DNA from: Octopus bimaculoides
Taxonomy: Eukaryota
Assembly: GCF_001194135.2 (NCBI RefSeq)
Contig: NC_068984.1
Coordinates: 32,075,327-32,139,326 of the forward strand
Length of the DNA stretch: 64,000 nucleotides
Reading direction: 5' to 3'
The translations under genes and the position numbers were made by a program. The notes under the pieces were generated by a model. The model made no database searches and was not told the DNA's origin. It saw only the letters and a program-made list of their open reading frames with translations. Below, one piece after another: positions 1 through 64,000 of this stretch. How positions within the stretch are numbered: position 1 is the first letter of the stretch; every line of letters begins with the position of its first letter.

Positions 1-749
1 ATATATATATATATATATATACGTATGTATGTATTTGCATACGTGTTGGGGTTGGGGTGTCGGTGTTTATGTGTCAGTGTGTGGATTCACACATTTATAT
101 GTGTGCGTATAATACCTTTATCTCACACTTCACATCACTATCATTTCAGCTGACAAGATATTAAGCAAAGCATGATTCAAAGTATTATTTTTGTATATGA
201 AGGCTGAACAGTACTGTTACTCAAGTCAAATCATCTTAGTTACCTCTTAAATCATTTAAATCGTGATTATTTGTTTTATGATGTGCATCGATAAATTTTT
301 TTTCAATATACAAAATGTACACAAATGTACATGATTGTACATATAAAGATATATATGCATGACTATATATGTGTTTGCATATACGTATGTATATGGGTCC
401 TGCATGGGTCCCTCCCTCTCTCTCTCTCTATACACACACACACACACACATACATACATATATAGATATATAGAATGTAAATAAGTAATATGGATGTCCA
501 GGTATCAATACATTACGGCCATTTCGAGTGGCTCCTTTTAACCAATCAAGGAAAACGTTACATGCATTTGCTAAATCTTCTCTTCTCAGATGTAGATGAT
601 CATATAGATTTCCAACATGAACCATTTTCAACAAATTTATATCAATACTAGAAACCAATATAATTACAGACAGAAATTCCCATAAGCTTCTGGCCAAAGT
701 ATGACCACATATTGGGGTGTCCATCTTTTGTCTAAGAAAGTTGCAAAAC

Positions 750-930
750 ATCCAGACTTTGCGTCATCTTCAAAACTTCCCCTTCCCTTCCTAAATTCAG
801 CTGCCCAATTTTGTACTGTTGATAAATCTGGCGCATCATTTCTTAATGTAGCAACCATGTCAGCATGAAAATCTTTGGAGGTTAAACCATTTTTCTGAAT
901 GTGCTTGATTACACCCTGATGCCAAATTCT
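750..930 (-). mobile_element. Mariner transposase N-terminal (HTH) fragment, degenerate
   Basis: Minus-strand translation IWHQGVIKHIQKNGLTSKDFHADMVATLRNDAPDLSTVQNWAAEFRKGRGSFEDDAKSG matches the mariner N-terminal pattern (..TVQKWAAEFRRGRESLEDDPRSGRP); no DDE domain follows. Confidence 0.85.
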
Positions 931-974
931 GAATCGAATTCTTCATGCTCCACAAATCCGGTCACTTTCACCGA

Positions 975-1255
975 ATGTCCTGCCTCAAACATTTCTAAAT
1001 GTCATTGATTGTCCTCCTACAATCTTCATGCTCAACCTGATGAATTTTCTCCACATTTCTGGGGGTGACGCACTTAGCAGGTCTTCCAGATTACTCATTG
1101 TCTTCCAGGGATGTTCTTCTGCATTTGAAGAATTACCACTTGAAGCTTTGCGTATGATGGCCTTGTCACCATAAGCTCGTTGACACATGCTCGATATCTC
1201 TGTAGCAGACTTCCCAAAGTTAACGCAAAATTTCATGTTGGCTTTTGTTCCAACT
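975..1255 (-). mobile_element. Second, different mariner transposase N-terminal fragment, frameshifted
   Basis: ORF 985..1293: TKANMKFCVNFGKSATEISSMCQRAYGDKAI resembles mariner starts (QRANMKFCVKLGKSATET..AYGDEA). Confidence 0.8.
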
Positions 1256-1891
1256 TCCTCTGCATGACAAAAATTGCAGACTACAACATACATATGATCC
1301 CAAAATCACAAATTTCACGACCTGCAAGGTAACTACTGCAAATATTACTCAGCACACTGCCTCATGAGGGACATGGCTAGCTCTCTTTTCACATGCAACC
1401 ATATGCTGCCATCTGTCGGTGCACTACAGAACTAGTTGCTCCCACAAAAACCAAAATAAAATTTGGGATTTTATGGACTGTCAAATTTGGCAACGAAAAT
1501 AGGACAGTGGAGACATACAAGGAAGCTGAACGAAAACAAATATGTAGGGTCGTTAGACCAGACAAAGGTAAAATAGTGAACGCTGGAGAAGTATTTTCTT
1601 TGAGCAGAGAAAAGATAGAAGATGGAGGTAAATAGGAAACGTCCAACTTCTAGGACAGCTCTGGAAGAAAAGAAAGATGGACGATGGTCATGTGTGAGCA
1701 ACAAGAGAGAGTAAAGGAGAAAGCAGGGGAGAGAGAGACAGATAGAAAATGGTGAAGGGGAGAAAAAAGGAATTATAGAAAGGATGAAAGAGAAAACGAT
1801 AGGGGGAGAGAACAGTATAGGATAGAGTCGTTACTTGCCACTCTTTGAGTCTTCTAGATACCAATACCGCTCATACACACACACACACACA

Positions 1892-1989
1892 NNNNNNNNN
1901 NNNNNNNNNNNNNNNNNNNNNNNNNNNNNNNNNNNNNNNNNNNNNNNNNNNNNNNNNNNNNNNNNNNNNNNNNNNNNNNNNNNNNNNNN
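1892..1989. other. Assembly gap (98 N) inside a CA/TA microsatellite
   Basis: Run of N; other gaps at 6709-6788, 49779-49881, 54220-54229 and 57765-57774, all next to simple repeats. Confidence 1.
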
Positions 1990-2024
1990 TATATATATAT
2001 ATATATGTATATATATATACATAA

Positions 2025-2165
2025 CAGGCTTTTTTCAGTTCCTGTATGCTAAATCCATTCTAAGGGCATTAGTTGGCCTGGAGCTATAGTAGAAGACAAT
2101 TGTTCAAGATGTTGCATTGTGGGACTAAACCTGGATGCATGTGTCTTACCACACAGCTATGACTA
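2025..2165 (-). mobile_element. tRNA-head/CORE-type SINE (family 2), partial
   Basis: Reverse complement of the family seen at 36530 and 41815 (gtggtaag..gggtt(c/t)agtcccac..ttg(g/a)(g/a)caa(g/t)tgtcttctactatagc). Confidence 0.75.
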
Positions 2166-2704
2166 CATAATTCCAATAAATGAAAGACTAATGACAAAAA
2201 TGTAATTCTCAGGTTGAAGAGGAAATGCATTGCTGATCCTACCCAAACTAACAAAATTCAAATTTCATCATGCCTGCCAAACAAGGATTAAATTGTCCCT
2301 AAAGCATGAAATTTAAATTTTTGTTATTAATTGTTCGTTTATTTAAATTATCTCTCCTCTCCTTCATAGATTATCATTGAATGTTACTAGACTTTTGTTT
2401 TCTTTCTGTAACAAACAGAAAATATTCAATTCATTCATTAAAAATCTTTTATGTGTATCATTCATTATTCCCATACATACATGTCTTATCTTGGTATTTG
2501 TCATTGGCTTATTTGAGTTTTCAGCCTTAGTACTTTTTATTTATCATGTCCTAAATTCTGTTTGCCAAAAATTACTTTTTATCACTTCTTTTATATATAA
2601 AATCAAATATATTGATACTTACTGATCAAACAAATTTGTAGTGAGTATATAATAGTGTTGAGATCTAATATAGCTGAAACATGTCTGTTGAATTTACCAT
2701 TGTC

Positions 2705-3187
2705 ATTAGTCATGGCTGATGCCAGTGTCATGTAACTGGCACTCATGCCAGTGGTATGTAAAATGCACCCTTTGAATGTTGGTCAATATGCTGTGCTTGA
2801 GAAGACCATCAAGCCAAGTTAAATCGTAGTCATTGCTGATGTCCGTGTTGCATATCTGGCACCCATGCCGGTGACATATAAAAGCACCCTTCAAACTTTA
2901 GGCCTCACAGAGGCAGTGAAAGGTGACCGAGACCTTTGGCAATATACCATGCTTGAGAAGACCTGTTGTGCCAAGTGAGATCATAGTTGTGGCTGATGCT
3001 GGTGTTTTGTAACTGGCAAACAAAAAGCACCCACTACACTCTTGGAGTGGTTGGTATTAGGAAGGGCATCCAACTGTAGATACCTTGCTAAAGCAGCTTG
3101 AAACCTGGTGCAACTCCTCAACTTATCAGTTTTCTGTCAAACCATCCACCCAATGGCTGCATGGAAAACATACATTAAATGATGATG
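2705..3187 (+). mobile_element. RTE-tail/Nin-type SINE (family 3) with internally reiterated units
   Basis: aaaagcacccactacactc..ttggtattaggaagggcatccaactgtaga..catggaaaacatacattaaatgatgatg; the gccagtgg..aaaagcacc unit recurs several times upstream. Confidence 0.8.
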
Positions 3188-3719
3188 AAATTACTTCAAC
3201 TTTTCTTTAAGTCACTAAAGAATACCAATATATTTACAGTCTCTTTTTTAAGCTAGGAGGAAAGTTCCAATTCATAAAATTTCTTACTTGCACCATTCAT
3301 TACAAAAGCCATATGTACTTTACAAACATTTTTCTATGCTAGCTTTGCATGGATTGTCATAGTCAGTGTTTTCTCATTAAAACTTAATATTCTCTTGGAT
3401 GGGTCATGCTTCACACAGCATTTTGCATGATTTGGACAGTTTGATTCCATTCCTATTACCAATTAATTACAGAGTGCACTGAACCGTATCATAGCAGTAG
3501 CATTAGAGATGGTGTCATATTCCCAGCAAACCTGAAGAGTTCTTTCTATGTTTCACAGTTACTGTTCATCCATCAACCACTTTCAGGATGCACTGGCACT
3601 TGCCATTATCATGAGATCACTACCGGAAAGGTTGTCTTGTTTCTAAAGTGTCCTCTTCACTAGATGTCTCTATATGTTTATTCACTCAGCACCAAGGGAT
3701 TGTCTCACAACTGGTAAAC

Positions 3720-4338
3720 TAAATAAAAAGTGACGACAGAGGTAGAGAGTGAAGGAATAATAAATGACAGGGCAATGGAGGAGAACAATGGGAGATAAAA
3801 AGGAAGAGCAAAAGATAGAAGAGCAGGCAGGCAGACAGACAGACAGAATGATTGACAATTGAATGATGATTGTTGGTAAGAAGATTCAGTGAAAACTTCA
3901 TGAGTGGCCTCATGGAGGAAGAGAGATTAAGAGGAAATGGAAGAGTAATAAGAGTAAGAGGTCGACAGATATTAACAATAGAGGGAGTTCAGTGTTTTCG
4001 TGAGGAGAGGGAGGGAAAGGGGAGGGAGGAGAGAGAGAGAAAGCAATGAATAATAATAAAAAGGGTGATTGTGAGAGAATGGAAACTATGGATGTAAATA
4101 ATGAGTGATATGGGAAAGTACAATGAGAGAGTAACAGAGAGAGAGAGTGTGTGTGTGAGAGTGTGAGTTGGTGTGTGCATGTGAGAGAGAGAGAGAGGGA
4201 GGGAAAGAAAGAAAGATAGAAAGAAACAAAGAAACAAACAAACAACCAAACAAACAAAGAGCGATGGATAGTAATAAAGTTAAAGGTTGTGAGAGATTGG
4301 AAACAATGGATGTAAATAATGAGTGATATGGAAAGGAA

Positions 4339-4369
<31 letters not shown>

Positions 4370-4400
4370 GTGTATGCACGGGTGTGTGTGTGTGTGTGTG
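3720..4400. repeat. Purine-rich GA/GT low-complexity tract with a diverged ~90-bp direct duplication (4055-4140 / 4270-4350)
   Basis: ttgtgagag..tggaaac(t/a)atggatgtaaataatgagtgatatgg occurs twice. Confidence 0.85.
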
Positions 4401-4925
4401 TGATTGTTAGCTATAAAAGAAAGGGTGGTGGTGGAGGAAAATAAATATGAACTGATCCAATGCAAACCATCATTGGTGGGACGAGAGAGAGGTAGAATGA
4501 TATTAAGAAGCAAGTTGATGGAAGAGGAGTGAGTGATAATTGAAAAAGAAATGAAGAGAAGGGAGAATGGTATACAAAGACTTAATATGTAAATAATGGT
4601 TAAGAGTGATCTATATGCACACATTGTACATCCCAATCTCAACCGCCACAATCATTATTATTTTTGCATTCATTTTTCCATGCTTCCATGAAATGAGTGG
4701 CTCCTTTCCAGCACAGCAGTTTGCACCAAGTTGCAATCCTTTGTCATCTCTTTTGTTAATTTCTGCCTCTTGAGATCAGTCGTCCATTTATAATTTATTA
4801 CAAACTATGCTATTGACTACTTTGAATTATTCCCTTTTGCTTAATTTTGTTTATTCTTCTTCATATTACTTTCCACCAAAAATTATTCATAACCCTTTCC
4901 TTCATATAAAAGTGCTTCTTTTTAA

Positions 4926-5035
4926 CTACAGGAGAGTTTGAGCTGTTTGTGTATTGCTAGCAAAATCTGATAAGACCAAAATATATCCATCAGTGTCACC
5001 AGCCCTACTAATAAGGATCAGATATCCTCTTATAT
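4926..5035 (-). CDS. Candidate terminal coding exon of an unidentified minus-strand gene: (D)IRGYLILISRAGDTDGYILVLSDFASNTQTAQTLL*
   Basis: Acceptor ttcttcttgcatatacag; a single open frame with non-repetitive, protein-like composition ending in TAG at 4926-4928. Confidence 0.45.
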
Positions 5036-5229
5036 CTGTATATGCAAGAAGAATTAGTCTTTCATACTTTAATTATTAAAGTTATCACTTTATCTCCTTG
5101 CTAATTGCTAACAAATACTACAACAGTTTTCTTTTCTAACTGCAACTAAGTGGAACAGTTCAATTATCATTTTGTTTTTGTTTTTTCGTTTCTTTTTATT
5201 ATTATACTTGTTTCAGTTATTGGTCTGCA

Positions 5230-5415
5230 GTGATGTTGGGCACTGCCTTGAAAGACTTTAGTTGAATTGGTGTTTGGCGTCAGGAAGGGTATCCAGCTGT
5301 AAAAAACAGGCCAAAAACAGACAGACAGAAATCTGGTGCAGGCTCCAGCCTATCCAGCTTCTGTCAAACTGTCTAACCTATGCCATCATGGAAAGTGGAT
5401 GTAAAACGATGATGA
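5230..5415 (+). mobile_element. Family 3 SINE (Nin/RTE tail), partial
   Basis: tttggcgtcaggaagggtatccagctgtaaaaa..ctatgccatcatggaaagtggatgtaaaacgatgatg. Confidence 0.75.
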
Positions 5416-5491
5416 ATCAATCCCAGTACTTGATATTTTCAAAAGCCCAGCAATTATTCCATTGGAGAAGTAATGAAAAATGGAGGGTAAT

Positions 5492-5543
<52 letters not shown>

Positions 5544-6819
5544 TGCTTGTTGGTAAGAGAGGATTCAAGTGATGGGTAGTTGTAAAAATTCTCCATGGCA
5601 AGGATGTGGCACACTGCAATGAATAGGAGAGTGGGCAATAGAGAACAAAAGGTACAGACACAGGCACAGCTGACCCCTTTGGTCATGGCTGAAAGGGGTT
5701 TTTTTTCCATCACTGAACAGACCAGGACTGTATATTCACCTCCTTTCTCACTTCGTGTACCACTTCCTCTTTCATATCTTTAATAACACTGCTCATGCAA
5801 AATGGCTTGAAATTGTGCAACCCTAGACCGTCTCTTGCTTCTTGCGTCATGCCGACTATATCGACATGCCTTAGCTTTCCGATCGCCCTGTTTACTGCCT
5901 CTTCAGCTTTCTATTTCCTCCCTGTTCATACTTTTGGAGGGTTTTCTTGGATGTTCTAATCTTACGAATACCTTAGCATCATTACTGTCCTTGCCTGTCC
6001 TGCCTTATAGTCTTCGACGATTGATGTTATTGGTAGTTGCAGCATGGGTTTTCCATATCATGCAATTGTATTCAGTAGTCTTGGAAGTATACTTCGAAAT
6101 ATGTAACCTTTAAATGATTTGATTGTAGCAATGTATTGTTCGATTTTATATCTTGGAAAAATGTAGTGTTATATTTTGAAATAATTTGATTGTGATAATC
6201 TATTTATGAATCTGTGTTATTTTATTTTGAAATGGTTCACTTGTAATTATCTACTTTGGAATTAATTAACTGCATTATTAAAGGAATTTTACATTTTCTT
6301 CTTTATATTATTGCTTTGCTTTGCTTTGCTTTGCTATGTATGTATGTATGTATGTGTGTGTGTACAGATGGAGATATGATTTTCCAGCATGGCATCTGTG
6401 GCTACAGTCTCGTTGTGCAGGGCAGCATGGGTGTGTGTTTACCAGCAACACACCAACTCCTATACATATATATATATATATATATATATGTTTATATGTA
6501 TATTTAAATACAAACATCATATATACAAACATATATATGTAAGATTAAATTAGTGAATTGACCAAAGCATTGTGAGCACACAAAAACTTACTGTGTGTGC
6601 ACATCAATGCTTTTCATATGTTACTGATGCACTTCTCTGCTTGCCAGCATCATACTTCTGGATAAGAAACTTTGTCAAGACAATTACCACAGTTTTGTGG
6701 CCTTATATNNNNNNNNNNNNNNNNNNNNNNNNNNNNNNNNNNNNNNNNNNNNNNNNNNNNNNNNNNNNNNNNNNNNNNNNNNNNNNNNTATATATATATA
6801 TATTAGAAATTGATATTGA

Positions 6820-7125
6820 TCTTGGCCGCGAGATCGTTGCCAGTGCCCCTGGACTGGCTCTTATGCGGGTGGCACATAAAATACACCATTTTGAGTATGG
6901 CTGTTGCCAGTACCACCTGACTGGCCTTCGTGCCGGTGGCACATGAAAAGCACCCACTACACTCTGAGTGGTTGGCATTAGAAAGGGCATCCAGCTGTAG
7001 AAACTCTGCCAAATCAGATTGGAGTCTGGTGTAGCCATCTGGTTTCACCAGTCCTTAGTCAAATTGTCCAACCCATGCTAGCATGGAAAGCAGACGTTAA
7101 CCGACGACGACAATGATGATGATGA
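6820..7125 (+). mobile_element. Family 3 SINE (Nin/RTE tail)
   Basis: gtgccggtggcacatgaaaagcacccactacactctgagtggttggcattagaaagggcatccagctgtagaaac..catgctagcatggaaagcagacgttaac + (gat)n tail. Confidence 0.85.
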
Positions 7126-7182
7126 TATATATATATATATACATACACAAATACACACACACACACACACATACACACACAT

Positions 7183-7221
<39 letters not shown>

Positions 7222-7338
7222 CCACATTAAGTAAGATATACAGAATTGTGTGTGTGTATGTATGTTCGTGTGCGTGTGATTATACATCTGCAGAACTAGA
7301 GTTTGCATGTGACCAAACATCAATACTTTGCATCTTTG

Positions 7339-7374
7339 TTATGAATCTTGTTCTTCCACATTTCCAGCATAATT
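7339..7374 (-). CDS. Candidate short terminal exon NYAGNVEEQDS* (phase-compatible with exon 8694-8771)
   Basis: Acceptor tttttgttttgtttttag; phase 0 gives a 12-codon ending. Confidence 0.3.
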   Translation of the reverse strand, partial: NYAGNVEEQDS

Positions 7375-8204
7375 CTAAAAACAAAACAAAAATTCTTAGT
7401 TTGTGAGCTTATGTTAGATTTACTCTTTAATTAATGGATTGCCTTTTTAATTATTTAAATTTCTAACAGACATAATCCTGCTCTCTTTTACTTTGCTTTC
7501 TTCCTTTTTAAACTTCCTGACAGTTGTTGACATCCATTTTGACACCTTCACATTTACTCAGTAACTTATCTGTTATGATATCATATTGCTTCTTCTTTAT
7601 ATTCATTGTTTGTAAATAGTGAAATGCTCAACAAAATTAAGTCAAACATTAGTAGAAATATACGTCTCTGTTTTCTCACTTTTGTGGGGTGATAATGGTG
7701 AAATGGTGGTAGGTATAATCTTTTATTTCTTTTTATTTTCTGTTTTTGAAATTGAATATTTTATTACAGAATGATTAAATGGCTAAGTTCTGAAAAGCAA
7801 TTCAATAATTAATCTTACATACGTATATTTATATATATAATGTCTGTATTTACATACACATATAGACATATACGTATGGGAATTGGTGTGTTGCAGTGGG
7901 TCTGTGTGTATATATGCTTTACTCAATATAAAAAAAAATGTGCATCAGTATTGTTCATTGGAGTGAGTACAGCATTTGCTAATTGAGGTGCTCTGTTAAT
8001 GTGATGGATATTTCCACATATTTGAGATTTGATGTGTGTCAATAATTTAATCAATTCTTTGCATGATTTCATCCCAATTTACAAATTAGAAAATTTCTTC
8101 AAAATTCTTACAAATATGACATCTCATATATTGGAAACAGAATAATATCTTAAATATTACAGCAATACTGAGAAGTTTTATAAGTGTGTGTGCAAACATA
8201 CACA

Positions 8205-8257
<53 letters not shown>

Positions 8258-8693
8258 ACATACACACACACACACACACAGCGGTACATAGAGAGAGAGA
8301 GGGGGAGGGTTAGAAGGGGAGACAGATGTATAGATATATGATATTGAATGTCATAGTGAAATTCTGTAAAAAGAGCTTGATAATAATTATCATTATTTTG
8401 AAAACATTGATAAGAACAAGTTGCTATGATATATTAATAGCTTAGTTATAAGTAGCTGACAGAAATTCCACAATATAATCACTGTTAACACACATACACA
8501 CATGATTACCACACATATATACACGTCTTAAGGTTCACACTCTTAATTTTTCTTAATATTCTAATTCCAGTAATATTATTGTCTGAAGAATATAAAAAAA
8601 AATCAAAATTCTCCATTTTGTTTCTCACTGTTCCAACTAGTATTGCTCCTACTGACTATTAACAACAACTCTGTTTGGTTAACCCTAAATTAC

Positions 8694-8771
8694 CCTATCC
8701 CAGTTCTTAGTGGCAGCAATTAAGCCTGCTTGCTTCATAGATTCTGACCTCTTGTTGACAGAAACTTCACA
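8694..8771 (-). CDS. Candidate internal coding exon CEVSVNKRSESMKQAGLIAATKNWDR (78 nt, phase 0/0)
   Basis: Acceptor gtgttttag, donor AGG|gtaatt; only one of the three frames is open across the whole exon. Confidence 0.55.
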
Positions 8772-10823
8772 CTAAAACACATACATTGAAAAATCAACAA
8801 AACAAATTCTCCAGCAATAAATGAACATTTGGGAGACATTTTAATTTGTCTCTTGTTTTAGATTTGTTTTCTTTCATTTTCTTCCCTTTCCAATCTTGTT
8901 TATTTATTATGTGTATGATGCTCTTTAAAAAATCAGAATTTTTTTTTTTTTTTTTCATTTCAATGAACCAAAACATAATCTAACAAAACTCAAACATAGT
9001 GACGGATGGAAAGTTACCATTTATAAATAGTCACAAAGAAACATTTGCTAATTGCCATCTGAAATTCTATACACATTCAGCAAGAAATTAGATTTATCAG
9101 TTAGGGAATGGCAAATGATATTTATTCATTGATTTTGTGAGAATTTTTCACTTGAATAAGAAATTTCAAAAGCAGTTATAATTGTCAGTATGGCCATTAC
9201 TCCGAGTTATGGCATAGAATGGGACTATTTCGAAATTCTGATTCCTATTTTGTTTCAGAGAGGTACTGTTTTTCTTTGATTGTTAGAAAAGGATGAATCT
9301 CTGAAAGATATCAGGATAGAGGCTTGACTATTGTGTGTGATTATTTGTGCATAAAATTGGATGGGCACAAAGAAGATATATGCTTCTTTTGAGGGAATTT
9401 TGAACTTGGTTGCTGAATTGATATTCATAGATGCATTTTATTTTGACTGGTCAATCCTAAAGTGATAATGAAACAAGAAATGTGCAATAAACTTTGGTAT
9501 TTCTCAAAGGAATTCAGTGGAAAGTCAATCTGTACCCATCACTGACTATATTCCAGTCTTCTAAAAGCCGTCCAAAATATTAGAGATGTTTCTTTTGAAA
9601 GCATTCTACAAATGGTATAAATAACTAATTGAAACAAACTACACTGAAAAGAAGGATGGGAGAAAAGCAATTTGGGGAAAATTTATTATTATTATTATTA
9701 TCATTATTATTTTGCATCATTATAATTTTAGTTGTTACTGTTGTTCATTGAAAATATTGAAGAAAACAAATAAAAAATAGATTTTCTCTTCAGCTTTTCC
9801 TAGAATATAAAGCATGATTCATTGAGAACATAAGAACATACACTGCATCACCATAGATACTTAGATAAATGAATGTAAATCACACTGAAATATTAAGAGG
9901 CAAATATTGATGAATGAATATATATATATATATATATATATATAGATATGTGAATTTACACATATGTAACCACACAGATTTATATATGGTCTATACACAC
10001 ATGCAAACACAGACATTATCTGTTACATATACACAAAGTCATATATTATAAATCCAAATACTTAGATATATTAAATGCACCAATAGAGAATATATTATTC
10101 ATTACCCATAAATACCAATCTCTTATTTCCATTTTTAGGTATGGACACTGTGTGTGTATATAAACTTTCTGAATATATTTATTTAATATATATGTACACT
10201 ATTTTATACATAGAATTAGATGAGTACACATTTCAAAATTCTTTTCAAAAGCAAAATATAAGAAATATTTCACCTTTCAAGAAGTGTATATGCCTACATG
10301 CACACAACACATGTCTGTGATGTAATTCAGATTAAAAAATAATCATGGCAGAGCTTTTAAAATACTTTTGCATTTTTTTTCAATTTTTGAATATCTATTT
10401 GTATCAATGTGTTCACTTATATTTCATATGCAAAATCTGACAGTATTTCACATTTCAAATGGATGTTTCTGATATAATTTTAATTAAAACCTAATCATGG
10501 TAGAGTTTTCAGAAAGTTTATCCAATTTCTATCAAAATAATTAAAAAGTATAGCAAAATATTACACTTACCCATTTCCATAATGTGAACTTTCATAACAG
10601 TTATTGATGAATAAATTAAATGGTAAAAATGTACTGTTCCACTAACAAGGGTTAAAAATTAAGATCATATCTATGTTTTCAGTACTCAAAAATATTCTAT
10701 TAGTATTGTGATAGAATAGGTAACAACTCCAGTAAACTCTGTGGCACATTTGAAAACAAGATTTTTGAAATCGATGTTCTCTTCCTGCTTTACAAAAGTT
10801 GCTATCAATATTATTGAGTGTTT

Positions 10824-11028
10824 TAAGGCAGTGAGTTGGCAGAATTGTTAGCATGCTTAGTGATATTTCGTTCGTCTTTATGTTCTGAGTGTAAATTCTG
10901 TCAAGTTGACTTTGCTTTTCATCCTTTTGGGGGTTAGTAAGATAACCACCAGTTGGGCACTGGGGTCAATGCAATCAACTCACACCCTCCCTTGAAATTG
11001 CTGGCCTTGTGCCAAATTTTGAAACCAA
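10824..11028 (+). mobile_element. tRNA-head SINE (family 1, Meta-like central domain)
   Basis: aaggcagtgagttggcagaattgttagcatg..gactttgcttttcatccttttgggg. Confidence 0.8.
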
Positions 11029-11082
11029 TATTAATGACTGTTTTCTCATTCCAGGCTTGAAATAAATTTGCCTTACAACACA

Positions 11083-11325
11083 AAGTATATTTATTTCTTT
11101 ATTGCCCACAGGGGGCTAAACATAGAGGGGACAAACAAGGACAGACAAAGGGTTTCAGTCGATTACATCGACCCCAGTGCATAACTGGTACTTATTTAAT
11201 CGACCCCGAAAGGATGAAAGGCAAAGTCAAACTCGGCAGAGCTTGAACTCAGAACATAACAGCAGACGAAATACCGCTAAGCATTTCGCCCGGCATACTA
11301 ACGATTCTGCCAGCTCGCCGCCCTT
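11083..11325 (-). mobile_element. Family 1 SINE, well-preserved copy
   Basis: Reverse complement of aagggcggcgagctggcagaatcgttag..gactttgcctttcatcctttcggggtcgattaaataagtaccag; CpGs retained. Confidence 0.9.
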
Positions 11326-14300
11326 ATAATACAAAGTGTATTAGCATGCATTAAGCTGTACAACTACCAAAATGATACTGTAGCACTATATGAATAATAA
11401 CTTTAATTCACATGCTTTAATTTTTCTATATAACTTTTCGTTTTTACCCCTTCATCATCTTCATAAAAGATAGACATCCTTAATTGTCAGGCTCTTATAA
11501 ACACAAAATCATTCACATAATTGTTGGATACTCTTCCAAATTGCTTTATACAAATATCATATCTGGATAACAAGTTATTTCAACACAAGCAAATTTAAAT
11601 TTGGAACATATGTCATAAGTCATTTACTCCAACACATCTATTTTCTCCGATTGGGCATCATAATGATAATCAAACACATTATGTACTCCTACATCTATCA
11701 GTTGTTAGAAGTCTAAGACTAACTACTTACAACATCTACAGATGTGCAAGGAAAACCTCTTGCAAGAAGTATAATATAGGAAGAAAAAAAAAGAATGTGA
11801 CATATCAAACTGTATATTTAAAATTTTACAAACTTCTGAGTAGCACTTCTTCATTTGTATATATTTCACCATTACTTTAATAAAAAAACAAAGAATGGAA
11901 TGAATGTCACTACTCCCATGTCCTCATTCTTGTAGTTAGTCGAGTAAGTTAATCATTGATGGATAATATGAAAATATCCAAGAAGGAAAAAAGTCAAGCA
12001 GAAAATGTGACATTTGATGTTTGACATTTATCACACTTGTGAGATAAATTGATCATAATAAACAGTGAACAATAAAATTATGCTTAAAACTCTGTGATGA
12101 AAACAAAGATATAATCAGATCTTTAGGGAAATGCTTTGACTTAAATTGCTACTGTTTTCTTGTGTACTGGATTCTTATTTGTGTTGTTTTCTTCTTTTAA
12201 GTGTGTAAACTGTAAACAAAAAGCAAACATTATTGTTTTAATGGTTCTATTGGAGACATCAAGTGAGATTAGTATGATATTATGAGTTGGCACAAGAAAC
12301 AGTAGAGTTTGAGTAGTATATTTCTAATGGTGTGAGTGTTTGTAAATTGAAACAATAATGTTTAGATGAAGAAAAGATATGATTTTGAAACTCAAATGGA
12401 GGTGGGTGGTATTGAATAAATCCTTTTAGGAAATGAATAACCAATATAATCATAGCTTTATAAAGCAGAGTATGGGCAAACTGACAGGGAACAAGAAGTT
12501 TAGACTGTTTCCATTTTGCAACACCCAGTTAAATAAAATACATGTGAGTCAAGTATTTGTGTCAATTCTACTCTTCCTCCTTTTCTTACCTTATACTAAA
12601 ATCTTTTGATCATTGCAAGGTAATTATCTTTTAATTGAGAATGCCAGCTGGTCATAACTCAACTAAAAGAAAACTAGATGTGAGCAACCTCTTCTCATAA
12701 AGAAACCAACTAGCTTTTTGTGGAAACCATCTAAAGAAATAAAAGAAAATGTTTGCAGCCCAAAAGCACTCATGGCAGACAGGGACAGACTCAAATGCAA
12801 TGAAAATTAAAAGCTGTGGACTTGTAATTCCTTTACAAAATATTTTCCAATAAATCATAAATTCTACAATATGTTCAGTTAAAAAGTATTCTCTTTTACA
12901 ACAACTAGATACAATGGAAGAAGATAATGCACTTACTCACAAGAAACAACACGTTAATGCAGATTCCATAACAATTATATTTCCCCACTTAGTAGCAAAT
13001 ATCTTTAAAGATGTAGTATACTGCATGAATACATTGATTACAGACAACTGAGATGCTAAATTTTGAATGAGTAGGACCAGAAGCACATGCGTTATCAGCA
13101 CATCTTTTTTTTTTTTCAGGCAAAGAATACAATTTTATTCTCCAGATCAACTGCTGTTTGAAAGAGTGTGATATTGATAATTTCACTTCAAGTGGTCAAT
13201 CATTAAAAAATTACCTCAACATATTAGCAGTTAAAGGATTCCCAGAATACCTAAGAATTATATGATAATAAAACAGACATCCAAATAATTAAATTCAAGG
13301 TAAGAATTGCTTTCTTCATGCCCACATCAAAAGAAATTACCTCTAGAAAATATTTACACTACCAACTGGATAACACAACACCCTGTTATTATCACCTGCC
13401 ATTTTGTTTCATATATTGTTATAATGCAGGCATCTACTGTACAAGGTATTACATGACATTTTAGTTTGCATGTCAACTTTTTTCTCATATATGGTAAGAA
13501 AAATATAGATTGTTCCATATATCAAACACAAACCATAGGATGATTGAAGTAATCTGTAATTCAAAGGAATCATTAATGCAACCATAAACTTAATTCACAT
13601 TTCAGAAGTTATCAATTAATAAAGTCACTTTATTCACTATTGATAAGTGCTGAGAAGGTGAATACATAGAGATGTTAGCATTTCACATAATTCTAGTGCC
13701 AGTAATTAATATAACAAGGTAAGACAATTATAAAATATCAACAACTACACCTAGACAAGAAATACAGAAGAAATGACTAGATGCTAGTTATATATATGAG
13801 TTAATCAAAACATAGTAACTAACACACAAAATTTAGCCAAAAAGTGGTCATTTTTCTCTCTTTAGAACATGGTAATCATTCAAATAAATAGGCATTCAAC
13901 AATTTTTCTGCTACCTCTTTAACTCATATGTACCCCATCTTTATTTTTGTGAATTAACACCGAATACGCTTCTCACTTCTCTTGGTTTTCTGCATTTCTA
14001 CTTCTTTCAATATTAATATCATAGCTCTTATGCCTGTGCCATCCAATTTCTTTTTTACATTAAGAGAAACTCTGAATTTAAGTGCTCTGAATATCTTCTA
14101 TCCTTTAATTTCTCTCCTTCTTTTATTGGTTCCAGCCAATAAACTAAGGCCATGATAGAGTACTACAGTGAAATATTAGTTATAGTATTTTCTTTCCTTA
14201 CAATAACCTGAAGCAGTAATTGCACAATTTAGTTAAATCTCCAATGTTTCTCATGTGACTATTTTAGCAGTTGATTAGTTTCATTTCAGGAGTGCTGGTA

Positions 14301-14516
14301 TTATTCCTAAATGTTACTTATTAGTTCTTTAGTAACAGATGAGCAGGAGTAATATTATGGCCAAATCCTCTTGTTTTTTTTGCCTGGCACATCTAAAGTT
14401 CAAAATAGATTCAATACAGATCTGTGAGCAGGCTATTGTAGTATGAAAACAGACTCTAATTGTAACAAGTAACTAAAATAATAAATGCATAAATAGATAA
14501 ATAATGAGCATGCATG

Positions 14517-14519
<3 letters not shown>

Positions 14520-14552
<33 letters not shown>
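14520..14552. repeat. (GT)n microsatellite, representative of dozens of CA/GT, TA, GA and TAA tracts (e.g. 5495-5538, 8197-8280, 21790-22380, 51915-51980, 54480-54512)
   Basis: Perfect dinucleotide run visible directly. Confidence 0.98.
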
Positions 14553-14556
<4 letters not shown>

Positions 14557-17500
14557 TATGTGCACTTGGTTGCATGTATGTGTGCATGAATGTATGTGTA
14601 ACCACGTGCATGTTGCTTATAAAGAACATACAGCTGACTCAGTTAGGTATCATACAGCTAATAGCTAGGTAGATGGCTCATAATCTCATATTAGCTCTGT
14701 AATGTTACTGTTAATGAAAAGAAAAACTAATTTTTCAAATAGCTCTGTTCATCTGGTTAAAAAAAAGGTACCAATTATTTAAAAAAATTGACTGTTCCTA
14801 GCAATAACATCACTATAAATCTGATAAGTAGTTTGTTGATTTGGATTACTGAATTCAGCTTCATATGTTCCTTCAGAACTCAACATCAAATCTGAGTTCT
14901 CATTTTTGAACCACTCAGCATTTGATCCAGACACTGAATTTTGATCTACCTTTCCACTTGATCAAGATGTTCATCTTAGTCTATTCTATGTGGACACTAG
15001 ATCTCAAATATCTGTGATGTGCTGTAGCCCATTCTGTACTAAGTTCTTCACATGCAGGTAGGAGCCACCATGTGGATATATCTCTGTGATTGCCACAAGG
15101 GATAGGTACCATACAAGCTGTTTGTATATTTATTAGTATAGAAACAAAAGTGTATTAAATACCCTCCAACTGTGAAAGTGTATTGATTTTGAAATCCACT
15201 TCTGTGTAAAATTGGAAGTTTGTGTGCACACTTGTACTTCATTGAATGTATTTCACATGGTGATGACCAAATGATCAAAATAAATTTATATCAGGCAAAC
15301 TGTGCTGAAAACAGTTAGTATAACACACACACACACACACACACAGCTAAATAGTTAAAGTATTAGACTAACGATCACAATGACAGGACTGGCAATATTT
15401 GGAATGCAGTAGTTCTTTATGTTAAAAGCAAGCAAAAACAAAATAATAGCAAAAAAAACTGATTGGTTGAATGGAAGATGAAATTTATAGACCCATTGAA
15501 AACATGCAATGCAAATTAAATGGCGATAATAACTATGAAAACAATGATTATGGGGATGATGATAATGATGAAAATGACAATAAATTGGTTTAAGCATTTA
15601 GTAAAGAACAAATGGTTCTTTATGGCACTGAGAATCCCATGAGAAAAATCTTAATACCTAAACAGAATAAACATTCATCGTAAATTTTGTCTCCAAACAT
15701 TTAACATATTTTATTGACATAGCTGACAAATTGTTGCTGATTTTTATCTGGAAATTAAGGAATTCTCTGAGCTTCAAAGTGTATGATAAAGGAGTTTTAG
15801 CAATTGTTAAAGTGTCATAGATGGACTGAAGAAAGTATTGGAATTAATTGTATGCTCTGTGTGAATTTATCACAAAATTAAGTGACTCAAAGGGGAAATA
15901 AAAATCAGAGAGAATATCATTGGAATCAATTTAATTTCAAATATAAATTCACATTTAACAACAGTAAACTTCCCAAATATTAAGTGGAACTTATTGAAAT
16001 ATTTACGAAGGTACCATATGTCAGCAAGAAATGTCTATAAATATCAAAATATCAAAAAGTTCACTCGTATATTTTCATGATTGATAAAATGGCTTTAGAA
16101 GGTCATATGTGACAGCTAAAAATTTTATAATTATGGTTAAGAGTTCAGAAATAAATTTTCAGAGTTAATCTCCATGTCGTAGACGTAGACATTTTATGTT
16201 TGTAACCCTAGAACATCAACTCAACAGTTTTGTTATTGTTGTTGTAGTTACTGATGCTTTTTAATATTATTGCATTTCAGTTTATCATATCTCCTATAAA
16301 GCACACACATTCAGAGACACATATAATTACTTTCATCTGCCATAAAAAGGGTTAGATTATTAGTACTAATGAAATAATGATCATAAGTATCCAGACATAT
16401 TTGTATATGTTCAGTTCTTATGCACGCATTAAAACACCATTTTTTCAAGCCTCGACAAAGGACCATGTAGAAGCTAGAAACAGTAGCCAAATCTCTTCCA
16501 AAACACTTACTGTTGCTTAAAAAAAACATTAGATAATTTAGTTTCGATTAAACTATATCAGAAAACAGAAGACAGGATGGCCATATATGGAATACCTTTA
16601 ATCATAGATCTGCTCAGGGATGTCAGCTTATGATTATGCAACAACAAAAGCAATCTTACTAACACATTCTACACAATAGTCATATTCATGCTTTATATTT
16701 GTTTTTCTGTGTTAGCATGGGTTGAATGAATACTTATTATCATTCAACTACAGTAGTAGTTGAATAATATTCTTAAGGTCGCAATTTACTCACATGCAGC
16801 ATCTTTCAGAGCTTTTCGCTAATTCAGTTCTTAACCAAATGAAAAACTGTTCACATTTTTTAAGAAGTCTTGTCCCTAGCTACATTTTGGCATTAAACAA
16901 ATTGAGATTTGGTCCAGTAGATAAAAGTTTACATCAAAATTTCTAGTGACATTATAGGAGATTAAGTAACGCCACCAATCAAGTTTAGATCTAAATAACT
17001 TCTTTTCATTTTAAAAGCAAATTATATTTATCTTAGCTTACATGATAGAAGAATTTCATAGTTTTAATCCCATGCAAGAAAATTTTGTATCAAAAATGTT
17101 GTGAGGTGAAATATCATAAAAAAAATATAAGGCAAAAAATTGGATTTAAGTATAATTAACTTTTTTTTATTTTAAAAGCAAACTATATTTTAATTAAGCT
17201 TAAATGATAGAGCTCAATTTGAGGAATTTCATGGAATCAATCTCATGCAATGAAGTTTTAAAAGAAAAAGTCATGAGTGTTTGTTTCTCAAATTTGAGGG
17301 TTTTATACTTTTTTATGAATATAGTTCTAAGGGACTTTAATATATGTCACTGACATCATTGAGGTAAGGAAAAAAAATTATCAACGATACCACTAATTGA
17401 CACATTTGACATTATTAATTAGCATAATAGCATAGCCTGGGAAAAAACATGGATTACATGGAAAAATGTGGGCAAGAGAAATAATATTCTTAAGACTAAA

Positions 17501-17999
17501 GAGCTGGAAAAATTCAGGACAAGTTATTACATCTGGTAAAGTACAGAACAAGATAATTTTTACTTAAAATACTGCAGCTAAGAATAAAAGTTATTTTTCA
17601 TTTTTAATAGAAGTAACAAGGAATAACAAAAAAAAAAATAATAACTTGTAATAAAATTTTCAGTTTTAATAAAAGCTAGTATTTTCTAAATCTAAATATT
17701 TTATTTGAAATTTTATCTGTAGCTGCAATATTTTAAATAAACATTTTCTTGTTCTGTACTTTACTATTCATAACTTTTCTTGAACTTTTCCAAGTGTAAT
17801 AAACTTGGACTGTACTTTTCCAGATTTATAATCTTAAGAATATTATTTCTCTTGCTTGCATTTTTCCATGCAATTGAAGAATTCTATCACAGCCAGATAC
17901 CTTTCCTATTGCTAATTTTTTAAAATAATTAAAAAATTTTCAAGTAAAGTATTATTTATATACTTGTCTTTAAATGTGCAGAGCTAGAGACCAATGTTT

Positions 18000-18545
18000 T
18001 TTTTTTACAAGGAATGTCTACAAAAAAACTAAACATAAAAGAAATAGAAAAAGTAAAATCCCAATACTTGTTGGAAAGTCTGAACCTCAAAGCCACCAGC
18101 ATAACAGTGTTTGGGACTTGTATAAACTGGAAGCTGTACCAGCACTACAGAATGATCACAGTAAAAAAACAGCATAGGCATATCCCATAAAATGTCTCAC
18201 AAAATGACAAAGCACACACTCTTGGATATTCCAATACACACAGAGAGATCAAAGCTAATAAGTCAGATATTGTTGTCAGAGACCACCAAAAATAGAATTA
18301 TGCTTCCTAATTAACATATCAGTTCAAACAGATGACAATATCGCCAAAAGAAATGGAGAAACGCAAGAAATATAAAGATCTAGAAATAGGGATAACCCAA
18401 ATATGGGACCTGAAGACAGAAGTACTCCCTACAATAATATATGCTTTAGGTAAGTTTAAAAGGCATGCAGACAAGATCATAACCAAAATATCAGGGCTTG
18501 AAAAGAGCACTGTTAGTTACTGCACACATTTTACATAAAGCACTT
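18000..18545 (+). mobile_element. R4/Dong-like non-LTR retrotransposon, C-terminal restriction-like endonuclease fragment (degenerate)
   Basis: ..ELCFLINISVQTDDNISPKEMEKRKKYKDLEIGITQIWDLKTEVLPTIIYALG.. matches the PD-(D/E)xK RLE C-terminus pattern (KE.EKl.KY.dL..Ei.rmW..kt..iP.ivGALG). Confidence 0.8.
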
Positions 18546-18629
18546 TCAGGAGTGAAAATAACACAAAAATAAACAACAGCACATAGCTAATACAGTTCTA
18601 TATTTAAGACATGAGGAATTATGTACATT

Positions 18630-18790
18630 ATATACATCCCTGTGGGATGAAGTTAAAATAATAGAGAGAACACCACTGGAAAATATAAAAACTAAAAGGA
18701 CACAACAACCTCCTAAGCACACCGAGTGCAGATATGAATAGCATATGGGAACCGGTATTAAGGAAGGATAGAAAAATATCAGATTTATAA
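18630..18790 (+). mobile_element. Penelope-like GIY-YIG C-terminal fragment (frameshifted)
   Basis: WDEVKIIE(R)EHHWKI*KLK..PSADMNSIWEPVLRKDRKISDL* resembles PLE endonuclease C-termini. Confidence 0.5.
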
Positions 18791-18894
18791 GCCCTAAAAT
18801 TCTTTCCATAATTGCCCAAGGGCATATGGCATAGTGGTTAACAGTGCGGGCTACTAACCCCACAAACACACACACATATGTATACATATACATA

Positions 18895-19060
18895 TATACG
18901 ATGGGCTTCTTTCAGTTTTCATCTACCAAATCCACTCACATGGCTTTGGTCGGCCAGAGGCAATAGTAGAAGACATTTACCCAAAGTGCCATGCAGTGGG
19001 ACTGAACCCAGAACCATGGGGTTCGTAAGCAAGCTACTTACCACACAGCCACTCCTGCAC
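18895..19060 (-). mobile_element. Family 2 (CORE-type) SINE
   Basis: Reverse complement of ggtgcaggagtggctgtgtggtaagtagcttgct..gggttcagtcccactgcatggcactttgggtaaatgtcttctact. Confidence 0.9.
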
Positions 19061-19089
19061 CCATAATAATAATAATAATAATAATAATA

Positions 19090-19307
19090 ATGGTTTCAAA
19101 TTTTGCCACAAGGGCAGCCATTTTGGAGGATATGATAAGTTGATTACATCAACCCCAGTGTTTCACCGGTACTTTTATTTATCGACTCTGAAAGGATGAA
19201 AGGCAAAGTTGACCTAGGCGGAATTTGAACTCAGAATGTAGCGACAGGTGAAATACTGCTAAACATTTCGTTCAGCATGCTAATGATTCTGCCAGCTCAC
19301 CACCTTC

Positions 19308-19356
<49 letters not shown>

Positions 19357-20790
19357 TAATAATAATCCTTCCTGCTATAGGCAGAAGGCCTGAAATTTGA
19401 AGGAAGGGGGATATTCAACCCCAATGTGTAACTAGTACTTATTACTTATTTAATCGACCCCGGAAGGATGAAAGGCAAGGTCAACCTCGGTGGAATTTGA
19501 ACTCAGAATGCATCTACAGGCAAAATACTGCTCAGGATTTCTTCCAGCTCGATAATAATGCTAATCTTTTCTATTATAGGCACAAGGCCTGAAATTTGGG
19601 GAAACGGGACTAGTTGATTACATCGACCCTGGTGTTTTACTGGTACTTAATCTATTGACCCCGAAAGGATGAAAGGCAAAGTTGACCATGGCAGAATTTG
19701 AACCCAGAACATAAAGACAAACGAAATGCCGCTAAACATTTCACCCGGCATGCTAATGATTCTGCAAGCACCCTGCCTTAATAATGATGTTAATAATAAT
19801 GCCCTGATGCAGTACCAGGCAGTGACTCAAGTGCCTTTTGATTTTAGCTGATTGGAAGTGTTATTATGTACATTATTTTGTTTTGATATAGAAGATGGGT
19901 TACAGCAAATATTCTGCTTAATACCACAGATTTGCTTGTCAGTTGTTTGACCTTAACCAGTTGAGCATGTGGCTGATGATATGTGCATCTCTGATCATGA
20001 GCAGAAGTAGTGGGAAAGCATCATAGCCATGTGTTGAGAGGAATTCTTTGGGGTTTGAATAATTCACCTCTGGAAACAACCCTTATTCAGGGACCTTTTG
20101 AATGGGATGGGCTACTCAATCCGACAAAACAAATAATAATAATGATAATACAAAAGGTTTGCCTCCTTGGCACGGCCAAAATAATCAGGAAAGTATTAGA
20201 TAGCTGAAAAGAATGGAGAGCATAGTACTGTAGGCTGCAGGTAGCAAGCCCACTATGCATGCTAGACTCCTGGAGTTCCAACAAAACCTGTAATAAAGAG
20301 AAATACTACTACTAATAATAATAATCCTTTCTACTAAAGGCACAAAGCCTGGATTTTTGTCGGGAGGGGGACAATTGATTACATCGATCCCAGTATTCAA
20401 CTAGTACTTAATTTATCAACCCTGAAAGGATGAAAGGCAAAGTCGACCTCAGTGGAACTTGAACTCAGATCATAGCAGCAGACGAAATACCGTTAATCAT
20501 TTTGCCCTGTGTGCTAACGAATCTGCCAGCTCGTCACCTTAACAATTATCATAATAATAATAATGATTATAATAATCCTTTCTGCAATAGGCACAAGACC
20601 TGAAGTTTTGGGGAGAGGATGAGTCGATTACATCGACCCCCAGAATTTCACTGGTACTTAATTCATCGACTCCAAAAGGATGAAAGGCAAAGTCGACCCC
20701 AGCGGTATATGAACTCAGAATGTAAAGACAGACATAATACCACTAAACATTTCACCCAGCAGGCTGACGATTCTACCAGCTCACCGCATT
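19090..20790 (-). repeat. Cluster of five family 1 SINEs (19090-19305, 19367-19550, 19565-19780, 20325-20545, 20575-20790), an unclassified interspersed repeat (19795-20125) and an R4 3' end, all separated by (TAA)n
   Basis: Repeated atcgacccc(g/t)gaaaggatgaaaggcaaagt(c/t)gacc..gaatttgaactcagaa cores with taataataa between them. Confidence 0.9.
20148..20300 (+). mobile_element. R4/Dong-like LINE extreme 3' end
   Basis: IQKVCLLGTAKIIRKVLDS* is the typical RLE-clade C-terminus (QK..llGTa.IlR.vL); flanked by (TAA)n on both sides. Confidence 0.8.
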
Positions 20791-23700
20791 AATAATGATA
20801 ACAATAATAATAATATGCTGCTGTTTCCTGTGAATGGGTAACATTAACAATAAGGATAGGAATTCAACAAAATATCAACTGACTATGCTAAACCATAACC
20901 AAAGGCATAACTAAACTGTTAGATGTTTATTCAAAGAATATAATATCTTACATTCTGTTTCCATATATTTTTGTTGCTTTTGCTATTATTGCTTTTTTGG
21001 CTTCTATGTGCTCCCATATTCCTGAAACAATTTAATACTGAGAAGCAAGAAGTGATGTAATTCAGCTGTCAATCTTAAGAGCCGTCAATCTTATGAATAG
21101 CTGGTTCTCTGTTTGATATTTTAAAGACATAATAGTTTGGTTTCTTAACCTTAGACTATTGTGGATGGAAATGATTTCAGCTCACTTTACATCTCGTTGT
21201 TATTGTATTGTTATAATTGTTATTTTTATTGTTTTTGTTTCTTTTTTGTTGTTGCTATTTTATTATTATTTTTACTTTTTTTTTATATTCTTCTCTTCTA
21301 GATCCTTTTGATGGTTTTTCCATTCTTTGCAAAGAATGCAGATCTATAAAAACAATTTCTAAATTAAGAAATGAGCTAGCCCCTTATAAATATACTCTTA
21401 GGCTTATACTTCCTAACTGTTGTATAAATTCGCAATAATATCATCTTGGCAGTGATTTATAGTTTAATTTGACATTTTTCCTTGAGATCTATAACAACTG
21501 AAGTTTGATTAGTTAGAAAAGAAAAGAAAGGGAGAAAGAGAGTAGAAAACAATAAAGTCGAAGTCTTCTACTTAGAGCTCTAGAAAATAATAAATCATTT
21601 TATGGTATAGCAAATATTCTAATGGGATCAACCCATTTTCAAAGTAGAAAGACGTTTCAGCTATGAAGAAAAAAAAAAGTATTGAAAACTTCCATAGTAA
21701 AACTGCAAAATAAAAATTCTCTATAAAAGTAATCTTGCAGTTAAACTGAGAATTCAAACTCTTACCAATATCTCTCTCACACACATTTCACACAGATTCA
21801 TGCACACAGAAACACACATGCAAATGTGCATATATATATATAGAGAGAGATAGATAGATATAGACACATACATACTCACACACACACATACATACATTCA
21901 TACATACACACACATATATGCATGAATGTTTATGTATGTGCCTGTATACATACATAAATGCATAGATACATGCATATATATATATATAATATGCTATATC
22001 ACACCAGTGTGATACCACCAAACGATACAGATGTATACATACACATATGCATTTATATGCAAATGATGAGAAATAGGGGAGAAAGTTGCATTAAAAAAAG
22101 CATACATTCATGTGTGTGTGTGTGTGTGTGTGTGATATATATATATATACATACATACATACACATATATGCATACATGAATAATCTTACAACAGTGAAG
22201 TACTGCCAACAATAATATATGTGTGTACAAATATGCATGTCTAAATGAATAAAGAGAGCAAAGGAGAGAGCTGCATACATACACATGCACAAATATGTAT
22301 GTATACATAAAACTTTGTGCTTATGAGTATATGTTTATGTGTGTGTGTGTGTGTATGTATCTATTTATGTATGTATGTATGCATTAAAGATCTTACATTT
22401 ATATATATGATGGTATTCTCATGTTGTAAATAATGCACAAGTGTTTCATAGAGTATAAAACATTTGAAATATACTATTTGTATACCAAGAGAGTGAACTG
22501 ACGCAATGAAAGTATCGATATCATGGAGCGATATCTGTATGGAAATATAAATGTGGGCAAGAACATCAGAATATTTTGCTTTGGTTATTCAAATTGTGAC
22601 AAATTGCCTATGCAAGGGATTTGTTTAAAGTGAATTGCATTTTGTATATAGTCCTACAGACAATATGGGAGAGAGCGGATATGCAACAATCACGATAGAT
22701 AGTTCCCTAGATCTAATATCTGTGGTATGGTACTCCAGCTAGTATTACACACATTAACATCACTACCTTCAAAAAATTCAGTTGACCATTTTGCAAAGAT
22801 TTAATCATCAAAACACTTCAAACACTTGTTCACCATTTCTTTTCTCATCTACAGCTACTATAATAGACTTTACACTTCCGAACTAGCTATCTTTTTTGCT
22901 CTTTCTAACTGCACTTCTCTTATGCCATTATCTTCATAGTGCTTCACTTCATTGTTCTAGAGTGTGAACAAGGTTTGGTTTTGTGGTTACAGTGATGCTT
23001 AAACTATGTGTTATGGGCTGAATAGAGACAACTAAAAACTCATTTCAAATTGTAGGCCAAAGCAAGTGAAAAAAAACGGTTTATTTTAATACGTACAGAC
23101 AGACAATACACTGCTAGTTTGTTGATAGTTTCAGCAGCTTTTTTTGTTTTGCAATTTATTACTATTTTATATAAAATAACTTATATGCGATTATTACAAT
23201 TTTATATAAAATAACTTATATGCATTATGCTTATATTTGAGATGAGGCTACTTAATTGGACGATTTCTGACTTGACTTAGGTCAAAGTGACACCATCATA
23301 TCCTTATTCCTGCAATCTTCGAGATTGTCTTCAAAATAACTACTGATAGTGTAAGATTTTTTAAGAAAAATCATTGCCTGAAAGCAACTCAACATTTTAA
23401 GATGTAGCTTACATCCCTGAATCACTAGCAATTAGTATATTTTAAGACTTAAAATAGAAGACTTGAATAGAGGAAAAAGTATTTTGTTAACATCTTATGT
23501 TGTGCCAAATTTAGTTGAGGGTTTGTAGCTATTGTTAGTGCATATATCGTGCAGGGTTTGCTTGTCTATGTTTGATGGATTTTAGTTTTAGTGGTATGAT
23601 GGTATGCCCAAAATTGCAGTCAAAGAAAGCAGATATGTGGAAATGGAGCAGGTTTAGTGTGTAAGTTCAGTGTACACACAGAGGGTTGGCCCGGAGAATT

Positions 23701-26700
23701 AAGGTGTAGTCATCCCAATGCTGGAGATATCTTCCAATTAATGTAAACTTATCTTGATAGATACATCTTGAAAGAACTCTCCTGGTATTTAATGGAATGT
23801 GTTTTTTCTGCTATACAGAAGCTGCATTTTCTTTTTATTAGTTTGCTTATTAATTTGATATCTCTACAACCTTCCATTTTATGTTGTAAGTAATACTGCT
23901 GTCACTCACCTTATATACTTTTTACATTATGCTTAAATTATGAGCTGTGATTGTAAAATGTTCCCTTGAAATCACCTTTATACATATCGATGCACTTCCT
24001 TCTGAGCAGTTATTCTATGTACTTCAGCTTTGTGTACAACTAACTTTATACATGCATTGCATGTGTGTGAATATTGTGTAAACGTATTTTATACACACAT
24101 ATACACATACATGTATAATATATATTATATACACACACAAGTATATGTAAATATGTGTGTGTGTGTGTGTGTGCATATAGATGTGTATAAGGCTTTTTCA
24201 TACATTTCATAAGATATTGCGTATAACTCTTTCGTAGATCTCAAGCTGATTGTTAGATGGTAAAATATGGTGTACCCATATTCAAACTGAACATCTATAT
24301 GTGGGAAGAGATGAGAATTTTCATGTCTGTCTATACGTGTATGTTTGTATGCCTCTGTCTTCATATTCAGTCCTTTCTTAAATTACATTGTGACAAAATA
24401 TATTTTCTAAATATCGTTTCTAAACTTCAGATTGATGATTACAAAGGGGAAAATAACATGTTCCACCTGTGTTTGTGTATACCTGTCTCAAAGGATAGGA
24501 TGAACAATCTTCTCCATCAGAACTGACGCGTAACATAATAACAACGAAAAACATCAATGATTACTTAAGCTTATTTAGTGATAAGCATTTTGTTCTTTCT
24601 TCTATTGCTATAATATTTTGTTATCTAAACTTTATTTCGTTTTATTTCGTTGAAGTTGTAGACTGTGCTGTAAACAGAAAGAAAACATGTGTACATTTTG
24701 TAATATATTTATTTAAGGAATGACCGCAGTCAAATGACTGAAACACGTATAAGACCAAAGAAATAAAAGAATATACGTGAATTTTCAAATACTCACTTTA
24801 GAGAGATTTAGAGCAAAGGGATCGACTTTCATAGTGTCTATATTCTACAGTCATTAATGATTTACTCAAGAGACAAGTATGAATTTGTCTAGAATGTTTG
24901 TGATGCGGGTTTAACTGAATCAACTCAAATCTTTGTACTTCATTTGAATGGAGAGAGGTGAGGAAACCGAGTTTATAGTACTTGTATAGAGAAGTGCATT
25001 AGAGACAAGGGATTCTTCATAATACGGTTGCACTGATACTAAGAATCATGTATTGCTTTCTGGAGAGTCACTCAACCTCAGCAATTGTTCTGGCTTGCTT
25101 GTGGTTAGAATTGAGAAATGTCTTCCCTGGCTGTTCTCAACTTCTGCCAAGATTATTGGCACCAAACCTCTTATAATTAGATAATGGGTGCAAATCTTAA
25201 ATGCATTGAAGTGATATGACATCGTTGCGTGATCTCTTTGAAGTTGATTGGTCAATAAATAGAATTGCGTGTGGTAATTGTATGTTTCAATTGCAGTAGT
25301 AGCTTGATAACTTGGAAAAAGAATTTCAAATCCTAGTCCTCACTACAGAGAGTCACCTCCCAATGAGAAAGTTATAAACGATGAACAGATCAGCAAAATT
25401 TACATACAAATTACAGAATTCAAATATATGTGAAAAAGCATTAACAAAATGTAAATGATTTTATAATATTCATATTCACTGTCAATAAATGGAGGAATAA
25501 AGTATCCTAACCATATGCAATCAACAGAAAAGTAATAGAAAATTATTATATACAGCTTTCATAAATACACTATTTATATATTTATTTTATTTGTAACACA
25601 ATTCAAATGTAATAGGTTGGTGCATACTTAATTGGCTGATGTGTCTTAAAAGAAATGTTGAGGCCTAATAGGTCAGGTACTGTGACCATGTGTAATTGTT
25701 GTAAGCAAGCAAAGATGACGAATTGCAAGAGACATGCTGGTTGTGCTGCCAGGTAAACTTATTGTATGAACAACGTGACTCGAGTGAGTTCGCATATAAA
25801 AACTGGTTAATGGCTGCAAATGAAGGTGCAGAAAGCATAGTCTGTTTCTTGTTTCGAAAATGACAGGAAAATGTGTCAGATCTGGTCAAGTTAAGCGTCT
25901 GAATTTAATTTCATCAGAATTAAAATTTTAATGTAAATTTTAATAACTACATCTATTTATGTGATATTTTGTTTGAGTGCTTTGTTTTTTCGTATTTTTC
26001 ACTTTTAATTTTTAGTGCATTTATCTCGTGAAATAATGCTTTCTAAAATTTTGAATCAGCAATACTGGGAATATTGCGGAACTGAGTCAAACCCCGAAAC
26101 ACACTTTTACTTTTTCTAAGAAACAGATCTCTAGATCTCTAATGTATCCATTTAAGGAGTGTGAAATTTTTATTTTCACACAAAACTCCCCATCATTTGT
26201 TGGTTGGATCGTCATTAAACTGTATGTTGTGTATGTGTAGTGATAGCATAGAGCGTTGAAGCAGACTTAATCAGTCAGGTTAAGTTATGAAGCAGCAATT
26301 ATAAACATCTTTTGTAAGTATGCCAATTCCAAAACACAAAATTGACCAAAAACATGATGAAAATAGCAATAGTAAAGATTCTAACAAAAGTTTACGCAAT
26401 AGAAATTACGATATTCCAATATGTTTACCATTGAGACAATGGAAAAATACGTTCGTATCATCGAACAGAAGGTCAGTTTACATGTGTTTAATTCTGACCA
26501 ACAGAAAAGAAAGTATTTCTGTGATTTGTTTACACTTGAGAAACGAACGAGAAATATACTGTCGTCTGCTGCATTATACAGACAAAACAAACAGAGAAGA
26601 GAAGCGCAACAATGCGAAACATATTATTAAAGATGTGCATGCATGGAAATGGGAAGAGACAGCAAACATTAATCCCGGAGTTATTTCAAGCATGGTAACA

Positions 26701-26782
26701 GACCACCAAACGAAATCTATTGTTCTCAACAATATGTCTTTCCTTCTAACTGGTTTTGCATAGCTATGAATACTAGAATTTG

Positions 26783-27192
26783 GTATGGGAAAATCAGTTA
26801 ATGAACCGAGACGACTGGAGTCATGGCCACAAGTGGGCAGTCACTAAAGACAAATGGCCAGAGGGAGAAAGAAGGTTACAATCAGCCAACTATACGACAC
26901 AACTTGCTTCGACTCCATAACTTTCACTGGCTCAATTTCTTTTCTCTTACAACATCATTCTATCTCTCTCTGTGGATTATTACTACGAGAACGCATACAC
27001 ACATATCAACCGAAATTAACTCTTTTTACCTTGCATGATTTTCCATTTACTAATTATACAAAGTAACGGTAAATGAATATTATTTGCAACTTCGATCACT
27101 GTTCTTCGTTCATCTTGCACATCTGCAACAACAACCCTCAATATAATCGCTAACTGCCAACGCCAACATATATCGTAATACATACTGTTACA
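26783..27192 (+). mobile_element. LTR-like remnant ending TTACA and followed by a tRNA-Trp-like PBS; related to 38250-38680
   Basis: Shares caacttcgatcactgttcttc(g/t)ttcatcttgcacatctgcaaca and ccaacatata with the 38.5-kb copy; gttaca-c-TGGTGACC at 27187-27201. Confidence 0.6.
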
Positions 27193-27349
27193 CTGGTGAC
27201 CACTGACTCCACCATAACAATAACCGTTACAATTGGTGATCCAGTGTTAAAGAATTGCAGCCTTCGCCTGAACAGTTGTCACATCCATCGATTACAACTG
27301 GTGACCCTCAACTGCAGCGAATACCATTGCTGTTACATACAAACACACA

Positions 27350-27500
27350 CACACATGTACATTCACGACGAGCTTCTCTCAGTTTCCGTTAACTAAATCT
27401 ACTTACAAGACATTTTCGGCCCGTAACTATAGTAGACGACACTTAGCGAAGACACTGCGTAGTAGGACTGAACCCGGAACCATGTTAGAAAGCAAACTAA
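27350..27500 (-). mobile_element. Family 2 SINE, partial
   Basis: acgagcttctctcagtttccgt..ggactgaacccggaaccatg. Confidence 0.65.
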
Positions 27501-29695
27501 AGCTTCTTCCATTGAACTACACCTTACAATTGATGTAATTTTATTCATTTAGTTGGTTGGTTATTGTCAGAGACAAGTATAAGAAACAAAATTAACGCTT
27601 ATAAATGTGTTCAAAAGTTAATGGACGTTAGTTGGGTCATAAAGCAGGTTTGTTTCGCAATAGCTCATACATGTAATTTCTATTTTCTGCGTTTTCATTG
27701 GGATATTTCAATATTTAATTTTGCACCAATCACTTCAAAATGATGCGGGAAGCTTTTTCTAAAACAATTCTAGTTCATAATTTTTAAACGTCGCCCCTTC
27801 CCTTCTCTCCACTTCACCTCTTACCTTCATTACCAATAACATTTAAAAAATAAACAATTCCCCCTTCTATAACATATATAATACAAATTTTTTGAAGAAA
27901 AAAAATAATTAGATCTATATATTTTAAACTTTGCTTCCAATCCCAACCCAATACGGCAACCACCACCAAAATGATATTCTTTTCACTGGCTTTAGTTATT
28001 TTATTTTAGTCATTCTGAAACATTTGGAATATGCATTTAAAATAAAATAAAATTCTTAACCGCCACTCACCCAACCACCTATCTTTCATCGTATCCTTCA
28101 CAATTAAAAAAAATTAAATGCTAGTTGACGTGTGAAAACAAAATTAGAATTTTGAAAGAAGTATCCATAAAACAATAATTTCAGTTATTTAAAATGTAGA
28201 GAAGAATATTTTTAAATTGAGAAGAAGTATAATGGAGTCAAACTTATTTCATCTGTTCCCTCTGGCTATCATATCAACAGTTTGTTGTAGTAGCACCCTG
28301 TCTTAAATTAAATCTTTTTTGTACATCTGTTTATTTTTGTCGTAAAATTTAATTTGATAGGAATTATGTCAATGTAAATAAGGTAAGTGTCAGTATAGTC
28401 TTGTTTTTCTTTTAATTTAGTTTTAGTGTCTCAAAGAAGGAAGATTTTACAATATAGAAAAAATATAAAAGAAAAATAACGAAAATAAAACAAAAAGAAA
28501 ACGTTTGAATTGTGGAAGGATGATGGGGGGGGGGAGTTAGGCATTTTTGCTTTGTTTTAAATGTGAATTCCAAATGTTTCGAAATGTGAAATATAATAAA
28601 GCGACAAAAACTAAGATAGTTCTATAATACGAAATATTTATTTACTGTCTCAATAATTATTAGTTTTTTTTTTTCTCTTTGTCTGTCTGTGTGAATAATA
28701 TCTTTGTAATGTAAAGCGCAAATTAGATGTGTGAATATCCAATGTATACTAGTTTACAAAATCTAGTAACTGCTGCAGTCTTAGACTGGTGATTCCAGAA
28801 TGCTGGCGTGAATACAAGGGTCACAAAATGTAAACGGGTTTGTCATGTTTTGCCACCAACTTGCATATACAAGTGCTCTCAGTCGAAAGTTCCGCATACC
28901 GGAAGACAGATGCCCAGTAACTTTACATAACTACAATGCTAGTCTCACAGAGTTGCTTCCAAATCGCTTAGAAACTATACATACTCACAGTATCACATTC
29001 ACTTGGCTATTTAGTTGGTTCACGGACTCTCAGCAAGCACTACTATATCGCCAACAGTATAAGACATATTCTACTGTGGAAAGAGGATATCATTGGAAAT
29101 CTTTAGAAAGTAACCCACGTAAAGTCGAATGAATCAATTGAAGTTGAGGTTTATTTTTTCCATTAATTTCTTTAAAAAAAATAGTAATGTCGAAAAAGAT
29201 GTAAATCGAAACGACGTTGGGTGAGGTATGCCTGTACATACAATTGGTCAAAATTATCGACTTAAGGTCCGTGTAAGTGTTACATCATTTACGCAAGACC
29301 GCTTATTGATGCGCGTACGCACATACACACACCTTGTATAGAACAGTATCTCAAATCATCGCTCTTATAAAATGGTCCACCGATCATAGGTTCTACGCCA
29401 GTGACATCGTTGTCATTAAAAAAATCGTTACAATATAGAAAGTTATAATATCACAATTCTTGAAGATAACCGAATTATATTATAGTTTGCAGAAAACCAT
29501 CGACGGATATGAAGCTACAGAAAGGAACAATAGAGCTTTATCTTCTTTCACAGTCAACAACGGACAGATTACTCGAACTATTATATTTCCACACGCTGTA
29601 ACAAGCGAATAACCAGTAGACAATGCTATGTTCATTGCTTTTCTTTGTTAACAACCTAAAGGACTTTAGTGGAAGTGGGTTATTTCAGCTTAGCG

Positions 29696-29728
29696 GGCTG
29701 CGTGTTCGAATCACGTCGGGGGTCACCA
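29696..29728 (+). other. 3' ~32 nt of mature tRNA-Trp including CCA, embedded in the LTR (not a tRNA gene)
   Basis: GGCTGCGTGTTCGAATCACGTCGGGGGTCACCA equals the metazoan tRNA-Trp(CCA) 3' end plus one extra G; D-arm and anticodon absent. Confidence 0.85.
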
Positions 29729-31244
29729 GTATAGTTATGTAGGTGTGAGCGAGCTGTCGAGCGTAAGTCCGAAAGATGTAGAGAGACAGCTTAACACGTA
29801 AAGAGGCTGTCTCCAGAGTTCGAATGTTAGAGACACTCTTGACACGTCCATTGCTCTATGCTGGCCAGCAAGAAAGAGAATGAATTGAGCGGGAACGCTT
29901 GGTTGTTTAATTCTACGCATGCGTGAGACTACGCATGCGCACGGCGTTACTACAGGGCTCCCTTGCCAGTGCGGAAACGCACGATAAATGAAATCTGTTA
30001 GAACGCCTGAGGCAGGATGGCCACTGAAAAACCACCCACAAGATGTGGTACAAACACACACAAAGAAAAATGAAAGAAATGAATGTGCACTCGTGAGAAC
30101 ATGCATGCAATGTACAAATGAAATGACAATGACAAAACAACCGTGATGACAACTGTCCAGGAAACTGGAATCACGCGATGTAAAAGTCTGAGTGTTTGCT
30201 TTCCCTGAAAGGAAAGAAAATTTATGAGTGCACAAGTGTGTGTATGAGAAAAAACACAGAACAAGTGAAAGTGTCTGTAGTATAGACTGCGAAAAGTCCC
30301 AAAACACCGAGATAGAGTACATTGATGAAGACGTCGGCGCAGGAACTGCTATAGCTGTGTTCTGTATATGTGGTGGTAATGATATTGACAGTGGTAATGA
30401 TGTGTTGAAACTTGGCGACGTCGGGGGGAATGCTTGTAGTTGGTAGTAGTAATTGTTGTCGTCACGGTGGTAATCTTGGTTGGCGCACGACGCTGGTGGC
30501 GAAAAGGCTGTTTGGTGATGAGTGTTTGAAGAGGTACGCTTTTACAGAACGATCGACAGACATCTCTGTACGACCATTAGCGAAAACCTCGAAGAAAAAT
30601 TTTCTTAACCCAAGATGAAAATACGACCGTGCGAACTCAAAAAGGAGAAATGGTGACGAATGGGAATACAGAGGACTCCTTTTATTTAAACGTGTCACAC
30701 GGTCGAAACCAAAATATATATCAAAGATGATATACAAGTAATTACGTTATACTACGAACATTAGTGAATTCGTAAATACCAGTAATGAGACGATAGAAAA
30801 AAAACAACCGTATGAAATGAATAACAAGAGTTATTGTGTGGCATAAAAGATGTATGTGTATGTGAGAGTGTGAAATGCGACATATAAAAACATAATAAAA
30901 AGCAGGCCGTAATTCCTGTCTGTTTTTCGTAAGTGGAAAAATCCACTAACAGAAGCGAGAATAAAAACCGCTCTTGTTGAGTCGTGTTGACTATGGTTGG
31001 AGATGCTGGTAATAATCGTGTTGGTCATGACGATGTTGATGGTTAGTAGTCGTAGACTCGTGTTGCTGATGTGGCGACGGCGGTGATCAGCGTTGGCTGG
31101 ACGAAGCTGTTGAAGTGGTCACTGGCTGATTGTTGCTGCTGCTGTCGTGTGGTACACGGAACAGTCTCTATGGCTGTATTTGTTCTTTAGTCGGGTTCAC
31201 CAGTTATAAGTTGGTAGTCCAGAATTCATGCTGCGTTTTTTCTT

Positions 31245-31259
31245 CGTCGGGGGTCACCA
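31245..31259 (-). promoter_or_regulatory. tRNA-Trp primer-binding site TGGTGACCCCCGACG
   Basis: Matches the tRNA-Trp PBS used by avian sarcoma-leukosis virus (TGGTGACCCCGACGTGAT) with one extra C; lies 1 nt after the LTR end. Confidence 0.75.
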
Positions 31260-31291
31260 CTTTAGTGGAAGTGGGTTATTTCAGCTTAGCG

Positions 31292-31323
31292 GACTGCGTG
31301 TTCGAATCACGTTGGGGTCACCA
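31292..31323 (+). other. Second embedded tRNA-Trp 3' fragment with CCA
   Basis: GACTGCGTGTTCGAATCACGTTGGGGTCACCA, two substitutions versus tRNA-Trp; same 31-nt flank as the 29696 copy. Confidence 0.85.
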
Positions 31324-32704
31324 CTTTAGGAGAGTGGGTTATATATCTTTAGATATACACCTAACTTCCCTACATTACATTGGAAGAGAACTGAACGCAG
31401 AAACTCCAAACTGATCAACAACAACAAATATTTATTGTTCGGTGGAAAATAAAACGGCTTCTAATTGTCCGGTTTTAGAGTAGCCTGAAATGTAGATGTA
31501 CGGTTCTTCGAGCTGGTGTCGTTATAGAGACAACTTGGTTCAACCACACTCAAATGGGAGAGCTTGCTTGGTCGCTGTCTGGCTTGGTAAGAGACAGTCT
31601 AATAGCGGGAACGCTTCGATGTTGAAACCCACGCATGCGTGGTTAAGGATTCAGCAATGGCGTCGGCCTTTTGGCGCCAATGTGACGTCACTACAGGACC
31701 ATTCGACACAGGTGCCTCTCTTTAAACAATAGAATGTTTCATTTTTTTTTACAACAGATACAGAGAACAGATTTCACCTCTGCTAAATTTCATCTGAGAG
31801 AATATTTATTGCTTAAGATTATAGCAAACTCGTATGCAGATAATGCAATCTCAAATTGCTCATACTGTGTCCAGTGGACGTACTAACAAACATTTCATTT
31901 ACATCAGGTACCCATATATGCAGCTCTCAGTTACGTCGTGCATAGAGATCTCGTTTATTTCTGTAGTTTATTGGAGTAATCATTCGATTTTTCTCTATTC
32001 TTGGTACTTATCGATTAATATTTCTTTCGATATCAACAATTTGTGGGATGGGTAATATATCAGAAAATCTTTTCCTTTTTATTTTGTGACTTTTCTGGGA
32101 TTCAACGGGAATCCTCGATTTGATATTAGGATTGTCGACAAATAAAATTGAATATTAACGGATATAAAGCTATAAAAGAAGTAACTTGGACGCTGTTTTC
32201 ACTGGAAATCTAATCTTCGGTTCAACTACATCTCACAATTTATGTCATAATTTCTGTTGCCAGAGAGAACAAAGTAAACAAAACCAATGACACATTTATT
32301 ATAAATAACTAACAGCATGTTCGTTGGATTACGTTCGGAATAAATAACATTGTTTCTGCGAAATAAGATATATATTCCTTTATAAAAAGAAAGAAAATGC
32401 GAGGAAAATCATTTTGACATTGTATGTAATTATAGGCAAAATTATATGCACACGTAGCAGTAGCAGTTCGTGTTTAGGCACTGCAGAACTGCAGCACCCC
32501 CTATTTCCACTCAATATTATCAATAACATTTAATATAATGAGTCCATTTTTCTTTTATACTTGTACATTATATAATCCTTAAGCTTATTGTCAGTAGCCA
32601 TCCTCTAGTTTATGAAAAAAAATTACAAAAATCCATGTATAGAAAAAAATATACAAAAATCCAGTTCCAGCGACGCAGTGTTTGGCTGTTGTGCGCATGC
32701 TAAC

Positions 32705-32786
32705 ATGTCCGAGATAGAAAGCTACTCACTAGGGATGAGGGAGCACTGTTGTCCACGCAGTGCCGACCCTGGGGTGCTGGTGAAAG
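32705..32786 (+). CDS. Candidate first coding exon MSEIESYSLGMREHCCPRSADPGVLVK(G), product unknown
   Basis: GC/CpG-rich island in AT-rich DNA; NRF1-like GTGCGCATGC at 32691-32700; aacATGT context; AAG|gtagtt donor (weak). Confidence 0.3.
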
Positions 32787-33139
32787 GTAGTTTCTTTATA
32801 ACTCCGCGTGTGATGTGCTCAAAAACGTGTTTATATTCTTGACTGTAATAAAGTATAGAATTAGATCATTATCCTGCTTCCAGCTACCGAGTTGCTGTCA
32901 GGATTTGAAAAACAGGGCAGATTTTTCCCCTTATTTTGTGATTTAGGGGAGTTTTGAAAAAACACGGGGGAATTCGCGATGGTGTTCAGTGAACAAATTA
33001 AACACACTACCCGGCAGTGGCTAAAACGCGAACCGATCAAGTTTGTGTATAAATGTTCTTTTTATATATTTGTTTTCTTTTACACAATATTAAAACAACG
33101 GGTAAAAATTTTCTGAAGCAGCACTCCTACTAATTTTAT

Positions 33140-34700
33140 CTAAGAACCGCCATTGTCTAGTAGAAAGGCTGTCCCGGCGGTTTTTTGCTAGTCACTTAAT
33201 TTACAATTAGATTATTTTTACGATATATTATGTAAAATTTTCCTTTGTACTCTTTATTCATCTAGCAGTAACCATTCATTCAGTAAATAATTTGGAAAGA
33301 TTCTAAGTCCTCAAAGAAAAATCAGATATTATGCTGACTTAACTTCGCCGGTTTATCATATGCATACACGTTGGGTTGAACACGTGATTATATAACTTCT
33401 TTCCTTTCCATAACTCTTCCTTCGTCACACACACAAACACACATGTTTAAGTATTAATAACCTATCCAGAAATACAGGAAGGTCTCAGCAAAGGGATTAT
33501 AGCGTTGTTATGATGAAAGATTTGTTGTCAGTTTATATACATCATTTATTGCTACGTTCATACAAAGGCGTTCATGTGTTCATGCAATACAAGAGGAGTT
33601 AATTGTATATGAACGGCATATATTGCAGGTGCCAATCTTCATCAGAGATTCAATATTTAGGCCTGTGACTGTTAGATGTCGATATCACTTGTACTTGAGT
33701 TGATTATCTAACTGCTGATAGTTATTTCTAGCATCGGAAGTCAACAGTTGTACATAGAAGACAACGACGACGAAATCTGTTGAGGTTGTAGCGAGACTAA
33801 TTTCATAATTGTATGTTTTAAACTTAAGTAATCCCAAAAAAGATCCCTCGCGTAAGTTTCTAACAATTCGACATGCGATTGGTCATGTGACGTTAAAATA
33901 CTTGGTTGAGTCGGGCATTTAGATTAGTCTAGTTCTACGGGGGATACGGAGTTCGTATCCAATCACGTTTCGCAATAGACCAACAAAATCGGCAAATTAA
34001 AAATGCTAGCCTGAGTCCCATTTTGTCAATAAAAAAGCATGATTTTTTTTTTCATTTTAATTCAGAGGGGAGAATTTGTTTATAGGAAACTGTCACATTA
34101 TGTTTATTCCTGTTGGAGCACATGTAACCAATTTCGACTGATTGGAAAAGCCAACTATGTATTAGTCTGGTTCGCTGTATAATTTTATTTGGCGGAAGAA
34201 TAAAGTATCGCTGTTAACTGAAAGCTCGTTTCTTGTATTATTTCCACCGTTTTACATGCAACTCGCGAGAAGTAAGAATTTCTATCAAGAGGGCCAGAGA
34301 CAGACTTCCAGCTACAAGAATTTTACGAACAAACTTTTTGAGGGAGTTTGGATGTTATCGTTCATGGTGTAATTGAAATAGTATCCTAAAAGTTAACTGC
34401 TAGTCGTTGTGTTGCTGTGTATCGTTCGTCATGATAACATTAGCTAGTTTCAGCTGCTGCCCGTGTGTTCACCATTCGTCTGCCTTGTCGTCTATGCTCT
34501 CTCTGTTACATAGCAAAGCTTTCAGCGTGGCAGTCGTGAGTGTGTGTCATTTTATACCGATTGAGAGGCTCAGAAGGAAGGCGCCAAAAGTTAAAATGGT
34601 CTTGAACCTATTCTACATGAAATCGTGATTGGCCAGATTTTGTTGTTCACGTGGGTAATATTCTTTCTAAGCGAAGTCGCAATTAGTCAGATTCGCTGAT
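33140..34700. promoter_or_regulatory. CpG-rich promoter-like region
   Basis: CCGCCAT (YY1-like) ~33148, several CCAAT/ATTGG boxes (~33878, ~33959, ~34628), ACTCGCGAGA (BANP-type palindrome) at 34261-34270. Confidence 0.4.
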
Positions 34701-34924
34701 CATGTGAGCAACATTCTAATTAATCGTGACATCGGGTGATTGCTGAATATTCCGCTACAGCCTGGTTTTTCACTTTGATATATATTCATGGTGTCATGGT
34801 ATGAGTTTTTATTTATCGCACCGGGTTGAGTATCGAGGTGTGAGAACAGTTATTAGGGCTAGTCACCTGAGGTTGAGTATGCAGATATAGAAACAGCGGA
34901 TCTAGTTCAAAACGGGGGCACCAG

Positions 34925-35615
34925 TTTTCATTTATGTTTTATGTAGTGTTTTTGGTACCGAAAGACTTTCAAACTTCGTATATTTATCTATTTTGTGTTA
35001 TAGAATAGAAAACATTTTTGTATTCGAAGTTATTTCATGTAAAAAAATTGTCTTATTTCGATAATTTCAACCAATCACTGACAGGTATTCAGCTGTTTAC
35101 AGCTACTCCTTTGGCACTGTAAGCGGTTCTTTTGGCAGTTTAAGCGGTGTAAAGCGTATTTAATCTCCATTACTTCTGACATTTTGCAGAGAGGCAACAC
35201 ACGTGTGTTCGTTTTCCTTAGTTTTATTTTTAATATAATTTCGTTAACATCTGCCTGAACTGTATGTGTACAACATTTGCCCTAACCCTAACCTTTCCCT
35301 CAAAAACCAGGCCTTGTGCCTATAATAGAAAGGTTTATGAGCTACTGCCAATATGCTTCAGCCATTTTTTGACAAGGAAATAATAATTTTATCACCGCCA
35401 GAATCGTTTGAGAATCGTTTGTTTACGTAGTCAGCACTTACTGTATTCGGCTGAATGGACGTCAATCATTGGTTGAAATTACAGAAATACGACAACTTTA
35501 ACATGAAATAAGTTGCAATATAATAATTTTTCTTAAGAAGACTAAGAGAAAAAGATGTTTTATATGACACATTCTACCAGTGTCCCAAGTTTCAAAGTGT
35601 TTCGTTAAGAAAATA
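34925..35615. mobile_element. Non-autonomous DNA element (MITE or Helentron-like) with imperfect subterminal inverted repeats
   Basis: gttatttcatgtaaaaaaattgtc..tttcaaccaatcactgac (~35023-35082) is inverted relative to gtcaatcattggttgaaatt..aacatgaaataag (~35460-35512); cctaaccctaac at 35281. Confidence 0.5.
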
Positions 35616-36529
35616 CCGGCGTCCGCGATTTGTACTAGATCCGAAACAGCTATTAGTGAGAGGAATTCAACAACGACCGAATTCACTGCTTTCTCATACT
35701 GTATTTGAAATCTTCTGCTCACAGAAAATTCTAATGATAGTCGCCAGACCATCACGTGCACTAAAAGCGATGATTGATTGAAATAGGGTTTGCATGCATG
35801 ATAAACGCAGGGTTTACATGTTGGAAGTGGGGTCGAAATCAACTGATATTAAATTAACTATGGGAAATATATAGCAGATTTAATGTTATAGTCATTATAA
35901 GGGTGTAGCATGGACTCAAACTAGCATTGCTATATTACGAATATCAAGTCAAGCCTTAACAACGGCTTGATCATGTGTGCAACCAAATTACTGTCCAATC
36001 GGTGGCTGGTGTTCATGTGATAACCTCCCCAGATCGTTCTCGAAGCTTCTACAAACATCTATAGATATAAAATAAAGGATGTGTGTCTGTGTATGTTGTA
36101 CGTATGCATTTCAACTGATTTTTACCAAGCTTTACACTCACATTACTTATGTACCAATGATGGTCATGCATTACAACATTTTGCCCAGAGCTCCAGCGTA
36201 AAGCACGAAACCAGGTAAAACGTTGTTTTACACGGGTTTTTCTCTAAAAATTGCTGCAGTTTTCGACCCATTCTCTTCCTTTTCTCTCTCTCTCTCTCTC
36301 TACTTAGTTATCTTTTCTCTCTCTTTTCTTATTCTGTTTTTCTTGCTTACACATATCTCTTACCTTCTGTAATAGTTCTTTTTTTAGTCTATGCCTGTTT
36401 CTTTCACTCTCTCCTTCTCTTTAACTCATTCACACACTAACTTCAGTCTGCAAATTGACTTCCGTGTATTTCAATTAGTCGTGCGTTTGTCTGTCCCCTC
36501 TATGTTTAGCCCCTTCTGGGCAATAAAGA

Positions 36530-36920
36530 AATAAGAAGCTTGCTTCTCAAGCACATGTTTCTGGGTTCAGTCCCACTGCGTAGCACTTTGGGCAAGTGTC
36601 TTCTACTATAACCCCGGGCCTACCAAAGCCTTGTGAGTGGATTTGGTAGATGGAAGCTGAAAGAAGCCCGTCGTATATATATATATATATATATACTTGT
36701 GTGTTTGAGTCTGTACTTGTCCCCTTCCCCACCATCGCTTGACAACCAATGTTGGTGTGTTATGTCCCCCGTAACATAACGGTTCGGCAAAAAAAGATCT
36801 AATAGAATGTGTACTAGGCTTACAAAGAATAAATCCTGGGGTCGATTTGTTCGACTAAGACCCCTTGAGGTAGTGCTCCAGTATGGCCGCAGTCAAATGA
36901 CTAAAGCAAATAAAAGAATA
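36530..36920 (+). mobile_element. Family 2 (CORE-type) SINE, near complete with central TA/GT tract
   Basis: gggttcagtcccactgcgtagcactttgggcaagtgtcttctactat..tgacaaccaatgttggtgtg..gtgctccagtatggccgcagtcaaatgactaaagcaaataaaaga. Confidence 0.9.
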
Positions 36921-37016
36921 AAAAAATATGTAAAACACTTGCATTTACTAGAATCGAAAGTATCACCTTCATTAGATAATTTAATCATTGTGAATTTAGT
37001 TATAACCTTCAAAAGA

Positions 37017-37090
37017 CATACGTACAACTTGAAATGATTTTCTTCACCTTTCACATACGTACAACTTGAAATGATTTTCTTCACCTTTCA
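37017..37090. repeat. Perfect 37-bp tandem duplication
   Basis: catacgtacaacttgaaatgattttcttcacctttca occurs twice in tandem. Confidence 0.95.
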
Positions 37091-37509
37091 GAACGTTTTT
37101 CAAAGAAGGAACTTTGCGTAAAATGTTATGTAATCCAATGATTCATAAGGGAAAACTGCAATTTAACATCCAGCGTGTGAACCACTGAGTTTTCTCTTCA
37201 CAAAAATAGTTGAAACTAATGAAAGGTCTATTTGCTGTCTAATATAACAGCAAATATATCTTTCACATAAGATTTGATAATACTCCTCTGAAACGAATAA
37301 ATTCGAGATTCTTATCATTACAGGATATGAAAATCACCATAGTTCATCAAAAATTAAACAAAATAGGTGTTTACTTAACATTATCAGCTTCAAATATCTT
37401 GTTGACATTTACTCAAAATTCCTTCGTACTTATTTTCTCCGAGGCAATAAAATTTTTATAACTGCTTATTTTGTTTTGTAATTTTCTTAAAAGTGTAAAT
37501 ACATATTCG

Positions 37510-37905
37510 TTTCTACTCAAGGCACAAGGCCCGAAATGTTTGGAGAGGGGCCAGTCGAGTAGATCGACTCTAGTACGCAACTGGTACTTAATTTATCGAC
37601 CTCGACGGTATTTGAACTCAGAGCGTAGCGGCAGACGAAATACCGATCAGCGTTTCACCTGACGTGCTAACGTTTCTTATTTCTTTATTACCCACAAGGG
37701 GCTAAACACAGAGGGGACAAACAAGGACAGACAAAGGGATTAAGTCGATTACATCGACCCCAGTGCGTAACTAGTACTTAATTTATCGACTCCGAAAGGT
37801 AAAGTCGACCTCAGCGGAATTTGAACTTAGAACGTAACGGCAGACGAAATAAGGATAAGCATTTCGTCCGGCGTGCTAACGTTTCTGCCAGCTCACCATC
37901 TTAAT
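37510..37905 (-). mobile_element. Two tandem family 1 SINE copies
   Basis: actggtacttaatttatcgac..gaactcagagcgtagcggcagacgaaatacc repeated. Confidence 0.85.
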
Positions 37906-38249
37906 CTTGTTGAATAAATAATATTATATATAATGGCGTATCTAGTGTACCTCCTAGAGAAGCTATATAGTTTGTAGTGACTTCATTTAGGCATAGAGTA
38001 GATTCGAACTCAAATCTGCCAATTTTCATTGACTTTTTCCCACAGAAAAACGGTGGCTGGCAACGGTTACATTTAGCATATAACTTTGCCAAATCGATTG
38101 ATGTCTTTGCCACTTGACCCTTCTAACCTCTTGTATGCGGTAGAGAGTTAGAATTGAGATAACAGTCGACCCCCAACGAAATCTATTTGTTCTCTGCAAT
38201 ATACCTTTTTTTCTAGCTAGTTTTGTATAGTAATAAATGCAAGAACTCC

Positions 38250-38680
38250 GTAAGCTAAAGCCAGTTAGTGAGAACCGAGTCTGGCTAACCAGCTAAATGA
38301 AATGCCATCTCTGAAGGAAAAGGTATAGTGACACAACTATGGTAACTCCCAAACGAAGCAGCTGCTTCGTCCCACCACCCTCACTTTCTTTTCTCTACAA
38401 CGTTACCCTATCCCTATCTGTGGTTTACTACTGCACAATGACGAGAACACAAACACACCTATACCAGGAAAATCTACAATATCTCTCTTTACCTGGCATG
38501 CTTTACGAATTATACATACCAACCCGTTGTGGTTTGGCTATAACAATATGTAAGGGTAAGTAAATGTTTGTTTACAACTTCGATCACTGTTCTTCTTTCA
38601 TCTTGCACATCTGCAACATCAACACCCGTTACAATTGGTAGCTGCCGACTCCAACATATAACATTACATTTCCCATTACA
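38250..38680 (+). mobile_element. Solo-LTR-like remnant of the same family as 26783-27192
   Basis: Colinear similarity with the 27-kb copy, ending cattaca without a PBS. Confidence 0.55.
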
Positions 38681-39824
38681 AGTTTGAACCTCCACTCACC
38701 CGGGCTTTCAGATTTATACTGGCTTACACAGTAGACTCAAAAGTAACACTCCCATAGAAGTTTCACCCGGGGCAGGTCTCACCCTTCGTCACCATTCTGA
38801 TTATGTAATACATGACAAAGCAATGTGATTGGTTCACAAGGCCAGCAAATTTTAGTGGGTAGGGTTCGTCAATGACATCGAATTCGTTTTTTATCGACCC
38901 TGAAAGGATGAAAGGCAAAGTCTACCCCAACAAAATTTCATTTCAGAACGTAAAATCGGAAGAAATGCCGCTATGCATTTTTCCAACGTACTATCAATTT
39001 TGCCGGCTCGAAACTCGGGCCTTGAAGCGATAGCTAATATTGGAAATCTCCGCAAAATGTTTGAAAGTTTACAATCCTGACATTCTGTAGTTCTGAATTT
39101 CCATTAATCTGTTAACGATACATTGGTTTACAAAATTTTCTGTCACTGCTTGACCAGTTCACAGTTTATGACGTAAGCCAATATATTTGCTTGATGTTTC
39201 GTCATAACAGACAAGTGTATCTCTCTCTCTCTCTCTCTTTGTCTATGTGGCGAACATACATACATTTGTTATTTTTTTTATAAATGCAATCATTCCCTGT
39301 CTGTGTAACACATATTAACATTTATATTTCTTTTCTTCACTACAATTTTGCCTCGTTCACTTTTTCTTACGCGAGAGATTTTCTTGGTTTTGCTATTTTT
39401 TAGCTGTAAACAAAACATACAATGCGCATATGTTGTGCAAAGCGATAAAAATGAGTGTCTAAGTTGTAAACCCTATTTGTAAGTTACATCGATAATTTAA
39501 AGTCATGTTTGTTTGCATTAATGCTACAAACATAATGGCAACCTTTCCTTGCTAATTCCATTGAAGCAGCCATTTTCCGACGCATGTAAATTTTTTGCAA
39601 ATGTTAAAAATGTGTAATCGTTTGAAATCCTTTCATCTATCCATGTTAATGGAGGAGATGCTGGTGGTAAAATGAAATAAAAACGATTATTTATTTTCCT
39701 TGAGTAAACTGGAAAGAAAACAACATGGAGCTCTGTGAAAATTCCCTGGTCAAAGGAAATAGCAATAGCGGTATTATTTGTTGTTAATTTAAGCACAATG
39801 CCAGCAATTTTGAGGGAAGTAGTC

Positions 39825-40720
39825 AATAACATAAGTACTTGACTTGTACTTTATTCTATCGACCCCGGAAGAATGAAAGTCGAATTTGAGTTTGGCAGGA
39901 TCTAAACACAAAGCGTAAAGTGCCAGAATAAATAGCACAGATATTCTGATAGAAGGAAACACATTAACCCCAGTACTTAAATGAGGATTTGCTACATCAA
40001 CTGATAAATGAAAGGAAAAGTTGGTGTTGGCAGAATTTGAACGCGTACTATAAAGAGCCAAGGTAAATACTTTTTTCTGCTCTAGGCACAACGACTGAAA
40101 TTTGGGGGAGGAGGCCGGACGATTAGATCAACCGCAGTACGCAACTGGTACTTAATTTATCGACCCCGAAAGGATGAAAGGCAAAGTCGATCTCAGCGGA
40201 AGTTGAACTCAGAGCGTAAAAATGGACGAAATACTGCTAAGCATTTCGCCCGGCGTGCTAACGTTTCTTATTCCTTTATTGCTCACAAGGAGCTAAACAT
40301 AGTGGGGACAAACAAGAACAGACAAAGGGGTTAAGTCGATTACATCGACTCCAGTGTGTAACTGGTACTTAATCTATCGACTCCGAAATGATGAAAGGTA
40401 AAGTCGACCTCGGCAGAATTTGAACTCAGAACGTAACGGCAGACGAAATACCGCTAAGCATTTCGCCCGGCGTGTTAATGTTTCTTGCTTCTTTACAACC
40501 CACAAGGGGCTACACACAGAAGGGACAAACAAGGAGAGACAAAGGGGTTAAGTCGATTATATCGACCCCAGTGCGTAACTGGTACTTATTTAATCGACCC
40601 CGAAAGGATGAACGGCAAAGTTGACCTCAGCGGAAGTTGAACTCAGAACGTAGAGGCAGACGAAATACCGCTAAGCATTTTGCCTGGCGTGATAACGGTT
40701 CAGCAAACTCGCTGCCTTAG
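39825..40720 (-). repeat. Array of about four family 1 SINE units, three of them head-to-tail (40075-40720)
   Basis: atcgac(c/t)ccgaaa(g/t)gatgaa..gcagacgaaataccgctaagcattt recurs at ~210-220-bp spacing. Confidence 0.9.
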
Positions 40721-41167
40721 CCAAGACAAATACTGTAAGATATTTTTCCCTGATGCTCTTATGGTTCTGGCTAAAGAATAACTTCAATAGCAAGGAAATC
40801 ATTTTTACGTTTAGCTCATTTGCACTGTATCATATGGATCAGTGGTTTGAGGTTGAAGTGTAGCAGAATTAAATGCCACTGGCAATGTTACAAAAAATCT
40901 TATCAAACAAAACTCTACATACATTAATGACTTGTACGTACGTGGTATTTCGTTATGCAACCATAATATACAATAAAATATATTAAACGTTTTTATAAGT
41001 CAATACTGCGTTCTACTGTGTTAGCAGTGGGCTTTTACATTACTTTGTTAGTGTTATCGCTATAGATATTCTATAGAAATTATAGCCAGCATTGATTTTT
41101 GTTACTACGTTTCCTATACGAGAAGTCACATGTAAAAAAATGCGATCAAAGAGGAGAAATGGGTAAT

Positions 41168-41215
41168 GGGAGTATATGTCATATTTCGGGGGACTTTGCC
41201 CCTTCATCAGCACCC
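41168..41215 (-). ncRNA. Type I hammerhead ribozyme motif (PLE-type)
   Basis: GGGTG-CTGATGA-AGGGG caaagt CCCCC-GAA-ATATG a CATAT-A-CTCCC: intact core, stem II and palindromic stem III; one T-T mismatch in stem I. Confidence 0.65.
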
Positions 41216-41329
41216 CTTTAACCAATAAATCATCTTCGAACACATTGCTTAAATACCCACTATACATTGTAACGCCTAACATGTCCATCTCTACATCAGT
41301 GATGAATATAAGAAAGCAGTAAGTTGGTG

Positions 41330-41510
41330 AATTGGCAGAATCATTAGCATACTGGGCAAAATGCTTAGCGGCATTTTGTGTGTCTTTATATTCCGAGTTC
41401 AAATTCTGCAAAGGTCAACTTTGCCTTTCATCCTTTTGTGGTCGATAAAATAAGTAATTGACTTACCCTCTCCTTTGAAATTGCTGGCCTTGTGCTAACA
41501 TTTGAAATCA
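41330..41510 (+). mobile_element. Family 1 SINE
   Basis: ggtgaattggcagaatcattagcatactgggcaaaatgcttagcggc..ctttgcctttcatccttttgtggtcgataaaataagta. Confidence 0.85.
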
Positions 41511-41814
41511 ATAACAGAAATCAGTCATTGATGCTTGCCCACTGCTATTTCATCTTATGCGAAAGTCTGCTTTGTTGAGAATGATAAAAGAAGAAAGTGG
41601 CAAATTGTTTAAGCCTTCAATAAAAAAAAATTTTCATAAGGAATTTAAACTCAGGAAAATAGTTTTATTACATGAAGTACCTATGGTGATGCATGTAACT
41701 AGTGAAAACAAGATGATGATGATGGTAATGATGATGATAAGGAGTAGGAGAAGGATGCACAAATCTGCATTCTGTTCTGCAATTAAAGCATGCAATAATA
41801 ATAGACTACTGAAA

Positions 41815-41986
41815 TAGGCACAAGCATGACTATGTGGTAAGAAGCTTGCTTCCCAACCAGTTGGTTCTGGGTTCAGTCCCACTGCATGGCACCTTGGGAA
41901 AGTTTCTTCTACTATAGCGTCGGGCCGACCAAAGCCTTGTGAGTGGATTTTGGCAGACGAAAACTGAAAGAAGCCCGTCGTGTATA
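41815..41986 (+). mobile_element. Family 2 SINE 5' half, interrupted at its TA tract by the Tc1/mariner element
   Basis: ggcacaagcatgactatgtggtaagaagcttgc..aactgaaagaagcccgtcgtgta. Confidence 0.85.
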
Positions 41987-43194
41987 CAGGATGTGTAAGG
42001 TATTTGAGAACATACCTTTTTGGGGTTATTGTTGCATTTTTTGCTAACTCTGTATAATCTTTGTTTCAGAAAATAATAATAATAATAGCAGACATTTAGC
42101 TTAGTCAAGAAATGAAGAGGAATGCTGTTATTGTGGTTATAAAGGCTGAGCATAGCGATTTGGAAATATCTCGATTTTTAAAAGTTGCCTAGTTTTTCAT
42201 CTACAAAGTTTGTAAGGAACTAGAGACTGAAGATAGAAACGTATCACCAGAACACCTGAATTTATCTAGCAAGTTGAACAGATCATTGATTATAATACCA
42301 GAAAGTCTATGAGGTCAATTCCAAAAGATCTCCATGTGTCAGAAGGAACAGTCAGAAATGTTGCCCATGAAGACATCAGATATAAGTTTTATATGATGAG
42401 GAAAGTTCAGTTTGGTAGAAAAAGCAAAAGAAAACCATTACATCAGATATAAAAAGCTCTTAAACAAACTGAAAATTCAGCAGAAGATTTGATTTGTTTT
42501 TTCTCAAATGAGAAAAAACTTCGACCAAGATCAAAATGTTAACAGAAGAACTGACAGATGACTATGTGCAGATCCTTCTGAAGTTCTAAGTGTTATGCAT
42601 ACAAAATTTCCTGCAACTGTCATGGTTTTAGGGGTTGTCCGTAACGAATGACATGCGATGCCTCTTTACTTCTTTCCACAAAACCTTAGAGTTAACTCTG
42701 CCGCCTACATTGTGTTCCTGGAAATAATTTTTAAGCCCTAGATAGTGTATGCAATGGAAAGCCATATGTGTTTCAGGAAGGCTCTGCATTATTACACATG
42801 AATCTAGTAACACAGGAATGGATGGCTGAAAATTATCATGATCACATAACCCCTAACATTTGGCCTCCTAATTCCCCAGATCTCAATCCATTGGATTATT
42901 ACATGTGAAACGTTGTTGAGAGAGAGTTCAATGATCACGCCCATAACACCAAAGATTCTTTGGAAGCTGCCATAGTCAGAGAAATGTCCAAAAATGAACC
43001 AAGACTACTTGATTTGAGCATGTAGATGATTTAGATCTCATATAGAAGCAGTTGTTGTAGCTGAAGGTGACGTTATTGAATAGCATTAAAGAAAAGGAGG
43101 TTTATGCTTAACCTCATAGCATTTTTTGATAAATAAAGTTACTATCTGTTTTATTATAAACCTAAATCTGTCCTCAAATATCTTACGCACCTTG
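41987..43194 (+). mobile_element. Near-full-length Tc1/mariner element (maT/DD37D-like) with a disrupted transposase
   Basis: TIRs CAGGATGTGTAAGGTATTTGAGAACA / TGTCCTCAAATATCTTACGCACCTTG with TA on both flanks; remnants MKRNAVIVVIKAEHSDLEISRFLKVA, FSNEK, MHTKFPATVMVLGVV, WPPNSPDLNPLDYY; many stops and frameshifts. Confidence 0.9.
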
Positions 43195-43497
43195 TATATA
43201 TATATATTAATAATTTAGATAAGAACCACCATGGTGCAACATTTAGTACAAAGGAAATTGTCAAGGTTTTATAATAAAACACATCGAATAGCAATAAATA
43301 TCTATCAAATTTAAGGCATAAAACGTCAATTGGGGAGATGACATCTGTAGATAAGGAAAAGGAAACATATATAACGAAAGTGTGATTAGCTAGTAAAGGG
43401 AAATCCGTGCAAGAATACAAGGAAAAGCCACTTAACTTCACGAGGAAACTTGGTAGACTGAGATACTATCCAAAGCAAAGAAATATATATACTATGT

Positions 43498-43583
43498 GCA
43501 TCACGTGACAAAATGGCGCCCACCACGTGATCACAAATGTCAAACTGACGTTTAGAACTAAAACACGTGAGATACGAGACAGC
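43498..43583 (+). promoter_or_regulatory. Core-promoter-like cluster: three CACGTG E-boxes and a YY1-type AAAATGGCG
   Basis: TCACGTGAC 43501-43509, AAAATGGCG 43510-43518, CACGTG 43524-43529 and 43564-43569. Confidence 0.6.
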
Positions 43584-43634
43584 ATGGCGTGGAAGGAGAA
43601 GAGGGAGGAAAAATTAAGAAGAAATGATGATAAG
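43584..43634 (+). CDS. Candidate first coding exon MAWKEKREEKLRRNDDK, product unknown
   Basis: agcATGG start context; consensus donor AAG|gtaagt; directly downstream of the promoter motif cluster. Confidence 0.5.
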
Positions 43635-44126
43635 GTAAGTGCGTAGACCTGGAATTAAACAATATTATGCTGCTGTGTAAAAGAGTAGAAAAAAATAGTG
43701 AAATAAATGATGGGAGCGAGCATGTAAAAGTAATTAAAGGTATGTAAAATATACAATAACTAAAAATGAGAAAAATGAAGCGTCTCCAAGTAGAAAGTTA
43801 ATATTATCTCAAACCACGTGTAATCAAGACCTACGTATTAGCAAGACTAATTACTGCTGAGGGTTTATAACAATAGGTATAAAAAGACTAAGGTTAGTGT
43901 ATATCTATTAGCACAAGGCTATCGCAACTCACTACCTGAAATTATATCCTATTACTACCTCGTTTTATGCCTTAAATTTTACAGATATTTATTGCTATTT
44001 GATGTGTTTTATTATAAAACCTTAACAATTTCCTTCGTACTAAATGTTGCTTAAACGGACGATTTTTATACCTTTCTTATTTTATGCATTTTAAATTTAA
44101 GATACGTTTGTTTTTCGAAGTTACCG

Positions 44127-44230
44127 GACCTGAAGAGTGTCCTCATATTGAATGGTATCTATCTTGTTCGATTCATTGTAGATAGACCAGATATTTCCCA
44201 CTGTTATGTGGCCATGAAACGCACGTAGTC
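44127..44230 (+). ncRNA. Candidate hammerhead ribozyme with an extended stem II insertion
   Basis: GAC-CTGAAGA-GTGTCC..(~70 nt containing a tggtatctat/gtagatagacca hairpin)..GGCCAT-GAA-ACG ca CGT-A-GTC; stem I is only 3 bp. Confidence 0.4.
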
Positions 44231-44519
44231 TTTCCCCCACTTTCGTTTCTTAAACGTAACCGATTTTAATTCTTAGTCCAATATAGATTTTTTTGTATTA
44301 TAAATTCTTCCTTGGATTTTTTAGCTTTTTAAACTAGTTTTGTATAGTACACTTTTCTTGATGGTGTCTGACCTCCTTCTTCGTGCGAGTTGCACCATGA
44401 TGGTTCTTCTCTAAATTATTAAAATATTTTTCAATATACAACTCAATTTGATTATCAAATTGTATTTCCTTGTAAGTTCAGATTTTGAAATTCCCTAACA
44501 TTATAATATATATATATAT

Positions 44520-44745
44520 GTATGTATGTATATATTTGTGTGTCTGTGTTTGTCCCCCCCCCCATCTCTTGACAACCAATTTTGGTGTGTTTACATCACA
44601 GTAACGTAGTAGTTCAGCATAAAGGACTGGTAGAATAAGCAGTAGGCTTAAAAAGAATAAGTCCTGGGGGTTGATTTGTTCAACTAAAGGCAGTGCTCCA
44701 GCATGACTGCAGTCAAGTAAAAAAAGTGATAAAATAATAAAAGAG
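44520..44745 (+). mobile_element. Family 2 SINE 3' half
   Basis: gtgtctgtgtttgtcccccc..tgacaacc..gaataagtcctggggg..gtgctccagcatgactgcagtcaa. Confidence 0.85.
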
Positions 44746-44829
44746 TAAATCATAATAATAGATCCGTTTCAAAGCCAAAAACCATTTCTCTTTTTTGTTT
44801 TTTATTCGAATGACAATATATCATTTATC

Positions 44830-45070
44830 AAGGCAACGAGCTGGCAGAAATGTTAGCACGCTGGGCAAAATACTTAGCGGTATTTCGTTTGCCACTACGT
44901 TCTGAGTTCAAATTCCACTGAGATCGACTTTGCCTTTCATCCTTTCAGGGTTGATTAAATTAGTGCCAGTTATGCCTTGCAGTCGATGTAATTGACTTAA
45001 TCCGTCCATTTGTCTGTCCTTGTTTGGCCCCTGTATGTTTAGCCCCCTGTGGACGATAAAGGAAATAAAT
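44830..45070 (+). mobile_element. Family 1 SINE, full length
   Basis: aaggcaacgagctggcagaaatgttagcacgc..gactttgcctttcatcctttcagggttg..tttagccccctgtggacgataaaggaaat. Confidence 0.9.
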
Positions 45071-45328
45071 ATATCCTTTATAAGTGAATTGTTCGGGAAA
45101 ACCAACGTTAACATGAATCTTCAACATCACTGCTAACCAACAGCAGTGTTTCTATTGGTATAAAGATTCTGACACAGATATATGATTAAATTTTTTAAAT
45201 CTCTATTAGTCAAGGAGAAATTTGGAAGTGCTTTCAGATAAAAATAAAGGAAACAATAATAGAAATAAATAATAATGGTATCAAATTTTGCCACAAGGGC
45301 AGACATTTTGGGAGAGGTGGTAAGTCGA

Positions 45329-45770
45329 TTACTTGAGCAGACTGAGACTGATATTTAAGTTGAAATTAAATGGACAGAATAAGATTGAAGCTATCAACAT
45401 CAGGATGGTTTCACTCCTTAGATATAGAGTAGGGGTAATCGCATGGACAGTAGACGAACTAAACAGCTTAGTCAGAAAGGCAAGAAAGTTGCTGACTAGA
45501 TATGGGATACTCCTCCCAAAAAGTGACACAAGCAGTCTGTATGTACCAAGAAAAAGAGGAGGAAGAGGATTGATTGGATGCAAACACAGCATTAAACCAG
45601 AAGAAAACAACATAGCATGGTATGTAAGAAATGCCACAGAATTACTATTATTGGAATTAAGAAGGTCAGGCTTGTGTAGGATGGAAGATTGCAAAGATAA
45701 GCACCGTAGAGGCACTTGAGAATGAATGAAACTGAAAATAGGTGGATAATGAAAAGAATGCACGGAAGCC
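45329..45770 (+). mobile_element. R4/Dong-like LINE fragment, region C-terminal to the RT domain
   Basis: ORF 45333..45719 RLRLIFKLKLNGQNKIEAIN..LLRYRVGVIAWTVDEL..LPKSDTSSLYVPRKRGGRGL; L.s.LngrNki.AIN and HPksd..rLY.pRk.GGRGL are RLE-clade motifs. Confidence 0.85.
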
Positions 45771-45979
45771 AGATAGCTGCTCTGGCAATGATCCCGCTCA
45801 GATGGTGCATGATTATTATTATCAATGTCTGAAATAGGAAGAATTTGAAAGCACTTAAAAGACTGCTGTAAACTTGTGGATGCCTAAGATTACATCCAGT
45901 AACACACTGTCCACTTAATTCTTACCAGGAGTAAGACTGAACCAAACCAAAATAATAGTAATAACATTCCTTTCTAATA

Positions 45980-46565
45980 AAAGAACAAGGTTGAAATGTG
46001 GCTAACCACTTTGCCTGGTATGCTAATGGTTCTGCCAGCTTGCTGCCTTATTAATAATCAACGTTGATATCAGCAACATCATGATGACTATTTGCTCTGC
46101 TTCCTTTGCCTTTCTGAGCAAAATGCATTCTGGTATATTGCACATCTTTATATTCTGAGTTCAAATTTTGTCAAGGTCAACTTTTCCTTTCATCCTTGTA
46201 GAGTCGGTCAAATAAAGACCAGTTGAACACTGGGGTTGATGTAATCAAATTACCCCATTCCCCTGAACTTGCTGACTTTGTGCTAAAATGTGAAACCATT
46301 ATTATTATTATTATTATAGACAGTGAACTGGCAGACTCATTAGCATGCCAAGCAAAATGATAAGTGGCATTTTATCCATCTTTATTTTGTAAGTTTAAAT
46401 TCTGCCAAAGTTGTCATTGTTCTTTCATCCCTTTAGGGTTGATAAACTAATTACTACTAAACCTTTCCCCGAAACTTTCAAGCTTTGTACCAATAATAGA
46501 AAGGATTATTAGCATTAGCGTTATTAAGGCAACAAGCTGACAGAATTATTAGCATGCCAAAATGT
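45980..46565. repeat. Degenerate family 1 SINE cluster with (TTA)n tails; further copies at 47600-47800 (-) and 47830-48030 (+)
   Basis: ctgagttcaaatt..caacttttcctttcatcc cores. Confidence 0.75.
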
Positions 46566-48093
46566 TTGTAATATTTCATTTTTGAAAATGTTGCATTAAC
46601 AGTGCTTGTATGTTAATAATTTATCAGCCACTCCTTTTTCTCTTGCTCATCTTTATTCTTCGCTTCTTGTACGTACCACCATCATCATACACTGATGGTA
46701 ATGCATTTAAATCTCCACCATCACTCTTATTACTTACAGTCTATTACATCTCCTTTTTATGGCTTCATCAAGGTCAGAAAAGGGAAGAATGAAGAGCAGT
46801 GTCCACTTTTACACAGCCTTGAACACATATTAGTAAAAGGAGAAAGAAATTGTGTTCAATGGATTCCTGCAATAAGGAGAATTGTACAAACATATTAAGT
46901 TATATGGTCTGATTTGGCCTGAAAGATATCCCAAAGCCAAAATGGGGTGTTGAAATGAATGTTCCATCTGACAGTTACCATTTCCCTAATTTCACTCATA
47001 AGGCCTATATTGATCTGAGACTATTGTAGAAGATACTTGTGAATCAAATACACAAACATGTTATTATATAGTAAAAATCTTAATCATTATGGCAATGTTT
47101 TACATAGCAAAACTTCATTATTTCATCAATATACAAGCCAATGACAATCTTGTCTTTGGATTTTTAGTCCTAAAACAACTTACAAATGGTTGTGTTTAGT
47201 TTATTTTAAAAATAACATGAAGGCTGTTGAAGGAGTCTTACTTTTTGCTGCAGTGACTTAAAAAAAAAAGCTCATGAAATGTCTAATACACTGCACCCCA
47301 TACAATAAACCATTGTATCATGTATTATATGATATGATCTCAGCCAGTTATGCATATATTGTGTATGCTTTGGTGCTCAATGATTTAATGCTTCTAAAAC
47401 CTGTTGAGGATTTTAAGGACCAGTACTTTGCTTTAGTTTATAGATAAATATTGCAAATAGGATGATGGTTTAATGCAGGATATTTTCCCAGATGATCATT
47501 TACCAATTTCAGTTATTCAATGAAATGAGACAACAATGAATCAAAATGTTCTTTTATCAAAGCTTAGGTAATATAATGTCAGAACCAGCTTAGAATTATT
47601 ATCATTATTGTTGGTTCCAAATTTTGCACAAAGCCAGCAATTTCAAGGGAGGTGAGTAAATCAACCCCACTGCTCAGCTGGTACTTATTTTATCAACCCA
47701 GAAAGGATGAAAGGCAAAGATGATCTTGGTGGAATTTGAACTCAGAATGTAAAGACAAATGGAATGACACTAAGCATTTTGCCAGCTTGCTACCTTTATT
47801 AGTATTACTATCATGAAGATTGATATTCACCTTGCTGGCAAAACTGTTAGCACGCAGGGTAAAAATGCTTGGCTGCATTTTTCCTGACTGAGTTCAAACT
47901 CCAACAAGGTTGACTTTGCCTCTGATTTTTCAGAGTTGATGAAATATGTACCAGTTGAGCATTGGGGTGATGTATTTGACAGACTCCATCTCTATAAAAT
48001 TTCAGCTCTTGTGCCTGTTGTAGAAAGGATAATTACTAAGTTTGGCAGATTGTCAGGAAACAGCCTGGGATTTTGAAAACCAGTATATTGTAG

Positions 48094-48168
48094 AAATAAC
48101 AGAGCATCTTATAAATTATTTCACAATATCTTACTTAACCTCTCAACATTTTGAACTGAAATCCAGAG
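48094..48168 (+). CDS. Possible internal exon (E)ITEHLINYFTISYLTSQHFELKSR(G)
   Basis: Strong donor AG|gtgagt, weak acceptor; phase not directly compatible with the other candidates. Confidence 0.2.
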
Positions 48169-49250
48169 GTGAGTTGACTTTTTATCATTTTAGTGGCTCA
48201 CAGAAAAAGTATCAGCAACTCTTTGTGGTGGTAGTGGGGGTTAGTTTTTCTTTTATTATATAGTCAGTAGGGAAAGTAGTGCCCATGCCTCATCACAGGG
48301 CCACCAAAACTAGTGGGAGGGAGAGAAGAATATGTCCTTAAACCAGAGAACTGATGCTTGCAACAGAGTAGACTTCATGGAAGGCACTCAAGGTGCCATG
48401 TGGTGATGCTAAACCGGGTAAGAAATCTTGTCTACCAAGTTTACATCCGTCCAGTAATATCAGTAATATTCTCGGGTTCAATTCAGTTGTGACTCACAAA
48501 TATATTCTAATGATCTTGTGCTACATCAAAATAAATCATCATCATCATCATCATCATCATGATTACTGCTGTTTTAATATCCAAGTGACAAACAATTAAA
48601 CATTTTATGATCCAAATGTAAATTTACAAAACCTAACTGATTGGCACTAATTCAATCTGTTTGGATTTAATCATTTCATTAAATATCTGAATCCCAGTTT
48701 AATTGCAGATTACTGAGCAAAGCTTTCAGGCTTTCATCTAATTGCTTGTTTGCATTTTTGGAATATGTCACAGCTGACTGATGTCATGTGATGTGGGGAA
48801 AAAGCCATTTGATTATTTGCAGGGGACATTTCTTTAGCCCCCCTCTTCTTTCTCTCTCTTTACTCATCTTCTTTTCTCCCTTTCTCCTTCCTTCTCTCCT
48901 CTTCTCCCTTCCTCTCTGTATGTATGTGCTGTTTTGGTAATATTTTTGTTTTATGCTAGTAAATATGGGAAAATATTATCCATAACTGAATTTTGCTGAA
49001 CAGTCACCATGGAAAAGATGTTACAACCTTGCTATTAATTGTTTTCTTAAACAGTCTTCAGTGTTCAGTACAAACGTAACAGGCTAGATATAGTTGTTTG
49101 GGTCTGATAAGAATAGATATGTATTGTCATGCAGGTCAGTTGTCCTGCTGATGTATATATCTCTTAAAACAATCAAACTGAAAGATGTTAATGATGGAAA
49201 ACTGCTTTGAAACCTTCATCTTCTATACCCCAGTTATAAATTCACATTTA

Positions 49251-49626
49251 GTTAGTTAGTTGGCACTCCGTCGCTTACAAAGTCGAGGGTTCCAGTTCAT
49301 CCGACCAACGGAACAGCCTGCTCGTGAAATTAACGTGCAAGTGGCTGAGCACTCCACAGACACGTGTACCCTTAACGTAGTTCTCGGGGATATTAAGCGT
49401 AACACAGTGTGACAAGGCTGACCCTTTGAATTACAGGCACAACAGAAACAGGAAGTAAGAGTGAGGGAAAGTTGTGGTGAAAGAGTACAGCAGGGTTTGC
49501 CACCATCCCCTGCCGGAGCCTCATGGAGCTTTTAGGTGTTTTCGCTCAATAAACACTCACAATGACCGGTCTGAAAATCGAAACCACGAGTCCGCTGCCC
49601 TAACCACTGGGCCATAGCGCCTCCAC
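49251..49626 (-). mobile_element. Young tRNA-derived SINE (family 4) with a 13-bp target-site duplication
   Basis: Head GTGGAGGCGCTATGGCCCAGTGGTTAGGGCAG (A-box), CpG-rich body, (TAAC)n tail; AAATTCACATTTA at 49238-49250 and 49627-49639. Confidence 0.9.
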
Positions 49627-49978
49627 AAATTCACATTTATACTAATAACAATTAGTTCTCTTGGTTTTGTTCATAAATGTTTAAATGACAATCCAGTAAA
49701 CCTAGAGTTTTCAAAAAATAAATTAACCAATTAATAAGCACATCACATATGCAATCTGTAAGCAGATATTGATGATGANNNNNNNNNNNNNNNNNNNNNN
49801 NNNNNNNNNNNNNNNNNNNNNNNNNNNNNNNNNNNNNNNNNNNNNNNNNNNNNNNNNNNNNNNNNNNNNNNNNNNNNNNNNTATATATATATATATATAT
49901 GTCATTGTTATCCTCATCATTACTATTTAACAACTATTTTCCATGCAGGCATGGAAGAGCTGGCAAACCACCACATAT

Positions 49979-50013
<35 letters not shown>

Positions 50014-50014
50014 T

Positions 50015-50200
50015 TATCTTCTGTTTCGATTCTGGCATGGATTGGATGGTTTGGTAGGAGCTGGTAAGGCAAGGAACCATACAAGGCTCCATTGTCTGCT
50101 TTGGTATGATTTCTACAGCTGGATGCCCTTCTTAATGCCAACCACTTTACAGACTGGACTGGTGCTTTTTACATGGCACCACCACCAACAGGGTCGACAA
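50015..50200 (-). mobile_element. Family 3 SINE (Nin/RTE tail)
   Basis: ttctacagctggatgcccttcttaatgccaacc..gtgctttttacatggcacc next to an (atc)n tail. Confidence 0.8.
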
Positions 50201-50958
50201 GTAACTTGCAAGACAAAAACCCCCTTGGTAGGGAGGAGGAGTAGTAGTGAATGGCGTGGCTTTGTGCCACTTGATGAGAGATTAGAAGTATAGAGAGACA
50301 GGGATAGGAGTTTTGTTGAAGAGTAGATACACGAACACTCCAGTTGAAAAGGAATAGAGGGTGAGTTAGAAGAAGATAAGGAGAGCAAACGATAGAGGTG
50401 CTCCAGCATGACTACAGCCACATGGCTGAAACAAGTAAAAGAGAGTAATAGAAAGGAGATGGTGTCTAAGATGTGCTAAGACATGCCCTCAAGGGAAATT
50501 GGGGGTTGTGAGAATAAGTGGAATGATACAGAGGTTTGGACTGTGTGGGCAAGATAAAAATGACCGAGGCAAATGATGAAGTGAAACGTAGACGTTCAGG
50601 GACAGAGGTTGCAGTAGGTAAAGGCATTGAGTGTATTAGCAGACAAGCAAAGTGTTAAATAATGGCAGACAACATAGGCGAGAGAAGGCAAAGAAAAGAG
50701 GTGATTTGTGGCGACAGTAGGTTGGGAAAGATAATGAGAAATGCAAGTAGTTTGGGGTGGAAAAGGAAGTAACTGAGAAAGCTGGGGACGTAGTATGTGT
50801 TTAGTCTGCTCTCAGGTGGCACCTACATATGCAGGCACACACACTTATGTACATACTTATATGTACGCATTGCGTATATTTATATACGTGTGTGTGATAG
50901 GATGGTTGAATCTGTTCTTTTTAATGTTTTAAGCCATACTTGTAAATGTCTAATGTAT

Positions 50959-50999
50959 ATTTAGAGGGTATTACAGAGTCCAAGTAACTTGGTAGCAAA

Positions 51000-51046
<47 letters not shown>

Positions 51047-51136
51047 CTCATACATTCATACATACATGTATGAATGTATGAGTGTGTGTGTGTGCTTTGC
51101 TTCCAAGTTATTTGGACTCTGTAATACCCACTAAAT
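50959..51136. repeat. ~180-bp foldback palindrome enclosing CA/TG tracts
   Basis: atttagagggtattacagagtccaagtaacttgg pairs with ccaagttatttggactctgtaatacccactaaat; centre catacatgtatg. Confidence 0.9.
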
Positions 51137-51139
51137 GGA

Positions 51140-51911
51140 TGTTACTGTCTTACTTTTTGAGCACACTAATACTAAATATGATTCTCCCTGTGGAGTTTAT
51201 ATATATATACATATATATATATATATAAATTTAAATAATAAGGGGGGAAAAATTGAATATTAATTTGATTAATATCAATTTAAAACCAGTGGCCTAGCAT
51301 TATGAAAAATGGTGTTTGCTGAATTTTCTTGAGAACAATCTTTTCTTAGTGGTCAGACCATAGGTGGTCTACTTCTAGCAAAATGGATGTCCACTTAGTG
51401 GTCATCTCTCTTATATGTATGTATGTAATATAATTTTTCTGAATCTGCAGATTTTTCAATATGCTAGGCCACTGGTTTTAAATTGATATTAATCAAATTA
51501 ATATTCAATTTTTCACCCTTATTATTTAAATTTAAATAACCATGTTCTCTAACTGGCAAAATTCACTGCAGAGAATTATTTTCTGCAGAATTATTTCTGG
51601 TATTTGGTGTGCCAGAACAAAGACTTTTGAAATATAACCCCAAATGTAATTGGTAGAACTATATACTTGTTCAATCTCATGCAGATGTCTTGTGTATAGT
51701 TCTGCAAATTATATTGCCAAGACGATCATACTGAAGAGCTGCGGACAATTACGTAAGTAATTACGTAAGTGGTGACAATGAAACCAGTCTATGATTAATG
51801 TCTATATTTTGTATCTTTTCATTTGTCTTGCTCGCTTACGTTTCTTAGTGGTCAGACTATAGGTGGTCTACTTCTAGCAAAATGGATGTCCACTTAGTGG
51901 TCATCCCTCTC

Positions 51912-51981
<70 letters not shown>

Positions 51982-52036
51982 TCCACAGGGAGAATCCTAT
52001 TTAGTATTAGTGCAGTCAAAAAGTAAAACAGTAACA
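51140..52036. repeat. Nested inverted repeats (outer 51140-51196/51980-52036, inner 51227-51310/51451-51533) plus a ~72-bp direct repeat (51341-51412/51839-51912)
   Basis: Direct visual alignment of the arms. Confidence 0.9.
51724..51796 (+). ncRNA. Type I hammerhead ribozyme motif, decayed
   Basis: GATCATA-CTGAAGA-GCTG..CAAT-GAA-AC ca GT-C-TATGATT: 7-bp stem I, intact core, GUC cleavage triplet; stem II and III weakened. Confidence 0.55.
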
Positions 52037-52767
52037 ACCAATGATGTCAAAAGTATGAAAGAATTTATGTGTATACAAAAGTTAGAGTGGCATGTTATAA
52101 AGCATTGAGAAAAATTTATATAGATAAGAATTACTTGGCAGAGATAGAACAGGGGAAATAATACTGTGCTAGTAAAAGTAAATCTGTTTATACAATATTC
52201 AGTAGAAAGGAAGAAATGATTTTTGTTGATGAGAAAAATAAAAAATGAATGTAGAAAAGTTGAATATGGTAAAAAATAAATGACATATGGAAAGAAATCT
52301 GATGCATTGAGAGAAATCTGAAGAAGTATAATGTTTAAACTGTATAAAGGAAAAACTTTATAGAACGAATTATTTAACTATTGTAATGAATAATATCATA
52401 GACATTTCACCATCTCTTTAATTCCTGATTAACTTGTCCCACCATCATTATTATACAGGAAAATAAGGTAGAAACTAGAAGATGGGAGAATTTGAGAGTG
52501 ATAGAAATAATATAAGATTTATTCAGGCTATATAGCATTAGAGACAGCCTATCATTTACTGTCTAGATGTAAAATACTTCCTGGGAATTATGTTAAGAAG
52601 CAAGATTATATATGGATAGTCTTAACAGTAGCTTGCATAAAGGAAGAAGTACTTATTGAAGGAAATAATGATATGGCTTTTTCTAATCTTTTTTTTTTTT
52701 TTTTCATTGAATCTTCTATTAAAGTTGTTGGTGTAAATATTTTTTTCCAGCTATTTTTCTTGTTCAG

Positions 52768-52813
52768 ACTAAAGTTTCACCATAATGGAGGTGTCAGAAA
52801 AACAAGCCTACAG
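52768..52813 (+). CDS. Candidate small exon (RLKFHHNGGVRKTSLQ frame, or ATG at 52785 giving MEVSEKQAY)
   Basis: Strong acceptor tttttcttgttcag and donor CAG|gtaaga. Confidence 0.4.
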
Positions 52814-53059
52814 GTAAGATTTTATCTCTTACCACTCTACATCAATATCCACATCTTCATCGTTAGCAAAAGTTAGACAACAGTTCAATTTCAAAACTGA
52901 GAGTAGTCACTCTGTTGATAATGGAACATTATAGACAGGACGAGGAGAACCACTGTCAACATGATATGATCAGTGGGATGTGGTAACTATTTGATAAGGA
53001 AGGTATGATAATGTTTGAATATATTACTACGTAAAATATATCATATAATTTTGTCTGCT

Positions 53060-53420
53060 TTTTCATGATTGCATGGGGTTGATGGGTCATTGCTTGTCCA
53101 GTATCTCACTACTTTTCATTTCCTTTGCAAGAATCAGCATACTGAGATCAGGTCTCACCACTTCTTCTTCCTTTCCACTGGCTCCATCAATTTGTTTTGC
53201 TTGACTTCTTCACCCAAATATTATCCTTCATATGTATCACATATCCATATCTTGCACGCTACAGTTCATTCCTCCTAAGCTCATTTTCTCTCTCACTTCA
53301 TGTGTGCTCATCATTTATGTACATCCAAGCAGAGCTTGATTACCTCGGAAGATTATCATTATTTCTGTTACTAGCTTCCACATCTTTCTGGTCATCTTTA
53401 TCATCTACACATGTGATTGT
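53060..53420 (-). mobile_element. RTE-like LINE 3' fragment, highly degenerate
   Basis: Remnants resembling ..REKLG..gi.CSVQE..G..G.G.eeVVR.DL typical of RTE C-termini. Confidence 0.5.
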
Positions 53421-54187
53421 TTTTTATTAACATAGTTGTACATGCAGTTAATATATTTGACCATATTTTATTTCTCATGCCCTTCCAGTCTTGGTTATTC
53501 TTTATAGGTGAATGTCCTTTCTTTATAGCTTACTGCAACCAGTCAAAGAAAAGCCGATACCAAATATGCTAGTTTCAGGTTTTCTCTTGAAATATATAAA
53601 TATCTTGCATTATCACTTTATTTGATCTTTTAAAAGTAAATCCATAATTTTAAAATTTTCAATTATACATTCAATGCCATTGAAACATGACAACAACTAA
53701 AAGCTAGCAACAAAGTTCCAAATATTTTAAGCTTTTACATATTTCAAATTACCTAGCTTTACTTCAAACCATGATAACCAAAGTTACACTAAGATAGTTA
53801 TATAGAATAGCCATTTTCAGTACTTTGAAAAGTTATAGATTTCATTGCACTAGACATCAGGAAAACTGCTTCAGGACAGTGTAGCCTCAAAAGAGTTAAC
53901 TCAATGATTATTGAATTTATTTTTAGAACTTTTACATGTAGTATCTTACTACTGCACATAACTTTGTGAAGTGTCAGCAGTTCTCCATCAAGTTTTAAAC
54001 TATCTTTGGATTTAACTTTTATTATATTTCTAGAGTACCCATGGTATCAAAAGTAACAACAGTTTCAGGAAAGTTTGGAAATGTTTTAGAATAACAAAAG
54101 CAGTTTCATTTTGTCACACATTTTATTAGAAGTATATACACTATAGGGGAAAAACGAATTGGAAACAAAACATAGAGATTGCTTCTG

Positions 54188-54219
<32 letters not shown>

Positions 54220-54229
54220 NNNNNNNNNN

Positions 54230-54477
54230 TGGTAGATGGAAACTGAAAGAAGCCTGTTGTATGTGGTGTGTGCATGTGCTGTTTCTTTGTGTCTATATTT
54301 GTTCCCCACCCCAGCATTTGACAACCAATGTTGGCATATTTACGTCCTTGTAACTTAGCAGTTCAAAAAGGCTTACAAAGAATAAATCCTGGGGTCAAGT
54401 TCTTCAACTAAAACCCTTTGAGGCAGTGCTCCCGGATGGCCACAGTCACATGGCTGAAACAAATAAAAAAAATTAAA

Positions 54478-54480
<3 letters not shown>
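54230..54480 (+). mobile_element. Family 2 SINE; another copy at 57040-57375
   Basis: ggaaactgaaagaagcc..tgacaaccaatg..ggatggccacagtcacatggctgaaacaa. Confidence 0.8.
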
Positions 54481-54519
<39 letters not shown>

Positions 54520-57500
54520 CATCATCACCATTCAACATCTACCATCCATATATTTCCTTAGTTAGAAACAGGTGAGAGTTGGCAAAAAGAAGGGCATCCT
54601 GTCTTAGAATATCTGCCTCTAGGAATTCTACCTGACCTAAGCAAGCTTTGAAAAGTGAATGTTGAAATGATTATGATTATAAGGATGATGATGAGGAGGA
54701 TACATATACATACACATACATACATCTCATGTAAGGGAGCTGGTTGAAGTTGAGCGTATGAATATAAAATACCTTACAGCTGTATTTTCTTTGAATAATA
54801 ACTGACACACATTGTTATAGCTTTTATTCCAAACTGCTCTCAGTTAAATTTGCTTGCTTATTTTTACTTTAATTGCCATTCTGGTAATTTAATGAATGAT
54901 GAAAACCTCATCCTACTACTCACATTCATTTTACTTCTATTGTCATTCACCCACTCTTTCAATACCAATGCAAAGAAAACTAGAAGCCTCCTACTTCCAT
55001 GTTACTGTGTACTGGTGCCTAATTCTTTAAGTGCAAACTAACTGCCACTCATGTATAGTGGTGTTCATATTAGATAATGTACTTCTAAATATACTACCTG
55101 ATAATGGCAAAATAGTCACAAACGGGGCTGCTTCCATTATAAGTCTGCTCAATCAAGACTAACCGAGGGCTAAATGACAACAACAGTATAAGACAATCAG
55201 ATTAGATTGTGAAATATATTCTTCATGCTCCAAATGCCCCGGAAAATTATTGCATGTGGCTAACTGTAGTTTGGAGAAAGCAAAGTATAATTTTGATGTA
55301 TTAATGTAGGGTGTATGATTTATGAGATGCTCCTATACACCACATAAATAGATACTATTATGTCATATATTTTATTGAGGAGAACTGACAAAGCTACTTA
55401 GCAAAACAACAACAACAGGATCAATTTCAATAATGCTGCTTGCAGCATATACAGAGAATTAAATAGATCTTATTCACACTTGACACCACGATTTCTAAAT
55501 GATCTAAAATTACAAGTATAGAACCTAAGAAAATATATTTATAAAATTTCTAAATTTTTTTTTCGGTATTTCTTTTTAAAAACTCAATCTAAAATTCTGA
55601 AAAGTTTCTAAACCTATATAAGTTGTACAGTGTGGTCTGAAGTGTTACTTTAAAAAATAGATTTATAATTTAAGGTCATAAAGTAATCAGTGACAGTTGC
55701 ACAAAATGGGAAGAACTTGTGATAAAATAAAATAATTCTGAAGAAATGAGATTCCAAAACTCTCCACACAGAAAAGCCTTAAGAAAATTGGAGCCTTCTT
55801 TGCAGCTTGTGGAAACAGATAGCACTTTCATTTGATTTCAGTATAAATAATGGAGCCTATTTGTCTTGGTTTTAAAATCATTTTTACTACCATTCCGATT
55901 GTGTTGATTGCTGGATAAACTCAAGATACATATTATTGTGTCAGAAAGTCATATTTGAAGAGCTACATAAAAACATAATAGAGAATCACAAGTACAAATA
56001 TGCACACTCTCTCCCGTTCTCTCTCACCTTTTCGCATACATTCTTACTAAAAGCAATTAAATTTTTTTTTTTTTTTTGCCTGGAGAAAAGGGATCAGCCC
56101 AGGGTATTTGCTGGCCCTCTGCAACCAATGTGACTTATATACTTAACAGTACTTTTGAAAGATTGTAAAACCATGGCTGAATGAAAAACATGCCAAAAAA
56201 AATTTACATAGAGAAAGTATCCTGTAGAAGAAAGGTTCGGTTTAGTGCAAAGCCTAGGGAGATAGGACACAACATGGGTGATGAAAGACAAGAGAATCAA
56301 TACTACCTGAATAGAGATAATGTATGAAAAGTAAGCCCTGAAAATCAAAGGCTACTGCAGTTGAAGTTGAAGAAAGAGAGAGACAGGGACAGGGCAGAAG
56401 GCAGCAACGTATCTATAAGTCAGAGAGATTAGAATGCAATTGTGAGGAACTGTGTGCCAATCAAATAAGTGGCTTTTATATGGATTCAGTGGAGAATGTG
56501 AGAGGAGTACTCCACTGTAGGTGGGAATGGTGGCAAAGCTCACTAAAGTTTTGCAGAGAATTTGTATATAAGGGCCACTCACTTGAGATGCAGTTTTTGC
56601 TATGTTCTGTGGTACTTTTCACCCCTGTTCTTTTGTACTTTTGTTTCAGTCATTGGACTGTAACCATACTTTGAATGACTCCAGTACCTTGAATGACTCC
56701 AATACCATACTTTGAATGACTCTTAATGACCCCAGTACATATTTTAATGTGTTGCACTTACTGCATAATTCCCTCTTTTATTGCACATCTTACATATTTT
56801 ACTTAAACATAGAAGCATCATTTTTAAATGTTCTTTGTGCAAGCACAAATATAGAAATCAAGATGTGGAAGGCAATTAAGCCTCAAAGAAACTACCAATA
56901 TTACCCAACTAAATATAAAATAAATATAGTATACTATTGAATGTGATTCTTCAATTTAATGATTACCTGTCTTTAAGGACAACTATACATAAATATACAT
57001 ACATGTGTATAATTATACCGATACATGGGTGCAAGTGTCTTCTAAATAGACTTGGGCCAAAGTCTTGTGGTCTTCTGAGAGGATTTGACAGATAGAAACT
57101 GAAAGAAGCCTGTAATACACACACACACACACACATACACACACATATTCATATATCTGTGTGTGTTGTTGCATTTATGTTTGGCCCCCACCACCACTTG
57201 ATAATTGGTGTCTGTTTGTTAATACTCTTATAACTTTGCAGTTCACCAAAATGGTGTGATAGAATACATCAGGTTTCAAAAGAATGTACTGGGGAAATTT
57301 GTTTATCTAAATACTTCAATGCAGTGCCCCAGCATGGCCGCAGTCCAATGACTGAAACAAGTAAAGAGTAAAAAGAAGACTGATACACATGCACAAATAT
57401 ACATATACGTGCATGTATGTATAAATGCACACTTGTTAGCCCTCAATATTTGTATAAAACAACATTATCAGTGTGTCTTTTTCTATATCGCCCTGTAGCA

Positions 57501-57689
57501 AAAAACCAATTTATCTTGGTAAATGAACCACAGGTTTACAAATTTGACTGTTACAAGTTTTGAATTTTGATTATTAGGATTTCAACATCAATCTCAGGAC
57601 TTATCTATTAACCAGGTGTATATTTATCTGCAGAGTTATTTTACCTGATCCTTTATTAATCCGTCTTTGTTTTGCTATTTGACTACATA

Positions 57690-57862
57690 AATACGTACAT
57701 ACATACATGCATACATACATACATACATACCTACATGCATACATACATACATACATGCATGCATNNNNNNNNNNTACATACATACATGCATGCATGTATA
57801 TATACATGCATGCATGCATATATACATGCATGCATGCATACGTACATACATACATACATATA
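57690..57862. repeat. Compound (ATAC)/(ATGC) alternating purine-pyrimidine microsatellite
   Basis: Visible directly; contains a 10-N gap. Confidence 0.95.
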
Positions 57863-58016
57863 AACTAGCAAGTTTTAGGGAACAATAAATATTCCATACC
57901 AGGTGAGACAACTCCTCTTGAGATGATGATGAAAGATTTCAATATTTCATCATTATTGTGGCTATGTGTGTGTGTGGAGTTTTCAGGACATTTATAAGGA
58001 AAAAGAAATAGATATA

Positions 58017-58064
58017 GTCTTTTAGCTGTTTCTGAGATGTTATGGATATCCCTTTATCAGAGAC
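58017..58064 (-). ncRNA. Hammerhead motif, degenerate (CTGATAA core; stem III mutated)
   Basis: GTCT-CTGATAA-AGGGATAT ccataac ATCTCA-GAAACAGCTAAA-AGAC. Confidence 0.5.
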
Positions 58065-58807
58065 GATGTGAGATGGTTAAATAGAGGTAAATATTTCAGT
58101 TTGAAATAGGAATTATTATGGAAAAGGAGGAGATAGGGGAATATAGAGGGAAATAGGAGAAGGAAAGTAGAAATATAAATATAAAATATATGAAGATATT
58201 GTAGTTGCAGTTCCATTATTCAAGGAAAGTGGTGTATAGAAGTGGTAAAAAATTTCCTGTACATGGTATGTAATTTCCAATTAATTTCATGTAATTCCAT
58301 GTTTAGTCATTTTAAAGTATGTGGCTGTGGACTCGGTGCTGCTCATTCGAAAGGGCCTTGTGGTGTGAATGAAAATTTGAGAATGTATTAGTAGTATTTG
58401 TGGATAGATGTTGGAGGGTGAGATGTGTATGTTTAGAATGAGATATGTCAAAATGGAAATAAGAAGAGAAAATGAGAGGAAAAAGGGAAAAGAGTGAAAA
58501 ATCTGAAGAAAGAGTGAAGGGAGTGAGAAAAGTGTTAGTTGGTGGTCAAGATAATGTGAGGGGAGGATGGGAGAGGAGTGGAGGAGATATAGGAAACCTA
58601 TGTACCATGTACAGGAAGCATTTTTACCTCTTCTATACACCATTTTCCTTGAATAATGGAACTGCAACTACAATATCTTCATATGTTTTATATTTATATT
58701 TCTACTTTCCTTCTCCTATTTCCCTCTATATTCCCTATCTCCCTCTTCTCCATAATAATTCCTTATTTTGAACTCAAATATTTACCTCTATTTAACCACC
58801 TCACATC

Positions 58808-58855
58808 GTCTCTGATGAAGGAATATCCGCAATATCCCAGATACAGCTGTAAGAC
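58808..58855 (+). ncRNA. Hammerhead motif, degenerate (GAAA changed to GATA)
   Basis: GTCT-CTGATGA-AGGAATAT ccgca ATATCCCA-GATACAGCTGT-A-AGAC; palindromic CAGCTG stem III, GUA triplet, 4-bp stem I. Confidence 0.6.
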
Positions 58856-60112
58856 TATATCTATATCTATTCCCTTATAAATGTCCTGAAAATTCCCCAC
58901 AACCTTGGCTTTGTTATCTCATTTTGTCTAATATATATATATACATATGCATGCTAATACAACACCCACATTAGACTCCTCACTCGTATCACTATCGAAC
59001 CAATAGTTTAACACCGTAAGTCCATACCACTTACTTAACATTACCAGCCACTCTTTGGGTCTTCTAGATACCAATACCTCTCGTATATATATCTTGAATC
59101 TTGAGCTTCCATATGGTTTCTGTTGTGTAGTTTCATTCATAAGGTATTAGTTGGCTCAATACTATAATAGAAGACACTTGCTTATATGCACAAAGCAGAC
59201 CAGAACCTATTATGTTTCTGTTAGAAGACTCAAAAGTTTTATGCCTAATTTTTATGAAATCTAACTCCATTCTTATTTATTTCATGGTAGTTTATATTTT
59301 TACAAACATGAAATATTCTGACATCAGTTGAAGTTTGCTGAACAAATTATAGTACAAATATTTTTAACAATTAGCTGCTCTTCATCGTAATAACCAATTG
59401 ACCACAACATAGTTGATAACACATTATATATTTGTACAGTGGACTGAAATAAGTATATTAATCTATATAGTCTAAAGTTGCAATGCAAATATTTGAGAAA
59501 GAGAGCTTTAACCATTTATCATATATTAACTTAAATGTAATTTAAAGTCTAAATCATATTCAAGACTTTTTAGTATCCATGACTGTTTTCTGGTTCTTTG
59601 AGTCTGGTGGGAAGAATTTATCTTCTGATCAGATACCTGGTTTGAATTCTTGCTACAGACTGGATTCTACTAAAACCATCCATGGACTGTTTTGTCATTT
59701 TAAATCATTGAATTGGATGAAATCTATTACCCAAAAGTACATAGATGTAAATCACCATACATTTATTAATCTATGTGCAACTTTCAAGAAGTTACCTAGA
59801 ATTTAATATTCTAAACCACTCCCACTTCACTCTACATACACCTCACACATAGCACGTACACATGCATGCATGGATGCACACACACACAGAGCTTGTATGA
59901 TATACTTGCTATATTTGATATCTGAAATTCATTTTATTCTTGTTCCTTTCACATTTGACTATCATCAAATCTAGTTTAATTTTAAATTGTTTATTGCATC
60001 TTAAAGTGAATAAGATGTTCCTTGTGGATCCCACAGGTGTCAAGTTACAATGTGAATAATGTCCCTCGTGAATGTAATTTTGAACTGAGCACTCTTGAGG
60101 TTTTTCATCACC

Positions 60113-60245
60113 TCATGGTATTAGTCTGGGTGGATATAAGCCTATCCCTGGTGGTACATTCTGCATTGTTTCCTCTTGCATCCAGTCCGCATGACTAACT
60201 GCTATATATAGCTTAAAGAACTTGGATTCAGAAGCCACTGTCTTT
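60113..60245 (-). CDS. Candidate terminal exon (R)KTVASESKFFKLYIAVSHADWMQEETMQNVPPGIGLYPPRLIP*
   Basis: Long polypyrimidine acceptor ttgtttctactttgcctccttgaacag; only one long open frame; non-repetitive sequence. Confidence 0.3.
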
Positions 60246-60859
60246 CTGTTCAAGGAGGCAAAGTAGAAACAAATGAGGTAATTATACAGCTGTCTTCTTT
60301 GTATGATATTTCTGAAATACATTTCCTTTTTCATATTCCTTTTGTGTTTAACTATTGTCTAATCCCAATTAATTTCTAATTACATGTTAAGTGAGTAATA
60401 TTTCATTAAATTAAATTAGTATGTGCTTTGACAGGCCTATCACACATACTTCCTCCTGTACACACTCACGCATATGCACATACAGATACACACACAAAAT
60501 TGTGCATATACATTCACATACAGATCAACTCAATGTATTTTGTATCATATGCTGATTCTAATTTCTGTCAAAAGCTTGTCTTGTCCTGAAACTAGCATGA
60601 TATGATACCATCTCATGTCTTGGAAGGATATGCTAGTGAAGGTTCAAAGGAAGAAAAAGTGGAAATTATAATGAATATATCTTTCATTGAAGCAATACTT
60701 AGATGATTTGGTAAGTTTTTTAATTGGATTACATCCAATGGCATGACATAAGATATTTTCTACATCACACCCCACAGCAGTACTCAAGAAGACCTATACT
60801 CCACAGTAGTACACAAGAAGACCTGTACTCCATAGCAGAAGTGTTAAAACCACTCCCCC

Positions 60860-61105
60860 TGGTGAAGAGGATTGGCCTACAATACTTCTGTGCTGGTGCT
60901 ATGTAAAAAGCATTTGTGCAGTGCCACGTAAAAAACACCTGGCACAATCTGAAAAGTGGATGATATTAGGAAGGGCATCCAGCAGCAGAAACCATGCCAA
61001 ATCAGACTGGAGGCTGGTGTAGCTCTCTAGCTTGCCAGCTCTGGTGAAACTGCCAATCCATGCCTGCATGGACAATGGATATTAAATGATGATGATGATG
61101 ATGAT
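60860..61105 (+). mobile_element. Family 3 SINE (Nin/RTE tail)
   Basis: gatattaggaagggcatccagcagcagaaaccatgccaaatcagactgg..catggacaatggatattaaatgatgatgatg. Confidence 0.85.
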
Positions 61106-61799
61106 AAATTTACTCAGTAAAGTCTCATTCCACCTACTCCAGACCCACAGAACTTGAAACGTTGTTAGTTTTGCATTGCTTACAATGATGGATTACATAG
61201 CACCCTATAGTACCTTGGTAGAAATGAAATAACCAAGATAAAGTTAAGCATCTTAACTATGTCCATAACATAATAGTGATGAGAGGTTACATGCTCCTGA
61301 CTTCATTGGTGAGAGTCTAATACATTATTAATGCTCTCATTGATTTGTAACATAAATACAAGACCTCACACTATTTCAGATGAGGTAATAATGAGTCATA
61401 TCAAACCAGTATTTAACTGGTTCTATTTTATCCACTTCAAAATAATAATAATAAAAATAAACTTTAATCATAATTTGAGCTCAGAATGTAAAGGATTTGA
61501 TTAAATACTGTTTGGTATTTTGTCCATAGTTCTGCCAATTCTGTTAATCCTCTCAATCACAGCATAAAGAGAATGAGGTGATTATAAATGAGGACCAGAA
61601 GTAGATTTGTCTTAGCTTCTATATGAATTCCAATATATAACTTTACTCTGAAGACAAAACCCAATTATCATTATTCCAGCTTCACTGGGTTAAGATTCAA
61701 CTCGATTGCTACCTTCTTTCTGCTAAAATACATAGCCTTTCTTTCATAACTATAGAAACAATAAAAACTTAAATAGAATAACTTTATTCTAGTTGAGCA

Positions 61800-62150
61800 A
61801 ACCTCCTTATGCTTTGAAACTGGATGCGAATGATTTCCCTCAATATCTATAGCAACATACTTCCAAATTACGAAAATGTTGCCTATAATCTGTAGAGGTT
61901 TCAGTGATATATAAGAGGGGAAGTAGTATTTTATACACCATAAGCTTTGTCATTTGTCTCAAATCATGATTTCCATATACTTGTTTGCTTAGATAAGTAG
62001 AGTTTACACCAATGCATTTTATACAGTGTTGAGTGCTGTATGAATACATGCATGGATTATGGAACTGTCCTCAATGCAACAGAAATAATCATTACAATCC
62101 ATGTAATGCAGCTTACAATGTTATTTATGAAAACACTATCTTTCTTTAAG
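61800..62150 (-). mobile_element. RTE/BovB-like LINE RT C-terminal fragment
   Basis: HDLRQMTKLMVYKILLPLLYITETSTDYRQHFRNLE matches RTE ..TKLKVYrAvvl.tLLYgcEtWtvYrrH.rkL. Confidence 0.75.
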
Positions 62151-64000
62151 TCATTGCAGTCGGCAAATACACAAATATATACTGCACTTATCAGTCCTTC
62201 TGTCTACCATGCTGTGTTTAGTTTATGATATTGGCAACTGAGTGTCCAGTTAGGGCAGTAATATTGTTGGTCAAGCTAGAATAAAATGAGATAATAATAT
62301 TATATACAATCAAATAATATTTCCTAGTTAAAGACATTCGGTAGGATGAAAATGATAAAGAGAGAGATATAAAAGAAGGAAATTTAGTAAGAATCAGAGA
62401 GTGACAGTAAGAGAATAAGGGGGGTTTAAACAAGCAAATGCTAGAGATAGAAAGTAAAATTGATTAAGGAGAATTAGAAGAGAATGTAACATATAATAAG
62501 ATATCAACAATTTATAAAATCCCATTTTCTTACTACAACTACCACCATCAAACCATCTCTACTACCACCACCACCACTACCACCCTGGGGCTCTTCAGAA
62601 AGCAATGGTAATATATTGGTACACCAATAGATCCTAAATTTGTTCTTGGAAAAATTCAATAAAAGCATTCTCCCACCTCTCATAAATCTGAGTTATATAT
62701 GTATGCTATTTTAGTTTGATCCACTACACTGCAAAAAGTCATTGAATGACTGCTAAAGAAGGTGAAGTTTACTAGGAAAGTTTAGTGGTGGTGGTGGTGG
62801 TGGTGTAGAGACAGATAGAAGTAAAATAAATAAATGATATAAAAACCACAAAATGAAACAATGAAAATAACAGACAGCCAAAACCTCATAAAATGTGTTG
62901 AATTGCTTTCTATAATGGCTTGCAATTGTCTGCATTTGAGTAGGTAATCTAGTTGAATGTCTATGCTCAAGGAACAACTGTTGTTACCAATTTCATATTA
63001 TCTATCTCCCTTCTCAACCAGAAGTAGACATTTTAGTTTTGGTTTTGTACATCAATTCATATTTCTCTTTCCAATTTTACAGCCAATTGTCAAATAACGA
63101 TCTCTCTCTCTCTCTCTCTCTCTCATTTTCATTTTTTCATTAGTATTTCTTTTATGTTTTTATCCTACATATCTATGGTTTTTATCCTCATCCTTTCTTC
63201 CGCTTTCTATTCAGTAATTTTTTTGAATGACATTTTGCAAACATGAAAATTCACTAGAGATATTTTTTCGCCCCATTTCTCATATAGAAATCTACATGAG
63301 AATTACCAAATATAAAATCCCAATATATAACTTTACTCTGAAGACAAAACCCAATTGAGCTGAAAGCATTTTATTGTAGATGGTTTGGAGAAGATTTTCT
63401 GACCAGCTCTTTTCAAAAACTAAAAAAACAACAAGGAATGAAAAACAAATCTGTTAATAGAATCAGAGCTGGTATCAAGTCATGATGATTTGTATACTTA
63501 TTTAAATTATCTCCATTATAATTTCCTACCTAACATTGTACAAGCTAGGCTATTAAAATGAGATGACTTGATGACAGTTATGTATTTTATAGGAAAAACT
63601 GAAGCACTTGATATTCTCTGACAAAAAAAAAGTGAGGAAAGAATGAAGAAAATTGAAAAAAAACCCCAAAAACTCAGAAGAAATGGAAATGGAAAGAGGC
63701 AGTATAAGACAGAAAGATGTTACAGTTGTAAAAGTTACCACTTTTTCAAAACAAATTTATTATTCTACTGAAATTGACTTATATCAGCAAGTTTTATCTG
63801 AAGAATGTGTACTGTGTTTATGACAATAATACACTTTGCTCACCATGTATGTGTCTTTATATAGATATCATGGTGTCTCTCACCATAAAATGGCTGTGCA
63901 GCTGACTAGCGACTTGTTAGTTCCAAGTAATGAGTTTAAAACTTTCTTTGGGCCTAGAGTAAGTAACAAAGAACTGTTCTAGTGTACTCTTCCTGTGAGA

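Follow-up and report, generated by a model that had tools for sequence, protein, structure and literature searches.

Reverse transcription that runs on into the primer tRNA has been met before, and Lauermann and Boeke reportedly described, in 1997, primer-tRNA read-through in Ty elements. Ohshima, Koishi, Matsuo and Okada are said to have proposed, in 1993, that tRNA-derived SINEs arose by way of strong-stop DNA. Small RNA sequences are also known from inside LTRs, as in Cassandra, a small, non-autonomous LTR element that carries a Pol III-transcribed RNA sequence inside both of its LTRs; this is an entire 5S-like unit, internal promoter included. In retroviruses, m1A58 of the primer is required for plus-strand strong stop; where this stop fails, the cDNA runs into the tRNA beyond a primer binding site (PBS) of 18 nt and is no longer complementary after strand transfer (PMC8599865). 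These laboratory products are mostly dead ends.

Here we describe a locus on the minus strand at positions 29665-31695 of the window (the whole 64-kb stretch of DNA that was analysed) which is, on balance, probably a decayed, non-coding, LTR-retrotransposon-like insertion primed by tRNA-Trp, with a 64-nt block in its terminal repeats that would be a scar of replication. As in the retroviral case, tRNA-derived sequence runs beyond an 18-nt PBS, but here it is fixed in a genome, inside an LTR, and a second PBS comes after it. If true, a genome has here preserved, in nature, a reverse transcriptase's passage beyond the primer-tRNA stop, a step known mainly from laboratory systems.

The 64-nt block and its tRNA-Trp part

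The block occurs in exactly two copies within the window, at 29665-29728 and 31261-31323, which differ by two substitutions and one indel. Extended slightly (29663-29734 versus 31259-31329), they align over 72 nt at 93% identity (BLAST E-value ~1e-22 to 1e-24), and a 59-nt core is 97% identical, which bears out the claim in a preliminary description of this DNA that a near-identical block of ~64 nt lies at both LTR ends. Read along increasing coordinates, the right copy (minus strand) consists of a U5-terminus repeat (31261-31279), a possible continuation of the tRNA copy (31280-31293) and a certain tRNA-Trp part with CCA (31294-31323). The left copy, also on the minus strand, has the same layout, with a 19-nt U5-terminus repeat (29665-29683) identical to that on the right, a degenerate, uncertain continuation from variable loop to anticodon loop (29684-29697) and a certain part (29698-29728), which comprises T arm, acceptor 3' strand and CCA and holds one G too many on the plus strand.

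The certain part was described from the start as a tRNA-Trp 3' end with CCA, and these 30-31 nt do match eukaryotic tRNA-Trp(CCA) genes (a reference set of 51 genes from metagenome contigs, called by ARAGORN); a published human tRNA-Trp template aligns too. Because the block carries CCA, which follows the discriminator base in 0/51 of these genes, it demonstrates at the level of sequence that the tRNA piece, which sits at the outer end of the 3' repeat beside the flank, was templated by a mature tRNA. The piece is well beyond the length of a normal 18-nt PBS, also as claimed, and the tRNA homology may run ~14-16 nt further, as far as the anticodon loop. This continued similarity, which the preliminary description did not contain, had p ~0.005 in the left copy and ~0.03 in the right when anchored alignments were compared with shuffles, and ungapped it comprises 11/18 matches beyond the certain part of the left copy; similarity beyond position ~47 is only marginal. 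A scan of GTDB genomes returned mostly alphaproteobacterial tRNA-Arg(CCU) genes, which encode an identical last 24 nt including CCA, so these 24 nt are not diagnostic alone; further upstream the window sequence matches eukaryotic Trp. One detail does not fit a simple history: an extra C/G in the acceptor part is common to the left block and the 15-nt PBS described below, and is absent from the right block.

The first 19 nt of the block, unremarked in the earlier description, repeat the end of U5. The original U5 terminus (U5a, 31324-31342, minus strand), which in element orientation immediately precedes the long tRNA copy, is ~17/20 identical to this repeat (p < 0.0005), and the same 19 nt are similar to the U5 end of another LTR element, L090 (p < 0.0005). 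The order in element orientation is U5 end, G, tRNA-Trp 3' cDNA with CCA (30-31 nt, possibly ~45), a 19-20-nt repeat of the U5 end, G, and a 15-nt PBS. The whole 64-nt block was also considered as one degenerate tRNA, which was rejected, as the initial 19 nt correspond to LTR termini, both here and in L090, and not to a tRNA D arm. A 94-aa open reading frame across the block, used as a proxy for a DNA search, gave no match in the protein collection, where a 195-aa open reading frame, looked up exactly, was likewise absent. IMG/VR was scanned for the block junction, the tRNA part plus CCA and the U3 patch shared by the repeats, none of which matched. A single 16-mer match to IMG/VR, in a 145-kb viral contig, was taken as chance.

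Terminal repeats, flanks and internal region

The termini first reported for the element, TGTAGT..CACTAAA, are present at its ends, where TGTAGTG and CACTAAA form an inverted repeat matching at 6/7 positions; they are not the usual TG..CA, which counts against an LTR element bearing a replication scar. The 3' LTR-like repeat, recognised by homology to its partner, is 290 bp long (29665-29954, minus strand) and in element orientation starts with TGTAGTA and ends with CACTAAA. The 5' LTR-like repeat is 435 bp long (31261-31695, minus strand) and contains a CRE-like TGACGTCA at 31683-31690, CGCATGCG motifs and AATAAA at 31431-31436 on the minus strand, the last being absent from the left repeat (29665-29954). 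Both outer flanks read GGAC, as had been noted, at 29661-29664 on the left and 31696-31699 on the right (a putative 4-bp target-site duplication, with no strand), and the end of the left block coincides with that of the repeat, followed by the same GGAC as on the far flank. With fixed boundaries such a match is expected by chance at ~1/256, and chance it could be.

The LTR pair claimed earlier is a poor one: the two repeats are in direct orientation and share the block, but they differ in length and their central parts do not align. Outside the block only ~100 nt on the U3 side can be aligned, at ~68% identity (local score 33, shuffles ≤18); the outer termini match at 12/13 positions and a promoter-like patch (29888-29925 versus 31604-31641) is 84% identical. 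The block itself has 3 differences in 64 nt, versus ~30% divergence elsewhere in the repeats. Such uneven divergence would not be expected for two LTRs from one insertion, and on sequence grounds the pairing looks weak. The stretch adjoining the left block was compared with the U5a end and with the stretch adjoining a third PBS (see below), and neither comparison was significant.

Conservation in modules (outer terminus, promoter-like patch, U5 block) with an unalignable remainder is a pattern found between subfamilies, and the two repeats might be LTRs of two related subfamilies that inserted separately, the left one a solo or 3' LTR and the right one a 5' LTR with its PBS and leader. In that case the family would have the block as a conserved module of its U5, and the GGAC match would be a coincidence; if the left repeat is treated as a solo LTR, its flanks are GCCC and GTCC, which match at 3/4 positions. 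We consider this history unlikely but credible, as it has to contend with GGAC at both outer flanks at the stated ~1/256, with the direct orientation of the repeats, with a PBS and a purine tract where they are expected and with there being no other copy in the 64-kb window.

The PBS, reported to start 1 nt after the 5' LTR, was found there: 15 nt on the minus strand (31245-31259), including the CCA complement and with one extra C relative to the tRNA, separated from the 5' repeat by position 31260. A pattern scan revealed a third, degenerate PBS-like motif that had been missed earlier (31191-31202, minus strand, 11/12 nt of the tRNA 3' end), 53 nt further in, and what follows this motif bears a weak resemblance to the leader behind the 15-nt PBS (p ~0.035). 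The purine tract claimed before the 3' LTR is present on the minus strand (29958-29964), though in element orientation it amounts only to AAGGGAG, lies 3 nt away from the repeat and is weak as a polypurine tract. The internal region (29955-31244, minus strand) is 1290 bp long and non-coding, and includes two diverged internal repeats at 30344-30520 and 30966-31138 (score 32; shuffles averaged 16 and reached 26 at most). No Pfam family reached threshold on ten open reading frames of the element, and the window gave no tblastn match to the gag/pol or ORF1 proteins of related elements. Being non-coding, as a non-autonomous LTR element of TRIM/LARD type would be, the element would have depended on the proteins of other elements.

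Long tRNA-Trp primer sites and the history of the block

Uninterrupted tRNA-Trp PBSs, one each of 32, 33, 36, 37 and 39 nt, are distributed among five LTR elements on unrelated public contigs (L081, L090, L111, L129 and L133). All share with the window element the primer tRNA and a complementarity to it that extends well beyond 18 nt; they differ in that the long tRNA match is the PBS itself, beside the 5' LTR, and in none is it demonstrably inside an LTR. L081 has gag, reverse transcriptase and integrase open reading frames and an LTR pair at 90-92% identity. In L090 the U5-end motif common to the window element abuts the PBS, which is 37 nt long. L111 and the window element have similar leaders immediately behind the PBS (p = 0.003); among close relatives of L111, PBSs measure 15 and 18 nt, and there is one degenerate match of 9 nt. 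L111 belongs with L121, L122 and L123 to a Ty3/gypsy-like family with ORF1, a DUF7041 gag and then reverse transcriptase, RNase H and integrase, none of which is detectable in the window; similarity at the U5 end and in the leader only suggests kinship with this lineage. As five other elements carry PBSs of 32-39 nt, primer copying past the normal stop appears to recur in nature, and to have been fixed repeatedly.

For the window element, the preliminary description had proposed that reverse transcriptase read through m1A58 and then returned into U5. In this history, reverse transcriptase would have passed m1A58 during plus-strand strong-stop synthesis and copied the primer toward the variable or anticodon loop, after which a template switch or a short duplication would have produced a second copy of the U5 end with a normal PBS. 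Priming at the downstream PBS in a later cycle would then have turned everything upstream of that PBS into U5, and because the block had in this way become part of U5, it would be carried by both LTRs. Read-through and return into U5 are favoured because the layout that they predict is the one seen, with the tRNA piece at the U5 ends and adjoining a repeat of the U5 terminus. The mature-tRNA template and the place of the piece beside the U5 repeat at both U5 ends agree with the proposal; the U5 repeat itself may have come from a single reverse-transcription event or from a tandem duplication at the DNA level. If the read-through history is right, the points at which tRNA copies of this kind end could show, for different animals, the tRNA modifications at which reverse transcriptases stop.

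Such a duplication is the core of another history, in which a long tRNA-Trp PBS was present in the lineage beforehand (as in L090, L111 and L129) and a tandem duplication of the U5 end plus PBS, by slippage or unequal exchange, made the array, with no need for a return of the reverse transcriptase. The three PBS-like motifs, spaced 64 and 53 nt apart, are consistent with this, as are the same U5-end motif beside the 37-nt PBS of L090 and the old tandem repeats that are also found in the internal region. CGCAGC and TCTGGA occur in the second unit of the array in tRNA order and near-spacing, a marginal signal (p = 0.054), and the third unit, tested for a decayed long tRNA copy, was null. Equal units should, however, decay equally, whereas the first is nearly perfect over 30-31 nt and the second is unrecognisable after 15 nt, and the long piece would still need a tRNA-templated origin. 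We consider tandem duplication a minority possibility.

Function and likeness to Cassandra and SINEs

On the read-through history the block would be at most a spare upstream primer site, and no present function is indicated; this reading comes from one decayed locus, with no sign of function there. The earlier suggestions that LTR transcripts act as decoys or as targets for 3' tRNA fragments, or that the LTR supplies an internal B-box, are likewise unsupported. They would make the block a working module, with a plus-strand B-box driving a Pol III SINE-like RNA and minus-strand PBS-like sites in LTR transcripts binding or soaking up tRNA-Trp 3' fragments. The repeats are indeed much less conserved outside the block, and the B-box GTTCGAATC is intact in both copies, but youth or gene conversion can also give conservation, the tRNA's own A-box region is absent and folding of either strand of the block was no better than shuffles. 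ARAGORN called no tRNA gene (0) in the window, and at the block Rfam (gathering threshold, and E-values up to 10) recognised neither a tRNA nor any other RNA family; for this reason, and because it carries CCA, unlike 51/51 true genes, the block was rejected as a tRNA gene or pseudogene. A working module in this sense is improbable, and hardly better placed is the broader idea that the LTR-embedded tRNA-Trp segment is a conserved, selected family module (an alternative upstream primer site or a Pol III B-box that yields SINE-like transcripts), which would make the family a living intermediate on the strong-stop-DNA route from LTR elements to tRNA-derived SINEs.

The likeness to Cassandra that had been proposed extends to the position of the sequence in the LTR and stops short of a whole Pol III gene. 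Where Cassandra holds its complete unit, the window element has only the 3' 30-45 nt of a tRNA, and these bear a post-transcriptional CCA, lie antisense to the element and come from its own primer, not from a captured gene.

That a tRNA-derived SINE tail, or a tRNA-Trp retro-pseudogene, came to lie here twice by coincidence is very improbable. In favour of it are the tRNA origin and the CCA of the block, and the abundance of short interspersed repeats in the window. Against it, the two copies share their 5' limit and the 19 nt that adjoin (an LTR terminus also found in L090), a separate PBS adjoins one of them, neither a tRNA head with A and B boxes nor a tail is present, and the block has no further copies in the window, where other repeats occur by the dozen. 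The layout of the block nevertheless resembles the 1993 proposal for the birth of tRNA-derived SINEs. It differs from that model in having no full tRNA head and no SINE-like copy number in the window, and in lying inside an LTR element; on the plus strand its order of tRNA 3' part, CCA and U5 complement is that of a primer joined to minus-strand strong-stop DNA.

A repeated block ending in a tRNA-Trp 3′ end

Two direct repeats, at 29663-29734 and 31259-31329, share 93% identity over 72 nt (97% across a 59-nt core), and self-comparison of the whole 64-kb window, which contains many other repeat families, returned exactly one such pair and no third copy. Within them lies a 64-nt block, whose left copy (29665-29728, 64 nt) and right copy (31261-31323, 63 nt) are distinguished by two base changes plus a 1-nt insertion or deletion. 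At its start, 19 nt (29665-29683 and 31261-31279) repeat the U5 terminus adjoining the block in the right repeat (31324-31342), with ~17 of 20 positions identical (p<0.0005), whilst the 3′ 30-31 nt (29698-29728 and 31294-31323) match the 3′ end of tRNA-Trp and finish in CCA. Block, flanks, termini and primer binding site (PBS) were all re-read in the window exactly as the preliminary description had placed and spelled them. The left flank itself (29638-29664) is an imperfect palindrome centred on GTTAAC and terminating in CTAAAG, whose reverse complement opens the block on the plus strand, a correspondence that may reflect chance or a target-site preference.

ARAGORN and Rfam called no tRNA anywhere in the window. 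We therefore took the 18-mer common to both block copies to search metagenome contigs for the parent tRNA, and recovered many eukaryote-type genes which ARAGORN calls tRNA-Trp with anticodon CCA. Fifty-one of these metagenome genes have their whole 3′ flank; between variable loop and discriminator they read as the block does, and none (0/51) encodes CCA directly after the discriminator. A published human tRNA-Trp transcription template (PMC6379413) can likewise be aligned with the block, starting at the anticodon loop and running through CCA. By sequence comparison, the 3′ 30-31 nt are thereby shown to come from a mature, CCA-tailed tRNA-Trp and not from a gene, which bears out the origin first proposed, with CCA added post-transcriptionally. 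The 3′ end alone cannot name the tRNA, because its last 24 nt with CCA are also encoded by alphaproteobacterial tRNA-Arg(CCU) genes and so are not diagnostic; the window agrees with eukaryotic Trp for 6 bases further upstream, where those genes diverge. Bacterial, mostly alphaproteobacterial, genes encoding this 24-nt end with CCA were found at six loci (L126, L127, L128, L130, L131 and L132), two of which, L126 and L127, were called tRNA-Arg(CCU) by ARAGORN. Beyond the 30-31 nt, the next 18 positions match the tRNA at 11 without gaps, and anchored alignment against shuffles gave p values of ~0.005 (left copy) and ~0.03 (right copy), therefore the copy may extend to the anticodon loop, ~45 nt in total.

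The two repeats as LTRs

The preliminary description read the locus as one LTR element whose LTRs carry a piece of their primer tRNA, an observation that was largely right: orientation, termini, PBS and GGAC flanks support it, but the pairing of the two LTRs is weaker than was claimed. Both repeats lie in direct orientation, start with TGTAGT(A/G)ACG and finish with the block, and the outer termini on the minus strand are TGTAGTG at 31695 and CACTAAA at 29665. GGAC is present on both flanks (29661-29664 and 31696-31699), the upstream repeat has a PBS after it and the downstream one a short purine run, AAGGGAG (29958-29964), before it, and the left block stops precisely where its repeat ends. 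In the right repeat there are TATA-like, CRE-like TGACGTCA and CGCATGCG motifs plus AATAAA (31431-31436, minus strand), an assortment that would be expected of a promoter-bearing LTR. On the U3 side of the repeats the CRE-like TGACGTCA is perfect (31683-31690), and CGCATGCG palindromes occur twice in the left repeat (29916-29939) and once in the right (31632-31639), adjoining a patch conserved between the two (29888-29925 versus 31604-31641); both motifs may be promoter elements.

Against a single element, the repeats measure 290 and 435 bp, AATAAA is absent from the left repeat, and no alignment is possible between the left and right centres. Outside the block ~100 nt can be aligned at ~68% identity (local score 33 against a shuffle mean of 11.5 and maximum of 18), including a 38-nt patch at 84%. 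The block differs at 3 of 64 nt compared with ~30% elsewhere in the repeats, a contrast which does not fit the neutral decay of two originally identical LTRs. This uneven divergence could stem from gene conversion, from patchy replacement by other copies, or from the juxtaposition of two related subfamilies. Every reading places the left block where an LTR-like repeat naturally ends, save for a precise truncation, which is unlikely; therefore the statement that an LTR carries a tRNA piece stands. No coding signal was found in the 1290-bp interior, which holds two old, diverged direct repeats (30344-30520 and 30966-31138) of ~175 nt and ~62% identity, ~620 nt apart and G/T-rich on the plus strand.

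The U5/PBS junction and its possible origin

In the element's own direction, the right side runs U5 end, G, long tRNA copy, U5-end repeat, G and a 15-nt PBS, followed by 37 nt, a third PBS-like motif and the leader. The PBS (31245-31259) is complementary to the tRNA 3′ end including CCA and lies 1 nt inside the right-hand repeat; the third motif (31191-31202) is degenerate and matches at 11 of 12 nt. The leaders following the second and third PBS weakly resemble each other (p ~0.035), and beyond the short PBS neither of these two units is significantly tRNA-like (p=0.054 and 0.5). The right block lacks an extra C relative to the tRNA (plus-strand G) that the left block shares with the 15-nt PBS; homopolymer slippage is the simplest guess for this.

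Plus-strand strong-stop synthesis proceeds 18 nt into the primer tRNA and halts at m1A58. Where this stop is missing, synthesis runs on and the product mismatches the other strand after transfer (PMC8599865). Here, read-through would have copied the primer up to the variable or anticodon loop, after which the growing strand would have re-copied the last 20 nt of U5 plus the first 15-18 nt of the primer, either by switching back on the same template, as first proposed, or through a short tandem duplication. A later cycle primed at the downstream PBS would then draw the upstream tRNA copy into U5 and so into both LTRs. Read-through with return into U5 is plausible, and is supported by long-PBS elements elsewhere, but the duplication route competes with it: the region is prone to duplication, with its three PBS-like units and the old tandem repeats of the interior, yet the long tRNA copy and the 15-nt PBS are unevenly preserved, which argues against a simple duplication of equals. 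We consider the single-event version somewhat more likely than one in which a short tandem duplication took its place; both require a tRNA-templated step.

Five non-tRNA loci on unrelated public contigs, obtained by scanning metagenome contigs and prokaryotic genome bins, all (5/5) show a tRNA-Trp 3′ end with CCA followed by an LTR-like terminus. At the PBS, their uninterrupted matches to tRNA-Trp plus CCA span 32 nt in L081 (4693-4724, copy ending at tRNA position 45), 33 nt in L133 (203-235, position 44), 36 nt in L111 (1475-1510, position 41), 37 nt in L090 (227-263, position 40) and 39 nt in L129 (7102-7140, position 38), far longer than the usual 18 nt, and as the search patterns demanded the T-arm only long matches were detectable, an ascertainment bias with which five loci give no frequency. 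In L081, whose LTR pair is 90-92% identical and which has a DUF7041-type gag-like ORF besides those for reverse transcriptase and integrase, the long match occupies the ordinary PBS place (the contig ends before the end of its 3′ LTR). The U5 end of L090 closely resembles that of the window (p<0.0005) and abuts the 37-nt PBS, and the L111 leader just after the PBS resembles the middle part of the block (p=0.003). Through its ORF1, L111 led to three Ty3/gypsy-like relatives with an ORF1, DUF7041, RT, RNase H and integrase layout, one with an LTR pair at 98% identity; their PBSs are of 15 nt and 18 nt in two and a degenerate 9-nt match in the third, thus long tRNA-Trp PBSs appear sporadically within lineages whose PBSs are normally short.

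ORF1 is conserved in this tRNA-Trp-primed Ty3/gypsy-like family, upstream of the DUF7041 gag-like gene (L111:745-1401, minus strand; L121:354-1076; L122:575-1294; L123:1253-1867), encodes ~200-240 aa, belongs to no Pfam family and matches 11 database proteins at identities down to 48%. Three contigs filed under bacterial genome bins, L129 (CBDDTI010000523.1), L133 and L125, carry eukaryote-type sequence and probably entered the bins as host or eukaryotic contaminants: in L129 and L133 an LTR terminus adjoins the tRNA-Trp PBS with CCA, and L125 has the same 24-nt 3′ end with CCA, lacking a Trp-type T-stem.

Known systems, function and neighbouring repeats

In its working the element resembles a typical tRNA-primed LTR element whose U5/PBS junction has been rearranged. 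An LTR family that carries a copy of its primer tRNA within the LTR has not, to our knowledge, been described, though the literature searches were noisy and may have missed one. Cassandra is alike only in having Pol III-RNA-derived sequence within the LTR; its defining feature, a complete gene-like unit, is absent here. The definitions of SINE and of tRNA pseudogene both fail to fit the element. The 1993 strong-stop model of SINE origin reportedly invokes the order tRNA 3′ part, CCA, complement of U5, and this is the layout of the element's plus strand.

The suggestions that LTR transcripts act as decoys or targets for 3′ tRNA fragments, or supply an internal B-box, found no support: the strand of the block opposite to the element's sense strand has the tRNA B-box and lacks the A-box region, and the structure of the block is unremarkable. 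We saw no sign of a current role. Read along the element's sense strand, the block is complementary to the tRNA; it could pair with the primer or with 3′ fragments derived from it, or it might provide a spare primer site. That the block is better conserved is the sole hint of function, and this has other explanations.

A repeat family unrelated to the tRNA-Trp element is abundant on both strands, interspersed and in part tandem, with units of ~200-250 nt at 67-87% identity (10800-11330, 19060-20815, 37500-37930, 40066-40720, 41320-41460, 44820-45075, 46110-46460 and 47600-48040). Two inverted 300-nt copies that are 90% identical (57971-58268 and 58603-58901) and two long imperfect palindromes (51222-51538 and 17453-17874) may be foldback or MITE-like elements.
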